Source: Alphaproteobacteria bacterium | Lineage (GTDB): Bacteria > Pseudomonadota > Alphaproteobacteria > SP197 | Assembly (NCBI GenBank): GCA_964291415.2 | Contig: OZ219917.1 | Location: forward strand, 608,001 to 672,000 | Direction: 5' to 3' | DNA length: 64,000 nucleotides | In this document: one piece after another, positions 1 to 64,000 of the stretch | Position numbering within the stretch: the stretch's first letter is position 1 | How the letters are laid out: the number at the start of each line of letters is the position of its first letter | Notes under the pieces: model-generated | What the model was told of the DNA's origin: nothing | Seen by the model: the letters and a program-made list of their open reading frames with translations, nothing else | Database searches by the model: none | Made by a program: the position numbers and the translations under genes

Positions 1-1
1 C

Positions 2-301
2 GATGTCTGTGCGATCCTGCTCATGTGTTCGTTGCCGGAAGAGATCGATGCCTGTCTGCCCGGTTTGCTGGCGGCGTTCGACGGGCCGGTCGGGGCCTAT
101 CCCAACATCGGGTACGAGTTTTCCGATGAGGACGTCGCCGCCGGTGGCCACTTCCACAGTCTCGATACCACCAGCTGCTCCCCCGAACGCCTCGCCGCCC
201 ACGCACAACACTGGCTCGCCGCCGGCGCGCGCATCGTAGGCGGCTGCTGCGCCACCACGCCCGATCACATCCAGGCGATTCGCGATCTCGTTCCCCGGTG
301 A
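2..301 (+). CDS. Homocysteine S-methyltransferase family protein, C-terminal part (truncated by window edge)
   Basis: Frame open from position 2; GAYPN and GARIVGGCCATTPDHI (GGCC zinc-ligand motif). Confidence 0.85.
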   Translation, partial: DVCAILLMCSLPEEIDACLPGLLAAFDGPVGAYPNIGYEFSDEDVAAGGHFHSLDTTSCSPERLAAHAQHWLAAGARIVGGCCATTPDHIQAIRDLVPR

Positions 302-324
302 GGCGCGGCGCCGGACCCGGGGGA

Positions 325-957
325 TCAGGTCGGCGCGAAGGGTTCGACGCCGTGGCGTTCGAGAAGTGCCGCCATGGCCGGACGCTCCTGAGTTCGGCGG
401 ACGATGGCGCCGACGTGTTTCTCGCGGTCGATCATGGCATGACAGTCCCAGTGCATGGTGGCCTGGACGAGAAGAAGGATGTCGGCCGTCGAAAAGCGTT
501 CCCCGACCAGCCATGTCTGGCCGGCCACGCTGGCATCGAGCTGCCGCCACAGGTCATCGGCATTGCGCCGCGCCGCCTCGCGCACGCCATCGATGCCGTC
601 AGGTGCCGTTGTGTACCAGTCCGCGTGGTACTCGTTGGCGACCGTCGGGTGAACCACGGAGCCCAGCCAGACCATCCACTGGTACCACCATGCCCTTTCA
701 TGGCTCCCCAACGGCGGGGCAAGGCCCGCCCCCTTGTGCCTGTCGGCAAGATGCATGGCGATGGCGGAGCCCTCGTAGATGACGAGGTTCCCGTCTACGA
801 GCGTCGGAACCAGGCCGTCAGGGCGGAGTTCGAGGTACGCGGGATCCGTTGAGCGTCCATCGGGAAGCGTCACCGTCTCGAAAGGAACGCCGATCTCGTC
901 GAGCGTGCCTTCGGGGACCATGGACATCGTGAAGGGTTTGCCATAGAGGCGGTACAT
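325..957 (-). CDS. Glutathione S-transferase family protein
   Basis: N-terminal YLELRPDGLVPTLVDG...EGSAI and C-terminal WLVGERFSTADI motifs; 210 aa. Confidence 0.9.
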   Translation of the reverse strand: MYRLYGKPFTMSMVPEGTLDEIGVPFETVTLPDGRSTDPAYLELRPDGLVPTLVDGNLVIYEGSAIAMHLADRHKGAGLAPPLGSHERAWWYQWMVWLGSVVHPTVANEYHADWYTTAPDGIDGVREAARRNADDLWRQLDASVAGQTWLVGERFSTADILLLVQATMHWDCHAMIDREKHVGAIVRRTQERPAMAALLERHGVEPFAPT

Positions 958-992
958 GTTCAGATCTCCTGTTCGTCTGGAGGAACCGGACA

Positions 993-1883
993 GTGCCGAT
1001 CATCGATGCCAATGGAACCGGGATCTACGTCGAATGTCACGGAGATCCCGAAGGACCGCCCATTCTGCTTGTCAGGGGGCTCGGATCGCAGATCATTCAC
1101 TGGCCTGACACGATGATCGGCTGTCTCGTGGACCACGGCATGCGCGTCATCGCGCCCGACAACCGCGACGCCGGACTGTCGCAGAAGTTCGATGACCTCG
1201 AGTCGATCACTGCGGATGAGGCCCTTCGCCGCGAGACCGAAGGCCTTCCCGTCGAGGCGCCCTACACGATCCGCGATTTCGTCGCCGATCATGTCGGTGT
1301 TCTTGATCATTTCGGCATTGCCCGGGCTCACGTCTTCGGCGTTTCCATGGGCGGCATGATCGTGCAGACCATGGCTGTCACATGTCCCGAGCGGGTCGTC
1401 ACCATGACCTCGGTCATGTCGTCGTCCGGCAATCCGGAACTCCCATCCATGGCGCCCGAGGTCCAGCGCCTGCTGCTCGAGTCCCCTGACGATCCCGATG
1501 ACCGTGACTCGGTCATTGCCTTCACGCTCGCCTGCGACCGTGTCTGGGGGAGTCCGGGGTATCCCTTCGACGAGAGTGAAAGAGCGGACCTCATCGGCCG
1601 GGCGTTCGACCGCTGCTACACGCCATCGGGGGTCCTGCGCCAGTATCTCGCCGTGCGCCAGGATGGCTCGCGAGTCGAGCGCCTGCGGACGATCGGCGTG
1701 CCCAGCCTGGTGATCCACGGCACCGACGACGCACTGCTGTCGATCGAACACGGGCGCGATACCGCGGCCAACATTCCCGGTTGCGTGCTCATCGAGATTC
1801 CCGGCATGGGCCATGATCTCGAAGGCGAACTCGGCCCGATGATCGCCGGGTTCACGGCGCATCACGCGCGGACGAGGGGATGA
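993..1883 (+). CDS. Alpha/beta fold hydrolase
   Basis: GVSMGG nucleophile elbow, DNRDAGLS, IHGTDD and GMGH catalytic motifs; GTG start after GGAGG. Confidence 0.9.
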   Translation: MPIIDANGTGIYVECHGDPEGPPILLVRGLGSQIIHWPDTMIGCLVDHGMRVIAPDNRDAGLSQKFDDLESITADEALRRETEGLPVEAPYTIRDFVADHVGVLDHFGIARAHVFGVSMGGMIVQTMAVTCPERVVTMTSVMSSSGNPELPSMAPEVQRLLLESPDDPDDRDSVIAFTLACDRVWGSPGYPFDESERADLIGRAFDRCYTPSGVLRQYLAVRQDGSRVERLRTIGVPSLVIHGTDDALLSIEHGRDTAANIPGCVLIEIPGMGHDLEGELGPMIAGFTAHHARTRG

Positions 1884-1887
1884 GCAA

Positions 1888-2226
1888 TCAGGTGGTGCCC
1901 AGGTAGATCTCGACCCGCCTATTGGCAGCATCCTGCTCACTCTTGCGCGGTCGAGGGCGTTTAGCTGGATTGGTCATCATGCTGTCGAGTGCGTCCGCCG
2001 CCCAGTCGCCTAGGTCTTTGGGCAACGTCCGCCGCTCGCGCAGGTAGTGTTGGACCATCCGGTTAAGGGCGTCCCATGTGTCCCGGCTCGATTCCGACTC
2101 GGCGATCTTGTTGCGTAGCCAGGGGCCCTGTTGCCGTTCAGGGTCAGGTGATTCGTAGACTTGGCAGAACGGCTTCTGTCGCGCCTTCTCGTTGGCGACC
2201 AGCCGGTCGAATTCGGCCTCATCCAT
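1888..2226 (-). CDS. Hypothetical protein in the integrative element (possibly truncated at the att-like site)
   Basis: 112-aa ORF overlapping the integrase stop; its last codons run through the 11-bp repeat. Confidence 0.55.
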   Translation of the reverse strand: MDEAEFDRLVANEKARQKPFCQVYESPDPERQQGPWLRNKIAESESSRDTWDALNRMVQHYLRERRTLPKDLGDWAADALDSMMTNPAKRPRPRKSEQDAANRRVEIYLGTT

Positions 2227-3394
2227 AAAGCGTCACCACGTCAGCGCTCGCGCCAGTCACGTACCGGTCCCAAGTGTCCATAAGATCCCGCCGCCGCTCG
2301 AACAAATCGGATCGGAAGTAGGCCCCTTCCACACCAGAGACGGTATGAGCCAGAGCGGCCTCGGCAATCTCCCTTGCCTTGCCAGTGTCCGCACACCAGT
2401 CCCTGAACGATGACCGGAAGCCATGCACCACGCAGCGCTCTGCAAGGCCGGTGTCCCGAAGAACCTTGGTCAGGGACATATCGGAGAGCGGTGTATTGCG
2501 CTTGCGCGGTGAGGGGAACAAGAGGTTCGACTCGTCCTGCAGGACAGCCACGTCACGAAGGACCTCGATGACCGAATCGGACAGGGGAACACGATGCTCC
2601 ACACCGGCCTTCATGCGCTCGGCAGGGATGCGCCAGACACGCCCATCCATGTCGATCTCATCCCATGTCGCCAGACGCGCCTCGCCGGAACGGCAAGCGG
2701 TCAGCACGACGAAGCGCAAGCAGAGCTTTGCGGCCATGCTCGCCTTGGACGTCTGGATGGTGCGCAGTGCTGCCGCCACGTCCCTGAACGGCAGGGCACG
2801 GAAATGCGACTTGACCGCAGGCATCTTCGGCAACGCTCCGTCGATGGCCTCGCCAGCGACGTTGTGGTCGACGTAGCCATGAGCCTGGGCCCATTTCAGT
2901 GTGGCGCGGATGCGCTGTCGCAGCTTGCGGGCAATCTCCGGCTTCTCTGTCCAGATAGGCGTCAGAACCGCCAGCACGTCTTCCCGCCCTATCCGATCCA
3001 CAGGCATGTCACCCAGGCGCTTGAAGGCATGGCGCTCAAGCTGTTGCCACCAGTTCGCAGCTACCTTCGCACTACGCCATCGTGGGCGGTTGGCTTCGTA
3101 GGTCTTCTGCGCGGCCTGCCGGAACGTCGGCACCTTGGCCTTGTGTTTGTCGGCGAGCGGATCCCCACCGGATCTCACGAGTCTTCGGTTATCGAGTGCT
3201 GCATCGCGAGCCTCGGTCAGTGTGACAACAGGCCAGGGACCGAGTCCGATGTCGCACCGCTTCCCGTTGACGGTCAGGCGTTGCACCCAGCTCTTGGACC
3301 CACCGGCCGCGACATTCAGATACAGAGTCTCACCATCACCAAACATTCCCGGCGCATTCAGAGCCGTGATCTTCTTGATCGTGAGCTTTCCCAA
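2219..3394 (-). CDS. Tyrosine recombinase/integrase, P4-like, with N-terminal arm-binding domain
   Basis: Arm domain DGETLYLNV...GSKSW...IGLGPWP; catalytic R (TACRSGE), HxxR (VHGFR), H (LAH), Y (GAYFRS); directly downstream of a tRNA. Confidence 0.95.
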   Translation of the reverse strand: MGKLTIKKITALNAPGMFGDGETLYLNVAAGGSKSWVQRLTVNGKRCDIGLGPWPVVTLTEARDAALDNRRLVRSGGDPLADKHKAKVPTFRQAAQKTYEANRPRWRSAKVAANWWQQLERHAFKRLGDMPVDRIGREDVLAVLTPIWTEKPEIARKLRQRIRATLKWAQAHGYVDHNVAGEAIDGALPKMPAVKSHFRALPFRDVAAALRTIQTSKASMAAKLCLRFVVLTACRSGEARLATWDEIDMDGRVWRIPAERMKAGVEHRVPLSDSVIEVLRDVAVLQDESNLLFPSPRKRNTPLSDMSLTKVLRDTGLAERCVVHGFRSSFRDWCADTGKAREIAEAALAHTVSGVEGAYFRSDLFERRRDLMDTWDRYVTGASADVVTLYG

Positions 3395-3436
3395 TGTTCT
3401 TCCCCTCGTTTGTTTCCCAACGTTTTTCCCAACGTC
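3387..3436. repeat. Three 12-bp direct repeats TTTCCCAAyGTy, candidate integrase arm-type sites
   Basis: Copies at 3387-3398, 3413-3424 and 3425-3436, between the integrase start and the tRNA. Confidence 0.6.
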
Positions 3437-3547
3437 AACGTGGGGAAAGTACAGGAAGACGCGGGGACATGCAATAACACCTTGCGTCGTATCACGATGT
3501 TATAACGTGATTTCCAATGTTTTCTGGGAAAGCAACGGATGTCGAGA

Positions 3548-3623
3548 TGGTGCCCAGGGGCGGAATCGAACCACCGACACCATGATTTTCAGTCATGTGC
3601 TCTACCAACTGAGCTACCTGGGC
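3548..3623 (-). tRNA. tRNA-Phe (GAA)
   Basis: Reverse complement GCCCAGGTAGCTCAGTTGGTAGAGCACATGACTGAAAATCATGGTGTCGGTGGTTCGATTCCGCCCCTGGGCACCA; 76 nt cloverleaf, GAA anticodon, encoded CCA. Confidence 0.98.
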
Positions 3624-3667
3624 ACCTTCGGGGGCGCCTTCATAGAGAATTCACCGTGCCTTGTCCA

Positions 3668-3853
3668 TCACGTTCGCCCGTCTTCCTCGGGCGTTTCGGC
3701 GCCATCGGCGTCCGTCGGCTCGCCTTCAATCACGTAGGGCGGCGCAGTGCCGATCCAGTGCGCCAGATCCTTCATGCCGCAGCGCCGGGAGCAGAACGGT
3801 GCGTGGCGCGCGTTCGACGGCCTGGCGCACACGGGGCATCGCCGGTCCGTCAT
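3668..3853 (-). CDS. yacG: DNA gyrase inhibitor YacG
   Basis: CPVC...PFCSRRC...DLAHW zinc finger; overlaps maf stop. Confidence 0.9.
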   Translation of the reverse strand: MTDRRCPVCARPSNARHAPFCSRRCGMKDLAHWIGTAPPYVIEGEPTDADGAETPEEDGRT

Positions 3854-4440
3854 GGCCGTGGCGCCAGGCCGTGGCCGGCAAGCAGCCCCGCCGTCTCGTA
3901 GAGGCCGAGTCCGACGACATTGCTGTAGGAGCCGTTCAGCCGCCGCACGAAGGCCGCCGCCCTTCCCTGAATGGCGTAGGCTCCGGCCTTGCCATGCCAC
4001 TCGCCGCTGGCGATATAGGAATCGATTTCGTCACCCGACAGACGCTTGAAGGCGACGCGGGTGACGACAAGGCGCGAACGTGTGGCACCGGAAACGAGGA
4101 GACAGATTCCGCCGTAGACCATGTGACTGCGACCGGAAAGCCGCTCGAGACAGCCCCGTGCCTCGGCGGTGTCTGCCGGCTTGGGCAGGATCCGGCGGCC
4201 GCAGGCCACGACCGTATCGGCGGCGAGGATTGCGGTGCCAGGGCGGGAACGGGCGACCGAGAGAGCCTTCTCCCGGGAAAGGCGGATCGCCAGCTGCCGC
4301 GGCAGTTCACCCCTGCGCGGTGTTTCCGGGATATCGGCCGGTACCGTCTCGTCGGGAACCACGCCGATCTGAGCCAGGAGTTCCATGCGGCGCGGCGATG
4401 CCGAAGCCAGAATCAAGGTCATGTGAGGGCGCTTGGTCAT
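3850..4440 (-). CDS. maf: Maf family nucleotide pyrophosphatase
   Basis: LILASASPRRMELL, ADTVV, GKAGAYAIQG, SNVVGL motifs. Confidence 0.95.
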   Translation of the reverse strand: MTKRPHMTLILASASPRRMELLAQIGVVPDETVPADIPETPRRGELPRQLAIRLSREKALSVARSRPGTAILAADTVVACGRRILPKPADTAEARGCLERLSGRSHMVYGGICLLVSGATRSRLVVTRVAFKRLSGDEIDSYIASGEWHGKAGAYAIQGRAAAFVRRLNGSYSNVVGLGLYETAGLLAGHGLAPRP

Positions 4441-4453
4441 CGGTGTCACGTCT

Positions 4454-4906
4454 TCAGATGGCGGACAGCGAGGTCGAGGGAAAGCGCTCGCCGATACGCT
4501 GCCGTATGTGGTCCCGCACGCCCCGGAAGGCATCGAGGATCATGTCCCTGTTGCCCTCGATGGCAACGGGATCGAACGTCATCCAGTACTCCACGTCGAG
4601 TGCGGCATAGCGGGTGAGTTCGACGGCACGATGCTGCGCCTCGGGTGACATGGTGATCACCAGATCGAAACTCTCGGCGCCGTCATCGATGTCGTCGAAG
4701 GTCTTGGGCCGATGACCGGACATGTCGATGCCGATTTCCGCCATGACCTCGATCATGAAGGGATTGGCGTCTCCGGTCGGGCGCACGCCGACCGAATCGA
4801 TGAAGATGCTGTGACCATAGAGGCTTTTCATGAGTCCTTCGGCCATGGGAGACCGCACGGCATTGTAGTTGCATGCGAAGAGCACGGCACCCGGCGTATC
4901 GGCCAT
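4454..4906 (-). CDS. Low-molecular-weight phosphatase / ArsC-like family protein
   Basis: VLFACNYNAVRSPMAE CX5R loop; usual neighbour of UPF0262. Confidence 0.88.
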   Translation of the reverse strand: MADTPGAVLFACNYNAVRSPMAEGLMKSLYGHSIFIDSVGVRPTGDANPFMIEVMAEIGIDMSGHRPKTFDDIDDGAESFDLVITMSPEAQHRAVELTRYAALDVEYWMTFDPVAIEGNRDMILDAFRGVRDHIRQRIGERFPSTSLSAI

Positions 4907-4910
4907 GCCG

Positions 4911-5402
4911 TCAGCTCCGGATGTGAAGGACGCAGAGCAGGGTAAAGAGCCGTCTCGATGTCTCCATGTCGATCGCCACGCGCTTGTCGAGAGTCTCGCG
5001 CAGCAGCGCCGCACCCTCGTCGTGGAGACTGCGACGCCCCATGTCGAGCGCCTCGATACGTGATGGAGGCGCGCTCTTGATTGCCTCGAAATAGCTTTCG
5101 CACACCGTGAAGTAGTCCTTCACGATCCGGCGAAAGGACTTGATCGGCATGGTGACTTCTCCAAGAGGCCGGTCCTCCTCGTCACCAATTCCGAACACCA
5201 GGCTGCGGCCGTCCCTGACCGCAAGGCACACGCGATAGGGTCCCGGTGGCAGACCCTCCGGTTCAAAGTGATTGGACTCCAGGAGATCGTAGATGGCCAC
5301 GGCCATCTCGTGTTCGACCTCGGCGCTGCGTCGCACCACCAGGCGGTCGTCGAGCCGGATGTCGCTGATCCGGAAACGGATGTCACCGTCCTCGGCCGTC
5401 AT
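4911..5402 (-). CDS. UPF0262 family protein
   Basis: VEHEMAVAIYDLLESNHF, VKDYFTVCESYFEAI, IEALDMGRRSLHDEGA, RRLFTLLCVLH. Confidence 0.9.
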   Translation of the reverse strand: MTAEDGDIRFRISDIRLDDRLVVRRSAEVEHEMAVAIYDLLESNHFEPEGLPPGPYRVCLAVRDGRSLVFGIGDEEDRPLGEVTMPIKSFRRIVKDYFTVCESYFEAIKSAPPSRIEALDMGRRSLHDEGAALLRETLDKRVAIDMETSRRLFTLLCVLHIRS

Positions 5403-5554
5403 GACCGCAACGGGGCGAAGGCCACCGGCGCCATCCGGGCTCCTGGCATGTCACGGTCATGCACCATCATGGCTCACACTACCGGCAGTTCCGCCGCTGG
5501 TTCAATCGGTCAGCCCGGCTTGAAAGTGCCGGAATGCCGCGCAATTGTGATGCC

Positions 5555-7237
5555 ATGTCGACAGCGGCAGACAACCTTTCCCATGTGGCGGGTGACACTC
5601 ACCCGCCGCTTCGGCATACGACCATTCCGGCCCTGCTGCACGAGACGGCATGGCGACATCCCTTGCGGGATGCTGTGGTTGTGCCTCACGACGGTCACCG
5701 ACTGACCTACGGCGATCTCGTCCGCGAGGTCGACGCCATCGCCACCGGCCTTCTTGATCTCGGCATCGTCCGGGGTGACCGCGTCGGCATCTGGTCACCG
5801 AACCGTCTCGAATGGGTGCTGACACAGTTCGCCACGGCCAGGATCGGCGCCGTTCTGGTCAACATCAACCCGGCCTACCGTCTCGCCGAACTGGAGTTCG
5901 CGCTCAACAAGGTGGCCTGCAAGGCCCTCGTCACGGCAAAGAGGTTCAAGTCATCCGACTACCTTGGCATGGTACGGACTCTCTCTCCCGAGGTGGCCCA
6001 CTGTCCGCCGGGCCGTCTGGTCTCCCGACGGCTGCCGCACCTTCGTTGCGTCATCGCCATGGGCGATGAGCCCGGTCCCGGATTCCTGAGGTTCAGCGAC
6101 GTTGCACGCTCGCCTGATACCGGACGCCTCGACGCCATCAAGGTCGAGCCCTGCGATGCCATCAACATCCAGTTCACCTCCGGCACCACGGGGACCCCGA
6201 AGGGAGCAACGCTGTCGCACCATAACATTGTCAACAATGCCCGCTTCGTGACGGACCGCATGAGGTTCTCGCAGGACGACAGGTTGTGCATACCCGTGCC
6301 GCTTTACCACTGCTTCGGCATGGTGATGGGAGTGCTTGGATGTGTCACCAAGGGCGCGGCGATGGTGTTTCCCGGCGAGGGTTTCGATGCGGTGCGGACA
6401 CTCGAGGCCGTGACGGAGGAACGCTGTACGGCACTCTACGGAGTGCCCACAATGTTCATCGCCATGCTCGATGAGCTCGCCGAAGGTTCGGCATGCGCCT
6501 TTGACCTGTCGGCCCTGCGTACCGGCATCATGGCCGGCGCGTCCTGTCCCATCGAGGTCATGCGTCGTGTCACGCACGAGATGAACATGCCGGAGATCAC
6601 GATCTGCTACGGCATGACCGAAACGTCTCCCGTCTCATTCCAGAGCCATGTTGACGATCCGCTTGCCAGGCGTGTGGCCACGGTCGGGCGAGTCCACCCG
6701 CACATCGAGGCGAAGGTTGTCGATCGCGATGGCGCGACCCTCACCCGGGGCGAGCAAGGCGAACTCCTGGTCAGGGGCTATGCGGTGATGAAGGGATACT
6801 GGGACGATGATGTCCGGACGCGCGAATCGATCGTCGACGGCTGGATGCACACCGGCGATCTCGCCACCCTCGACGACGAGGGATTCTGCGCCATCGTCGG
6901 GCGGGTCAAGGACATGATCATACGCGGCGGCGAGAACATCTATCCCCGCGAGATCGAGGAATTCCTGCACCGCCATCCGGGGATCAGCCAGGCCCAGGTG
7001 TTCGGCATTCCCGACACCCGCTACGGCGAGCAGGTCTGCGCCTGGGTGATTCCCGAACGGGACGCGGATCTTGAGGGAGCGGACGTGATCGAGTTCTGCA
7101 CCGGCCAGATCGCGCATTTCAAGGTGCCGCGCCACGTCCGCATCGTCGAGACCCTGCCGATGACCGTCACCGGCAAGCCGCAGAAGTTCGTCATGCGTGA
7201 CTGGATGATCGAGCACGGTTATGTGGACGCGGACTGA
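5555..7237 (+). CDS. AMP-binding acyl-CoA synthetase
   Basis: QFTSGTTGTPKG, YGMTETSP, WMHTGD, GRVKDMIIRGGENIYPREIE, TVTGKPQK; start chosen at MSTAAD. Confidence 0.92.
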   Translation: MSTAADNLSHVAGDTHPPLRHTTIPALLHETAWRHPLRDAVVVPHDGHRLTYGDLVREVDAIATGLLDLGIVRGDRVGIWSPNRLEWVLTQFATARIGAVLVNINPAYRLAELEFALNKVACKALVTAKRFKSSDYLGMVRTLSPEVAHCPPGRLVSRRLPHLRCVIAMGDEPGPGFLRFSDVARSPDTGRLDAIKVEPCDAINIQFTSGTTGTPKGATLSHHNIVNNARFVTDRMRFSQDDRLCIPVPLYHCFGMVMGVLGCVTKGAAMVFPGEGFDAVRTLEAVTEERCTALYGVPTMFIAMLDELAEGSACAFDLSALRTGIMAGASCPIEVMRRVTHEMNMPEITICYGMTETSPVSFQSHVDDPLARRVATVGRVHPHIEAKVVDRDGATLTRGEQGELLVRGYAVMKGYWDDDVRTRESIVDGWMHTGDLATLDDEGFCAIVGRVKDMIIRGGENIYPREIEEFLHRHPGISQAQVFGIPDTRYGEQVCAWVIPERDADLEGADVIEFCTGQIAHFKVPRHVRIVETLPMTVTGKPQKFVMRDWMIEHGYVDAD

Positions 7238-7255
7238 CGGGGCGATGGAACGTCC

Positions 7256-8422
7256 ATGTACGAACCCGGACTGAATCTCGGCCTGCCCGATGATGTTGCG
7301 GCCCTCCGGGGCACCGTCGCACGCTTTGCCCGCGAGCGCGTCGCGCCCGATGCGGCGGCCTTTGACGGCGACGGGGGATTCCCCCGCGCCCTCTGGCGCG
7401 AGATGGGTGAGATGGGGCTGCTCGGAATCACCGTGGAGGAAGACTGGGGCGGTGCCGCCATGGGCTATCTCGCCCATGTCGTTGCCCTCGAGGAACTCTC
7501 CCGGGCCTCGGCATCCGTCGCGCTGTCCTACGGCGCCCACTCCAATCTCTGCGTCAACCAGATCCGGCGGCACGGCACACCGGAACAAAAGGAGCGCTAC
7601 CTGCCCGGCCTCGTCTCCGGAGACGCCGTCGGCGCCCTCGCGATGAGCGAGGCCGAGGCCGGATCCGATGTCGTCTCGATGCGCCTCGACGCCAGCAGGC
7701 GCAACGACGGATACGTTCTCAACGGCCACAAGATGTGGATCACCAACGGCCCCGATGCCGACTGTGTCGTCGTCTATGCGAAGACCGATCCCGAGGCCGG
7801 TTCGCGCGGCATCACCGCCTTCATCGTCGAGAGGGACTTCAGGGGTTTCTCCAGCGGGCCGCCGCTCGAGAAGCTCGGAATGCGGGGATCGAGAACCTCG
7901 GAACTCGTCTTCGATGACTGCCTGGTGCCTTTCGGCAACGTCCTCGGAGAGGAAAACGCGGGGATTGCCGTCCTCATGTCGGGACTTGACTACGAACGGA
8001 TCGTGCTGGCTGGCGGGCCTTTGGGAATCATGGCCGCGTGCCTCGACACCGTCGTCCCCTACGTTCACCAGAGACGGCAGTTCGACAGGCCGATCGGCAC
8101 GTTCCAGCTTGTTCAGGCAAAGCTCGCCGACATGCTGACGACCTCAAGCGCCTGCAGGGCCTACGTCTATGCCGTGGCAGCAGCTGCGGACCGTGGCGAA
8201 ACGAGCCGAGAGGATGCCGCCGGCTGCATACTCTATGCCTCGGAAAGGGCGACGGCCATGGCACTCGATGCAATCCAGCTTCTCGGCGGCAACGGCTACA
8301 TCGAGGAGTTTCCGGCGGCGCGGCTCCTGCGTGACGCCAAGCTCTACGAGATCGGCGCCGGAACGTCGGAGATCCGGCGCATGCTGATCGGTCGGGAACT
8401 CTTCGCCCGGACGGCGCCATGA
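7256..8422 (+). CDS. ivd: Isovaleryl-CoA dehydrogenase
   Basis: [53 protein letters not shown]. Confidence 0.95.
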
Positions 8423-10026
8423 GTGTTCCAGGGTCTGCCGTTGATACCACCGGCGCGGACTATGGCCGCAACCGCGAGCGCATGCTGGGCCTGATCGACG
8501 AGACGGAACGCCACGCTGCGACCATCATGGAGGGCGGACCGGCGCGAGCGCGACGGCGTCATCTGGAGCGCGGCAAGCTGCTGCCCAGGGAGCGGGTCCG
8601 ACGCCTTCTCGATCCAGGGTCGCCCTTTCTCGAGATCGGTCTCTTTGCCGCCCACGGCCTCTACGATTCCGAGGTTCCGTCAGCCGGCATCATCACCGGC
8701 ATCGGCCTCGTCGAGGGCACGCAGTGCATGGTCATCTGCAACGATGCCACGGTCAAGGGCGGCACCTACTACCCGCTCACCGTCAAGAAGCACTTGAGAG
8801 CCCAGGAGATCGCCGGCGAGAACCGCCTGCCCTGTCTCTACCTGGTGGATTCCGGCGGCGCCAATCTGCCGAACCAGGACGAGGTCTTTCCGGACCGCGA
8901 TCACTTCGGACGGATCTTCTACAACCAGGCCAACATGTCGGCCGCCGGAATCCCGCAGATCGCCGTGGTCATGGGATCCTGCACGGCCGGCGGCGCCTAT
9001 GTTCCGGCGATGTCGGACGAGAGCATCATCGTCGCCGGTCAGGGAACGGTCTTTCTGGGCGGTCCGCCCCTGGTCAAGGCGGCAACCGGCGAGGATGTAT
9101 CCGCCGAGGAACTCGGTGGAGCCGACCTCCATACCCGCCGCTCCGGCGTGGTGGATCACCAGGCGGCCGACGACATCGAGGCTCTGGTGAGGGCGCGTGC
9201 CATTGTCGCTTCCCTCAACCGGCCGGCAAGCGACGGACCCGTCAGGCGAAATCCCGAGGCGCCGCTCCATGACCCGGAGGAGATACCCGGTCTCGTTCCC
9301 GGGGATCTGCGCCAGCCACTCGACATCCGTGCCGTCATTGCCCGCATCGTAGACCGGTCCAGGTTCGACGAGTTCAAGGCTCTCTACGGCACCACGCTGG
9401 TGTGCGGGTTTGCCCACATCGAGGGCATTCCCGTCGGCATCATCGCCAACAACGGGATCCTGTTCAGCGAATCCTCCCTCAAGGGCGCGCACTTCATCGA
9501 ACTGTGCGCCGGACGGCGGATCCCCATCGTCTTCCTGCAGAACATCACCGGGTTCATGGTGGGCAAGACCTACGAGGCCCGGGGAATCGCCAAGGACGGG
9601 GCCAAGCTCGTCACGGCCGTCGCCACCGCCGGCGTTCCGCGCATCACGATGATCATCGGAGGATCCTTCGGCGCCGGGAACTACGGCATGTGCGGGCGCG
9701 CCTTCTCGCCGCGGTTCCTGTGGATGTGGCCCAACGCGCGGATATCCGTGATGGGAGGCGAACAGGCGGCCAGCGTTCTTGGCACCGTGCGCCGCGATTC
9801 CATGACGCGGCGCGGCGAGGACTGGCCGGCGGAGGAGGAAGAAGCCTACAGGGCGACGATCGTCGAGCGCTTCGAAACCGAGGGCCACCCTCTCTACGCC
9901 AGCGCCCGCCTGTGGGACGACGGCATCATCGATCCCAGGAAGAGCCGCGACGTTCTTGCCCTGTCGCTTGCAGCGGCACTCAACGCGCCGATCGGCGAGA
10001 CCCGCTTCGGCCTCTTCCGAATGTAG
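8419..10026 (+). CDS. mccB: 3-methylcrotonyl-CoA carboxylase, carboxyltransferase subunit
   Basis: [44 protein letters not shown], terminal FGLFRM; ATGA overlap with ivd. Confidence 0.95.
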
Positions 10027-10036
10027 GGACCACGCG

Positions 10037-12001
10037 GTGTTCACCAGGCTTCTCGTGGCCAACCGTGGCGAGATCGCCTGCCGCATCATGAAGACGGCGC
10101 GGCGTCTGGGCCTGCATTCCATCGCCGTCTACACCGCACCGGACCGGGATGCCCGGCATGTCGGGGAGGCCGACGAGGCCTGGAGCATCGGCGAGAAGGA
10201 CGGCTATCTCGACGTCGATCGCCTGATCGCCGTTGCCCGCGATTCCGCCGCCGAGGCCCTGCATCCGGGCTACGGCTTTCTTTCCGAGAATCCGGCGCTC
10301 GCCGAGGCCTGCGAGGACGCGGGCGTCGTCTTCGTCGGTCCTCCCGCGAGGGCCAGCCGAATCATGGGCCTCAAGGACTCCGCCAGGGCCGTCATGGTGG
10401 CCGCCGGTGTCCCCGTCTGCGAGGGCCACGCGGAGGAATCGCCGGATGACACCGGCCTCCTCGATCATGCCCTCGACATCGGTTTTCCGGTGATCATCAA
10501 GGCGGTTGCCGGCGGCGGCGGGCGCGGTCTGCGCCGGGTGGAGACCAGGGAGGACTTTCCCGAGGCACTGCATTCGGCGCGCCGCGAGGCGCGGGCGGCC
10601 TTCGGCGACGAGCGGATGCTCATCGAGCGCTTCGTGGCCTCTTCACGCCATGTGGAGGTCCAGGTGCTGGCGGATTCCCTTGGCACGGTGCTCCATCTTC
10701 CCGAACGCGACTGCTCGGTGCAGCGCCGCTGGCAGAAACTCATCGAGGAATCCCCGGCGCCCGGACTCCCGGCGCGGTTGCGCGAGGCGATGGGAGAAGC
10801 GGCCGTGGCCGCGGCCCGTGCGGTCGATTACCGGGGTGCGGGAACCGTCGAGTTCATCGTCGGGAACGGATCGTTTTGGTTCCTCGAGATGAACACCCGT
10901 CTGCAGGTGGAGCACCCCGTGAGCGAAATGATCACGGGCATCGATCTCGTCGAGTGGCAGCTCAGGATTGCCGCCGGCGAGGCGCTGACTCTGCGCCAGG
11001 ACGCCATCCGTGCCCATGGACACGCCATCGAGGCGCGCCTGTGCGCCGAGGACCCGTCGCGGGACTTCATGCCCTCGACCGGCCGCGTCCACCATCAAGG
11101 CATGCCCCGGGAGTCGGCCCGCCTGCGGATCGACTCAGGCATCTGCAACGGCGTCGCGGTGAGCGGTCACTACGATTCCCTCCTGGCCAAGATCATTGCG
11201 CACGGCGATGACCGGGATGAGGCCATGTCCCGCCTGGGCGAGGCGCTGGGTTCGGTCAGCATTCTTGGTGTTGCCACCAACACCGGATTTCTCAAGGGCG
11301 TCCTCGACAATCCGGAGTTCCATGAGGGTGCGGTCGACACCGGGTTTCTCGAGCGGTTCGCCGAAGAGCCGCAGGCGGCGCCCGGGGTCGTCATCGCCGC
11401 AGCCGCCATGCACTTCGCCGGCATCCTCGATCGAGGCGCCGCCGCCGATCCCTGGGTGTCCCTGGCGGGCTGGCGCCTGTGGGGCAATGATTCCGGAATC
11501 ATGGAACTCGCCATCGACGGCAGACCTCACGATGTCGCCGTCACGATCCTTGACAGGAGGTGCTGCCGCATCGGCGAAGAGGTTTTCCGCATCGTGGATC
11601 GTGTCGGCGCCGCTCTCGCCCTCGACTCCGGATCGCGGATCCTGCATCTCGATGTCGTGGCCGTGGATGAGGACGTTCACGTCGCCTGGCAGGGATCGAG
11701 CCATGTCGTCAGGCGACGACGCCACTGGACAACGGCGGGTGACAGCACCGCAGTGTCGGGCGACGTGACGGCGCCGTTGCCGGGGACCGTTGCCGCCATA
11801 CGCATTGCGGAGGGTGACACGTTCCGCCACGGCGATGTCCTCGTCGTTCTGGAGGCGATGAAAGTGGAGATCGCGATCCGGGCAGAAGGTCCCGGCATCG
11901 CCGGGGCCGTCACCGTTCAACCCGGCGAGCGTGTCGAGGAAGGCGCCATACTGGTGACGGTCGCGGCACCGCCGCCCGACTCCGTCCCTGCTGGCAGGTA
12001 G
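10037..12001 (+). CDS. mccA: 3-methylcrotonyl-CoA carboxylase, biotin carboxylase/biotin carrier subunit
   Basis: LLVANRGEIACR, HPGYGFLSEN, ERDCSVQRR, EMNTRLQVEHPV, biotin site EAMKV; GTG start. Confidence 0.9.
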   Translation: MFTRLLVANRGEIACRIMKTARRLGLHSIAVYTAPDRDARHVGEADEAWSIGEKDGYLDVDRLIAVARDSAAEALHPGYGFLSENPALAEACEDAGVVFVGPPARASRIMGLKDSARAVMVAAGVPVCEGHAEESPDDTGLLDHALDIGFPVIIKAVAGGGGRGLRRVETREDFPEALHSARREARAAFGDERMLIERFVASSRHVEVQVLADSLGTVLHLPERDCSVQRRWQKLIEESPAPGLPARLREAMGEAAVAAARAVDYRGAGTVEFIVGNGSFWFLEMNTRLQVEHPVSEMITGIDLVEWQLRIAAGEALTLRQDAIRAHGHAIEARLCAEDPSRDFMPSTGRVHHQGMPRESARLRIDSGICNGVAVSGHYDSLLAKIIAHGDDRDEAMSRLGEALGSVSILGVATNTGFLKGVLDNPEFHEGAVDTGFLERFAEEPQAAPGVVIAAAAMHFAGILDRGAAADPWVSLAGWRLWGNDSGIMELAIDGRPHDVAVTILDRRCCRIGEEVFRIVDRVGAALALDSGSRILHLDVVAVDEDVHVAWQGSSHVVRRRRHWTTAGDSTAVSGDVTAPLPGTVAAIRIAEGDTFRHGDVLVVLEAMKVEIAIRAEGPGIAGAVTVQPGERVEEGAILVTVAAPPPDSVPAGR

Positions 12002-12181
12002 AACGCCTCCATGCGAATGTGCCGGAACTCCTCTGTCCGGATCGATGATCGCGGTCAACGTCGGCGAGGAAGGAAGCCGTTTCGAGGGACGACGTTCCTG
12101 TCCTTCCGGAAGCGATGACGATCGAACGGGCGGTCAGAGTGTCATCATCAGACCGCGTCGGCAATGGAGACGAGACAGGCG

Positions 12182-12535
12182 ATGACGATCACCATTTGGC
12201 ACAACCCGCGTTGCAGCAAGTCGCGGCGGACACTGGAGATCCTGAACGACCTCGGCCTCAGGCCCAAGGTCGTCGAGTACCTGAAGACACCGCCGCAGCC
12301 GGACGAGCTGCGCGAGGTGCTCCGACGGCTCGCCATGGCACCGCGCGACCTGATGCGGACCCGCGAGGCGCCCTGGCGCGACCTTGGACTCGACAATGCG
12401 GATCTCTGCGACGACGTCCTGATCCAGGCCATGCACGAGCATCCCGTGCTGATCGAACGTCCTGTCGTGCTGGCAGGAGGGAGGGCGGTTCTCGGACGGC
12501 CGCCGGAGAGGGTCCTCGACCTGGTCGGCGACTAG
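12182..12535 (+). CDS. arsC: Arsenate reductase (glutaredoxin-type) ArsC family
   Basis: IWHNPRCSKSR and HPVLIERPVV...GRPPE. Confidence 0.9.
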   Translation: MTITIWHNPRCSKSRRTLEILNDLGLRPKVVEYLKTPPQPDELREVLRRLAMAPRDLMRTREAPWRDLGLDNADLCDDVLIQAMHEHPVLIERPVVLAGGRAVLGRPPERVLDLVGD

Positions 12536-12578
12536 CCCACGGCACGATAAGGCGTGACAGCCACCGGCCGGTGCTGCG

Positions 12579-12978
12579 TCAGCCCGCCGGTCGAGGCTGC
12601 GCCGGGACGATGAAAGCGCATTTCGGACCTGGCGTGCGGCTGAGCTTGCGATCCAGGGTTTGGAGCGGGCAATCCAGAGCTTCGGCCAGCGCCACGTGCC
12701 AGGCGTCATGGCTGGTCAGGTTGCCGCGGAGTTCCCGGATCCGGCGGGCGAAGGGAGCAAAGGGGAACAGTTCGATATCCATCCCGAGCAGATCGACCTG
12801 CGCGCCGTTCGCCTCGATCCGGGACACGATCTCCGCCTTCTCCAGGCGGCGCAGGATGTTGGTCGACTCCACCAGCACCCGTTCCGGCATCGGCCACGGC
12901 CGACTCTGCCCGTTTTCCGTCGCGGCCGGTGTCGATCAGTGCGGCGACCGCAGACGAAGCATCCACGACTGCGTTCAC
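12579..12978 (-). pseudogene. VapC-type PIN toxin, frameshifted near 12890
   Basis: N-terminus VVDASSAVAAL in one frame; PERVLVESTNILRRL...DAWHVALAEALDCPLQTLDRKL in another. Confidence 0.75.
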
Positions 12979-15406
12979 CTGCGGTCTGTGTCCCGGGCCC
13001 GCAACATGTCCGAAGTCTGTACGTGGCTGGCGGCATTCAGTGCCTGCCAGACTCTCAGGGGCGTTGCCGGCATGTCGAGGGTGCTGACGCCGGCGACGGC
13101 AAGGGCGTCGACGACGGCGTTGGTGACGGCGGCGGGCGCGGCGAACGTGCCGACCTCGCCGACCCCCTTGACGCCCAGGGAATTGACGGTCGCGCGGCAG
13201 GCGATGCGTTCGCTGACGAACGACGGGACGCTGTCTGCCCGCGGCATCGCGTAGTCCAGGAAACTGCCGGTCAGCAGCTGGCCGCTGGCCGGGTCGTAGC
13301 GGATGGCCTCCATCAGCGCCTGGCCGGCACCCTGGACAATCCCGCCGTGAATCTGTCCCTCGACGATCAGCGGATTGATCTCGACACCGACGTCGTCCAC
13401 CGCGACGTAGCGCACGAGCGTCACCACGCCCGTCGCCGGGTCGATCTCCACTTCGGCGGCGTGGGCGCCGAACGGCCAGGTGAAGTCGAGGGGATCGTGG
13501 AATCCCGTCTCGTCGAGACCGGGTTCCCGACCGTCCTCGCCGAAGCCTGCGGCCAGGTAGGCGGCGCGGGCGACGTCGCCGAAGGCGAGGGAACGGTCGG
13601 TTCCGGCAATGGTGAAGCGGCCGTCTTCCAGTTCAATGTCGTCAGCCGGCGCCTCCAGCATCCATGCGGCAATCTCGCGCGCCTTGGCCGTGACCCTGTC
13701 GCAGGCCAGGGTGATCGCCGGACCGCAGACGACCGCGGAACGCGAGGCGAAGGTGCCCATGCCCCGCTGCACGCGCCGGGTGTCGCCGAACACCACTTCG
13801 ATGGCCTCGAAAGGAAGCCCGGTGCGCTCGACCACCAGCTGCGAGAAGGCCGTCTCGTGGCCCTGCCCATGATTGTGGGACCCGACATAGAGGGTTGCCG
13901 CTCCGGAGGGATGCACCTGAAGGCGCGCACTCTCCCAGTTGCCGACCAGGGCGCCGGCGGCCATGTTGTCGGCCGAGGAACAGCCGCCGCAGGCGGCCGC
14001 ATGGAGAGCCATGCCGAAACCCCTCAGACACCCCCGCTGCTTCGCCTCGTCACGACGCGCCTGGAACCCGGCCCTGTCCGCCGTGTCGAGGGCGCGTTCA
14101 AGGAGACGCGGCGCATCGGCGTCCTGCAATGTCATGCCGAATGCCGTGGTGAAACGGCATGTGCCGCGGCTCGATCAGGTTGCGCTGCCGCAGGTCCGCG
14201 GCGTCGAGGCCCAGTTCGCGCGCCGCGTGATCGATGATGCGCTCGGTCATGTAGACGGCTTCCGAGCGTCCCGCGCCGCGGTAGGCGTCGATGGGCGCCG
14301 AATGAGTCATCACGGCACGCACCCTGACGTGGGCCGATCGGAAGCGGTAGGGACCAGGAATGGAGTAGGTGCAGTAGATGGTCGGCACCGCGTGCGCATG
14401 CTGGCTGAGATAGGCCCCCATGTTGGCCGTGATCTCGATATCGAGCGCCAGGAAGTTGAAGTCGGCATCGAGGGCCATCCTCACCCGGGCGACATGGTCG
14501 CGCGCTCCGGCATCGGCCTGGAAGGCCTCGTTCCTCTCCGAGGTCCAGGCGATGTCGCGCCGCAGCCGGCGGGCTGCCCAGGCGAGCGCGATGTCCTCCG
14601 GATAGGAGTAGGACTTCATGCCAAATCCGCCGCCGACATCCTCGGCCACCACGTCGACCCGTGTTTCCGGCATGGAAAGGGCGGCGGCGATGGCGCGCTG
14701 CAGTTCGTGGGGAAGCTGGTTCGAGACATGGCAGGTCAGCCGCTCGGTGCCGGCGTCATAGCGCGCGATGGCCAGCCGCGGTTCCATGGGCGTGGCCGTG
14801 ATGCGCTGGTTGACGAGGTCGAGGCTCACCTGGTGCGCCGCGCCGGAGAAGGCCCGTGCCACCGCCTGGGCATCGCCATTGGTCCAGTCAAGGCTGACGT
14901 TGGAGGGACAGCCGTCCCACACCGCCGGCGCCCCCGGGGCGGTCGCCTCATCGAGCGTCGCCGCCGCCGGCATCTCGTGGAAGTCGATGGCGAGGTTCTC
15001 GGCACCGTCCCGGGCTGCGGCGTCAGTGGTGGCGACGACCATGGCACAGGGCTGACCGACGTAGCGGACCCGTCCGTCAGCCAGCGCAGTCATGGCGGGA
15101 AAGAAGGAGGCGCTGCCGTCGGCGTTGGGGAGGTTCCAGGAGGCCGACAGCGGAGCGACACCGTCGGCCGCCATGTCGGCCGCCGTCAGCACGGCGATTC
15201 CGGAGAACGTCCGGATCGACGCCCGGTTGGGCAAGCGCTGCCTCCCGGTCCGTGATGGTCATCGAGGCATGCGCCAGGGGCGAGCGCACGAAGACGGCGG
15301 TGAGAACGTCCGCTGGCGGACGGTCACCGGTGTAGCGGCCGCGGCCGGTCAGAAATCGCCTGTCTTCCCTGCGCAGACAGGAAGCGCCGATCGAATGGCG
15401 TGTCAT
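12975..15406 (-). pseudogene. Xanthine dehydrogenase family molybdopterin-binding subunit (form II CoxL-like), frameshifted
   Basis: RREDRRFLTGRGRY, VRSPLAHA, DVGGGFGMK, AYRGAGR, HNHGQGHET, EGQIHGGIVQG, GVKGVGE spread over three frames; breaks near 15210 and 14150. Confidence 0.85.
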
Positions 15407-15606
15407 GGTCAGGGGGCATGGCGAGACGCCCGGTTGCGCAAGCGCTGCCTCCCGGTCCGTGATGGTCATCGAGGCATGCGCCAGGGGCGAGCGCACGAAG
15501 ACGGCGGTGAGAACGTCCGCCGGACACCGGTGTAGCGGCCGCGGCCGGTCAGAAATCGCCGTCTTCCCTGCGCCAGGAAGCGCCGATCGAATGGCGTGTC
15601 ATGGTC
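15218..15606. repeat. Tandem duplication of the CoxL-like 5' end (about 190 bp, two copies)
   Basis: 15218-15410 and 15425-15606 are near-identical; the second copy has three short deletions. Confidence 0.92.
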
Positions 15607-15685
15607 CATCCCACATAGCGCGCCGGGATGACAAAGGAAACCGGTTCGACCTACCTTGGCGTTCCAGGAACAGGAAGTGGCAGCC

Positions 15686-17140
15686 ATGGCCGGACACGGT
15701 CTCATTCTTCGCGGTGGCACGGTCATGGACGGAAGCGGCCGCAGCGGCTTCCGCGCCGATGTCGCCATCGACGATGACCGGATTGCCGCTGTCGGAGACC
15801 TTTCCGGGAAGACGGCCGACACCGAGATCGACGTCACCGGCCAGGTGGTGGCTCCCGGATTCATCGATGTGCATACCCATGACGACCGCATGTTGCGCGA
15901 TGCCGGCGACATGACCCCCAAGGTCAGCCAGGGCGTGACGACGGTTGTTGCCGGCAATTGCGGAATCTCGCTCGCCCCCCTGGTGGCCGGCGAGCGCCCC
16001 ATGGAGCCCTTTGATCTCATCGGCCTCGAGGACGACTTCCGCTATCCGACGTTCCAGGCCTTGTTCGACGAACTCGACCGCGCGCCTGCGGCCTCCAATG
16101 CCGCCTTCCTGGTGGGCCATGCGACATTGCGTCTCGCCGCCATGGACGATGTCCTGCGTCCCGCCACCGGCCCCGAAATCGAGACCATGAAGGGAGCGCT
16201 TGACGAAGCGATGGCGGCCGGCGCCATAGGCCTGTCGACGGGGCTCGAGTATCCGCCGGCGCGTTGTTGCGAGACCGCGGAGGTGGTCGAACTCGCGTCC
16301 AGGGCCGCTGCGGCCGGCGGCGTCTATGCGACCCACATGAGGAGCTACGCCAGCGAGGCGAAGGACGCGTTCGACGAGGCCGTTCACATCGGCCGGAAAG
16401 CGGACATCCCGGTCATCGTCTCGCACTTTCACTGTCACGAGCACGACAATCCGGAACTGGCCGGCGAAGCGCTCGCATGGTTCGAGCAGAGCCGCAGGCA
16501 AGGTGTCCGGATCGTCGCCGACGCCTACCCGTACGAGGCATCGAGCACGTCCATCCTGCCGGAGTTTGTCGGGCGACGAACCCGGGTGCTGGTCACCTGG
16601 TCGAAGCCGCACCCGCAGATGGGCGGACGCTATCTCGACGAGATCGCGGACGACTGGAATGTCGACGCGCTCGTCGCCGCGCGCCGTCTCGCCCCGGGTG
16701 GAGCAATCTACTTCGGGCGCGACGAGCGCAATGTCGAACGCCTCATGGCCCATCCCGACATCCTCATCGGCTCGGACGGCATTCCCCTTGCGCCGCACCC
16801 TCACCCGCGGTTGTGGGGCACCTTTCCCCATGTGCTGGGTCACTATGCGCGGGACCTCGGTCTGACCGGCCTCGAGGCCGCCATTCACCGCATGACCGGC
16901 GCCTCGGCCGAGTGGTTCGGTCTTGAAGGGCGCGGACGCGTGGCCGCCGGCGCCTGGGCCGACCTCGTGGTCTTCGACCCGGCCGCCGTCGCCGCCCGGG
17001 CGACCTACATGGATCCCGAGCAGCCCTCGGCCGGAATTGGCCATGTGTTCGTCAACGGGGTCGAGGTGTGGAACGGCAACGGCCACACCGGCGCACGTCC
17101 CGGACGCATCGTCAGCCGGGTGAAGAATGGAGGACAGTGA
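15686..17140 (+). CDS. N-acyl-D-amino-acid deacylase (D-aminoacylase)
   Basis: APGFIDVHTHDD, QGVTTVVAGNCG, GLSTGLEY, YATHMR, GSDG, PHPRLWGTF. Confidence 0.92.
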   Translation: MAGHGLILRGGTVMDGSGRSGFRADVAIDDDRIAAVGDLSGKTADTEIDVTGQVVAPGFIDVHTHDDRMLRDAGDMTPKVSQGVTTVVAGNCGISLAPLVAGERPMEPFDLIGLEDDFRYPTFQALFDELDRAPAASNAAFLVGHATLRLAAMDDVLRPATGPEIETMKGALDEAMAAGAIGLSTGLEYPPARCCETAEVVELASRAAAAGGVYATHMRSYASEAKDAFDEAVHIGRKADIPVIVSHFHCHEHDNPELAGEALAWFEQSRRQGVRIVADAYPYEASSTSILPEFVGRRTRVLVTWSKPHPQMGGRYLDEIADDWNVDALVAARRLAPGGAIYFGRDERNVERLMAHPDILIGSDGIPLAPHPHPRLWGTFPHVLGHYARDLGLTGLEAAIHRMTGASAEWFGLEGRGRVAAGAWADLVVFDPAAVAARATYMDPEQPSAGIGHVFVNGVEVWNGNGHTGARPGRIVSRVKNGGQ

Positions 17141-17142
17141 CC

Positions 17143-19164
17143 ATGACGCGGATCGTCTCACGATTTCCGAAAAAGGTGGCGAAGCATGACACCGTGTGGA
17201 TACCCATGCCGGACGGCGTCAGGCTTGCCGCCACCATCTGGCTTCCGGACGACGCCGACGACCATCCGGTGCCGGCGGTCCTCGAGTTCATTCCCTATCG
17301 CCGGCGTGACTTCACGGCTGCCGGAGACTCGCTTCACCATCCCTGGCTGGCCGGTCATGGCTACGCGGCGGTGCGCTGCGACTTGCGCGGCAACGGCGAT
17401 TCGGAAGGTCTCTTCGACGACGAGTACTCGCCGCAGGAACTCGATGACGGATACCACGTTCTTGAATGGCTGGCGGCCCAGCCCTGGTGCAGCGGCGCAA
17501 CGGGCATGATGGGAATCAGCTGGGGCGGCTTCAACTGCCTCCAGGTGGCGGCCTTGAAACCGCCTTCCCTGAAGGCCGTCTACTCCGTCGCCTCGACGGA
17601 CGATCGCTACGCCGACGACATCCATTTCATGGGCGGTTGCCTGCTCAACGACAACCTCAACTGGGGTACGACCATGACGACCTTCGCCATGCGGCCGCCC
17701 GACCCCGCTGTCGTCGGTAGAGACTGGCGCCGCATCTGGCTCGAACGCCTCGACAAGGCGCCGAACCTGGTGGCGAAGTGGCTCTCCCACCAGAGGCGGG
17801 ACGGGCAGTGGAAGCACGGCTCCGTCATCGAGGACTACGATGCCATCGAAGCCGCCGTCTACATGGTCGGCGGCTGGGCCGACGGCTACACCAACGCCAT
17901 CTTTCGTGTGGCCGCCGGCCTGAAGGCGCCGTTCCGGGGCCTCGTCGGTCCGTGGACCCACGCCTACCCCTGGAAGGCAAAGCCCGGTCCGGAGATCGAC
18001 GGCCTGAAGGATCTTGTTCGCTGGTGGGACCACTGGCTCAAGGGCATCGACACCGGCATGATGGATGAACCGCGCCTGCGCTGCTGGATGCAGGAAACGG
18101 TGCCGCCACGGACCTCCTACGATCATCGTCCCGGCCGCTGGGTGGCGGCCGACGCGTGGCCGGACCCCGCCATAACCGGCAAGACCTACCACATTGCCCG
18201 AAGCGGTCTGACGGCGCGTCCGGGCCGCCCCGAAACGCTTGTGTGCGCCTCGGAGGTCCTCGCCGGCATCACGCATGGCGACTGGTGCCCCTACGGCTTC
18301 GATGCCGAGATGCCGTCGGATCAGCGCGAGGAGGACGGCCGCAGCCTCGCCTTCGACTCTCCCGCACTTGGCCGGCGCATCGAGATCTTCGGAGCGCCGG
18401 TTGTCGAGCTGGACGTGTCGTGCGACGTGCCGCAGGCGCAACTCTACGTGCGCCTGTGCGACGTGGCGCCCGACGGGGCCTCGACGCGTGTGACCTACGG
18501 GGTTCTCAACCTCTCGCACCGCGACGGCCACGAGGCGCCCGAGCCGCTGGAACCAGGCGCCACGACAAGGGTCCGCGTCCAGCTCAACGACTGCGGCCAT
18601 GCTTTTCCACCGGGACACCGCATCCGCCTCGCCATCCAGACGGGCTCGTGGCCGCTGGTGTGGCCGTCGCCGGCGCTCGCGGCCGTCTCGGTTGTCACCG
18701 CGTCAAGCACGCTCACGCTTCCGGTGAGACCGAGGCGCGCCTCCGACAGGCAACTGCCATCCCTGGGTCGGGGTGCGACCGCACCGCCTCTGGCGGTGAC
18801 GACGATGAAGCCCTACCACCGGTCACGCTCCATGGCCCGCGACTACGTCACCGGCGAGACCCGGATCGACATGGTGAAGGATCGTGGTCACATCCGCATC
18901 GAGGACACCGGCACCGAGTATTCCGGTGGCGGCCACGAGATCTATGTCATCAGGGACGGCGATCCGCTGTCGGCGCGGGCCCGGGTCGACTACGCCATCA
19001 CGCTGGCGCGGGCACCGGACTGGAAGACCAGGCTCGAAACCCGGTTCGTTCTCACCGCCACCAGGGAGAGTTTTCTCCTGTCGGCCCACGCTGAGGCCCA
19101 TGACGGCGATGAGCGCATCTGGTCGAAGAGCTGGGAGGACATCATTCCGCGTGACAGCGTGTGA
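17143..19164 (+). CDS. CocE/NonD family hydrolase (X-Pro dipeptidyl-peptidase-like)
   Basis: MPDGVRLAATIWLP, DLRGNGDSEG, GISWGG nucleophile, GGWADGY, GPWTH. Confidence 0.9.
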   Translation: MTRIVSRFPKKVAKHDTVWIPMPDGVRLAATIWLPDDADDHPVPAVLEFIPYRRRDFTAAGDSLHHPWLAGHGYAAVRCDLRGNGDSEGLFDDEYSPQELDDGYHVLEWLAAQPWCSGATGMMGISWGGFNCLQVAALKPPSLKAVYSVASTDDRYADDIHFMGGCLLNDNLNWGTTMTTFAMRPPDPAVVGRDWRRIWLERLDKAPNLVAKWLSHQRRDGQWKHGSVIEDYDAIEAAVYMVGGWADGYTNAIFRVAAGLKAPFRGLVGPWTHAYPWKAKPGPEIDGLKDLVRWWDHWLKGIDTGMMDEPRLRCWMQETVPPRTSYDHRPGRWVAADAWPDPAITGKTYHIARSGLTARPGRPETLVCASEVLAGITHGDWCPYGFDAEMPSDQREEDGRSLAFDSPALGRRIEIFGAPVVELDVSCDVPQAQLYVRLCDVAPDGASTRVTYGVLNLSHRDGHEAPEPLEPGATTRVRVQLNDCGHAFPPGHRIRLAIQTGSWPLVWPSPALAAVSVVTASSTLTLPVRPRRASDRQLPSLGRGATAPPLAVTTMKPYHRSRSMARDYVTGETRIDMVKDRGHIRIEDTGTEYSGGGHEIYVIRDGDPLSARARVDYAITLARAPDWKTRLETRFVLTATRESFLLSAHAEAHDGDERIWSKSWEDIIPRDSV

Positions 19165-19195
19165 ACGTGACCGCCCGCCTCGTGTCACTGCAACC

Positions 19196-19234
19196 GAGAG
19201 CGGCCTCCGCACGGCACGTGCGGAGGCCGCTCTC
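19196..19234. terminator. Perfect 18-bp hairpin between convergent genes (likely bidirectional terminator)
   Basis: GAGAGCGGCCTCCGCACG-GCA-CGTGCGGAGGCCGCTCTC. Confidence 0.75.
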
Positions 19235-19242
19235 CATCGGTA

Positions 19243-20832
19243 TCAGGCTTCGGACCACATGAAGGACTGAAGCTGCCAGATGTAACCGTTTGGCGTGATC
19301 ACCGGGTCAAGGCCCTCCCGGTAGAGAACGCCCCTGGGCGGGAACATCAGCCAGACATAGGCACCGGTATCTTCCATGATCTCCTGCATGCGGATGTACA
19401 TGTCGTGCCGCTTGGCGGTGTCGATCTCCGCCAGCCCCGCAGCATAGAGTTCGTCGAACTCCGGATCGGACCAGCGTTCCCAGTTCCACACACCGACCTG
19501 GTCGGAAATGAACCACTGGGCCATCTGACTGGGATCGGGAGAATCGAGGTAGGCCATGATCCAGAGTTCCAGATCCTTCCACTCGTCACCCTCCGCTTCG
19601 AGGCCCAGGTTCCAGAACGGTCCGGCGTCAACTGGCACGACCTCGACCTCGATCCCGATCTCCGCGAGATTGGCCTGGATGATGGTGGCTGCCGCAAGCC
19701 GGTCCTGAAGGTTCATCGTCTTCAGCGTCACCTTCAGCCCCTCGGCTCCGGCCTCGGCCATCAGGGCGCGGGCGGCATCGAGGTCCTGCTCCTTGAACTT
19801 GCCCTCGGCGCGATGGCCAATGAGGCCTGGAGGCACGATGCCGTAGGCCCGCGTGCCGACGCCGGCCCAGGCGCCTTCAAGAACCGTGTCGACATCGACC
19901 GCATGCTGAATGGCCCTGCGCACACGGATGTCCTGAAGATTGGGATGGTCGACGTTCATGCCCATCCAGTACCACTGGGTCCCCGGAAACGCCCGGAGAA
20001 TTCCGCCCTCGGGAGGACTCTCCAGCAAGCGCGGTATGGCATCGGTCGCCACGAGGGTGATGTCGATCTCGTCGGCCTCGAAGGCGATCTCGGCGGTCTT
20101 CTCATCGGCGATGATGATCAGCTGCACGTTCTCGATGCCAGGCGGCGTTCCACCCCAGTTCGGGTTGGGTTCCAGGGTGATGCTCTGCTTGAGGACCCAT
20201 TCGGAGACCCGATAGGGACCGCAGTAGAAGTTGAAGAGTCCGTCAAACTTGCCGCCAACCGCCTCGGTCGCCACCTTCGAGAGGATGGAACCGGTTCCGT
20301 CGCACAGCCAGGTCAGCCAGATCGGAGCGAAGGGCTGGTTGAGGTGAATGATCCCCGTGTGGCTTCCGGTCACTTCGACATGGTCCAGCGAGACCGCCTT
20401 GTCCTTCCACTCCGCGACCTGCATGCGCTCGAGCGAGAACTTCACGTCTTCGGCATTGAGTTCGCCGATCACCTCGTGCGAAGTGCCGTCGTACCACATG
20501 ATGCCCTTCTTCAACTCGAACGTGATGGTTTGCGGGTCCGGCTGGCCCAGGCTCTCCACGTACTCGCTCGGTTCCCAATCCCAATCGGTGAGGCTGTTGG
20601 TGTACTTTGCCAGGCGTGCCAGGCAGGCGTACTGCAGAAACATCTCGTAGCCGCCGATCATGTAGCCCGGATCGGTGGACGAGACCGTCCTGTCGGCGCG
20701 AACCCGCAAGGGCCGGCCCGATTGGGCCCAGGCGCTCGACGGATCGAGCAGGCGGTCAACAAGGCCGGCGGCAGCCACCGAGGCAGCCGATGCCTGCAAC
20801 ATGTTGCGCCGGGACAGTTTGGGTAGATTCAT
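19243..20832 (-). CDS. ABC peptide/nickel-type (family 5) substrate-binding protein, Tat-exported, paralog A
   Basis: SRRNML Tat motif; NAEDVKFSLER, DIRVRRAIQHAVD, IQANLAEIGI. Confidence 0.9.
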   Translation of the reverse strand: MNLPKLSRRNMLQASAASVAAAGLVDRLLDPSSAWAQSGRPLRVRADRTVSSTDPGYMIGGYEMFLQYACLARLAKYTNSLTDWDWEPSEYVESLGQPDPQTITFELKKGIMWYDGTSHEVIGELNAEDVKFSLERMQVAEWKDKAVSLDHVEVTGSHTGIIHLNQPFAPIWLTWLCDGTGSILSKVATEAVGGKFDGLFNFYCGPYRVSEWVLKQSITLEPNPNWGGTPPGIENVQLIIIADEKTAEIAFEADEIDITLVATDAIPRLLESPPEGGILRAFPGTQWYWMGMNVDHPNLQDIRVRRAIQHAVDVDTVLEGAWAGVGTRAYGIVPPGLIGHRAEGKFKEQDLDAARALMAEAGAEGLKVTLKTMNLQDRLAAATIIQANLAEIGIEVEVVPVDAGPFWNLGLEAEGDEWKDLELWIMAYLDSPDPSQMAQWFISDQVGVWNWERWSDPEFDELYAAGLAEIDTAKRHDMYIRMQEIMEDTGAYVWLMFPPRGVLYREGLDPVITPNGYIWQLQSFMWSEA

Positions 20833-21345
20833 CGTTGTGCCTCCCTGCACCTATTACAGAATCGCGCGTGATCGTTTCAGGCCGGGCGGGCGGGGTCAAG
20901 CTGCACGGCGGGGCGCCATGACGTTGTCATGAAGAATGACCCCGGCGGATCCGCACGGCAGATGCAGCGTTCCCACATGCGGCTGCGGTCGTGATGTCGG
21001 CTGGATCACAGGCTTTCGCAGCCGACTTGCGCGCCCTGATCCTGGTCGGCACCGGCAGGTCTTCCGTCAAGTGGAACATCGGTTCCGCGCCTTCCCCGCC
21101 ACCAAGCGCCACGGCGCGCCCTGCATCGTCACGGGCAAGCTCCACGGTCACATGCGCAACGACGAGACCGGCACCGGGTGTGCCGGCGGCCGTCCGCGAG
21201 ACCCGTGTGATCACGGTCGGCGACAGGCGTATCTGGTCGACGAGTCGGGAGGAAACCGTCCCGCGCGATGTCGCGTGAACTTGACCGAACCCGTTCGTCG
21301 AGGGAATGATCCCTCCATCAACAAGAGATGTTCCAAGGAGGATCC

Positions 21346-22929
21346 ATGACGTTACCCACCATGACACGACGCGGTGTGCTCAAGGCATCCGCCGGTTCCG
21401 TGGCCGCGGCCACGTTCGTCGACGGACTGCTTGATCCGGGCACGGCCTGGGCGCAGTCGGGCAGACCGCTCAGGCTGCGCTCCAACCGGGCCATCCTGTC
21501 GACCGATCCGGGCTACATGATCGGCGGCTTCGAAATGGTCCTGCAGTACGCGTGCCTTGCCCGTCTGGCCAAGTACACCAACAGCGGTGACACATGGGAC
21601 TGGGAGCCGAGCGAGTTCGTCGAGTCCCTGGACCAGCCCGATCCGCAGACGATCACCTTCGAGTTGAAGAAGGGCATCATGTGGTACGACGGGACCAGCC
21701 ATGAAGAGATCGGCGAACTCAATGCCGAGGACGTCAAGTACTCGCTCGAGCGCATGAAGGTTTCCGAGTGGAAGGACAAGGCGGTGGCTCTCGATCACGT
21801 CGAGGTTACCGGCGGTCATTCGGGAATCATCCACCTCAACCAGCCCTTCGCGCCGATCTGGCTGACCTGGCTGTGCGACGGAACCGGTGCCATTCTCTCG
21901 AAGACCGCGGTGGAGGCGGCCGGCGGCAAGTACGACGGCATGTTCAACTTCTACTGTGGTTACTACCGCGTTTCGGAGTGGCTGCAGAAGCAGAGCTTTA
22001 CGCTGGAGCCGAACCCGAACTGGCCTGGCACACCCCCGGCGATCGCAGATGTGAAGTTCGTCATCATCGATGACGAGAAGACCGCCGAGATCGCCTTCGA
22101 GGCGGGTGAGATCGACATCACCCACATCGCAGTGGATGCCATCCCGCGTCTCACGGAATCGCCGCCCGAAGAAGGGATCGTGAAAGCCTACTCGGGCACA
22201 CAGTGGTACTGGATGGGTCTCAACACGGAGCACCCGAACCTCCAGGACATTCGTGTGCGCCGCGCCATCCAGCACGCGGTCGATGTCGACACCATCCTCG
22301 AGGGTGCTTGGGCGAATGCGGGAACCCGGGCCTACGGCATCGTGCCTCCGGGCCTGATCGGCCACCGCACCGAGGGCAAGTTCGCCAAGCCCGATCTCGA
22401 GGCGGCCCGCGCGCTCATCGCCGAAGCCGGCGCCGAAGGGACCAAGCTCACGCTCAAGACCATCAACCTTCAGGACCGCATGGCCGCGGCCACGATCATC
22501 CAGGCCAACCTTGCAGACATTGGTCTCGAGGTTGATGTCATTCCAATGGATGCCGGGCCCTTCTGGAACCTGGGCCTCGAAGTCGAGGGCGACGAGTGGA
22601 AGGATCTCGAGCTGTGGATCATGTCCTACCTTGATTCTCCCGATCCCAGCCAGATGACCCAGTGGTTCATCTCTGATCAGGTCGGCGTGTGGAACTGGGA
22701 GCGCTGGAGCGACGAGGAGTTCGACCAGCTGTTCCAGTCGGGTCTCTCCGAGACGGACATGGCCAAGCGCCACGACATCTACGTCCGCATGCAGGAGATC
22801 ATGGAGGACACGGGCGGCTATGTGTGGCTCATGTTCCCGCCCAACGGAGTCATGTACCGCGAAGGTTTGGAGCCTGTGATCACACCCAACGGCTATATCT
22901 GGCAGACTCAGCACTTCCGCTGGACCTGA
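21346..22929 (+). CDS. ABC peptide/nickel-type (family 5) substrate-binding protein, Tat-exported, paralog B
   Basis: TRRGVLK Tat motif; collinear with and highly similar to paralog A; AAGGAGG RBS. Confidence 0.9.
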   Translation: MTLPTMTRRGVLKASAGSVAAATFVDGLLDPGTAWAQSGRPLRLRSNRAILSTDPGYMIGGFEMVLQYACLARLAKYTNSGDTWDWEPSEFVESLDQPDPQTITFELKKGIMWYDGTSHEEIGELNAEDVKYSLERMKVSEWKDKAVALDHVEVTGGHSGIIHLNQPFAPIWLTWLCDGTGAILSKTAVEAAGGKYDGMFNFYCGYYRVSEWLQKQSFTLEPNPNWPGTPPAIADVKFVIIDDEKTAEIAFEAGEIDITHIAVDAIPRLTESPPEEGIVKAYSGTQWYWMGLNTEHPNLQDIRVRRAIQHAVDVDTILEGAWANAGTRAYGIVPPGLIGHRTEGKFAKPDLEAARALIAEAGAEGTKLTLKTINLQDRMAAATIIQANLADIGLEVDVIPMDAGPFWNLGLEVEGDEWKDLELWIMSYLDSPDPSQMTQWFISDQVGVWNWERWSDEEFDQLFQSGLSETDMAKRHDIYVRMQEIMEDTGGYVWLMFPPNGVMYREGLEPVITPNGYIWQTQHFRWT

Positions 22930-22936
22930 ACCTCCA

Positions 22937-22973
22937 CGCCCTGCCGGCCACCCGGGTCGGCAGGGCGCGTTTC
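22937..22973 (+). terminator. Probable intrinsic terminator
   Basis: CGCCCTGCCG...CGGCAGGGCG stem followed by a short T run, just after the stop. Confidence 0.55.
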
Positions 22974-23078
22974 CTGCGGCCTGGACGGTCCGGCATGGCC
23001 GCGCCCATCGGCCTGTTCACCCGAATTGCGTCTGGCCTGCCTTGAACGGATGAATCACGCATAACACCGGCTTCAAGG

Positions 23079-23111
23079 ATGAAAATTCGAATGCAAGGTT
23101 CGAATTTTCAT
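23079..23111. promoter_or_regulatory. Perfect 13-bp inverted repeat, candidate operator
   Basis: ATGAAAATTCGAA-N7-TTCGAATTTTCAT, 22 bp upstream of the ATPase start. Confidence 0.65.
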
Positions 23112-23133
23112 GTTTGTGTGGTACCATTCGACC

Positions 23134-24288
23134 ATGCACTACCTTCCTCGTCCCCGGGAACTGGAGGCCGTCAGGGCCGGTTTGCGCCGCGCACCCGTGA
23201 CGGCGCTTCTGGGACCCCGCCAGTGCGGCAAGACCACGCTGGCGCGGGAACTGGCGGCGGACCACTACTTCGATCTTGAGGATCCGAGGAGCCTGGCCCG
23301 GCTGGACGAACCGCAAACAGCCCTGGAGGATTTGACAGGCACCGTCGTGATCGACGAGGTGCAGCGCAAGCCGGATCTCTTTCCCCTGCTGCGTGTCCTC
23401 GCGGATCGCCATCACCAGGCAGCACGATACCTGCTGCTTGGCAGCGCCTCGCCGAACCTGGTGAAGGAGGTATCCGAGAGTCTCGCCGGTCGGATAGCGT
23501 ATCACGATCTTGGCCCGTTGACGGTCGACGAGACAGGCGCTTCCGCATGGCGCCGTCTGTGGCTCCGCGGCGGGTTCCCCCGGAGCTATCTGGCCGACGA
23601 TGACGCGGAGTCCGTCCTGTGGCGCGACGACTTCGTGCGCAGTCACCTGGAGCGCGACATCCCGGCCCTTGGCATCTCCGTCCCGTCGGAGACCCTGCGG
23701 CGATTCTGGGTGATGGTGAGCCACTATCACGGACAGGTGCTGAACCTCTCCGAGCTTGGCCGGTCATTCGGTGTTTCCGATCACGCGGTCCGCCGCTACC
23801 TCGAGATTCTGAGCGGTACCTACATGATCAGGCTGGTGCCCCCGTGGTACGCGAACATCGGCAAGCGGCTGGTGAAGGCGCCCAAGCTCTACGTTCGCGA
23901 CAGCGGCCTTCTCCACTCGCTGCACACCATCGCCACACCCGGGCAGCTGGAGTCCCACCCGAAGCTCGGCGCATCGTGGGAGGGCTTCGCCATGGAGCAG
24001 GCCATCCGCCTCATGGACGTGTCCCGTCCACACTTCTGGCGCACCCACACCGGCGCGGAACTCGATCTTGTCTGGCAGGCACGTGGGGCGTTGTGGGGAA
24101 TGGAGTTCAAGTACCAGGACGCGCCCGCCATGACGAAGAGCATGCATGCGGTGTTGCGCGACCTGCCGGTTCAGCACGTGTGGGTCGTCTACCCCGGCCA
24201 CGAGGGCTATCGGCTCGACGAGAAGGTCTCCGTGCTGCCTGTCACCGGACTCCCCGAGGTGGCGCATGACTTTCGCACGAGCGCCTGA
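23134..24288 (+). CDS. AAA+ ATPase with DUF4143 C-terminal domain
   Basis: Walker A GPRQCGKTT, Walker B VVIDEVQ, LLGSAS, ESLAGR, KAPKLYVRDSGLLH, WRTHTGAELDL...MEFK. Confidence 0.9.
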   Translation: MHYLPRPRELEAVRAGLRRAPVTALLGPRQCGKTTLARELAADHYFDLEDPRSLARLDEPQTALEDLTGTVVIDEVQRKPDLFPLLRVLADRHHQAARYLLLGSASPNLVKEVSESLAGRIAYHDLGPLTVDETGASAWRRLWLRGGFPRSYLADDDAESVLWRDDFVRSHLERDIPALGISVPSETLRRFWVMVSHYHGQVLNLSELGRSFGVSDHAVRRYLEILSGTYMIRLVPPWYANIGKRLVKAPKLYVRDSGLLHSLHTIATPGQLESHPKLGASWEGFAMEQAIRLMDVSRPHFWRTHTGAELDLVWQARGALWGMEFKYQDAPAMTKSMHAVLRDLPVQHVWVVYPGHEGYRLDEKVSVLPVTGLPEVAHDFRTSA

Positions 24289-24424
24289 ACGCTCGCCAGC
24301 GGCGGCTTCGGTCGTGTGTGAACGCCTGACTGAGAGATTGTCTGGTCGGTCGCCTCCCTTGCCGGATGTTTCCGGAACGGCCTTGCCCGCAGGCCTCTTG
24401 ACGGTCGGATCGTTCGTGCCGGCC

Positions 24425-25924
24425 CTACCACTTGGCGATGAGCCGGGTTCCGGCGTTTGGGGCGGCCGGGAAGGACGCGGTCAGGACTTCGGCAAGCGAA
24501 TCCCGGTGGATGCGGTGGGCCGGGTCGTGGAAGAGATTGTGGTGTTCCTCCGGATCGGCCTCGAGATCGAAGAGCTCGCCCCAGTCTGCCTCGCTGTCAG
24601 GATAGAGAGTGAGACGCCAGCCATCGGTGACGATGGAGTGGTTGTAGAGGCGCTGATCGATTCGTGGGTGGTACTCGAGAAAGCGCGCCTCGCGGTCGAG
24701 GGAACGGCCCTCGAAGAGCGGCCTCAGGGGGATTCCGTCGAGACCGGGTGGCGGGGCGATGCCGGCGAGATCAAGCAGCGTCGGCATGATGTCGAGGTGG
24801 CTCGATGGCGCCGTCGTGGTGCTGCCTGCGGGGATTCCCGGTCCTGCCATGATAAAGCTCACCCGGGTGAGGTCGCGCCAGGGCGGTGGTCCCTTGTGCA
24901 GCAATCCGTGGTGACCGAGAAACTCGCCGTGGTCGGAGGTGAAGATGACCACCGTGTCATCGGCGAAGCCGAGGCTAGCGAGTGCAGCCAGGATCCGTCC
25001 GAAGGCGTGATCCACCTGGGATTCCATGCCCCGCGTCAGGCCGATCGCCCGGCCGAGACTGGCATCCGACATTCCTGACGTGAGGGTCATCCCTCCCTGC
25101 TCGACGGCCGCAGCCGCATTGTCGATCCAGTCTGCCGCCAGGTGCTGGTGGACATAGTCAGGCATCCGCTTGAGCTCTCCCGGGTCATGACGGGGCAGCG
25201 GACCGGGCCCATGGAGGTCCGCCCATGGCCGTGGCGGGCTGAACGGGTGATGGGGATCGGGCGTCGAGACGAACATCATGAAGGGCGGCCGGGCGCGCTC
25301 GAGGAAGGCGATCGCCCTGTCGGCGATCCACGTGTTGTAGTGAAGCGTATCCGGCACCGCCGATACCCAGGCCTCGGACAGATCATCGAGCGGGCCCTCG
25401 AGGGCGGCGGCGGGCTGGAAGAGCGGCACGGTCTGCGGGTGTTCCTTCTTCAGCCAGTTGGCGTAGTGACCGCCTTCGGTGACGAGCAGGGATTCACCGA
25501 TCACGAACTCCACCGTGCGGTAGCCGAAATAGGGTCCGGTCCAGTCCACGTGGCCGTCCGATGCCCAGAAGGCGACCGATTCCGGATAGCCGCGATCCTC
25601 GTGAGCAAGGATCGGCTGCAGGTGGAGCTTGCCCACGGCGTGGGTGTCGTATCCGGCTTCCGCGAGAAGGGCCGGCAGGACGGGGAGCCCGTCCTTGAGG
25701 GTGCGCCCGTTGGTCGTCATGCCGTGGCGCCTGGGATAGAGCCCCGTGATCATGGCGCCTCGGCTCGGGCAGCAGATCTGGTTGGGGGTGAGGTGATTGT
25801 CGAACATGAGGCCGCGTGCTGCCAGAGCATCGAGATGGGGGGTGGACGCCGCGGTCTGGCCATAGCAACCCAGACTGTCGGCGCGCTGCTGGTCGGTGCA
25901 CAGGAAGAGAATGTTCGGACGCAT
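24425..25924 (-). CDS. Sulfatase-like hydrolase
   Basis: RPNILFLCTDQQR, CCPSR (CxPxR), GKLHL, DPHHPF, FTSDHGE. Confidence 0.92.
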   Translation of the reverse strand: MRPNILFLCTDQQRADSLGCYGQTAASTPHLDALAARGLMFDNHLTPNQICCPSRGAMITGLYPRRHGMTTNGRTLKDGLPVLPALLAEAGYDTHAVGKLHLQPILAHEDRGYPESVAFWASDGHVDWTGPYFGYRTVEFVIGESLLVTEGGHYANWLKKEHPQTVPLFQPAAALEGPLDDLSEAWVSAVPDTLHYNTWIADRAIAFLERARPPFMMFVSTPDPHHPFSPPRPWADLHGPGPLPRHDPGELKRMPDYVHQHLAADWIDNAAAAVEQGGMTLTSGMSDASLGRAIGLTRGMESQVDHAFGRILAALASLGFADDTVVIFTSDHGEFLGHHGLLHKGPPPWRDLTRVSFIMAGPGIPAGSTTTAPSSHLDIMPTLLDLAGIAPPPGLDGIPLRPLFEGRSLDREARFLEYHPRIDQRLYNHSIVTDGWRLTLYPDSEADWGELFDLEADPEEHHNLFHDPAHRIHRDSLAEVLTASFPAAPNAGTRLIAKW

Positions 25925-25933
25925 TGGTCCTGC

Positions 25934-27271
25934 TCAGTAGGGTCCGGGCACGATCCTTGTTCCGTCGGCAAAGCGTCCCGGACGGAAGCGCTGCAGGTCG
26001 TGACCGGGACTGCGGCCAGTGACGAGATCGGCCATGATGCGTCCGATGGCAGGGCCAATGCCGAATCCGTGGCCGCTGAAGCCGGTGGCCACGAAGAGCC
26101 CGGGTATCGGCAGTTCACCGAGAATGGGGACGGCGTCGGGCGTGACATCGATCATGCCGGCCCAGGCCTCGGCGAGTCCCGCCCTTGCAAGGGCAGGCGC
26201 CCGCCGGGGCAGGCGTTCCTCGAGGCGGCGGATGACGAGCGGCGATGGCGGCGGATTGAGGACGCGCTGGCGTTCGTAGGGAGACTCCTCGTCCGCAGAC
26301 CAACGGCGGGTGAGACCCCAGCTCCCCGGATAGCCGGCGGGCGCAGCCGGTCGCAACTTGACGTCGCGTGCCGACTTGCGCAGCAGGGGCACGAACCGCA
26401 TGGCGTGCCGGAAGGACGGTGGTCCGACGTAGTGTTCGGCGACATCTCCGGTGGAGACCGTGTAGCCGCCGTCGGCGCGTCGCCGTGTGGCCAGCCCGGG
26501 AACCGACATGTTGAGCGGCAGGATGTCGTCCGACGGGGAGGTTCGCGCCGCAGTCGAGCGCACCACCAGCTGCGCCAGGTCGATGCCGCAATTGGCGGCA
26601 AATCCGGATGACCACGCGCCACCGGCAAGGAGCAGGCGATCGCAGGCAACGCGGCCCTTCTCGGTGACGACGCCGGTGATCCGTCCGCCCGCGATGTCGG
26701 GAAGGCGTGCCGCGCACTCCTCGATGACGGTCACACCCCGGTCCTGAAGAGCGCGCGCCCAGGCCGGCGCCGCGCGTTCGGGTTCGGCGCGGCCGTCCGA
26801 TGCGGTCATCATGCCGCCGACGAAGCTGCCACCCATGGCGGCAAACCGGTCCTCCACCTCGCGGGCGCTGAGCAGGACCGTGTCGAGCTGGTGTTCCCGG
26901 GCGATGGCGTGCCACGTTTCCATGCCCCCGATCGCCTCCGCGTTCTCCACCAGCTTGACGCACGCCGACTGAGTGAACGCGAGGTCCGCGGCGCCGGTGG
27001 CGGCTGCCAGACCGCGCCAGATCCGGTTCGACTCCATCATGATCGGGAGTTCCGCCGCATCGCGGCCCTGCTGGCGCACCCAGCCCCAGTTCCTGCTCGA
27101 CTGTTCTCCGGCAATCCGACCCTTCTCGACCACAAGCACCCTGTCACCGCGCTCGGCGAGGAACCACGCGCTGGCAATGCCGGCGATACCGCCGCCGATG
27201 ACGACGACATCGACGCGTTCGGGAAGCGGATCCCGGAAGGTCACGGGGCTGTGGTGGCTGAGCATGGGCAT
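25934..27271 (-). CDS. FAD-dependent oxidoreductase, D-amino-acid oxidase/DadA family
   Basis: VIGGGIAG, GEQSSRNWGWVRQQGRD, WAGMIDVTPD, GFSGHGFGIGP. Confidence 0.9.
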   Translation of the reverse strand: MPMLSHHSPVTFRDPLPERVDVVVIGGGIAGIASAWFLAERGDRVLVVEKGRIAGEQSSRNWGWVRQQGRDAAELPIMMESNRIWRGLAAATGAADLAFTQSACVKLVENAEAIGGMETWHAIAREHQLDTVLLSAREVEDRFAAMGGSFVGGMMTASDGRAEPERAAPAWARALQDRGVTVIEECAARLPDIAGGRITGVVTEKGRVACDRLLLAGGAWSSGFAANCGIDLAQLVVRSTAARTSPSDDILPLNMSVPGLATRRRADGGYTVSTGDVAEHYVGPPSFRHAMRFVPLLRKSARDVKLRPAAPAGYPGSWGLTRRWSADEESPYERQRVLNPPPSPLVIRRLEERLPRRAPALARAGLAEAWAGMIDVTPDAVPILGELPIPGLFVATGFSGHGFGIGPAIGRIMADLVTGRSPGHDLQRFRPGRFADGTRIVPGPY

Positions 27272-27609
27272 CAACAGGCATCCCGGGCGCAACGGATGCA
27301 CAGGGTGACGGTGGGGTCGAAGTCAAGACGGGCCCCGGCAATCGTTTCGCCACACTCGGTGCACAGGCCCCAGGTGCCGTCGGCCAGACGCTCGAGGGCC
27401 GCCTCGATCCGTTGACGCTCGCCGCGCCGCCGCCTTTCCTGTGCCTTGGCCATCGCCTGGATCTGCAGGGCGTCCATGCGCGACAGCCGGCCGACCCGAG
27501 ACTGATCGAGCATCACCGGCGCGCGTTCGCTGGCCGTGGCCGCCCGATCATCGTCGATCCGGGCGAGCCGATCCTTGAGAAGGCGTTCGATTCCGGCGTT
27601 GTCGTGCAT
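27271..27609 (-). CDS. TraR/DksA C4-type zinc-finger protein
   Basis: LDQSRVGRLSRMDALQ, CTECGETI...RL...P...LCIRC; TGATG coupling to the oxidoreductase. Confidence 0.88.
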   Translation of the reverse strand: MHDNAGIERLLKDRLARIDDDRAATASERAPVMLDQSRVGRLSRMDALQIQAMAKAQERRRRGERQRIEAALERLADGTWGLCTECGETIAGARLDFDPTVTLCIRCARDAC

Positions 27610-27702
27610 GGCGGGGCGAAGTCTACAGGCAAGGCATGAAGATTGAACAGCGGCACCGTTGATGTGTATCGTTCACCGGGCACCAGCTTCACGAGAGACG
27701 TC

Positions 27703-28821
27703 ATGGCCGTGGTCACCTCTCTTCCGGTCACCGGATTCCAGGATGATCCGGAACGATCCCAGACGATGTCGGCATCCTTCTACCACGACCCGGCGATCTA
27801 CGAGCGTGAGAAGCGCAGGATCTTCCATGCCACCTGGCAGTATGTCGGGCATGTCTCGATGGTGCCGGACAACGGCAGCTACATCGTGCGCGACATCGTC
27901 GATCAGAGCGTGATCGTGCTGCGCGACGCGAAGGGCGAGATCAAGGCCTTTTTCAATGTCTGCCAGCACCGTGCCCACCGCCTGCTTGAGGGTGAGGGTC
28001 GTCTCGGTCCGATCATCACGTGCCCCTATCACAACTGGGCCTATGATCAGAGCGGCGCCCTGCGCACGGCGCGGGGCAGTGAGCGCATGGCCGGCTTTGA
28101 TGCCTCCGCATACCATCTCGAGGAGGTCCCCGTCGGCGAGATGCTGGGTTTTCTCTTCGTCAACCTCGATGGCAACGCGCCGCCCTTCGGCCAGGTGACC
28201 GCGGCGCTCCAGGCCGAGATCGCATCCTTCTCTCCGATGGCGGCGGCACTGAAATGCGCCGATCGCAGCGAGTACCCTCTCAAGGCCAACTGGAAGAACT
28301 CGGTGGAGAACTACGATGAGTGCTTCCATTGCCCGAACCAGCACCGTTCGCTGATCGAAGAGGCGATTGACTGGGAGAGCTATCGCATCGCCACCCACGA
28401 CCATCACCACGCCCACTATTCGGTTGAGAAGAACGTGGGTTACCAGTCGGTGACAAGGGGAGCGGCGAAGCCGGAGAGCTTTGCCAGTTGGCTTCTGTGG
28501 CCCAACTGGGTGTGTGAGGCCTATCCGGGCGGCAACCTGACCGTGTTCCACCACGTTCCACTGGGGCCCGAGGAAACAGTGCAGCGCTGCGAGTGGTACT
28601 TTCCGCAATCCACGCCGACCCCCGAGGAGCAGGAGGTCATCGACTTTGTGCACGAAGTCCGCCTTGAGGACATCCCGCTGTGCGAGAGCGTACAGCAGGG
28701 ACTGCACTCACTCGGCTATCGTCAGGGCCGGTTCATCGTCGACCCTGAGCGCAGCCAGTACAGCGAACATGCAGTGCACGACTTCCAGGCCAAATGGCTG
28801 AGCGCCATGGGTGATCCCTGA
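27703..28821 (+). CDS. Rieske non-heme iron oxygenase alpha subunit, CntA/YeaW (carnitine monooxygenase)-like
   Basis: CQHR...CPYH Rieske ligands; NWKNSVENYDECFHC...H; ESVQQGLHSLGYRQGR and SEHAVHDF resemble the CntA C-terminus. Confidence 0.85.
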   Translation: MAVVTSLPVTGFQDDPERSQTMSASFYHDPAIYEREKRRIFHATWQYVGHVSMVPDNGSYIVRDIVDQSVIVLRDAKGEIKAFFNVCQHRAHRLLEGEGRLGPIITCPYHNWAYDQSGALRTARGSERMAGFDASAYHLEEVPVGEMLGFLFVNLDGNAPPFGQVTAALQAEIASFSPMAAALKCADRSEYPLKANWKNSVENYDECFHCPNQHRSLIEEAIDWESYRIATHDHHHAHYSVEKNVGYQSVTRGAAKPESFASWLLWPNWVCEAYPGGNLTVFHHVPLGPEETVQRCEWYFPQSTPTPEEQEVIDFVHEVRLEDIPLCESVQQGLHSLGYRQGRFIVDPERSQYSEHAVHDFQAKWLSAMGDP

Positions 28822-28858
28822 AACGCCGGGCGGTGTAAGTCAGGACCGGAATGCCGGT

Positions 28859-29389
28859 TCAGGCAGGCTCCACCCATGTTGCCAGGGGCCCCCGGTCGCC
28901 TTCGCGCCAGCGGACCCGCACCCGCTGGTTGGATTCCAGCATCGGAATGCCGGCTCTCGTGAGAATGCGTCCGGGAAGGAAGATGTCCCGGTCACTGTCG
29001 TCGGGAACGATGAAGCCGAAACCCCTGTTGGTGTCGAAGAACTTCACCGTGCCGTCGGTCTCGTGCTCGTCACCATAGGAGCCCTGCCATTCACGAGGCC
29101 CCCCGCCTCGGTCACGGGGAGGCGCCGGTTCCGCTGTCGACACGTCGACCTTGTGGAGGTTGGAAACCTGGAATCCCCGATCCGTACGGATGATGTCACA
29201 CTCGATGGTGGCACCGTTGGGGATATCACTCAGGCCAGCCTGGGTCACGGCGGAGGCGTGGATAAACACATCAGGTTCGTCGGGATTGACCTGAACGAAA
29301 CCGAATCCCTTTGTCGAATTGTACCACTTGACTGTGGCCGAGACGTTGAGACGGCTGCCCGGGGATTCCGATTCATACTCGTCAGACAT
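28859..29389 (-). CDS. Cold-shock protein with two tandem CSD domains
   Basis: VKWYNSTKGFGFV...DVFIHAS and GTVKFFDTNRGFGFI...DIF. Confidence 0.92.
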   Translation of the reverse strand: MSDEYESESPGSRLNVSATVKWYNSTKGFGFVQVNPDEPDVFIHASAVTQAGLSDIPNGATIECDIIRTDRGFQVSNLHKVDVSTAEPAPPRDRGGGPREWQGSYGDEHETDGTVKFFDTNRGFGFIVPDDSDRDIFLPGRILTRAGIPMLESNQRVRVRWREGDRGPLATWVEPA

Positions 29390-29780
29390 GCGCATTGTTC
29401 CAGTGTTGCAAGGTGTCCGCTCCCGTTCTGCTTGTGATCACGGGACTCCTAAATGGGAGGTACAGGCTTCCGGCAGGCAAGCCACAATGTCTCCGGTTGC
29501 CGCGGACGTCCCCCATGGTGAACCAAATTCTGTGACAGACAAGCAAAAAGTTTAATCGTGCCCCTGATCGCACGTGCCAGCCGGGTCTTCGCTGTTCCCG
29601 GACCCCCCTTGCAGCGTAACGCCGCGGACATGCGGAGGCTCCGGGTGGCAGCCCGTTGCAGACCCGGCTATGCGGCCTCCAGCGCTTGCACTTCGCCGGT
29701 CTTTGGTCCACATGGAGCAGGACAACCCGTCCTGCCGGGTTTCCGGAAGGACGGACGTGATAACAACAAGGGAGTCCTGC

Positions 29781-30065
29781 ATGTCGAAAGAGGATTTGAT
29801 AGAAGCTGATGGTGTCGTGACGGAAGTTCTTCCCGACGCCCATTTTCGAGTTGAGCTCGACAACGGCCACAAGGTGATGGCCTACACGTCAGGCCGCATG
29901 CGCAAGGCCAGGATCCGTGTGCTGACGGGTGACCGCGTCACGGTCGAGATGACGCCCTACGATCTTACGAAGGCGCGCATCAATTTCCGTCACAAGGACG
30001 AAAGCAGTGCGGCACGCGTGCCCGGGGCCAACCCCCGCAGGTTCCCCCGCAATCGCCGTCGCTGA
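29781..30065 (+). CDS. infA: Translation initiation factor IF-1 with basic C-terminal extension
   Basis: [17 protein letters not shown]...FRVELDNGH...[30 protein letters not shown]; GGGAG RBS. Confidence 0.95.
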
Positions 30066-30069
30066 CGGC

Positions 30070-31251
30070 TCAGGCAGCCAGCAGGGCTGCATACCAGAAG
30101 GCAAAGTTGGCCAGCGACGGTTCCAGTGCCGAGAAGCGGCCGGGAACAGCGTCGGGTGACGCCATGCCGCTCTGTTGCCTTTCGAGGACATCGATGTCCT
30201 CGTCCATGGCTTCATCCATGCGCCGATAGTAATGCCGACAGGCGCGCTCGAACCCGGGTGCGATGCGTGTCTCCTCGGGAAAGCACACGGACATGACCGC
30301 ACGGCATGAGTGCGCTCCCCGGGGCCATGCCTCCAGCATCCACATCGCCTCCCTGCCGGCAGCAAACGTCATGTTCGGGTAGATCCACGTGTAGCGCGTG
30401 CCCGAGAGGTGACGACCGCCGAGGCCCGGCATGGAATCAAGGACATGTTCCTGGTCGCCGGACTTCAGGGCTCCGGTGCCCGATGTCGTGCCGAACTGGG
30501 ATGTGAAGTTGCCGGCCACTGCTTCCGGCGGATCAGGTTCATCGTAGATGGCGCCAAAGGTCTGCCGGTGAACACTGCCCAGATGGTAGTATTCGTTGAA
30601 GACCTCCAGGAACAGTTTCCAGTTGCAGGGAATGTCGCGTTCCAGGCGGCGTGTGGTGACGAGTCGGTCGAGAGGCCAGGGAGCGTGGACCGCCTCAAAG
30701 TCACCGAGCCAGTCGTCGATCGAACAGGGTGCCGCGTCGAGGCTGACGAAGACGAACCCCGCGCGTTCCGCCACCTGGTAGGCATGGAGGCCGTGGTCCG
30801 CCATGTCGAAGCCGTCAGCGGACTCCATGCGCGGGGCCGCCACCAGACGGCCGTCGAGGGTGTAGGTCCAGGCGTGGAACGGGCAGGTGATGCGGGCGAC
30901 ACGGCATGGCTCGCCGACGAGTTCTGTGCCGCGGTGGCGGCAGGAATTGGCGAAGGCATGGAGCGTGCCTCTCCTGTCCCTGGCGATCAGGACCGGTGCG
31001 CCGCCGATGTCGACCGGGACGCAGGAACCGGCGGACGGCCAGCGATCGCTGCGGCCGCAACCCACCCATCCGCTACGGAACAGCCGATCCCGTTCCAGCG
31101 TCACCACATCCGGATCGGTGTAGACGGCCGGAGGCAGTGTCGGCGAGTGGCTGGCCGGGGGCGTCACGCGTCGGAGGTCGGCGATGATTGCGGATTGGGG
31201 ACCAATCATGCGGGGTGTCTCCCTTGAGTTGGCCGGCTGCGTTCGCATCAT
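30070..31251 (-). CDS. Rieske non-heme iron oxygenase alpha subunit (second, divergent)
   Basis: NSCRHRG...CPFHAW; NWKLFLEVFNEYYH...VH; EDIDVLERQQSG. Start could be 31209. Confidence 0.88.
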   Translation of the reverse strand: MMRTQPANSRETPRMIGPQSAIIADLRRVTPPASHSPTLPPAVYTDPDVVTLERDRLFRSGWVGCGRSDRWPSAGSCVPVDIGGAPVLIARDRRGTLHAFANSCRHRGTELVGEPCRVARITCPFHAWTYTLDGRLVAAPRMESADGFDMADHGLHAYQVAERAGFVFVSLDAAPCSIDDWLGDFEAVHAPWPLDRLVTTRRLERDIPCNWKLFLEVFNEYYHLGSVHRQTFGAIYDEPDPPEAVAGNFTSQFGTTSGTGALKSGDQEHVLDSMPGLGGRHLSGTRYTWIYPNMTFAAGREAMWMLEAWPRGAHSCRAVMSVCFPEETRIAPGFERACRHYYRRMDEAMDEDIDVLERQQSGMASPDAVPGRFSALEPSLANFAFWYAALLAA

Positions 31252-31281
31252 GGCGGCATGGCCAGGGAAGGGACGTTACCC

Positions 31282-32469
31282 ATGAAGGTCGCCGGGATCG
31301 AGACGTTCGTTGTGGGCAATCCGCCGCCGCGCTTCGGCGGCCGCTTCTTCGTCTTTGTCAAGCTGATGACCGACGATGGCATTGTCGGCTACGGCGAGGT
31401 CTACGCGGCGAGTTTCTCGCCCCATGTCGTGGCGGCCATGGTGGAGGACATCGCCATGCGTCATGTCATCGGCGAGAGTCCCTTCAACATCGAGACCATG
31501 TGGCGGCGGATGTACGGCGGCGGCTACAGCATGCGTCCGGAGATCTCCCTGCTGGCAGTCATGTCGGGCATCGAGATCGCCTGCTGGGACATCATCGGCA
31601 AGGCGACATCGAAGCCTGTCTACATGCTGCTCGGCGGCAAGGTGCACGAGCGGTTGCGCAGCTACACCTACCTTTATCCGGCTGACGGGGATGAAGGGGA
31701 GGCCGTCTATACCGATCCGGACGTCGCCGCCGAACAGGCCGTCGCCTATGTCGGCGAGGGGTTTACCGCGGTGAAGTTCGACCCGGCAGGACCCTACAGC
31801 GTCTTCGACCCGCGCCAGCCATCCCTGGAGAGAATGGAACTTTCGGAAGCGTTCGTAAGGGCATTGCGCGATGCCGTGGGCACGAAGGCCGATCTGCTCT
31901 TCGGCACCCATGGGCAGTTCACTCCTTCGGGCGCCATCCGTCTCGCCCGGCGGCTCGAAGCCTATGATCCGCTCTGGTTCGAGGAACCGGTGGCCGCAGA
32001 AATGCCCGAGGAGATGGCGCGTGTGGCCCGCTCAACGACCATTCCGATCGCCACCGGCGAGCGGCTGGCGACGAAGCACGAGTTCGCCCGCGTGCTGGCG
32101 ACCGGTGCGGCATCGATTCTGCAGATGGCGCTCGGCAGGGTGGGCGGCCTCCTGGAGGCAAAGAAGATTGCCGGCATGGCAGAGGCGCACTACGCCCAGA
32201 TCGCGCCCCATCTCTACTGCGGGCCGATCGAGGGTGCGGCCAATGTCCAGATTGCCACCGCGTCGCCCAACTTCCTGATACTCGAGAGCATCCGCCGCTG
32301 GGACGGCTTCCACGCCAGAATCCTCAAAACCCCGATGCGCTGGGAGGAAGGCTACGTCATCCCGCCGGACGCACCTGGCATTGGCGTCGAACTCGACGAA
32401 GACGTGGCTCGCGCCCATCCCTACACGGAGAACCACCTCCACCTCGAACCGAAGACCGTGCCGCTCTGA
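31282..32469 (+). CDS. Mandelate racemase/muconate lactonizing enzyme family protein
   Basis: IEIACWDIIGK, GFTAVKFD, WFEEP, IATGERL, APH, PGIGVELD. Confidence 0.9.
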   Translation: MKVAGIETFVVGNPPPRFGGRFFVFVKLMTDDGIVGYGEVYAASFSPHVVAAMVEDIAMRHVIGESPFNIETMWRRMYGGGYSMRPEISLLAVMSGIEIACWDIIGKATSKPVYMLLGGKVHERLRSYTYLYPADGDEGEAVYTDPDVAAEQAVAYVGEGFTAVKFDPAGPYSVFDPRQPSLERMELSEAFVRALRDAVGTKADLLFGTHGQFTPSGAIRLARRLEAYDPLWFEEPVAAEMPEEMARVARSTTIPIATGERLATKHEFARVLATGAASILQMALGRVGGLLEAKKIAGMAEAHYAQIAPHLYCGPIEGAANVQIATASPNFLILESIRRWDGFHARILKTPMRWEEGYVIPPDAPGIGVELDEDVARAHPYTENHLHLEPKTVPL

Positions 32470-32506
32470 TCCTGTGTGAACCGTTCCCGGCCCGACTGTC
32501 GCACGC

Positions 32507-33367
32507 TTATCCTGTCTGCTGGCGCAGGCTCCAGAGGGCGTGTGATGTGAGGGTGGCGAGAATGACCACGCCGCCGACGATCGTGGTCCCGGTGGGCGTT
32601 TCGCCGATCGCCGCCCACAGGAGAAGGGGTGCGAGAACGGCCTCGAGCAGGAACAGCAGCAGGACTTCCGGCGCCGGAATGTAACGGGCGCCGATGAACT
32701 GCAGGGAGAAGGCAAGGGGGAGCATGACCAGGCCCATGACGGCGATCAGGCGAGCATCTCCGGCGCCGACCGCCACCGGCAGGGAGACAGCGACGGCAAT
32801 GGCCGCCGTGACGAGCCCACCGATGGCCAGGGTCGGAACCATGTCCGTCATCCTGTGCTTGCGAATGAGGGCGAAGGTCAGACCCGAGAGCACGGCCACA
32901 ACGAGGGCGGAAAGGTCGCCCTCCAGGGAGGAGCCGATGCCGGCTTTCCCGGAGACGATGATCAGCAGACCGGAAAATGTCCCGGCCATCGCGACGATGG
33001 TGTAGACCGGCAGCCTTTCGCGCATGAGGAGCCAGGAAAACGCTGCGCCGAACATGCTGCCGGTGGCGATGATCAGCAGAGTGCTGGCAGCCGAGGTATG
33101 GGTGATGGCCCAGACAAAGGCGATCGTGCCGATGCCGAAGAGGGTGCCAATCACGAGGCCTGGCACGCCGGGCGCCAGCATGACCTCCAGGGCGCGGCGA
33201 CGGTAGATGGCGGCAAGTCCGATGACGAGTCCGACGGAGGAGAGGAGTCCGCGCCAGAAGGCCAGTGTCCAGGGATCGGTGTCGATCAACCGGATCAGCA
33301 GGACATCGGGCGTGATCACCAGCATGGCCAACGTGGTGATCGCCAGCCCCCTGGCGCGTTCGCTCAC
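32507..33367 (-). CDS. DMT (EamA) family transporter
   Basis: About 10 hydrophobic segments in two repeats; PAPEVLLLFLLEAVLAP...GETP. Confidence 0.85.
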   Translation of the reverse strand: MSERARGLAITTLAMLVITPDVLLIRLIDTDPWTLAFWRGLLSSVGLVIGLAAIYRRRALEVMLAPGVPGLVIGTLFGIGTIAFVWAITHTSAASTLLIIATGSMFGAAFSWLLMRERLPVYTIVAMAGTFSGLLIIVSGKAGIGSSLEGDLSALVVAVLSGLTFALIRKHRMTDMVPTLAIGGLVTAAIAVAVSLPVAVGAGDARLIAVMGLVMLPLAFSLQFIGARYIPAPEVLLLFLLEAVLAPLLLWAAIGETPTGTTIVGGVVILATLTSHALWSLRQQTG

Positions 33368-33491
33368 TGCATTGTCCTCCCGATGATCCTGCCTGCGCTA
33401 TGGAGCCATGGCGCGTCAGGGGTATAGGGTGCATGCTCCGTTCCCGAAAGGTGTGCGGGTTTGCACACCACCAGGCTGCCCGGGGTGAAGG

Positions 33492-34682
33492 ATGAGTTCG
33501 GACGCCATCAAGGCCATCCCCCTGGCAAGCCTGACCGCGATCATCTGCGGCATGACCGTCATCGCCATGATTGCCGGATTCAACTCGCCACTCTTTTCCA
33601 CGCGCCTTGACTCCATGGGATACAGCGACGAGCTGATCGGCATCAACGCAGCCGCCAACGCGGTCGGCCCCTTCCTCATGGCGCCGCTGGCCGCGATGGT
33701 CCTGGCGCGTTGGGGTCTGGCGCGGGCCATGATTGCGGCCGGTCTTCTCGAGGGCCTGCTCTATCTTGCATGTATCCTGGTTCCCGGATTCACCGGCTGG
33801 ACCGCCATCCGCCTGGTCATGGGAGCCGTCGGTCTGGCCTCGTGGGTTGCCGGCGAGGTGTGGATCACCTCGGCTGCGCCCGATGCCTTCAGGGGACGGA
33901 TCCTCGCCATCTACAATTCCTGTTTCGGTCTGGGCGTGGCTGTCGGTCCGGCGATGCTCGCCTGGGCAGGGCATACCGGGAATCTTCCGTTCGTCCTCGC
34001 GGCCCTGCTGATGGCGGCGGCAACCGTGCCTGTCATTCTCGCCCGGCGTCTGGCGCCGGCCATGCCCGGAGAGCACTCGCGCCCCTCGGTCCGCGCCCTC
34101 TTGAAACCGATGCGCCAGACGCCGCTGCCCATGCTGCTCAATCTCTCCTACGCCCTTACCTTCATGGCCCTGTGGACCTTTCTCCCGGTCTATGCCGTCG
34201 ACACCCACTACGACGTGGAACGCTCCTACCATCAGCTGTCCTTCTGCGCCGCCGGAGCAGTCGCCCTGCAGCTGCCAATCGGCTGGCTGGTCGACCGGAG
34301 GGACCGGCGCCTCGTCGGCCTCCTGCTCCTCCTCGTCGCCGTTGTCGGTTTCGCCTGTCTTGAGCTGGTGGTGCGCCTGCCGTGGATCGACTACATCTTC
34401 TTCTTCTTCATCGGCGGCCTGACCAGCGGCCTCTATGTGGTGGCGCTGGCCATGATCGGCAGTTTCTACCGCGGCGCGGCGCTGGCATCGGCGATCACCA
34501 TCTTCACGCTGATGTGGAGTCTCGGGAGTCTTGCCGGTCCGCCTGTCGTCGGCATCATCAACGGCGCCCTGGGACCGTCGGGTCTGGTCGTCGCTCTCGT
34601 CCTGTTCTGTGCCGTCTTCGTGCCCGTCGCCGCCCGGGAGTGGTGGCGAAACAGGGCTCCATCTCTCGTCGGCGAGCCATGA
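33492..34682 (+). CDS. MFS transporter
   Basis: About 12 transmembrane segments; APDAFRGRILAIY and QLPIGWLVDRRDRR. Confidence 0.88.
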   Translation: MSSDAIKAIPLASLTAIICGMTVIAMIAGFNSPLFSTRLDSMGYSDELIGINAAANAVGPFLMAPLAAMVLARWGLARAMIAAGLLEGLLYLACILVPGFTGWTAIRLVMGAVGLASWVAGEVWITSAAPDAFRGRILAIYNSCFGLGVAVGPAMLAWAGHTGNLPFVLAALLMAAATVPVILARRLAPAMPGEHSRPSVRALLKPMRQTPLPMLLNLSYALTFMALWTFLPVYAVDTHYDVERSYHQLSFCAAGAVALQLPIGWLVDRRDRRLVGLLLLLVAVVGFACLELVVRLPWIDYIFFFFIGGLTSGLYVVALAMIGSFYRGAALASAITIFTLMWSLGSLAGPPVVGIINGALGPSGLVVALVLFCAVFVPVAAREWWRNRAPSLVGEP

Positions 34683-35377
34683 GGGGCCTGTTTCCCGCCA
34701 TCCTCGCCGTGGCACTGGCATTCGGCGGCTGCGCCGGAGCAACGACGCCGGTCGTGGTCGAGCTCTTCACGTCCGAGGGCTGCAATTCCTGTCCGCCTGC
34801 CGATGAGCATCTCTTCGAACTCCGCCGCCGCGACGGTGTCCTCGCCCTCGGCTGGCATGTCGACTACTGGGACTGGCTGGGCTGGCGCGACCGGTTCGCC
34901 GACCCCGAGTTCAGCGCCCGCCAGCGCGTCTATGCGCGGCGTCTCGGCACGCCCGTCTACACGCCCCAGCTGGTGGTCTCCGGTACACACCAGGCCATCG
35001 GATCGGCAAAACAGGCGATCGAGACCGCCATCCGCCAGGCGCGATCCACCACCGGACAGGCTGTCGTCATCACTGCTTCCTGGAAGGAAGCCGGCCTGCT
35101 GGAGATCGCCCTTGGCGAGGGCGCGGCCAGTGATCACCACCTGGTTCACGTCGTCAGTTTCATGGATGAGGCACGGACCGAGGTCACCGCCGGCGAGAAT
35201 GCCGGGCGCACCCTGCGCCACGCCAACATCGTCGAGACCTGGCAAACCGTCGGAACCTGGGATGGCGCGCCCGCCGTCATGGCCGTTCCAGCCGTCAGCA
35301 ACAGGAATCACGCCATCCTCGTCCAGGCGCCGGGGCAGGGCGCGATTGTCGGCGCCCTCGAGGTACCAACGCCCTGA
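34679..35377 (+). CDS. DUF1223 family thioredoxin-like secreted protein
   Basis: Signal peptide; VVELFTSEGCNSCPPAD, HVDYWDWLGWRD, YTPQ, GENAGRTL. Confidence 0.92.
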   Translation: MRGLFPAILAVALAFGGCAGATTPVVVELFTSEGCNSCPPADEHLFELRRRDGVLALGWHVDYWDWLGWRDRFADPEFSARQRVYARRLGTPVYTPQLVVSGTHQAIGSAKQAIETAIRQARSTTGQAVVITASWKEAGLLEIALGEGAASDHHLVHVVSFMDEARTEVTAGENAGRTLRHANIVETWQTVGTWDGAPAVMAVPAVSNRNHAILVQAPGQGAIVGALEVPTP

Positions 35378-35390
35378 TCCTCACGACCAT

Positions 35391-35442
35391 GGGAACCTTC
35401 CGGCGCAGCGCGACGTTCGCCGTCCTGCGCCGCAAGGTTCCC
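35391..35442. terminator. Long GC-rich hairpin after DUF1223 gene
   Basis: GGGAACCTT-C-CGGCGCAG...CTGCGCCG-C-AAGGTTCCC; no T tail. Confidence 0.4.
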
Positions 35443-35738
35443 GCCGCCGCCGGTCGCGCCCGGAGAAGGTCCGTCGGAACTCTGTGATCCCTGACGAAGG
35501 CGTCGATGCGGTCCTCCAATGCAGGCTCCGACCGTTGACTGTTCCGGGGCCGGGTACGGTGACGCGCGGCTTGTTCCGGCTCGATCTCGCGTGATAGCGT
35601 GGCCGCCTCCGGCAGCCTGCAGGAGGAAGTCATGGCGGTTCGCGCCGCAACGGCGACCGACGTCATTCCAGGGTCCGAGGCCGCCCCGATGCCCGCGGTG
35701 AGGGAGGGGGTGCCAGTTCTCTCTGAAGCGCCATTGCC

Positions 35739-36389
35739 ATGCTGACCTTCGCCGAAGAAATCCTGATCCTGTTGCTGGGCGACCGGGACGGCGAACTGTT
35801 CACCCGCGTGCCAGGCGACAACCTGTCGTGCGCGCTCGCGGGCGCCGTCCTGCTGGATCTCTCCTTCGCCGGCCGCATCGACACGGACCCGGAACGGCTC
35901 GTGGTCATCGACCCGACGCCGACCGGCAACGTCATCCTCGATGGCACCCTGGCGAGGCTTGCGGCCCGCGACCCGCAGGTGAGCACGAGAATCTGGATCG
36001 GGGAGCTGTCCGTCGAGGATGCGGCCGGCATTCGCGAGTCGGTGCTGCAGAGCCTTGTTGACCGTGACGTTCTTGCGTCTCGCGGGGGACGCTTCCGATG
36101 GACCGACTTCTTCTCCAGACCTCCGGGAGGCGGCAGCGAGGCGGAACGGGAAGTCAAGGGACGTATCCGGGACGTCCTGTTCTCCGACGGCATCCCGGAT
36201 CCACGAGACATCGCCCTTGTCGGCCTCACGGACGCCTGCGATCTCATCGGCCATGTCCTCCCGAAGGAGGATATGAACCGGTACCGCCCGCGCCTCGATC
36301 AGCTGCGCGGGCTGGACCTGATCGCCCGCGAACTGGCGGAGTTGCTCGCCGGCATCGAGCATCATGTCACCAACGTCCGGGTTCGGTGA
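35739..36389 (+). CDS. GPP34/GOLPH3 family protein
   Basis: MLTFAEEILILLL.D, LAGAVLLDL...GRI, PTGNVILD, PDPRDIALVGL.DAC. Confidence 0.85.
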   Translation: MLTFAEEILILLLGDRDGELFTRVPGDNLSCALAGAVLLDLSFAGRIDTDPERLVVIDPTPTGNVILDGTLARLAARDPQVSTRIWIGELSVEDAAGIRESVLQSLVDRDVLASRGGRFRWTDFFSRPPGGGSEAEREVKGRIRDVLFSDGIPDPRDIALVGLTDACDLIGHVLPKEDMNRYRPRLDQLRGLDLIARELAELLAGIEHHVTNVRVR

Positions 36390-36566
36390 CGATGCCGGAT
36401 CACCGGCCGGCGCCATGGCCGTGATGCCGTTGGCATGACCGCGATGCGCCGGCTGCCGGGGTTCGCGGCGCGCGCGCGTTTCAGGCCCGAATCAGTCCCA
36501 TGCCAACCACGGTCCGGCAGGTGCGTGGTACCATGGCCCCGTCAGACTTCCGGAGAAAGGAACGCC

Positions 36567-37282
36567 ATGAACAAGGTGGAAGAGGGCCTGCGTCGTGACG
36601 TGGTTGAACGCTGTCGCGAACTGAATGCGAGCGGTATCAACCAGGAACGACCGGCAGTATCTCGGTCCGCTACGGTACCCGCATGCTGATATCGCCATCG
36701 GCGACGCCCTACGACACGATGGAGCCCGGGATGATTGCGTCGATGTCGCTGGAGGACGAGAGCGGTGCCTCGGAAGGTCCTCTCAAGACGTCGACGGAGT
36801 GGCCCTTCCACCACAGGATCCTGCGCGAACGCCCCGACGCCAACGCCGTCGTGCATGCCCATCCGGCCTACTGCACGACCCTTGCCATCGCGCGCAAGGA
36901 GATATCGGCCTGCCACTACATGATCGCCTGCTTCGGCGGGAACAACGTGCGTTGCACCGGGTATGTGCGGTTCGGGACCGATGAACTCTCCCGTCTGGCC
37001 GTCGCCGCCCTGGAAGACCGCACCGCCGGTCTGCTGGGCAACCACGGCATGATCACGATCGGCGATACGCTCGCCAAGGCCATGTGGCGGGCCGTCGAAC
37101 TCGAGACGATCGCGAGGCAGTACTACCTCAGCCTGCAGATCGGCGGGCCGACGCTGCTGAGCGACGCCGAGGTGGAGGGGACCCTCGCGGCCTTCGCAGG
37201 ATACGGCGTCCAGGATGATGCAGGCCGCGCGGAGACCGGTGGAGCGCGATCCCCGCGCGGGACGCAAAAAAAGGCGGCTTGA
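36567..37282 (+). pseudogene. Class II aldolase (L-fuculose-phosphate aldolase-like), one-base frameshift near 36644
   Basis: MNKVEEGLRRDVV...GINQ continues as GTTGSISVR...MLISPS only if one G is added; EWPFH, VVHAHP, LLGNHG zinc motifs intact. Confidence 0.8.
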
Positions 37283-37555
37283 TCGAGGCGGCGGGCCACT
37301 GTCGAAGATCGCAACGTCGCCAAGGACTTCGGTTCCGTCGCGGTGATGCGCGGTCACCTGTGGCTACGTGTTCCACAATGACCAGACCCCGTTGCTGCCG
37401 AAGGCCCGGGACAACGGATCGTCACGGCATTGCCCGCGAACGGTTGACGCTCCGGGGTTGAACCGTGCAGCCGCGGTCCGGGGGCTGAACGGCACGAGTC
37501 ACCTGGCCGCCCGTCAACAGCGACGTCCCTTGCGGTTCGGAGCGGGCGCCGACGT

Positions 37556-39448
37556 TCAGAGAGCGACCGCCTTTGCCATCGTGTCGCTCATGCGCTTGGC
37601 GAAGCGGGCCGGATCCGGCGGCAATTCGCCTTCCTGGATCAGCGCCTGGTCGAGCAGCAGGTGGGCCATGTCCTCGATCTGAAGGCTCGAGCCCTCGCTG
37701 CGTGTCCGCTCGACAAGCGAGCGGATCAGGGCATGGGCGGGGTTGATCTCGAGAATGCGTTTCCCGGACAGGGCATCCTGACCGCTGGATTGCAGGATCT
37801 TCTGCAGGCGCATGCTCATTTCGCCCTCGTCCACCACGAGGCAGCAGGCCGAGTCGGTGAGACGCTTCGATTCGCGCACGTCCGTGACCTTGTTCTCGAG
37901 AGCGAGCTTGAGCATGGCGATGAGCGGCGTGATGTCGCCGGTCTCCTCCTCCTCCTCCTTGTCGGCGGCCCCGGCGATGGCGGAAAGATCGATGTCGCCG
38001 CGAGCGACATTGACGAGCGTCTTTCCTTCGTGGGCGTCGACCGACATGGTCCAGAACTCGTCCACCGGGTGATCGAGCAGGAGCACCTCGACGTCCTTCG
38101 CCCGGAAGGCCTCGAGCATGGGATTGGACCGCATGGTCTCGAGCCTGTCCCCGATCAGCAGGTAGATGGAGTCCTGACCCTCCTTCATCGCGGCGACGTA
38201 GTCGTCGAGACTGACCCAGCCGTCGCGTGTCGTCGAGCGGAAGCGCAGCAGGGGCAGGATGGTGTCGCGACGCTGGTGATCCTCGTAGACACCCTCCTTG
38301 AGGACGGCGCCGAAGGTCTCCCAGAAGGCGTGATAGGACTCCGCGTCCTTCTTCGCCTTCTTGCCAAGTTCGGTCAGCACCCGCTTGACGACCGCCCTCG
38401 AGATCCTGTCGACCACAGGGTTGTTCTGCAGAACTTCGCGGCTGACATTGAGAGGCAGGTCCTCGGAATCGACGATGCCGCGCAGGAACCGCAACCATGG
38501 CGGAATCAGCCCCTCGCATTCGTCGGTGATGAAGACCTTGCGGACATAGAGCTTGACGCCGTGCTGGCGTCTCGGATCGAAGAGATCGTAGGGCGCCGAG
38601 GACGGAATGAAGAGCAGGTTCGTGTAGGCGATGACGCCTTCTGCCCTGTTGTGGAGCGTCAGCCAGGGTTCGTCGAAGCCATGACTGACATGGCGGTAGA
38701 ACTCGGTGTACTCCTCCTCGGCTATGGCCGACCTGGGCCGCGTCCACAGGGCCGCAGCCTCGTTGACCTGGCGCGATTCGCCGCCGGCGGCAACCCAGAC
38801 CGGCAGTCCGATATGCCCGGAATAGGTCTTGATGATGGTTTCGAGACGATGCCTGTCGGCGAACTCCTTCGAGTCCTTCTTCAACTCCAGAGTGATGGCG
38901 GTGCCGCGCGGTGTATCGGCTGGCGCTTGCGCCACGTCGAAACCCGTCCGGCCGTCCGATGTCCAGGTCCAGGCTTCCCCGGATCCGGCCTTCCTGGACG
39001 TGACGGTTACTGACCCGGCGACCATGAAGACGGCATAGAACCCGACGCCGAACTGGCCGATCATGCTGATATCGGAACGTTCCTTCTTTGCCTTTTCCTT
39101 CTCGGCTTCGGCCAGTTGCCGGGCGAACTTCGCGGTGCCCGAACCGGCGATGGTGCCGAGATTGGCGACCAGCTCGTCCCGGCTCATGCCGATGCCATTG
39201 TCGGTGACCGTGATCAGTGACTTCTTGTCGTCGAGCGAGACGGTGATTGCGAGGTCGGGATCGTCCCGCATCAGCGAATCGTCGAGCTGGGCCTCGTAGC
39301 GCAGTCTGTCGCAGGCATCCGACGCGTTGGAGATCAGTTCCCGCAGGAACACCTCGCGCTTCGAATAGAGAGAATTGACGACAATATCGAGGATGCGGTT
39401 GACCTCGGCCTGAAACTCGTGATGGGCGCCGGTCTGCGTTTCGGCCAT
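37556..39448 (-). CDS. htpG: Molecular chaperone HtpG (Hsp90)
   Basis: FQAEV, SLYSKREVFLRELISNASDA, NLGTIAGSGT, IGQFGVGFY, DLPLNVSRE, LEINP.H. Confidence 0.98.
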   Translation of the reverse strand: MAETQTGAHHEFQAEVNRILDIVVNSLYSKREVFLRELISNASDACDRLRYEAQLDDSLMRDDPDLAITVSLDDKKSLITVTDNGIGMSRDELVANLGTIAGSGTAKFARQLAEAEKEKAKKERSDISMIGQFGVGFYAVFMVAGSVTVTSRKAGSGEAWTWTSDGRTGFDVAQAPADTPRGTAITLELKKDSKEFADRHRLETIIKTYSGHIGLPVWVAAGGESRQVNEAAALWTRPRSAIAEEEYTEFYRHVSHGFDEPWLTLHNRAEGVIAYTNLLFIPSSAPYDLFDPRRQHGVKLYVRKVFITDECEGLIPPWLRFLRGIVDSEDLPLNVSREVLQNNPVVDRISRAVVKRVLTELGKKAKKDAESYHAFWETFGAVLKEGVYEDHQRRDTILPLLRFRSTTRDGWVSLDDYVAAMKEGQDSIYLLIGDRLETMRSNPMLEAFRAKDVEVLLLDHPVDEFWTMSVDAHEGKTLVNVARGDIDLSAIAGAADKEEEEETGDITPLIAMLKLALENKVTDVRESKRLTDSACCLVVDEGEMSMRLQKILQSSGQDALSGKRILEINPAHALIRSLVERTRSEGSSLQIEDMAHLLLDQALIQEGELPPDPARFAKRMSDTMAKAVAL

Positions 39449-39590
39449 ATTGGATGCCTCACTCTAGCCTTGGCCTGATGTAGGCCACGATTCCCGCACT
39501 TCAAGGCCGACGGTGCCATTCCGGACGTGCACCAGTCCGCACCCGGCATGACGGCGTCGGTCCGCCTCCGGGTCACCTGTGAGGAAAGAC

Positions 39591-41042
39591 TCAGGAAGGA
39601 TGAATGGCGGCGCGCAACGTCGTGGCGACGTTTGCGATCAGGGGGCCGAAGGCGCGGCGTTCCTCCAGGTTCGGGAACACGTTGCGCACGGTCTCTTCGA
39701 GTCCGGCCAGCGGTTCGGGGACCCGCCGCCCGGTGACGTCCAGGGCCCTCACGGCAATGGGCACAAGACTGGCGAGCGCGAGATCGAGGCATTCGCTGGC
39801 GCGCTGCAGCTTGGTCCAGGCGAGGAACACCGGGCTCGCCACGTCATTCTGTCCGAACCCCCCCGATTCGCTGCCCGGAAGCAGGGTGGCCTGGGCGTGA
39901 TACCGCGCCTCTTCCTCGTAGCCTGTCTGGGCCATGGGCAGGCATCCCATGTATCCACGGCGGATGCCGCCTTCGCGCTCGGGATCGATCAGCTGGTCGG
40001 GCAGCAGGGAGACATGGCCGTCGAGCAGTTTGGCGCCGTGGCGTTCGGCCAGGACACAGAGATTGGCTGAGGCCGCCGTCAAGGCGTCCATGGCAAGAAC
40101 CGCGTGGGGATTGTGGTATCCGCCGGTCGACACGAACTGTCCGAAGGGATGGTCCTCGTCCCGTTCGTCGATCCACACCGGGTTGTCTGTAACGGCCTGG
40201 AGGGATTCGCTGGCCACGTCGCGCACCAGGTCGACGGCGCGCCGGGCCTGGCCGAGCATGCGTGGCGCGATGCGGTAGCTCACCGGCGCCTGGTAGGGCC
40301 GTCGGCTGCCGCCATGGCCGCCGTCGATGAGTGTGCGCATGGTCCTGAGAGCCCAGGCGTCGCAGGTATTGTTCCAGTAGTCCTCGAGAGCCCCGGCGAG
40401 GTGGCCGAGGGGCGCATTGAACGCCTCGAACGAAAGCGCGAAGACCCGGGCAGCGAGATCGAGACGGGCTTCACCCGTCAGGGCGGCATCGGCGACAAGC
40501 CCGGTCGCCGACGGCGAACCGTTGACCAGGCACATGACATCCTTGACATCGGCCCCGACCGATTCGACGAGGGGAGCAAAGAGGTGGCTGAGCGAGAGTA
40601 TTTCGCCGGCACCACCCTGGCCGCGTGCCGGGATCACGGGCACGCTTTCCTGCGCGAGCATTGCCGCGACTCCCTGGGCAATCTCCGGCGAGACGGCTGC
40701 GTGGCCCTCGATGAAGTTGGTCAGGCGCGCGAGGATGATGAGGCGCACCACCCGATCGGGCAGAGGCTCGCCCCACGAGGCCGCGGCGCCGGTCGGCGAC
40801 ATGCGGGCATTGCTTGCGCGATCCTCCGGCCTGATCTTCTGTTTCGCCATCTGGCCGGCACCGGTCGTGACCCCGTAGATGGTGACTTCGGGGTCATGCT
40901 CGAGGATACGCATCAGTCTCTCGCGGCCGGCCTCCATGGCGGCCAGGGCTTCGGCGCCGATCTCGACGTCTTCGCGGTCCCAGACAACGCGGCGGGCGTT
41001 CTCCAGAGTGAGGTCGCTGCGCCTGGTGATGATGATGGTCAT
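39591..41042 (-). CDS. Aromatic amino acid lyase (HAL/PAL fold) lacking the MIO-forming ASG motif
   Basis: IYGVTTG.G loop, LVNG, VTDNP and STGGYH match the fold; GQGGAGE stands where GSVGASGD is expected. Confidence 0.85.
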   Translation of the reverse strand: MTIIITRRSDLTLENARRVVWDREDVEIGAEALAAMEAGRERLMRILEHDPEVTIYGVTTGAGQMAKQKIRPEDRASNARMSPTGAAASWGEPLPDRVVRLIILARLTNFIEGHAAVSPEIAQGVAAMLAQESVPVIPARGQGGAGEILSLSHLFAPLVESVGADVKDVMCLVNGSPSATGLVADAALTGEARLDLAARVFALSFEAFNAPLGHLAGALEDYWNNTCDAWALRTMRTLIDGGHGGSRRPYQAPVSYRIAPRMLGQARRAVDLVRDVASESLQAVTDNPVWIDERDEDHPFGQFVSTGGYHNPHAVLAMDALTAASANLCVLAERHGAKLLDGHVSLLPDQLIDPEREGGIRRGYMGCLPMAQTGYEEEARYHAQATLLPGSESGGFGQNDVASPVFLAWTKLQRASECLDLALASLVPIAVRALDVTGRRVPEPLAGLEETVRNVFPNLEERRAFGPLIANVATTLRAAIHPS

Positions 41043-41053
41043 GGCTTGCGGAC

Positions 41054-42538
41054 CTATCGCATGACGAAGGGGTTATCCATCGGCTCGTCCGACGTGTTGA
41101 TCCACACGGTCTTGGGCCGGGTGTAGTCGTAGATCGCCTGGGCGCCGGATTCACGCCCGTAGCCGGAATCCTTGAAACCGCCGAATTCGGCGATGGGCGA
41201 CACCACTCGGTAGGTATTGACCCACACGATTCCGGCGCGAATCCGTTTCTGGACCCGCAGGGCACGGGCAAGATCCCGTGTGAAGACCCCGGCTGCGAGC
41301 CCGTAGCGGGTGTCGTTGGCCAGGGCGACGACCTCGTCTTCTTCGCTGAAGCGCAGCACCGAGAGCACCGGTCCGAACATCTCGGTATCGACAATCTCCA
41401 TTGACTGGTCCGGACAGGACACGATTGTCGGTTCGAAGTACCACCCGGTATCGGGATGATCCGGACGCTTGCCGCCGGTGAGCAGGGTGCCTCCCTCCTC
41501 CACGGCGCGGGCCACCTGGCGTTCGCACCCCTCGAGTTGGGCCATGGTGCAGAGCGGCCCCATCTGGGTCTCTTCGGCCAGGGGGTCGCCGATGCGGATG
41601 TCGCCGGCGCGCGCCACCAGGCGTTCGATGAAGGCATCGTGGACCGACTCGTGGAGGTAGATCCGGCTGCCGGCGACACAGCTCTGTCCGCTGGCGCCGA
41701 AGATGCCGGCAAGGGAACCATTCACCGCACTCTCGATGTCGGCATCGCCGAACACGATGATGGGAGACTTGCCTCCCAGTTCGAGGGAGACTTCGGCGAA
41801 ATTGTCTGCGGAGTTCCTGACGACATGCCGGGCCGTCGCCGGTCCGCCCGTGAAACTGATGCGCGCCACCAGGGGGTGGGTGGTCAAGGTGCGTCCGCAC
41901 GGTTCGCCATGGCCGGTGACGACGTTGACCACACCCGGCGGGAACCCGGCTTCCATGGCGAGTTCGGCAAACTCAAGCATGGCGGCCGAGGCGTGTTCGC
42001 TGGCCTTCAGGACCACGGTGTTGCCGGCCGCAAGCGCCGGCCCGATCTTCACCGCGACGAGGAAGAGCTGGCTGTTCCACGGCACGACGGCGGCCACCAC
42101 GCCCAGGGGTTCGCGCGTGGTGATGGTGAGCATGTCGTGCCGGTCGATGGGCAGGGTCTCGCCGGTCACCTTGTCGGCGAGGCCTGCATAGAAGTGAAAG
42201 AACTCGGCGATGTAGCGCGCCTGCCAGCGCGTCTCCTTGAACATCTTCCCGGTGTCGATGCACTCGGTGCGGCCCAGGTCCTCCGAGCGCTCGGCGAGCA
42301 GACCGGCGAGATTGCGCAGCAGGCGCCCCCGCTGGGTCGGCAGCATGGTCGCCCAGGGACCGCTGGTGAAGGCGCGATGCGCCGCCTGGACGGCCCGGTC
42401 GACATCCTCCCCGGTGGCGGCGGCGACCGTGGCCCAGGCCTTGCCGGTCGCCGGGTTGATGCTGTCGAAGGTGCCGCCGTCTCCGGAATCGACCCATGCG
42501 CCGTCGATCAGCATGCGGTAGTGCTTGAGTTCGTCCAT
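41054..42538 (-). CDS. Aldehyde dehydrogenase
   Basis: PWNSQL, KASE, FTGG, LELGGKSP, GQSCVAG, EMFGPV, FGGFKDSGYGRE. Confidence 0.95.
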   Translation of the reverse strand: MDELKHYRMLIDGAWVDSGDGGTFDSINPATGKAWATVAAATGEDVDRAVQAAHRAFTSGPWATMLPTQRGRLLRNLAGLLAERSEDLGRTECIDTGKMFKETRWQARYIAEFFHFYAGLADKVTGETLPIDRHDMLTITTREPLGVVAAVVPWNSQLFLVAVKIGPALAAGNTVVLKASEHASAAMLEFAELAMEAGFPPGVVNVVTGHGEPCGRTLTTHPLVARISFTGGPATARHVVRNSADNFAEVSLELGGKSPIIVFGDADIESAVNGSLAGIFGASGQSCVAGSRIYLHESVHDAFIERLVARAGDIRIGDPLAEETQMGPLCTMAQLEGCERQVARAVEEGGTLLTGGKRPDHPDTGWYFEPTIVSCPDQSMEIVDTEMFGPVLSVLRFSEEDEVVALANDTRYGLAAGVFTRDLARALRVQKRIRAGIVWVNTYRVVSPIAEFGGFKDSGYGRESGAQAIYDYTRPKTVWINTSDEPMDNPFVMR

Positions 42539-42639
42539 GATACCCGGCCCCGTTCCTGACAGCGGCCATTCAACACAGGCTTGCACACTGAACGCAACTC
42601 CCCACAGTGTCATCCGCCACACCAGGGGAGAACCGGACA

Positions 42640-43053
42640 ATGACGACGAAGAAACAGGTGATCGGCGGACCGCTGTCGATTGGCGGGCGGGTCCTGTCGC
42701 TTTCCCGCGCCATCCGGGCCGGGGATTTCGTGTTCCTGACCGGCCAGATCCCGCTTGAGGACGGAAAGCCGATGACCCATGGCAGCGTCGAGCAGCAGAC
42801 CCGGGTCGTCATCGAGGCGATTCGCGAGACCCTGGCGGAGGCGGGCTGCGATCTCGGCGACGTGGTGAAGGCCATGGTGTGGCTGAGGGACCGCGCCGAT
42901 TTCCCCGGCTTCAACGCGGTCTATGCGGAGTACTTTCCGATGGAGCCGCCTGCCCGCTCGGCGGTCATCTCCGAGTTGCTGGTCGATGTCCGCGTCGAGA
43001 TCGAGGTCGTCGCATTCAAACCGCTCGACGCGACATCCCGAGTCGCGCCATGA
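42640..43053 (+). CDS. RidA/YjgF family protein
   Basis: VFLTGQ, FPGFNAVYAEYF...PPARS, VEIEVVA. Confidence 0.9.
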   Translation: MTTKKQVIGGPLSIGGRVLSLSRAIRAGDFVFLTGQIPLEDGKPMTHGSVEQQTRVVIEAIRETLAEAGCDLGDVVKAMVWLRDRADFPGFNAVYAEYFPMEPPARSAVISELLVDVRVEIEVVAFKPLDATSRVAP

Positions 43054-43099
43054 GGCGATCCTCGCCTATGATGGTGACAGCCGAATGTGGTTCGAGGCC

Positions 43100-43843
43100 A
43101 TGAAGATCTACCCCACCATCGAAATCATGGGAGGCAAGGCGGTCAATCGTGTGGATGGCCGTCACGAGACTCCCGAGCCCTTCGACCTCTCTCCGGAGGA
43201 TGCCGCCCGCCGGTTCGCCGACGCCGGTGCGGACTGCCTCCATGTGGTGGATGTCGACGGGACACTCCAGGGCGGCCGCCACAACGCCAAGCAGATCTGC
43301 CGCATCATCGACGGCGTGGCCATTCCGGTCCAGGTTGCGGGCGGCATCCGCTCGATCGGGTCCGTGCACTGGTGGTTCGAGCACGGCGCCTGGCGTGTGG
43401 GTCTGGGGACGGCAGCAGTCAAGGACCGGCACCTCGTCACCGACGCCTGCACGGCGTACCCGGACCGAATCATTGCCACGGTGGCAGCGCGCAACGGCAT
43501 GGTGGTCATCGAGGGATGGCGCGAGGAAACCGCCTTCCCGGCGATAGAGATGGCGAAGAGCCTGGTGGCGGCCGGTATCTCGGAAATCGTCTTTGTCGAC
43601 CTTGACCGCGACAAGGAACCCAGGGACTACAGTTTCGCCCGGACCATGCGCATGGGTGAGGCTCTCGACGTGCCGGTGATCTCGAGCGGCACGGTCACCG
43701 GCATCGACGATGTCTCGATGCTGAAGTACCTGCCGAACATTGGCGGCTGCATCATCGGCAGGGCACTGTTCCTTGGCCGCATCGATCTTGCCGAGGCCAT
43801 CGGCACCGCCCGCGCCTCCTACACGCCTGCACGGCTGATCTGA
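43100..43843 (+). CDS. HisA/HisF-related TIM-barrel protein, atypical active site
   Basis: LHVVDVDG, VQVAGGIRS, GLGTAAV, EGW, IIGRAL; IYPTIE and IIATVAAR replace the two catalytic Asp motifs. Confidence 0.8.
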   Translation: MKIYPTIEIMGGKAVNRVDGRHETPEPFDLSPEDAARRFADAGADCLHVVDVDGTLQGGRHNAKQICRIIDGVAIPVQVAGGIRSIGSVHWWFEHGAWRVGLGTAAVKDRHLVTDACTAYPDRIIATVAARNGMVVIEGWREETAFPAIEMAKSLVAAGISEIVFVDLDRDKEPRDYSFARTMRMGEALDVPVISSGTVTGIDDVSMLKYLPNIGGCIIGRALFLGRIDLAEAIGTARASYTPARLI

Positions 43844-44643
43844 TGGGTGGGGTTGGTGTCGAGCGGCGCGGCCAGCTGCTGGAGATCACGATCGACCGGC
43901 CGAAGGTCAACGCCATCGACCGGGCTACAAGCCGTCTCATGGGAGAGGCCTTCGTCGCCTTTCGCGATGATCAGGACCTCAGGGTGGCGATTCTCACGGC
44001 CTCGGGAGACCGCCTGTTTTCGGCCGGCTGGGACCTCAAGGCTCTCGAGAGCGGCGATCAGCAGCTCGACAACTGGTGGGAAACGGAAGACGCCTCGCTG
44101 GGCGGCTTCGCCGGCATCACGGAGATGTGGAATCTCGACAAGCCGGTGATCGCCGCCCTCAACGGCCACGCCATCGGCGGCGGATTCGAGATTGCGCTCG
44201 CCTGTGATCTCGTCGTCGCTGCCGATCACGTGGAGTTTGCCCTGCCCGAGCTGCCCCTCGGCATTGTGCCGGATGCCGGAGCCCTGCAGCGCCTGCCGCG
44301 ACGCCTGCCAACCAATGTCGCCTTGGAAATGCTGCTGCTCGGCCGCCGCATGAAGGCCGCCGAGGCGCGGCGGCTGGGACTGGTGAACGCCGTCGTTCCG
44401 GCGGCCCAGCTCATGGCGAAGGCCCGCCACTGGGGTGAACGCCTTGCCACCGGCGCGCCACTGGCACTGGGCGCGGTCAAGGAGGTGCTGCGGGCCATCG
44501 AGGGAGAGACCATCGAGGGTGCCTTCAGAACCATGCGCTCGGCCGACCTCCCCCTCTACCGGCGAATGCTGGCCTCCGATGACGCGCGGGAAGGCATCAG
44601 CGCCTTCGTTGAACGGCGTCAGCCGGTCTTCCTGGGCAGATGA
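43843..44643 (+). CDS. caiD: Carnitinyl-CoA dehydratase / enoyl-CoA hydratase
   Basis: LEITIDRPKVNAID..TS..MGE.F..FRDD..LRVAI, FSAGWDLKA, GGFAGITE, closely CaiD-like. Confidence 0.8.
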   Translation: MGGVGVERRGQLLEITIDRPKVNAIDRATSRLMGEAFVAFRDDQDLRVAILTASGDRLFSAGWDLKALESGDQQLDNWWETEDASLGGFAGITEMWNLDKPVIAALNGHAIGGGFEIALACDLVVAADHVEFALPELPLGIVPDAGALQRLPRRLPTNVALEMLLLGRRMKAAEARRLGLVNAVVPAAQLMAKARHWGERLATGAPLALGAVKEVLRAIEGETIEGAFRTMRSADLPLYRRMLASDDAREGISAFVERRQPVFLGR

Positions 44644-45593
44644 CGATGGGCCGGCCTCAGCCACAGGACGTCTCGGCCGTGACCTGCCTTGGCGCCGGAC
44701 CGATCGGCGCCGGGTGGGCGGCGTTCTTCCTGGCCGCGGGCCATGACGTGACCTCCTGGATTCTCGAGGCGGACGAGGAGGAGAAACTCCGCTCCCTGGT
44801 GGCGACGGCCTGGGGCGCCCTGGAGCAGCTCGGTACTGTGGACGGCGCATCGCCCGGGCGGCTGCATGTCACCACGGACCTCCAGGCGGCCGTCGCCGGG
44901 GCCGACTTCGTGCAGGAGAGCGTGCCGGAAATCCTCGAGGTGAAGCAGGCGGTCTACGCGGATCTGGGCCGCCTGGCGCCACCGGATGTTGTCCTGTGTT
45001 CCTCGACCTCGGGTCTTTCCATGAGCGATATCCAGGCGCGCTGTCCGTCGCCGGAGCGCACGGTCACCGGCCATCCCTTCAATCCGCCCTACCTCATGCC
45101 GCTGGTCGAGATCGTCGCCGGTCGCCGGACGGACGCGGACGTGGTGGCCTGGACGGCGGCGTTCTTTCGCCACGTCGGCAAGGCCCCCCTTGTCATGGAA
45201 CGCGAGGTTCCCGGATTCATTGCCACGCGGTTGCAGGAGGCGATCTGGCGCGAGGCCCTGCACATGATTGCAGCCGGGGAGGCGACGGTCGAGCAGATCG
45301 ACACGGCGGTAACCAACGGCCCCGGACCGCGCTGGGCTCTCATGGGACCCTGCATGGTGTTCCATGTCGGCGGCGGCGAGGGCGGCATGGCCTATTGCCT
45401 GGAGCAGTTCGGACCGGCGCTGAAGTTTCCGTGGAGCCGCCTCGATGCGCCTGAACTCACAGACGACCTCGCGCGGCGCCTCATCGACGGCTGTGACGCG
45501 GCCGCCCCGGGAGAAGACTTCCGGACGCTGTCGGCGAAGATGAACGAGGGACTTGTCGGAGTTCTCAAAGCCCGTCGCGCGGCCGGTTTCTGA
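44640..45593 (+). CDS. lcdH: L-carnitine dehydrogenase (3-hydroxyacyl-CoA dehydrogenase family)
   Basis: GAGPIGAGWAA, QESVPE, SSTSG, GHPFNP.YL.PLVE, WREALHM, QFGPALK.PW..L.APEL. Confidence 0.8.
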   Translation: MTMGRPQPQDVSAVTCLGAGPIGAGWAAFFLAAGHDVTSWILEADEEEKLRSLVATAWGALEQLGTVDGASPGRLHVTTDLQAAVAGADFVQESVPEILEVKQAVYADLGRLAPPDVVLCSSTSGLSMSDIQARCPSPERTVTGHPFNPPYLMPLVEIVAGRRTDADVVAWTAAFFRHVGKAPLVMEREVPGFIATRLQEAIWREALHMIAAGEATVEQIDTAVTNGPGPRWALMGPCMVFHVGGGEGGMAYCLEQFGPALKFPWSRLDAPELTDDLARRLIDGCDAAAPGEDFRTLSAKMNEGLVGVLKARRAAGF

Positions 45594-45628
45594 CCATTCA
45601 GCCACTTGATTGACCTGGAGGACCATCC

Positions 45629-46513
45629 ATGAATACGGACGTCATCATCACTTGTGCCGTCACCGGCGCCGGGGATACGGCTTCACGGAGCGACAAGGTT
45701 CCGGTGACCCCGCGACAGATTGCCGATGCGGCGATCGAGGCGGCCCACGCGGGCGCTGCGGTCACTCATATCCACGTGCGTAATCCCGAGACCGGCAAGG
45801 GCTCGCGGGATCCCGATCTGTTCGAAGAGACCGTCAATCTGATCAGGCAGGATGGTGTCGACGTGATTCTCAACCTGACAGCGGGCATGGGCGGCGACTT
45901 CAATCTTGATGACGACAATCCGTCGCGCCCCGGCCCCGGCAGTGACATCGTCGGTCCCCTCGAACGGCTGCGGCATGTCGATCGCCTGCGCCCGGAGATC
46001 TGCTCTCTCGACTGCGGCACCATCAACTTCGGCGACGGCAACGAGACCTACGTCAACCCGGCCTCCTGGTGCCGCACCATGGCATCGCGCATCCGCGAGA
46101 TGGGGGTCAAGCCGGAAATCGAGGTGTTCGATCTCGGCCAGGTCCGTCTCGCATGCGCCATGTACGACGAGGGACTCATCGAGGATCCGCCCCTCTTCCA
46201 GGTCTGCCTCGGCATTCCCTGGGGTGCGGGGGCCGATACGCGCTCCATGATGACGATGGCGGACTGCCTGCCTCAGGGAGCCAACTGGGCGGGCTTTGGC
46301 ATCAGCCGCATGCAGATGCCCATGGTCGCCCAGGCCATGCTGCTCGGCGGCAATGTCCGGGTCGGTCTCGAGGACAACCTCTATCTGAAGCGCGGTGTGC
46401 TGGCGACCAACGGCCAGCTTGTCGAGAAGGCGGCCGGTATCATCGAGATGATGGGCGGACGGGTTGTCGGCGCGGCTGAAGCACGCCAGAAACTCGGTCT
46501 CGCCGCGGCATGA
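45629..46513 (+). CDS. cdhC: Beta-keto acid cleavage enzyme (3-dehydrocarnitine cleavage, BKACE/DUF849)
   Basis: [44 protein letters not shown]; adjacent to carnitine dehydrogenase. Confidence 0.85.
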
Positions 46514-46519
46514 GGCCCG

Positions 46520-46548
46520 GGCGAGGGGCGCCGGGGGCGCCTCTCGCC
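46520..46548. terminator. GC-rich hairpin after cdhC
   Basis: GGCGAGGGGCGCC-GGG-GGCGCCTCTCGCC. Confidence 0.45.
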
Positions 46549-46613
46549 ACCGTAATGTCACCGGAATCAATCCTGGCGTAGTATCCGAATGTCAACGACA
46601 GGGGGAAGGCACC

Positions 46614-47681
46614 ATGAAGTTCAGTCTTTCGATCGATCTTGCCCGCGACAACCCGTCGGTCGACATGCGGGATGTCGCACGCCACGCCATGGACATGGTT
46701 CAGATGGCCGAGTCGGGGGGATTCGAGATTGTCTGGGCTGCCGAACACCATGCGATCGAGATGACGATCGCGCCCAACCCCTTCCAGCTGCTGGCGTGGT
46801 TCGGCGCCAACACCGACCAGATCCGCCTCGGCATCGCGGTGGTCCAGGCTCCCTACTGGCACCCGATCAAGGTCGCCGGAGAGGTCGGCCTGCTCGATCT
46901 CATGTCGGGCGGACGGGTGGAGTTCGGCATCGGCCGCGGCGCCTACCAGCGTGAATTCGACCGCATGATGGGAGGCATGGACCAGCACAAGGGGGTCGCC
47001 TACATGCAGGAGATGCTGCCGGTGCTCAAGGGCCTGTGGGCTGGAGACCACGAGCACCAGGGCGAGTTCTGGTCATTTCCCTCGGCAACCGCCTGTCCCA
47101 AGCCCCTGCAGAAGCCCCACCCTCCCCTGTGGGTCGCGGCACGTCATCCCTCGACCTACGACTGGGCCCTCTCCCAGGGGTGCAACATCATGTCCTGGGC
47201 GCTGACCCGTCCCTTCAGCGAGGTCGAGAAGTACCGGCAGCAGTTCGAGGATGCGCTGGCGAGGGGTCCGGGCATTCCGCGGCCGCGCTTCCTGACGATG
47301 CGCCATGCCGCCGTCTACCAGGACCGTGAGCGTGGCTGGCAGCCCTTTGTCGAGGCGGTGCAGAGGAGTGGCGTGCAGTTCGAGAACCTGTTCAAGCAGC
47401 TCGGAGAGGTGAAGAACGGCTTTGTCGAGGCGGTCGATCTTGCCTCGCTCGACAATGTCGCCGAATACGATCCCGAAATGCTGCGCACCAATCTGGTCTT
47501 CGGTACGCCTGACGAGGTGATTGCCAAACTACGCCGCTACGAGGCCCTCGGTGTCGACAATTTCCTCTATCGCGTGACCGGTCCGACGTTCGAATTGCAG
47601 AAGTCCTCGTTGCGCCTTTTCATCGACGAGGTCATGCCGGCCTTCCCGAACTCGCGCGCCTTCATGAAGGCGGCGGAATAG
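46614..47681 (+). CDS. LLM class (luciferase-like) flavin-dependent oxidoreductase
   Basis: VWAAEHH, IRLG, HPIKVAGE..LLD.MSGGRVEFGIGRG, PKPLQKPHPPLWVA, GTPDEV. Confidence 0.92.
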   Translation: MKFSLSIDLARDNPSVDMRDVARHAMDMVQMAESGGFEIVWAAEHHAIEMTIAPNPFQLLAWFGANTDQIRLGIAVVQAPYWHPIKVAGEVGLLDLMSGGRVEFGIGRGAYQREFDRMMGGMDQHKGVAYMQEMLPVLKGLWAGDHEHQGEFWSFPSATACPKPLQKPHPPLWVAARHPSTYDWALSQGCNIMSWALTRPFSEVEKYRQQFEDALARGPGIPRPRFLTMRHAAVYQDRERGWQPFVEAVQRSGVQFENLFKQLGEVKNGFVEAVDLASLDNVAEYDPEMLRTNLVFGTPDEVIAKLRRYEALGVDNFLYRVTGPTFELQKSSLRLFIDEVMPAFPNSRAFMKAAE

Positions 47682-47760
47682 GGATCCGGCCTTGCGATTC
47701 GGCGACAGCCGTCCCACCTAACGGACCAGCATCAGACACGAGACCAGGAAGGCGGCGATC

Positions 47761-48675
47761 ATGGCGTTCATCATCCAGGGAGGAGAGTCGCAGGCTGCGC
47801 CGGAAGCGGGCGGTGGCGACGTCAAGGACGTGACCACAGCGACGTTCCAGCAGGATGTCCTGCTGGCGTCCCGCGAAAAACCGGTCATCGTCGATCTGTG
47901 GGCGCCCTGGTGCGGGCCGTGCAAGCAGATCGCTCCCATTCTCGAAAAAGTGGTCCGGGCGGCCGCCGGCAAGGTCACCCTGGTGAAGATCAACATTGAC
48001 GAGGAGCCGCAGATCGCCCAGGCCCTGAGGGTGCAGTCGATTCCGGCGGTGTTCGCCTTCGATCAGGGGCAGCCGGTGGACGGCTTCGTCGGGGTCCAGC
48101 CGGAGAGCCAGATCAAGGCCTTCGTCGAACGCCTGGTCGGCAACATCGGACCAAGCGCCGTGGAGCAGGCTCTCGCCCAGGCGGATGAAGCCCTGGAAGG
48201 GGGTTCCGCCGAGCAGGCTGCAGCCATCTACCGCCAGGTCCTGACGCGCGAGACCGACAACGTCGATGCGGCCGCGGGTCTGTGCCGCTCGCTCATTGTC
48301 CTGGGACGCACAGGTGAGGTGACGGACCTGCTCGACAGTCTTGACGACGCCGTTGCCGACGACGAACGCATCAAGGGTGTCAGGGCCCAGCTGGAACTCC
48401 TGGACGGCGCCACCGGTGACATGGCGGCACTCGAGGCGAGAGTCGCGGCCGATGGCAAGGACTTCGAGGCGCGGCTCGAACTGGCGCGGGCGCTTGCCGC
48501 CGTGGACCGGCGCGAGGACGCGGTCGATCAGCTGATCGCCATCATTGCTCTCAAGCGCGACTGGAACGACGAGGCGGCACGCAAGGAGCTCCTGAAGTTC
48601 TTCGAGGCCTGGGGACCGACCGATCAGGCGGCCGTCGACGGCCGCCGCAAGCTGTCGTCGGCCTGGTTCAGCTAG
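47761..48675 (+). CDS. ybbN: Thioredoxin-TPR co-chaperone YbbN/CnoX
   Basis: WAPWCGPCK thioredoxin domain plus TPR C-terminus WNDEAARKELLKFFEAWG...GRRKLSS. Confidence 0.92.
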   Translation: MAFIIQGGESQAAPEAGGGDVKDVTTATFQQDVLLASREKPVIVDLWAPWCGPCKQIAPILEKVVRAAAGKVTLVKINIDEEPQIAQALRVQSIPAVFAFDQGQPVDGFVGVQPESQIKAFVERLVGNIGPSAVEQALAQADEALEGGSAEQAAAIYRQVLTRETDNVDAAAGLCRSLIVLGRTGEVTDLLDSLDDAVADDERIKGVRAQLELLDGATGDMAALEARVAADGKDFEARLELARALAAVDRREDAVDQLIAIIALKRDWNDEAARKELLKFFEAWGPTDQAAVDGRRKLSSAWFS

Positions 48676-48693
48676 GGTTGCGGTCGTGGCGTG

Positions 48694-49362
48694 ATGGCGG
48701 GCCTGCCGTACTACCGCACCATCGACGGACTGCCGTCGACCATTCCCGTCTTTCCCCTCCCCGGGGCTCTCCTGCTGCCGCGTGGCACCCTGCCGCTCAA
48801 CATCTTCGAACCCCGCTATGTTTCCATGGTCGAGGATGCCCTGAAGTCCGACGGCCGCGTGATCGGCATGATCCAGCCCGACGAAGAGGCGGATGATGTC
48901 GGATCGGCCCATTGCTTTGCCATCGGATGCGCCGGACGCATCATCCAGTTCACCGAAACCGACGACGGCCGCTACCTGATCACGCTGATCGGACTGGCGC
49001 GCTACCGCGTGGCGCGGGAACTCGCCCTTGCCGCCGGCGCCTACCGTCTGGTCGAAGCCGACTACACGGACTTCGCCGACGACATGAAGCCCGTTTCCGC
49101 CACCGACATGATCGAACGCACCACCCTCATCGCCCACCTCAAGCAGTTTTTTCACAAGAAGCAGATCGAGGCGGACTGGGACGCCATCGGCAAGGCGAAC
49201 GACGAAACGCTGGTGACGGCGCTCTCCATGGTCTGCCCCTTCAGTCCCCTGGAGAAGCAGGCCCTGCTCGAAGCCGGGGACTTTCTCGAGCGCGCCAGCA
49301 TCCTCACCACCCTGCTCGAGATCGGCAGCCGCGAAGACGACGACAGCCCCGTGCAGCAGTGA
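48694..49362 (+). CDS. LON peptidase substrate-binding domain protein (Lon-N)
   Basis: IPVFPLPGALLLPRG.LPLNIFEPRY, IGMIQP, GCAGRI, DGRYLITL.G, EKQALLEA. Confidence 0.92.
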   Translation: MAGLPYYRTIDGLPSTIPVFPLPGALLLPRGTLPLNIFEPRYVSMVEDALKSDGRVIGMIQPDEEADDVGSAHCFAIGCAGRIIQFTETDDGRYLITLIGLARYRVARELALAAGAYRLVEADYTDFADDMKPVSATDMIERTTLIAHLKQFFHKKQIEADWDAIGKANDETLVTALSMVCPFSPLEKQALLEAGDFLERASILTTLLEIGSREDDDSPVQQ

Positions 49363-49365
49363 CGC
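49251..49365 (+). repeat. Lon-N 3'-end repeat, copy 1 (within the intact gene)
   Basis: Source sequence for copies at 51704, 55346 and 56065. Confidence 0.9.
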
Positions 49366-49409
49366 ACCAAGGGGAAACGAGGCCAGGCCCGCTCGGGAGA
49401 CCGGCATGA

Positions 49410-49560
49410 CGTTGACTGCGGATGGCCGCGTCAGGAGTTCATTCGCGCCATCGGGTTGCGAGCGTGCCCGTCCTGTCGAAAAGAAGGTTACATTGAGAAC
49501 TTCAAGGCGCGGCCTCGCGACGAACTCCTCGACGGGGAGATGTTCTCCATCCTGTGGTGT
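49410..49560 (+). mobile_element. IS3-family transposase fragment
   Basis: GYIENFKARPRDELLDGEMF resembles the IS3-family core NGYIESFNxRLRDELLNGEIF; an IS-end-like GCCCCGCCCTCTTGAAGTGGTCC lies near 49811. Confidence 0.6.
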
Positions 49561-49929
49561 CAAGGCACGCCGCGCGACTGCATGACAGCCTGGGACAACG
49601 CCAGCCCCGCAGACGAACCTCATGCCAGGCTTGGCCGCCCGGTTTCGCTCCACTGCGCCGATCGGCCAGAATTGCCGAGAAGTCGTCGACACACCAGGGT
49701 TCACAATGAACCGCGAGAGTTGGTCAATGGGACACCGGCCTGTGTCAGAGCACAACGTGGCCGGGGTCACCGGTAATGTCGTGCGGCGCTTTTTCGAACC
49801 GGGGCCGTTCGCCCCGCCCTCTTGAAGTGGTCCGGAGCGGGAGTTGGAATGAACCGCCGAACCGGAACCGCGCAGGATCCGTCTGATGGAGTGGCTCGGA
49901 TGAGCGAATCCGCCGAACGAAGACCGGCC

Positions 49930-50949
49930 ATGGACGTGAGAACGTTCGTTCGCAACCTGCCCAAGACCGAACTCCACCTGCACCTGGAGGGCTCGCTCGA
50001 GCCCGAGATGCTCATGCGTCTGGCTGCAAGGAACAGGGTCGAGATCCCGTTCCGTTCTGTGGAGGAGATTCGGGCCGCCTACCGCTTCGCGGAACTCCAG
50101 GAATTCCTCGACATCTATTACCAGGGCATGAACGTGTTGCGCGAGGAGGAGGACTTCTACGACCTCACCATGGCCTACCTGAAGCGCGCTGCGGCCGATG
50201 GCGCCGTTCACGTCGAAGTGTTCTACGACCCGCAGGGGCACACCGTGCGCGGCGTCCCCATTGCGACCGTCACGGACGGCATCCTGGCTGCGCTCGCCGA
50301 TGGACGCGGCGAACTCGGCATCACCTCGTTGCTGATCCTCTGCGTTCTGCGCCATCTGCCCGAGGACGACGGCTTCGCCACCTTCCGCCAGGCCGAACCC
50401 TGGATCGCAGACGGCCGAATCGCCGGTCTCGGCCTCGATTCGACCGAGAAGGGTAATCCGCCCGGCAAGTTCCTGCGCCTTTACGCCGCGGCCCGAGAAG
50501 CCGGGCTCAAGCTTGTTGCTCATGCCGGCGAGGAGGGCCCGGCTGCCTATGTCGCCGATGCGGTGGATGTGCTGGGAGTCGATCGCGTGGATCACGGCAA
50601 CCGTGCACTCGAGGACCCAATGCTGGTGCGGCGTCTGGTCAAACGGGGCATGACGCTGACGGTCTGTCCGCTCTCCAATCTCCGTCTGTGCGGTGTGACA
50701 GACATGAGGCATCATCCGCTGAAGCGCATGCTCGACGCGGGACTCAAGGTCACCGTCAACTCCGACGATCCGTCCTATTTCGGCGGGTATCTGCTGGACA
50801 ACTACGTGGCTGTGGCCGAGGCTCTGGAACTTGGACGGCGTGACCTGGTCACCTTGATCCGCAACTCCATCGAGGGCTCGTTCATGGAAGATCCGGTCAA
50901 GCAGTCTCATCTGCGTCGGATCGAGCGTGTCGTCGAAACGGGGGAATGA
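49930..50949 (+). CDS. Adenine/adenosine deaminase
   Basis: LPKTELHLHLEGSLEPE, LQEFLDIYY, AHAGEEGP, RVDHG, CPLSN, NSDDPSYF. Confidence 0.93.
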   Translation: MDVRTFVRNLPKTELHLHLEGSLEPEMLMRLAARNRVEIPFRSVEEIRAAYRFAELQEFLDIYYQGMNVLREEEDFYDLTMAYLKRAAADGAVHVEVFYDPQGHTVRGVPIATVTDGILAALADGRGELGITSLLILCVLRHLPEDDGFATFRQAEPWIADGRIAGLGLDSTEKGNPPGKFLRLYAAAREAGLKLVAHAGEEGPAAYVADAVDVLGVDRVDHGNRALEDPMLVRRLVKRGMTLTVCPLSNLRLCGVTDMRHHPLKRMLDAGLKVTVNSDDPSYFGGYLLDNYVAVAEALELGRRDLVTLIRNSIEGSFMEDPVKQSHLRRIERVVETGE

Positions 50950-51142
50950 TCCGGCCGCGCCACATCGCGATTGCCGTTCCGTTGGCGACCTCGGCGTCAT
51001 CAGCCTCGACGGGCCGCTGCTCCGCATCGACAAACAGACAGCCAGGATGGTCCAAGGCGGCGCCACCGGCTACATAGTTGTGTTCTGATCGATGCAGGCG
51101 AAGAACCTCGACAACGGCCCGCTGGATCGCGGTGAGGGGCAT
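50950..51142 (-). pseudogene. Internally deleted nucleotidyltransferase-type (AbiEii-like) toxin remnant
   Basis: MPLTAIQRAVVEVL...YVAGGAAL (GG-x-AL motif) joined directly to a C-terminal-looking GCLFVD segment; coupled to the upstream ORF by TAATG. Confidence 0.5.
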
Positions 51143-51492
51143 TACCGTGCCAACCTGACGAGCCTGCGCCCCAGGCCATAGGCTTCCGAGTTTCCCCGGT
51201 GCATGAGCGCGGTGCCGATCACGGCGGCATCGGCGAGCCCGGCCCTCTCCGGATCGACGTCAATGTTGTCGAGGCATTGTGCTCGGTACTTCTTGTACGC
51301 CTTTGCGATCAGCATACGCGCTTCCCTGACTGCCTCTGATTCCGAACCTTCGCGCAACTGGGCGGCATAGGCCTTCAGTTTGTCGACCTGACTGGCGGGA
51401 ACATGAACCTCCACGCGCTTCAAGCCAGCCCGACGACGACGGTCGCGGGACCGATAGACCCGTTCATTCACGGATGCATTCGCAGATGCCAT
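51142..51492 (-). CDS. Small putative DNA-binding antitoxin-like protein
   Basis: ERVYRSRDRRRRAGLKRVEVHVP N-terminus; an inverted repeat lies upstream. Confidence 0.6.
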   Translation of the reverse strand: MASANASVNERVYRSRDRRRRAGLKRVEVHVPASQVDKLKAYAAQLREGSESEAVREARMLIAKAYKKYRAQCLDNIDVDPERAGLADAAVIGTALMHRGNSEAYGLGRRLVRLAR

Positions 51493-51538
51493 TGCAGTGT
51501 CCCTGCCGCTTGTTGCCGGACACATTATCACAGCCATG

Positions 51539-51568
51539 ACCGGTAACATAATTCAATTTGTTGCCGGT
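51539..51568. promoter_or_regulatory. Imperfect inverted repeat, candidate autoregulatory operator
   Basis: ACCGGTAACA-N10-TGTTGCCGGT, with a third half-site TGTTGCCGG at 51511. Confidence 0.5.
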
Positions 51569-51703
51569 TACAGGATTGTCTCTCCCGTTCACTCCGTGTC
51601 AATTCAAACAGCGGTTCTTGACCGATGGAAGCCTGGCCACACGGTAAACCGCGTATCCAGCGAGGCTCATTCCATGCCCGCCTGGCTCACGGGGCGCACG
51701 TCA

Positions 51704-51818
51704 GGAGAAACAGGCCCTGCTCGAAGCCGGGGACTTTCTCGAGCGCGCCGGCATCCTCACCACCCTGCTCGAGATCGGCAGCCGCGAAGACGACGACAAC
51801 CCTGTGCGGCAGTGACGC
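51704..51818 (+). repeat. Lon-N 3'-end repeat, copy 2
   Basis: 115 bp with about 5 mismatches to 49251-49365. Confidence 0.95.
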
Positions 51819-51962
51819 GTCAAGCGGGATTGCAGTCGATCCGGAGTCCTGCATGGCCGGAGGCAAAGCGGCAAGCGGCCGCACGCGCACCATCGCCCGG
51901 TTCGGCTCCCGGCATCGGACTCCATGCTCGCCACGGCGCGGTGCGCGTGACCAGCGGGCTCG

Positions 51963-52290
51963 CTACCCGTTCCTTCGACGTTTCACGTCACCCTCGTGGC
52001 AAGCGGGCGCTTCCAGGAGACGCGCACAGAGTCTCGAGCGATCGTTCACCATGTGCAGAATCGGCTGATCCAGCCCGTTGGCGCCGGCGTCGGCCACCGC
52101 CTTGTCAAACGCAGCCGGGACCGTCTCGGCCATGGTCTTCCCCGCAGCGAGGACGTCAGCGGGGGACAGGCGTACCTGTGTGGCAAGTCTCACCCAATGG
52201 CGTGAACGGACATCTTCGAGCCCTTGGTTTCCGCCGAACGCGGTTGCCGTCTTCAGCCGCACCGGATCGAAGCCGTCATGCAGTTCGCAG
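51963..52290 (-). pseudogene. HipA-family toxin, C-terminal remnant
   Basis: FDPVRLKTATAFGG...LEDVRSRHWVRLA.QVRL...GLDQPIL resembles HipA C-termini; no N-terminus present. Confidence 0.5.
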
Positions 52291-52398
52291 GCAAGGAGGA
52301 CCGCGGTCCGGTTCCGTTATGAAGACGCGCTCGATCCCGAGGCGCACCAGTCCTCGCTCGTGAACGCCTCCCTGATCGGCACCATCACGGAATCCCGA

Positions 52399-53700
52399 TC
52401 ACTCCGGGTCATCATGTCGAGATGACGCCACGCCACTTTCGTCGAGAATTCCCTTCGCCACATCCTCGGCCGTGCCGACCGCGCCCTCCATCTGGCCGAT
52501 GAAGCGTTCCGCGTATTCCGCTCCCGCCCAGTGGATCCGGCCAACGGCCGGACGCAGCGCCGGGCCGTAGGCGGTCCAGCAACCGGTGGCAAGGAAGCTG
52601 TTGCACCCCCTGCTCCATGGCTCCGCCGCCCAGTCGACGGCGTGGAAGCAGACGACCTCCCGGGCGGGCGGCCCCAGCAGGACGGCAAGGTCGTCGAGAA
52701 CCGCCGCACGGCGCTCCTCGGCCGGCAGGGTGGCGATCTCACGGGACCGGACGATGGAGGACAGGCCGCCAATGCAGGCAAGATCCCCCTCGTCTCCCTC
52801 GTCCCAGGCGACGACGTTTTCCGACGAGACGGCTCTCATGCCCCGCGCCTCGCGCCAGAAGGGCCTTGCATAGAGCGCCGCGAACGCCACCTTGCCCCGT
52901 ATGGGCATGCGCTGCGTCAGGTAATCGCGCTGCGCCGGCATGGGAGGATCATAAGCGAGCCGCCCGGCGAGCACCGGCGGCAGGGCGGCGACGGCGTGGC
53001 GGGCCCTCACCTCTCCTCTCGCCGAATGGGCCGTCACCCCGCGTGCGTCCTGGCACAGGCGATGGACCGGCGAATTCAGGCGGACGTGGCCTGCGAGGTC
53101 ACGGGCGAGGCGGTCCGTGAGGGCATGGGCTCCGCCCGCGAAGAGTTCGCTGTCGTGGGCCGGACCGTCGAGACCCATGATCGAGGCCAGTCCTCCGTTC
53201 GATTTCAGGTAGGTCAAGGCATGCAACAGGGAGCACTCGGCAGGATCGGGGAGGAAGCCGATCAGGAGTCCGGCAAGGGTCCGGGCCGCACTCCCTCCCA
53301 CCTCTCGGTCGAGCCAGGTCGCCAGGGTCTCGCGGTCCCAGGAGGCGGCCTGCGCGGCCCGCCACGGAGCTTCCAGCGGCACGCAGTCGGCGAGATGATC
53401 GATGTGGCGGACGGCTGCCACCAGGCGATCGTCCACCACATCCTCCTCGCGGAAGGTCGTGGACACCCGCACCCCGATGCCGAGTTCCCGGGCCAGCGCC
53501 TTGATGCGATCCTGACCCGGTCCCGTCCAGCGGCCGCCGAGCTGGATCGCGCGGCCGCCGCGTTCCATGCCGAAGATACGTCCTCCGGTCCGCTCGCGAG
53601 CCTCCAGAACCACCACGGACTGCCCGCCTTCCACCAGCCGTCGGGCGGCCACGAGGCCTGCCAGGCCGGCGCCGACGATCACCGTGTCGCAGATCGTCAT
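52399..53700 (-). CDS. Flavin monoamine oxidase family protein
   Basis: VGAGLAGL, LEARERTGGR, GGRWTGPGQ, W..EPWSRGC, GRIHWAGAE, MEGAV. Confidence 0.9.
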   Translation of the reverse strand: MTICDTVIVGAGLAGLVAARRLVEGGQSVVVLEARERTGGRIFGMERGGRAIQLGGRWTGPGQDRIKALARELGIGVRVSTTFREEDVVDDRLVAAVRHIDHLADCVPLEAPWRAAQAASWDRETLATWLDREVGGSAARTLAGLLIGFLPDPAECSLLHALTYLKSNGGLASIMGLDGPAHDSELFAGGAHALTDRLARDLAGHVRLNSPVHRLCQDARGVTAHSARGEVRARHAVAALPPVLAGRLAYDPPMPAQRDYLTQRMPIRGKVAFAALYARPFWREARGMRAVSSENVVAWDEGDEGDLACIGGLSSIVRSREIATLPAEERRAAVLDDLAVLLGPPAREVVCFHAVDWAAEPWSRGCNSFLATGCWTAYGPALRPAVGRIHWAGAEYAERFIGQMEGAVGTAEDVAKGILDESGVASSRHDDPE

Positions 53701-54644
53701 GCCGGTGCGATCCGCGGACCGACACCGGTGCGCTCGACGATCAGGCCGTAGTGCTCCGTTCGCCGGTGAGCCGCGAAATTGAAGACCGTGTCCCGGCTGT
53801 GCTTCCCCGCATCGAGATCGCAGTCATGGGCAACGAGTTCGTCCGCGAAGGTGCGGCACATGGCGACGATCTCTCCCGAGGGCGCGATGATCGCCGACTG
53901 TCCGATCATGTCGTAACCCTCCTCATGTCCTGCCTTGGCCACACCGACGACCCAGCAGGCGTTCTGGTAGGCACCCGCCTGCATCACCAGGTGATTGTGG
54001 AACGGCGCCAATGCCGTGGCCTCGGGCGGTTCTGCGTCCAGTCCCACCGGCGTGTTGTAGCCGAGCACGATCATGTCGGCGCCCTGGAGAGCCATGACCC
54101 TGTAGGTCTCGGGCCAGCGCCGGTCGTTGCAGATGCACATGCCGATCAGACCACCGAAGGCTGGAAAGACCGGAAACCCGAGATTGCCGACCTCGAAGTA
54201 GCGCTTCTCGAGATGCTGGCCGGGATTGTCCGAAATCGGCTCCGCCGTCCCCGGCAGGTGGACCTTGCGGTACTTGCCGATGATCCCGCCCGAATTGTCG
54301 ACGAGAATGGACGTGTTGTAGCGGTGGACACCACCGTTCTCCCGGGCACGTTCCGCGTAGCCGAGGTGGAAGGCGATGCCCAGCTTTCCCGCCTCGTCGA
54401 AGAGGCGCTTGGTTTCGGCGCCCGGCATCTCGTCCTCGAACCAGGCGTTGATCTCCTCTTCGTCCTCGATCAGCCAGCGCGGAAAGAAGGTCGTCAGCGC
54501 GAGCTCTGGAAAGACCACAAGGTCGCAGGCAGCATCCGCGGCCTGCCGCATCAGCGCGATCAGGCGATCGACGACCGCGCGGCGGCTGTCGAGGCGCGCC
54601 ACGGGACCCATCTGCGCAGCTCCAACCCTGACGATGCGACTCAT
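53697..54644 (-). CDS. N-carbamoyl-D-amino-acid hydrolase (nitrilase superfamily)
   Basis: FPELALTTFFPRW, GKYRKVHLPG, HLEKRYF, CICNDRRWPE, GYNTP. Confidence 0.92.
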   Translation of the reverse strand: MSRIVRVGAAQMGPVARLDSRRAVVDRLIALMRQAADAACDLVVFPELALTTFFPRWLIEDEEEINAWFEDEMPGAETKRLFDEAGKLGIAFHLGYAERARENGGVHRYNTSILVDNSGGIIGKYRKVHLPGTAEPISDNPGQHLEKRYFEVGNLGFPVFPAFGGLIGMCICNDRRWPETYRVMALQGADMIVLGYNTPVGLDAEPPEATALAPFHNHLVMQAGAYQNACWVVGVAKAGHEEGYDMIGQSAIIAPSGEIVAMCRTFADELVAHDCDLDAGKHSRDTVFNFAAHRRTEHYGLIVERTGVGPRIAPA

Positions 54645-54762
54645 GACGGACCTCTCGTTGCCGACGGTGGATCGGGCGTCCGCAGTCTGCCAGCACCCTT
54701 GCCTTCTCGACAATGTCCTCGCCTCGAGAGATCACCGTGATCGGCCATTCCCGGTTCTAGCC

Positions 54763-55005
54763 GGCGCCACCGGCAGCGCAGTTGTGCTCCGATCGATGAG
54801 GGCGAAGAATCTCGGCAACGGGCTGCTGATCGAGGTGCGGGGTGTTACCGCGTCAAGCCGGCACCCGGGCCATGGGCTTTCGAGTTCCCCCGCGGTGCCG
54901 ATCACGGCGGCATCGGCGAGCCCGGCCCTCTCGGGATCGACGTCAACGGTGTCGAGGCTGTACGCCTTCGCGATCAGCATCCGCGCTTCCTTGACTGCCT
55001 CCGAC
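54763..55005 (-). pseudogene. Degraded second copy of the 51059-51340 antitoxin/toxin junction
   Basis: Shares REARMLIAKAY...DVDPERAGLADAAVIGTA and the toxin 5' sequence, with several short deletions. Confidence 0.85.
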
Positions 55006-55129
55006 CCATGATCCGGCGATCGGCAACCACCACAAGAAGCGCCGTCACGTCAGTTCGTCCCTGGTGGCATCGATATCGACGGGACCGTGATCCTCACTCA
55101 ACTGAAGTCGGTGATGATCGTCAACGGGA

Positions 55130-55312
55130 GGTCCAGGGCAAAAGGGTGCGCAGCACCAGACCAAGCTCGGAACGGGACTTGCCATGTTCAGTGGCGACGA
55201 CCCACTGTCGTCAGACTCCCGCTTTGCGGGCGAGCTCGGCCTGGCTCAGCTTTGGCTTGCGGCGTCTGTTGCGGATGATGAGACCGATGTCCAAGGGGGC
55301 TCGGACTTTCAT
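55130..55312 (-). pseudogene. HipB-like XRE-family HTH antitoxin with internal stop
   Basis: Manual translation MKVRAPLDIGLIIRNRRRKPKLSQAELARKAGV*RQWVVATEHGKSRSELGLVLRTL; absent from the ORF track. Confidence 0.75.
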
Positions 55313-55345
55313 GAGGTCTCAGGTGTCGTCGAACGCATTCAAACC

Positions 55346-55402
55346 GCATCCTCACCACCCTGTTCGCAATCGGCGGCCGGGAAGACGACGACAGTCCCGT
55401 GC
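55346..55402 (+). repeat. Lon-N 3'-end repeat, copy 3
   Basis: GCATCCTCACCACCCTG...GAAGACGACGACAGTCCCGTGC; about 6 mismatches over 57 bp. Confidence 0.85.
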
Positions 55403-55581
55403 GTCACCCACCCGTGAGGGGGTTCCTGTTATCACAAGGCACATAGACTGTGTTCACGATGTCCACGACTCCATGGACCTGGACGCGTCCGTACCGATTG
55501 GCGCGCCAAGGTCTCGGTTTCACTCGGGCGATCGATTGGCATGCACTGCAAACGCCGTGCGTCAGACCGCGGTCACCCTGA

Positions 55582-55950
55582 TCAGGTACCGTCGCGGAAG
55601 TTGAGTTCGACCGAAACGCCGTCGGGATCCTCGATGAAGATCTGCTTCGTCGGCGTATTGGGCACGTCATAGGTCTCGAAGGCGATCCCCTGCTCGCCGA
55701 GCCGGACCTTCATCGCCTCGAATCCTTTCACAGCAAAGGCGACGTGATCGACCGCGCTCATGCCGTCTCGAGGCGTGTCGGTCACGCTGACATGAACAAT
55801 CGGCTCGCCGCTTGCGTAAAGCCATGCGCCGGGGCTGTCGAACGACGGCCGCCAGCCCTCCTCGAGACCCAGCACGCCACAGTAGAAGTCGCGGCAACGC
55901 TCGAGATTGCTGGTGCTGATGTTGATGTGGTCGACGCCGTGGACGGTCAT
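55582..55950 (-). CDS. VOC (glyoxalase) family protein
   Basis: VDHINI, FYCGVLGL, RPSFDSPGAWL, VDHVAF, QIFIEDPDGVSVEL. Confidence 0.9.
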   Translation of the reverse strand: MTVHGVDHINISTSNLERCRDFYCGVLGLEEGWRPSFDSPGAWLYASGEPIVHVSVTDTPRDGMSAVDHVAFAVKGFEAMKVRLGEQGIAFETYDVPNTPTKQIFIEDPDGVSVELNFRDGT

Positions 55951-56064
55951 GGACGCGAGCCTCCCGCTCTGCAGCCTTGAACCAGACAAGTCGACTCTGC
56001 AACAGTCTCCTGAGCCGGGCAAGGAGCGCCCAATCGAGCCCGTGTTCGGCGCCGCGATCGAGCC

Positions 56065-56175
56065 GCATCCACACCATGCTGCTCGAGAACGGCAGCCTGG
56101 AAGACAACCACATCCCAAACCGGCAGTGACACGGGGAACGAAGACGGATACGCCCCAGGAAACCAGCATGACATG
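56065..56175 (+). repeat. Lon-N 3'-end repeat, copy 4 (most diverged, includes post-stop sequence)
   Basis: GCATCCACACCATGCTGCTCGAGAACGGCAGCCTGGAAGAC...GCAGTGAC then GGGGAACGA...ACCAGCATGAC, aligning to about 49298-49410. Confidence 0.75.
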
Positions 56176-56285
56176 AAGGCCCTCAATCGGAAGGCAGACC
56201 CTTGCCAACCTCCCGTCGTGGTCAATCTGGACCTTGCAGGGCTTTGCTGATATATCCCAATGTCATATCTTTCTCGGAGGCTTCC

Positions 56286-56534
56286 ATGCCCAGAACAGCC
56301 AAACTCTTCTGGTCGGGCCGATCTCAGGCGGTGCGGCTTCCCAAGGAGTTCCGGATGAAGGGCGCCGAAGTCCGCATCCGCAGGCAGGGCGCGGCGGTGG
56401 TTCTCGAACCCGTCGCGTCGGACTGGGAATGGCTTGACGCCATTGCTGGCGAGTTTTCCAGTGACTTCTTCGCGGCGGGGCGCAACCAGCCGGAACTTCC
56501 ATCTCGAACGCAGCTTGACAGCGTTTTCGACTGA
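56286..56534 (+). CDS. vapB: VapB antitoxin (AbrB/MazE/SpoVT fold)
   Basis: TAKLFWSGRSQAVRLPKEFR; GGAGG RBS. Confidence 0.93.
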   Translation: MPRTAKLFWSGRSQAVRLPKEFRMKGAEVRIRRQGAAVVLEPVASDWEWLDAIAGEFSSDFFAAGRNQPELPSRTQLDSVFD

Positions 56535-56944
56535 TGCGCTACCTATTCGATACCAACACCTGCATTGCTCTGCTCAACGACACATCGCCGCTGCTTCGCA
56601 AGCGCCTGCGTCACCTTGCGCCCGCGGATATCGGACTGCCTGCCCCGGTCGCCTATGAACTCTACTACGGTGCCCACAAGAGCCGACATGCGGAGCGCAA
56701 TCTCGCCTTGCTTGACCGGCTGGAGTTCGAGATCGTTCCATTCGACGCTGGCGATGCGCGCACAGCAGGTGCAGTGCGCAGCGAGCTTGAAGCGAAGGGG
56801 CTTCCGATTGGCCCGTACGATCTGCTGATCGCCGGGCAGGCCCGTGCCCGGAAACTGGTGCTGGTTACCGCCAACAGCCGGGAATTCGAACGGGTCGAAG
56901 GACTGGCTTGCGAAGACTGGACGGTTTCCGGCGCAGGCGCGTAA
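56534..56944 (+). CDS. vapC: VapC PIN-domain toxin
   Basis: YLFDTNTCI, ELYYGA, IGPYDLLIAGQA, LVTANSREFERV.GL..EDW; TGATG coupling. Confidence 0.95.
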   Translation: MRYLFDTNTCIALLNDTSPLLRKRLRHLAPADIGLPAPVAYELYYGAHKSRHAERNLALLDRLEFEIVPFDAGDARTAGAVRSELEAKGLPIGPYDLLIAGQARARKLVLVTANSREFERVEGLACEDWTVSGAGA

Positions 56945-57227
56945 CCTCGCAGCCGGCCTGACCGGACGGTGGCCGCCAATACCCACTTTCAGGTTCGGTC
57001 TCCATCCTGCTGCACCGCCGGCCATCAGCGACATGCTCACGTTCGGCCCGATGTGGCAGGGCGTTGCCAGGGCCTCCTTTCGCCATTGCGGCCAAGTAGA
57101 CGCGTCGAGTAGATATCTCTGGATCACGGCTGACTGACGGATACAGGCAAACAGCGCATCCGGCGGGGTCGGTTCAAGGAGGAGACCACATGGACATCAC
57201 GGGACATGTCTGCGGGAGGCAATTGCC

Positions 57228-57419
57228 ATGAGTGGAACCGACGTCGATCCCCGGCTTCTCGAGATCCTGGTCTGCCCGCTGACCAAGGGACCGCTCACAC
57301 TGGATCGCGAACGCCAGGAACTGGTGAGTGCCGAAGCGGGTCTCGCCTACCCCATCCGGGATGGCATCCCGATCATGCTGGTCGACGAGGCGCGCCGTCT
57401 CGATGAGGAGGAATCGTGA
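57228..57419 (+). CDS. Trm112 family protein (UPF0434)
   Basis: [17 protein letters not shown]...[16 protein letters not shown]. Confidence 0.95.
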
Positions 57420-57793
57420 AGGGCGAAGCCCATCCCAGCCGCCATCGGCCCCTGGAGATTCGCCTGAAGTCGCGGCAGAAGGCTCTCGAGATCGACTTCG
57501 ACGACGGGACCTCCGTCTCGTTGCCGGCCGAACTGCTGCGTGTCGAAAGCCCCTCGGCCGAGGTCCAGGGACACGGCGCGGGCCAGAAGAAGGCCGTTCC
57601 CGGGCGCCGCCATGTCGGCATCATGTCGGTGGAGCCCGTCGGCAACTACGCCATACGCATCACCTTCGACGATCTGCACGATACCGGCATCTACTCGTGG
57701 AACTATCTCCACGAACTCGGCTGCAACCAGGAGAGCGTCTGGCAGGCCTACCTCGACCGCCTCGACGCCGAGGGTTTGTCACGGGACCCTTGA
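57416..57793 (+). CDS. DUF971 (gamma-butyrobetaine hydroxylase N-terminal-like) protein
   Basis: [39 protein letters not shown]. Confidence 0.92.
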
Positions 57794-57803
57794 TTTGGAG
57801 GTC

Positions 57804-57821
57804 GGGGGCATTACTGCCCCC
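57804..57821. terminator. Hairpin between convergent genes
   Basis: GGGGGCA-TTAC-TGCCCCC. Confidence 0.5.
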
Positions 57822-57837
57822 TTGTGCCGCTGTTCTG

Positions 57838-58530
57838 TCAGAGCGCCAACGAAGCGGCCATGGCGACCAGGAAACTCTCCACTTCGGCTCTGGCCCGTTG
57901 GGGGTCCCCGGACGTGATGGCATCCGCAATCTTCGACAGACGGTCGTGGAAATGCTTGCGGACAATGTTGGCCACCGGCGCCTGGTCACTCCCGCCGTCA
58001 AACTTGTTCGCACGACGCGCGGCCACGATCTGATCAAAGGTCCAGCACAGGAAGTCGTTGCCCGCCTCAACGTAGTAGAGGCGTGAGAACCCGTAGATGT
58101 CCTCCTTGAACTGGAGCCAGGTAGGCGCCGCCAGGATGCGTTCCAGCGCCGCCTCCAGGTCCTTGCAGAACTGTGGCGTCGGCGCTTCGGCGGCACGTGC
58201 CGCAACGGACGGCTCGACGAGCAGCCGCGCCTCCAGGGTCTCGTGGAAGCCGTGCGAGCGCTCGGGCGACATGTGGACCGCAGCATCTGCCAGCTCGATG
58301 ATCTGGGGCGCACGCTCGGACAGATAGGTGCCGCTGCCGATCTTGCGTTCAACCAGCCCTTCCTTCTGGAGCATGAGAAGCGCATCGCGCACCTGGGTGC
58401 GGGAGGCTCCCCTCATTTCCGCCAGCTTGCGCTCGTTGGGCAGTCGCTGGCCGGGCAGGATGTCGCCCGAGCGCAGGAGATCGCGGATCTCCCGATAAAC
58501 CCGGTCGGTCACATCAAAGGCAATCGACAA
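57838..58530 (-). CDS. GntR/FadR family transcriptional regulator
   Basis: PGQRLPNERKLA...SRTQVRDAL..L..EGLV....GSGTY and FCD-type EARLLVEP; TTG start inferred from AAAGGA. Confidence 0.88.
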   Translation of the reverse strand: MSIAFDVTDRVYREIRDLLRSGDILPGQRLPNERKLAEMRGASRTQVRDALLMLQKEGLVERKIGSGTYLSERAPQIIELADAAVHMSPERSHGFHETLEARLLVEPSVAARAAEAPTPQFCKDLEAALERILAAPTWLQFKEDIYGFSRLYYVEAGNDFLCWTFDQIVAARRANKFDGGSDQAPVANIVRKHFHDRLSKIADAITSGDPQRARAEVESFLVAMAASLAL

Positions 58531-58615
58531 GACGTTTCCTTTCGAATGGCCCCCCGGTCGCGCGAAACCGTACGCCTTTCTGGAGGGCAGCGTCACGTGG
58601 CGACGAACACGGGAA

Positions 58616-58686
58616 TTGACAAATGGTTGTGCATCTGCGCCAATTGGTCAACCGATTTCCACTCCTGGAAAATCCGGTTGACCAAT
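58616..58686. promoter_or_regulatory. Divergent promoter with two FadR-type operator boxes
   Basis: TTGACA at 58616; ATTGGTCAACCG (58643-58654) and its exact reverse complement (58675-58686). Confidence 0.65.
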
Positions 58687-58724
58687 GCCTGGTCAGCAGG
58701 CTGTCAGAACACACGGAGGAAACG

Positions 58725-60092
58725 ATGAAGACATCTCGGCGAGGAGCCCTTGTCAGGGCGGCCAAGCTGGTCACCGCATCGTCGGTGGCCCTTGCCGTCA
58801 GTACCACGATTGCTGCGGCCGACTTTGCGTGGGACCAGCTTTCGGGAGAGTCGATCACGGTCATGATGCCGGAACATCCCGTCACGGACGGCGTGCGTGT
58901 GGTGCTCGACCGGTTCGAGGCCGACACCGGCATCGACGTCACCCTGCAGACCATGGCCGAAGATCTCTACTTCGACCGCATGGAAGTGGCGCTGCGCGGC
59001 TCGGGCGGCAACTCGCAGATGGACGTCTACTTCCTGCCCATGGACTCCACGGCCTACACACAGCACACCAATGGCCTCGTCCATTCCCTGCAGGACTTCA
59101 TCGACAGCCCTGATCTCACGGCTCCGGACTACAATCTGGATGACATCCCGGCAGGCTTCCTTGATGCAACCAGGTACGACATCGACGGCCGTTGGGAGTA
59201 CCACGGTATCCCGGCATCGTTCGAGACCTACATCCTGTTCGCCAACATGGATCACGTGAACCAGTATCTCGACGGCCAGATGCCGACGACGATGGCAGAA
59301 CTGATCGCTGCGGCGCGCGAGGTGAAGGAGGAGAGCGGAGGCGCCGTCGCGGGCGCCGTGCTGCGTGGCATCCGGTCGGACACGCTGATCGACACCGTCA
59401 CCGGTTTCGTGAACAACTCGGTCGGCGCGGCAGACCGCTCCGCTCCCCAAAACGTCTGGTTCGACGGCGACTGGTCGAAGCCGAAGATGAACGATCCCGA
59501 CATCGTGCGGGGCCTCGCGAACTATGCGGAGCTGATGAAAGCCGGTCCCGTCAACATCCAGGCCATGGACTGGCCCGACGCTTCGCAGTTCTTCATGGCG
59601 GGCGGTGCGGCGTTCTTCATTGACGCAAGCCTTTTCGCGCCCGGCTTCGAGAACCCGGACGACAGCCTTGTCGCCGGCAAGATCGCTTACTCCGTCATTC
59701 CCGTCGACAACGCCGCAGGAGAGCCCTACACGGCCCACTGGCAATGGGGTTTCGGAATTCCGCAAAACGCCGCATCACCCGAGGCTGGCTGGCTCTTCAT
59801 CCAGTACATGTCGAACACCGACAACGCGACCGCCATCGGCAAGCTGCACGGCGGCGCCCCGCGCCTGTCGACGTGGCAGGATCCCGAGTACGCGGCGAGC
59901 TTCCCGCAGTCCTACGTGGAAGCCGTGGCAGCGGCCATGCCGAACTCGCAGACTTCCGTCGTTCAGCGTGCCGGCTGGAGCGAGTTTGCGCTGCGCATCG
60001 TTGATGTGATCCAGGACATCTACGGCGGTGCGGACCCTGCTGAGGCCGGCGCCTCGGCTCAGGCCGACTTCGAGACAATGCTCGCGAACTGA
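58725..60092 (+). CDS. Carbohydrate-type (family 1) ABC substrate-binding protein
   Basis: Signal peptide, FEADTGIDV, PTTMAEL..AA, W.FGIP...PEAGWLFIQY; GGAGGA RBS. Confidence 0.88.
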   Translation: MKTSRRGALVRAAKLVTASSVALAVSTTIAAADFAWDQLSGESITVMMPEHPVTDGVRVVLDRFEADTGIDVTLQTMAEDLYFDRMEVALRGSGGNSQMDVYFLPMDSTAYTQHTNGLVHSLQDFIDSPDLTAPDYNLDDIPAGFLDATRYDIDGRWEYHGIPASFETYILFANMDHVNQYLDGQMPTTMAELIAAAREVKEESGGAVAGAVLRGIRSDTLIDTVTGFVNNSVGAADRSAPQNVWFDGDWSKPKMNDPDIVRGLANYAELMKAGPVNIQAMDWPDASQFFMAGGAAFFIDASLFAPGFENPDDSLVAGKIAYSVIPVDNAAGEPYTAHWQWGFGIPQNAASPEAGWLFIQYMSNTDNATAIGKLHGGAPRLSTWQDPEYAASFPQSYVEAVAAAMPNSQTSVVQRAGWSEFALRIVDVIQDIYGGADPAEAGASAQADFETMLAN

Positions 60093-60177
60093 ACGTGCCT
60101 CGCCCCGGATGGCAATTTGCTGCCATCCGGGGCATCTTTCCGGGGAGCTCATCCTGCTTTCCGGTCCGGAGAGCGCC

Positions 60178-61059
60178 ATGACGTCTGCGCTCAGGTTCCT
60201 CGGCAGTGCCTCGGCCTTCTGGTTCATCCTGCCCTGCCTCCTGATTCTCGCGTTCACCTCCGTCTACCCCGTGGGGTTCGGACTGGTGGTGTCATTCACC
60301 AACTGGAACTGGGGCAACCAGTTCGAGTTTGTCGGCCTGGCGAACTATGCCAACCTTCTCGCCGACGCCGAATTCTGGAGCGTCATGAGGAATACGGTGG
60401 TGTTCGCCGCGTGGGCGACGGCCATCGAGACCGCACTGGGGTTCTACCTCGCGGTGCAGGTCGACAAGCTGGCCATCCGGACCGATCTTGTCCGCGCAGT
60501 CATCATGTTGCCGCTCATGGTTTCCGGCATCGTCGTCGCCCTGATGTCGAAAGTCATGTTCGATCCCTTCCTCGGCATCATCAATCACCTGATCGGCATG
60601 TTCGGCCTCGGCCCTTCGGCCTTCTATGGCGCCGCCGAAACGGCGATGGCGTCCATCGTCGCCGTCGATGTCTGGTGGCAGACCGCCTTTGTCTTCATCA
60701 TCATGCTTGCCGGATTGCGAAGCCTGCCGACAGAGCCGGTCGAGGCTGCCCGTGTCGAGGGTGCGAGCGAGTTCACCATCTTCTGGTCCATCAAGCTGCC
60801 GATGCTGCGCTCGCTGCTGATCACCGTCATCATCATCCGCGCCATCGACACCCTGAAGGTCTTCGACATCGTCTTTGGCACGACTGGTGGCGGACCGGCC
60901 CTGGCCACAGAGGTCGTGCAGACCTTCGTTTACCGTACCGCCTACAGCTATCAGCAGATCGGCAAGGCGATGGCGACGATGATCCTGTTCTCGCTGCTGA
61001 TTCTCGTCATTTCCCTCGCCCTGCAGACGCTGCAGCGGCGAGGCGAAGAGCACGCATGA
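60178..61059 (+). CDS. Sugar ABC transporter permease
   Basis: FVGLANY, EAARVEGA (EAA loop), FDIVFGTTGGGP. Confidence 0.92.
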   Translation: MTSALRFLGSASAFWFILPCLLILAFTSVYPVGFGLVVSFTNWNWGNQFEFVGLANYANLLADAEFWSVMRNTVVFAAWATAIETALGFYLAVQVDKLAIRTDLVRAVIMLPLMVSGIVVALMSKVMFDPFLGIINHLIGMFGLGPSAFYGAAETAMASIVAVDVWWQTAFVFIIMLAGLRSLPTEPVEAARVEGASEFTIFWSIKLPMLRSLLITVIIIRAIDTLKVFDIVFGTTGGGPALATEVVQTFVYRTAYSYQQIGKAMATMILFSLLILVISLALQTLQRRGEEHA

Positions 61060-61913
61060 CGACCCGTGCCATCCTGCGGTTCCACGGCGGTCCGGGAGCA
61101 GGCCTCTCGAAGGCGTGGGCCTACGTCTTCACCGGCGCCATGGTCCTGATCAGTCTGTTCCCGGTCTACTGGGTGCTGACGGTCTCGCTCAAGTCCAGGC
61201 GTGATGGCCTTGCCAGCCCCCCGCTCTGGATCTTCGATCCGACAACGGCCAACTATCTCAAGCTCTGGGGCCACGAGACGTTCAAGTACACGTTCCTGAA
61301 CTCCGTCATCATCACGTCCATCGGCGTGGCCCTGTCGCTCGCCATCGCCATTCCGACCGCCTATGCCATCGTCCGGATGAAGATCAGGGGCAGGAACCTC
61401 GTCGGCGTCTGGCTGATCCTGGCCTATATGCTTCCCGAGTTTCTCTTCGTCATTCCGATGTTCTCGCTCTACCAGTGGACCGGGCTCTATGACACCCATG
61501 CCGGACTTGCCCTCATGTACCAGGTGCACGTTCTGCCGCTGTCAATCTGGCTTCTGAGTTCGTTCTTTCGCGAGATCAATCCGGCCATCGACGAGGCCGC
61601 GCGCATCGAAGGCGCGTCCAACTGGCAGATCCTGACGAGGATCTACATACCCTGCACCCTTCCCGGCATGGCGGCCACGGCTGTTCTGAACGCCATCTGG
61701 ATCTGGAACGAACTTGCCATCGCAATCGGCCTGACGTTCTCCAGGGCGGAGACGGTCACGCTCGGGGTGACGAGCTTTCGCGGCTATGCGGCGCTCGACT
61801 GGGGTGCGATGACAGCCGCATCGATCATTGCCATCGTACCGATGCTGCTGTTCGCCATCGCCGCACAGAAACACATCGTCAAGGGGCTGTCCCTTGGCGC
61901 AGTCAAGGGCTGA
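61056..61913 (+). CDS. Sugar ABC transporter permease
   Basis: EAARIEGA, WIWNE, QKHIVKGLSLGAVKG; ATGA overlap. Confidence 0.92.
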   Translation: MTTRAILRFHGGPGAGLSKAWAYVFTGAMVLISLFPVYWVLTVSLKSRRDGLASPPLWIFDPTTANYLKLWGHETFKYTFLNSVIITSIGVALSLAIAIPTAYAIVRMKIRGRNLVGVWLILAYMLPEFLFVIPMFSLYQWTGLYDTHAGLALMYQVHVLPLSIWLLSSFFREINPAIDEAARIEGASNWQILTRIYIPCTLPGMAATAVLNAIWIWNELAIAIGLTFSRAETVTLGVTSFRGYAALDWGAMTAASIIAIVPMLLFAIAAQKHIVKGLSLGAVKG

Positions 61914-61916
61914 ACC

Positions 61917-62960
61917 ATGCCGTTCAAGGAATTCGATATCCCGCAGTTCACGACAGTCTTCGGACGCAACCTCCTTGGCGAGGCGGCGAACTTCGTGTGT
62001 CCGCCCATGCTGGTCGTGACGATGGAGGACCTCTGGCCACTCTTTCGCGACTCCCTGCCGGACGATGCCGTGCCCTACATGGTGCGTTCCATGGAACGTA
62101 CTGCGCTGGAAGCCGACCTCGAGACACTGGCGGACGTTGCCTCGGTCGTCGGTCTGGGAGGTGGACAGGCGATCGATGCCGCGAAGTATGTCGCCTGGCG
62201 TCGCAACCTGCCGCTCTTCCAGTTTCCGACATCGCTTTCCGTCGATGCCGTCTTCGGACATCGTGCTGGGGTCCGGGAAAACAGTGTCGTCAGGTATGTC
62301 GGATGGGCAGTCCCGCAGACCGTCTACGTTGATCTCGACATCATCGAATCGGCCCCCCGAGCGCTCAACATCGGCGGCGTGGGCGACGTCTTGTGCTTCG
62401 TCACCGGCGTCATGGACTGGCGTCACGCGGAGTCCCAGGGAAAGTGCGAGTCACGCTGGCCCTACGATGACAGTCTCGCAGCCATCTCGCTGGCGAAGGC
62501 CGAGGCAGTGCTGGCCGAACTTGACGAAATCAGGACGCTTTCGCCGCGTGGCATCCGGATTCTGGTCGACGGCCTGAAATGGGGCGGTGCCTCCTACCAT
62601 GGCGCCGGCTGGAATCCGCGTCACATCGAAGGTGTCGAGCACTACTTCTTCTATGCTCTCGAGGCAGGAACGGGGAAAACGTTCCTGCATGGCCAGGCGG
62701 TGTGCCTGGGCCTCGTTCTCGGCGCGATGATGCATGGTGAGCGTGTTGACGAACTGCTCGGAGCGGTGACCCGTCTCGGCCTCGACATTCGCCCCGCCGC
62801 CCTGGACGTGTCGTGGCGCGACGTCTTCGAAGCCGTGCGCGGGCTGAAAGCCTTCGTCGAGCGGGAAGGCCTCGCCTACGGTATCGCCAACGACTTCGAT
62901 GTAACGGACGAGTTCCTGAGCGCTGCGCGAAACAGGATTGAAGGGGCCTTTGCCGCATGA
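61917..62960 (+). CDS. Glycerol-1-phosphate/glycerol dehydrogenase-like protein (DHQS/Fe-ADH superfamily)
   Basis: VGLGGGQAIDAAKY, PTSLSVDA, GVGDVL, EGVEH, LHGQAV. Confidence 0.8.
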   Translation: MPFKEFDIPQFTTVFGRNLLGEAANFVCPPMLVVTMEDLWPLFRDSLPDDAVPYMVRSMERTALEADLETLADVASVVGLGGGQAIDAAKYVAWRRNLPLFQFPTSLSVDAVFGHRAGVRENSVVRYVGWAVPQTVYVDLDIIESAPRALNIGGVGDVLCFVTGVMDWRHAESQGKCESRWPYDDSLAAISLAKAEAVLAELDEIRTLSPRGIRILVDGLKWGGASYHGAGWNPRHIEGVEHYFFYALEAGTGKTFLHGQAVCLGLVLGAMMHGERVDELLGAVTRLGLDIRPAALDVSWRDVFEAVRGLKAFVEREGLAYGIANDFDVTDEFLSAARNRIEGAFAA

Positions 62961-63472
62961 ACACTTTACGTCGCGGAACGGTGGGCCCGGAGAGTGTCGC
63001 GGACCGGCGGCTCGCCGTCCTCGGCCATGTCATTCCCCCGGCGCCCGCACCGGTCGGGAACTTCGAGCTCGGTTCCATCGAAGGCACGACGCTCTATCTG
63101 TCAGGCCAGGGGCCGGTGCTGGAATGCGGCAGGCTGGCAACCGGCAAGGTCGGGCTTGATGTTCCGGTCCATGAAGCCTTCCACCACGCGCAAAGAACCG
63201 GACTTGTGCTGATTGCCGCGATGAAGGAGATCCTCGGCTCGCTTGAACATGTCGCGCAGATCCGGCGTGTGTTCGGCATGGTCAACGCCGCACCCGGTTT
63301 CATCGATCACCCGGCGGTGATTGACGGTTGCTCCAACCTGTTTTGCGATGTCTTCGGCGAACGGGGCCGACATGCGCGCACGGCCGTTGGCATGGCATCC
63401 CTGCCCGGCAACATCACCGTTGAAATCGATGCCATCGTCTCGATTTTCCCGGACTGGAACGCATCCCGATGA
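62957..63472 (+). CDS. RidA/YjgF family protein
   Basis: [48 protein letters not shown]. Confidence 0.9.
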
Positions 63473-64000
63473 GAGATATCCGTTTTCTGGACGTCGCCAA
63501 GAGCTACGGTGATGTCGAGGTCATCTCCGGCCTCGATCTCCACGTCCGCGAGGGAGAGTTCATGGTGCTGGTCGGACCGTCGGGCTGCGCCAAGTCGACC
63601 ACGCTCCGGATGATCGCGGGTCTCGAGTCCATCTCGTCGGGTGACCTGATGATTGGCGGCGAACGTGCCAACCATCTCTCGCCCGCCCAGCGCAACATCT
63701 CCATGGTGTTCCAGTCCTATGCGCTGTTCCCGAACATGTCGGTGCGCGACAATCTTTCCTTCGGACTGAGAATCAGAAAGACCGATCCCGCCACCGTCAG
63801 GACCGAGGTCGCGCGTGTCGCCGACATGCTGGGTCTGGGCGAGTTGCTCGCCCGGAGGCCTCGCCAGCTTTCAGGTGGACAGGCGCAGCGTGTTGCCCTG
63901 GGGCGCGCCATGATTCGCAGGCCGGACGCATTCCTCTTCGATGAGCCGCTGTCCAATCTCGATGCAGAACTCCGGGTTCAGATGCGTGGCGAAATCGCCG
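63469..64000 (+). CDS. Sugar ABC transporter ATP-binding protein (MalK/UgpC-like), truncated by window edge
   Basis: Manual translation MRDIRF...[20 protein letters not shown]...[10 protein letters not shown]...[14 protein letters not shown]...[11 protein letters not shown]. Confidence 0.93.

Follow-up and report, generated by a model that had tools for sequence, protein, structure and literature searches.

Displaced copies of the Lon-N gene 3' end between Lon-N and trm112, and a possible role for host homologous recombination

The Lon-N to trm112 interval

The 64,000-nt window that we analyzed belongs to genome G000, a 4.44-Mb metagenome-derived assembly of five contigs with an estimated contamination of 8.99%. 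In it, the gene for a stand-alone LON substrate-binding domain protein (Lon-N) is separated from trm112 by an array of small genes interspersed with pieces of the Lon-N gene itself (Table 1). Comparison of positions 47000–59000 with themselves reveals copies of the last 57–158 nt of the Lon-N gene at 51704, 55346, and 56055. The downstream recurrences described in a previous sequence-only reading are therefore real, all four copies (counting the live 3' end as copy 1) being in direct orientation, and their reported degrees of divergence hold as well. Copy 2, credited with about 5 mismatches in 115 nt, shows 5 differences from copy 1 in 112 coding nt (E 1e-40; 94% identity across 124 nt without gaps and 86% across 158 nt with gaps); copy 3, credited with about 6 in 57, is identical at 51 of 57 positions (E 1e-12); and copy 4, described as clearly more diverged, is 72% identical over 125 nt (E 1.5e-13). 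Divergence thus grows with distance from the intact gene in G000, as had been proposed, but it does not in the relative G019. The post-stop trailer ending in GCATG, previously seen in copies 2 and 4, aligns after copies 1, 2, and 4. No further occurrence of the Lon-N tail was found elsewhere in the genome: whole-genome matches to 49251–49415 at E<1e-10 correspond to copies 1–3 only, and a 23-nt core, allowing up to 4 mismatches, is present in four places, which are exactly the four Lon-N copies.

Table 1. Features of the Lon-N to trm112 region, in window coordinates
Feature	Position	Strand	Evidence
ybbN-like thioredoxin/TPR gene, conserved left flank	47761..48675	+	Pfam Thioredoxin and TPR_20; synteny in all relatives examined
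Intact Lon-N gene (223 aa), source of the repeated tail	48691..49362	+	PF02190, E 9e-30
Copy 1, live gene end with 112 coding nt and a ~46-nt deaminase-type trailer	49251..49408	+	Self-comparison, alignment
Spacer	49406..49821	.	No Pfam, NCBIfam, or homologue match
Gene of the adenosine/adenine deaminase family (unit 1 cargo)	49822..50949	+	PF00962, E 1e-90; NF006850
Toxin gene 5' stump overlapping the RHH stop, remainder deleted	51049..51142	-	Homology with G019 and second copy ends here
RHH-type (antitoxin-like) gene	51142..51549	-	PF01402, E 0.008, below cut-off
Copy 2, displaced tail starting at Lon-N position 561, with hipA-type trailer	51704..51855	+	Self-comparison, alignment
hipA C-terminal remnant, ~100 aa	52005..52295	-	tblastn with G019/G014 HipA, E 5e-33
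Flavin amine oxidase gene, nested in broken hipA	52399..53700	-	PF01593, E 6e-46
CN-hydrolase (carbamoylase/amidase-like) gene, nested in broken hipA	53697..54713	-	PF00795, E 6e-55
Remnant of second, diverged RHH module, 75% to 51049-51339	54753..55004	-	Self-comparison
hipA N-terminal stump and hipB remnant	54980..55342	-	tblastn, E 1e-6 and 5e-27
Copy 3, 57 nt of Lon-N next to the hipB end of the hipBA unit, without stop or trailer	55346..55402	+	Self-comparison
VOC/glyoxalase-family gene, unit 3	55582..55950	-	PF00903, E 1e-10
Copy 4, oldest displaced tail and vapBC-type trailer	56055..56172	+	Self-comparison, alignment
Intact vapB-vapC pair, unit 4	56286..56944	+	PF04014, PF01850; NF040493
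trm112, conserved right flank	57228..57419	+	PF03966, E 7e-19

As for the cargo, domain searches agree with most previous assignments. The deaminase, amine oxidase, VOC, and vapBC genes all fall in the expected families, the deaminase with an NF006850 score of 499.5 bits (cut-off 419). The presumed D-carbamoylase is a CN-hydrolase family member whose NCBIfam matches are all below cut-off, making it carbamoylase/amidase-like only. The presumed IS3 piece is unconfirmed; it is an unassigned spacer resembling nothing in the databases searched, ~320 nt of which are missing from G006. The toxin–antitoxin (TA) pair placed before copy 2 consists of one RHH-type gene and a toxin stump of ~30 codons without a family match. 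The upstream side of the RHH gene always adjoins a Lon-N copy beginning at gene position 561, and its product is 89% identical to its counterpart in G019, where the preceding gene differs. A second, previously missed repeat relates this module to a remnant further downstream. The HipA/HipB remnants are indeed present, but in the window they amount to a C-terminal hipA remnant, an N-terminal stump, and a partial hipB, whereas the hipBA pair is intact in G019 and G014. The oxidase and hydrolase genes are nested inside this broken hipA and are not bounded by Lon-N copies. The only intact TA module in the G000 array is vapBC, in which the gene for an AbrB/MazE-fold antitoxin precedes and overlaps one for a PIN-domain protein (NF040493, 74.4 bits, cut-off 60; the VapC equivalog match is below cut-off). 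That TA modules help stabilize the array, as was suggested, is plausible. The deaminase gene and vapBC lie on the forward strand, and the RHH, hipBA, oxidase, hydrolase, and VOC genes on the reverse strand.

Variation among relatives

The Lon-N gene is full length in all 20 relatives compared, and trm112 is single-copy in every locus, with no partial copies. In 9 of these 20, the two genes are 24–84 nt apart, and of 30 public loci from beyond the close clade, 28 have a gap of 16–194 nt. Their usual adjacency, stated in the sequence-only reading, is thus confirmed, and we take a short gap to be the ancestral state. In 10 close species, by contrast, the gap measures 0.7–9.6 kb and holds differing subsets or orders of common blocks, with partial Lon-N tails of 34–330 nt in four of them. 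For example, G004, G001, and G016 have vapBC alone, G012 has the oxidase and hydrolase genes plus vapBC, G006 has the deaminase gene, then a tail, then oxidase-hydrolase-VOC, and G019 has hipBA-EEP-RHH, a tail, the deaminase gene, and another tail. The break points between these block sets fall inside Lon-N copies. Copy 2 and the DNA downstream of it align with the live gene end of G012 and what follows it, copy 4 likewise aligns with the live gene end and vapBC of G004, and copy 3 is the positional counterpart of 34-nt Lon-N pieces in G012 and G019. Behind the intact gene there are thus partial copies of its 3' end, and copies 2 and 4 run on into what other genomes have as live gene end and downstream cargo. 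This variable cargo had been anticipated and, together with the adjacency of the two genes in outgroups, marks the Lon-N 3' end as a site of repeated insertion.

The fragmented, partly contaminated origin of the assembly might suggest an artefact, which we consider exceedingly improbable. Arrays with partial tails are present in independent assemblies of four other species and in two metagenome contigs (which match the layout of G014), the copies differ in sequence and length, and short contigs of one public run cover all 30 bins, breaking inside copies 1 and 2 as expected of real repeats.

Copies within one genome have evidently exchanged sequence. While copies 1 and 2 of G000 differ at 5 nt in their coding parts, positional counterparts differ at 7–13, and private variants are common to the copies within G000, within G019, and within G014, which points to gene conversion. 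Homologous recombination between copies has therefore made them closer within a genome than to their counterparts. The earlier view that the newest block lies nearest the gene is only partly true: the low divergence of copies 1 and 2 is in part due to gene conversion, the oxidase-hydrolase pair sits within hipA, not between Lon-N copies, and the RHH block, which follows the deaminase block in G000, precedes it in G019.

This inversion of order also bears on a quite different history, in which the Lon-N end was duplicated once in tandem in the clade ancestor, followed by vertical descent, decay, and differential deletion, with no repeated capture. Array content does partly track the tree of the flanks, on which G000, G006, and G019 are sisters with most blocks in common; cargo DNA identity (88–93%) is little below that of the flanks (95%); and many differences are plain deletions. 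Nevertheless, we regard such a history as very unlikely. At least five cargo-to-tail junctions have differing tail lengths, the units between tails are mutually unrelated, both vapBC and the oxidase-hydrolase pair have a scattered distribution on the flank tree, copies 1 and 2 are 96% alike in the coding portion but only ~60% in the trailer, and a similar layout exists at other genes (see below).

Junctions, recombinases, and other loci

Alignment shows that the ~46-nt trailer following the stop codon depends on the type of cargo downstream, not on the genome. Copy 2 carries the trailer that G012 and G019 have behind their live gene. Each cargo type also keeps its own tail start across genomes and contexts, at position 561 for the RHH junction (G000 and G019, with different neighbors), ~606 for hipB (G000, G012, and G019), ~597 for VOC (G000, G006, and G019), 343–353 for the deaminase (G006 and G019), and 601 for EEP (G014). 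These left edges, differing by cargo type, offer no supporting evidence for the dedicated att site that had been proposed. However, among the five junction types, the start points of three or four lie within ~12 nt (597–608) and two have a similar ~20-nt left flank, as if one site were preferred; the ends of all four trailer types fall within ~20 nt of one point, near GCATG, which is again site-like; and cargo genes are whole at the cargo-to-tail junctions, whereas random fragment ends would often cut genes. All three features count against a build-up by homologous recombination.

They fit with tandem site-specific integrative elements at the Lon-N 3' end, whose integrases would have been deleted, as in CIMEs, or would be replaced by tyrosine recombinases acting in trans. 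Such elements are typically recognized by direct repeats derived from the 3' end of their target gene, and repeats of this kind do flank each unit. Tandem build-up with decayed members has been described for CIMEs (PMC5704250) and for tycheposon islands with partial tRNAs (10.1101/2020.12.28.424599). Potential enzymes abound, with 21–62 PF00589 matches per genome. G000 also contains a textbook decaying integrative element, an island at tRNA-Val in which a 48-nt copy of the tRNA tail is accompanied by an integrase fragment and hipBA, and this adds to the appeal of the explanation.

As previously stated, the G000 array lacks an integrase, and none of the 12 arrays searched yielded an integrase, a transposase, or an attC-like hairpin. 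Pfam identified no recombinase on the ORFs of the G000 array, on 34 cargo ORFs, or among 147 ORFs of at least 85 aa from the arrays of nine relatives, while the best tblastn match of 17 G000 tyrosine recombinases to the 12 arrays has an E value of 0.014. None of the 150 PF00589 matches listed (of 196) in five relatives lies inside an array, and the match nearest to the G000 array, at 2318–2791 of the window, is 46 kb away. No integrase of matching specificity was found in the 12 arrays or at the Lon-N loci of 22 genus genomes, though one encoded elsewhere may act in trans. Assembled short contigs of public runs gave no clean joint that might mark an excised circle.

Sedentary chromosomal integrons likewise string together short cargo units among which TA modules are common, and this likeness had inspired a comparison with them. 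A platform of attC-type cassettes recombined by an IntI-type integrase has, however, a negligible chance of being correct and is refuted as far as sequence tools reach. There is no intI beside the array, three copies folded on either strand (six folds) do no better than shuffles (z -0.93 to +1.63), cargo occupies both strands, and the repeat is a piece of the neighboring gene.

The same layout, namely an intact gene, a 110–300-nt tail copy 1–6 kb downstream, and small cargo without a recombinase, recurs at at least five other G000 genes. Examples are the 3-hydroxyacyl-CoA dehydrogenase, ferritin-like, Rieske, and PhyH genes, the NnrU gene, which has three extra tails, and an MFS gene, where a PIN+RHH pair lies between gene and tail copy (155 nt in G000, 504 nt in G012). 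The anatomy is thus not tied to Lon-N. No integrase or fragment of one was found in the five loci inspected. For integrative elements, at least six unrelated target genes would demand equally many specificities; at Lon-N, tail starts are spread over as much as 265 nt, and at the MFS gene over 350 nt; NnrU is a cargo gene whose own tail became the next target; and the rest of the genome has no further att-like copy of the core. Taken with the lack of integrases, these points make integrative elements somewhat doubtful, though they are the main rival of the explanation favored below. Local repeats in G000 include 8 clear 3'-end cases and 1 clear 5' case among 33 pairs (by crude gene calls). This bias fits integrative elements and counts against homologous recombination, a symmetric mechanism that needs added selection to predict it.

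A possible mechanism and its relation to known systems

We tentatively favor, with less than even confidence, a reading of the Lon-N to trm112 gap as a 3'-end displacement array driven by host homologous recombination. The anatomy, its variation among relatives, the lack of a recombinase in cis, and gene conversion are observed; that gain itself, beyond loss and homogenization, would be achieved in this way is what we infer. A unit would consist of a Lon-N tail, a ~46-nt trailer, and one to three cargo genes (TA modules or small enzymes). Incoming tail-trailer-cargo DNA would recombine within the last ~70–330 nt of the resident gene, its tail becoming the new live gene end, while the old tail and everything behind it would become a dead copy downstream. 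Since a unit between two Lon-N tails is homologous to the target on both sides, it could be taken up into any of the clade's genomes through RecA-type recombination (ends-in or Campbell), with no recombinase of its own, and could be looped out or swapped by the same ordinary recombination. An illegitimate join would be required solely at the first making of each cargo-to-tail junction. The array would have been blurred afterwards by deletions, by the insertion now nested in hipA, and by gene conversion among the tails.

One-sided homologous plus illegitimate recombination has been proposed for T6SS/rhs orphan arrays (PMC5361080). However, homology-facilitated illegitimate recombination is described there and in PMC3240628 as rare, which counts against our reading. 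So do the absence of any strain-level gain or loss of a unit among the genomes compared and our finding no ComEC, Ku, RcGTA-type marker, or VirB4 in the genome, candidates for bringing in DNA or making an illegitimate join. More broadly, though we would not rate it as likely, an ordinary gene tail in this uncultured alphaproteobacterial genus could serve as a portable homology arm, at Lon-N and several other genes, with tail-framed blocks acting as cassettes that host recombination inserts, excises, and swaps between species, a recombinase-free counterpart of integrons that would preferentially keep addictive TA modules. The arrays suggest that genes may be gathered in this fashion without an enzyme devoted to the task.

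Campbell-type insertion producing a partial direct duplication is familiar from e14 and phage 21 in icd, where the insert brings a replacement 3' end of a protein-coding gene and a prophage integrase is involved, and from complex class 1 integrons, where the 3'-conserved segment is duplicated and an ISCR element is involved. The Lon-N array resembles both, but has neither integrase nor ISCR element. With CIMEs (PMC5704250), it shares direct repeats of the target gene end, tandem build-up, members free of integration genes, and TA cargo; however, CIMEs derive from or are moved by elements with a matching integrase and a fixed att core, neither of which was found at Lon-N. In tycheposon islands, too, new arrivals displace older ones and scattered partial target copies mark old events, in hosts that, like the present one, are without the usual transfer machinery, but the targets are tRNAs, and integrases or fragments are present (10.1101/2020.12.28.424599). 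The orphan arrays at rhs, cdi, and T6SS effector-immunity loci (PMC5361080), products of C-terminal displacement, also have an intact gene followed by displaced partial 3' ends with downstream cargo, the newest tending to adjoin the live gene, and no dedicated recombinase; homology on the conserved side plus an illegitimate join, with reshuffling by homologous recombination, is what we propose for Lon-N as well. In those arrays, however, the 3' ends are variable toxin domains with cognate immunity genes as cargo, whereas the Lon-N tail is a conserved housekeeping tail that leaves function unchanged, its cargo consists of unrelated TA modules and enzymes, and the pattern recurs at several ordinary genes.

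Copies of the Lon-N 3′ end and their cargo

That the 3′ end (tail) of the stand-alone Lon-N gene recurs downstream in direct orientation, as the sequence-only reading had proposed, was confirmed by self-comparison, which shows three copies in addition to the live end (copy 1). In the alignment, a post-stop trailer of about 46 nt ending in GCATG is kept in copies 1, 2, and 4. Searching the 4.44-Mb genome with positions 49251-49415 returned nothing comparable outside the array, i.e., the Lon-N to trm112 interval (next best E value 0.0075), and a 23-nt core with up to four mismatches has four matches genome-wide, all inside the array. Extra matches to Lon-N positions 582-644, in other genera and on other contigs, fall inside Asp/Glu-racemase-like and methyltransferase-like ORFs and were dismissed as chance. 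A fifth, internally deleted copy directly 5′ of trm112 was also rejected, since its local alignment score of 11 was equalled in 236 of 300 shuffles. The stretch upstream of trm112 shows no significant likeness to Lon-N and may be the oldest insert; in outgroups, trm112 begins 24-84 nt past Lon-N.

Each unit consists of a tail, its trailer where kept, and cargo genes. Unit 2 is of hipBA type, its toxin gene broken by a nested insertion; the oxidase-hydrolase pair has no Lon-N copies as borders because it lies inside the broken hipA. The "IS3 piece" of the earlier reading was not confirmed: Pfam (E values up to 10), NCBIfam, and a longer-homologue search were all empty for this frame, whose likeness we take to be to the C-terminal end of rve-type transposases.

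Features of the window and of other loci in the same genome (C1, C2, and C4, contigs; L-numbers, fetched stretches)
Feature	Location	Strand or orientation	Description
Lon-N gene	48691-49362	+	223-aa stand-alone LON substrate-binding domain (PF02190, E 9e-30)
Copy 2	51704-51855	direct	94% over 124 nt ungapped; 5 differences in 112 coding nt
Copy 3	55346-55402	direct	51/57 identical
Copy 4	56055-56172	direct	72% over 125 nt
Unit 1			trailer, unassigned ~420-nt spacer, adenosine/adenine-deaminase-family gene (NF006850 above cut-off), toxin stump, RHH-type gene
Unit 2			trailer; hipA C-terminal remnant; flavin amine oxidase, CN-hydrolase; second RHH remnant; hipA N-terminal stump; hipB remnant
Unit 3			VOC gene
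Unit 4			trailer, intact vapBC
Second repeat	51049-51339 and 54753-55004		75% (self-comparison); diverged second copy of the RHH module
Stretch 5′ of trm112	57049-57227		~180-370 nt; kept in close clade, missing from outgroups
Tyrosine recombinase gene	2318-2791	-	open frame 426 aa; 46 kb from array
3-Hydroxyacyl-CoA dehydrogenase tail	C1:128-146 kb		163 nt, one extra copy
NnrU tail	C1:128-146 kb		246 nt, three extra copies
Ferritin-like gene tail	C1:128-146 kb		160 nt, one extra copy
Cargo of this C1 stretch (L107)	C1:128001-146000		EamA transporter, VOC gene, REase-ARP-like gene, AAA_16 ATPase; no recombinase
MFS-transporter tail (L112)	C4:562001-570000		155 nt; frames PIN_3 and FitA-like RHH pair
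Rieske-gene tail (L114)	C2:1072001-1080000		112 nt
PhyH-gene (dioxygenase) tail (L113)	C1:814001-822000		296 nt
tRNA-Val(CAC) island (L110)	C4:880001-889000		48-nt tRNA 3′-end copy, integrase fragment, hipBA pair
YhgA-like locus (L111)	C4:630001-642000		YhgA-like (Transposase_31) gene, then two short ORFs repeating DUF4351 C-terminal domain; IstB-like ATPase gene and another hipA close by

Intervals and junctions in related genomes

The related genomes are all metagenome-assembled and from uncultured Alphaproteobacteria. Lon-N and trm112 are 24-84 nt apart in 9 of the 20 relatives' loci and 862 nt apart in one (G020); the remaining ten belong to close species, with Lon-N 91-98% identical and 0.7-9.6 kb between the two genes. 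Of 30 loci sampled more widely outside the clade, 28 have a gap of 16-194 nt and one of 862 nt, while one contig stops short of trm112. Since outgroup loci are nearly all closed up, the empty site is ancestral.

Lon-N to trm112 content in close species (numbers in brackets, Lon-N position at which a tail starts)
Genome	Content
G004, G001, G016	vapBC alone
G013	0.73 kb, no cargo assigned
G005	hipA fragment, DUF932 gene
G010	internally deleted hipA, hipB, VOC
G012	hipA remnant, oxidase, hydrolase, 34-nt Lon-N piece, vapBC
G014	EEP gene, tail (601), intact hipBA
G006	deaminase, tail (343), hipA remnant, oxidase, hydrolase, VOC, tail (609), vapB
G019	intact hipBA, 34-nt piece, EEP, RHH, tail (561); then deaminase, tail (353), oxidase, hydrolase, VOC, tail (597); no vapBC

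Array content differs among all ten close species, and all arrays are free of trm112 fragments. In the flank tree, G010 is basal and the other groups are the window's genome (G000) with G006 and G019, G014 with G013, and G012 with G004, G001, and G005. Content therefore partly tracks descent, except for vapBC and the oxidase-hydrolase pair, which are patchy on this tree. A single old duplication followed by decay is improbable. The G014 layout is repeated in two metagenome contigs, and that the copies are an assembly artefact is scarcely credible. Logan contigs contain joints such as 48987>57244 and 51507>52007, with short sides or unknown letters between, which probably come from other organisms.

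The junctions are informative about how units arrived. Copy 2 and the DNA following it align with the live gene end and downstream DNA of G012, as do copy 4 and vapBC with the live end and vapBC of G004; a displaced copy is therefore a former live end. Trailer types sort by downstream cargo and not by genome, which argues that incoming DNA supplied its own tail and trailer, with exchange within the coding tail. The start point of Lon-N homology is likewise cargo-type-specific and constant from genome to genome. In the window, the RHH junction (position 561) follows the deaminase gene, but in G019 it stands between the EEP gene and the deaminase unit; units thus move independently, carrying their right-hand junction along. 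With empty outgroup sites, variable arrays, and break points inside copies, the proposal of repeated capture at the Lon-N end is supported.

Copies 1 and 2 of the window differ at 5 sites in 112 coding nt, versus 7-13 between either copy and its positional counterparts in G006, G019, and G012, and they share one variant absent from every other copy. Private variants are also common to the live end and deaminase-side copy of G019, and to the two copies of G014. This within-genome closeness and these private variants reflect gene conversion, so the window's divergence gradient is partly a homogenisation effect. Although the rise in divergence with distance is neat in the window, G019 has no gradient, its copies being, by distance, 85%, 79%, 90%, and 85% identical to the G000 gene.

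Recombinases, and similar repeats at other genes

Pfam searches of the window ORFs, 34 selected cargo ORFs, and all 147 ORFs of at least 85 aa from nine relatives' arrays returned cargo families only. Seventeen tyrosine recombinases of G000, compared with 12 arrays by tblastn, gave a best E value of 0.014, and no PF00589 match lies in an array among the 150 listed of 196 in G019, G014, G006, G005, and G010. G000 itself has 21 PF00589 and 3 resolvase-family matches, all outside the array, the nearest PF00589 being 46 kb upstream. With no recombinase or remnant found in the 12 arrays, an integrase acting at a dedicated att site is not supported, although capture at the gene end stands. The suggested likeness to integrons also fell away, as no attC-like folding of the repeat was found and no integrase adjoins it; an integron is highly implausible.

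The recombinase gene near the window's start showed no link to the array. The five relatives have 23-62 PF00589 matches each. Many tyrosine-recombinase genes have one or two neighbours of the same kind at spacings of about 1.1 kb, and some exist in several identical copies, an arrangement that suggests recombinase-in-trio or similar transposon-like elements. The EEP (endonuclease/exonuclease/phosphatase family) gene of G019 and G014 is not supported as the driver: the nine copies fetched have no flanking tail repeats, one locus showing distant paralogue repeats only, and its relatives are dispersed over seven genomes. This multi-copy family (59-73% aa identity) occurs in G014 (up to four copies), G019, G012, G010, G011, G013, and G006, and is absent from G000.

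Self-comparison of the genome gave 33 local direct-repeat pairs, counted after two tandem-paralogue clusters were dropped. Judged by crude gene calls, eight clearly join an intact gene's 3′ end to an ORF-less downstream copy, one is a clear 5′ case, and three more are tRNA-linked. At the six gene-tail pairs inspected, the duplicated stretch runs from 80-290 nt before the stop to 3-35 nt past it, and no recombinase was found. The MFS, Rieske, and PhyH tail copies lie 1.4-1.9 kb downstream of their genes, with small cargo: the PIN_3 and FitA-like RHH pair, a YdaS-like HTH ORF, and one ORF without assignment. The MFS gene has a 504-nt tail copy in G012 and a different spacing in G006. Since the dehydrogenase and NnrU genes occupy separate loci in relatives, NnrU came to the C1 locus as cargo and its tail then became a target; one NnrU tail copy lies 8 nt from the dehydrogenase tail copy, as such an arrival would predict. 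In contrast to these gene-tail loci, the tRNA-Val island presents the classical island picture; its HipA is 26% identical to that of the G019 Lon-N locus.

Mechanism and comparison with known systems

Two readings fit these data. We favour, with a confidence just short of even, 3′-end displacement by host homologous recombination. A unit between two tails has target homology on both sides, permitting insertion with duplication, looping out, or exchange with no need of a dedicated enzyme. The first creation of each junction would require an illegitimate join of the kind proposed for T6SS/rhs orphan arrays (PMC5361080). Host recombination is preferred because such flanking homology would suffice and because it explains why recombinases are missing, why tail lengths vary and go with the cargo, why so many unrelated genes serve as targets, and why gene conversion and a reshuffled order are seen.

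Alternatively, the units might be site-specific elements that have decayed or are mobilised in trans, in the manner of CIME accretion (PMC5704250) or tycheposon islands (10.1101/2020.12.28.424599); we consider this possible, though less likely. Tails tend to start at 597-608 and trailers to end close to GCATG, junctions leave cargo genes uncut, and local repeats lean to 3′ ends. Moreover, single-marker searches for ComEC (PF03772), Ku (PF02735), GTA_TIM (PF13547), and VirB4 (PF03135) found none in G000, which is rated 100% complete with 8.99% contamination. All of this counts for site-specific elements and against host recombination.

Bacterial integration hotspots without any mobile-element gene are common, and their mode of gene gain is poorly understood. 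In the Lon-N case the ancestral site is clearly empty, arrays differ in each of ten species, junctions are legible, and one genome has at least five parallel loci, which makes a concrete question testable: is gene-tail homology alone enough for cassette capture and exchange, or does an unseen recombinase act in trans? In a literature search, which did not proceed by gene name, arrays of this type at Lon-N or at another housekeeping gene did not turn up. Distinctive here are the housekeeping-gene site, the TA and enzyme cargo, and the recurrence at several genes in one genome. The Lon-N arrays belong with displacement or accretion arrays, and carry "C-terminal displacement" beyond the polymorphic toxin loci where it is known, to genes with housekeeping roles and to cargo of TA type.
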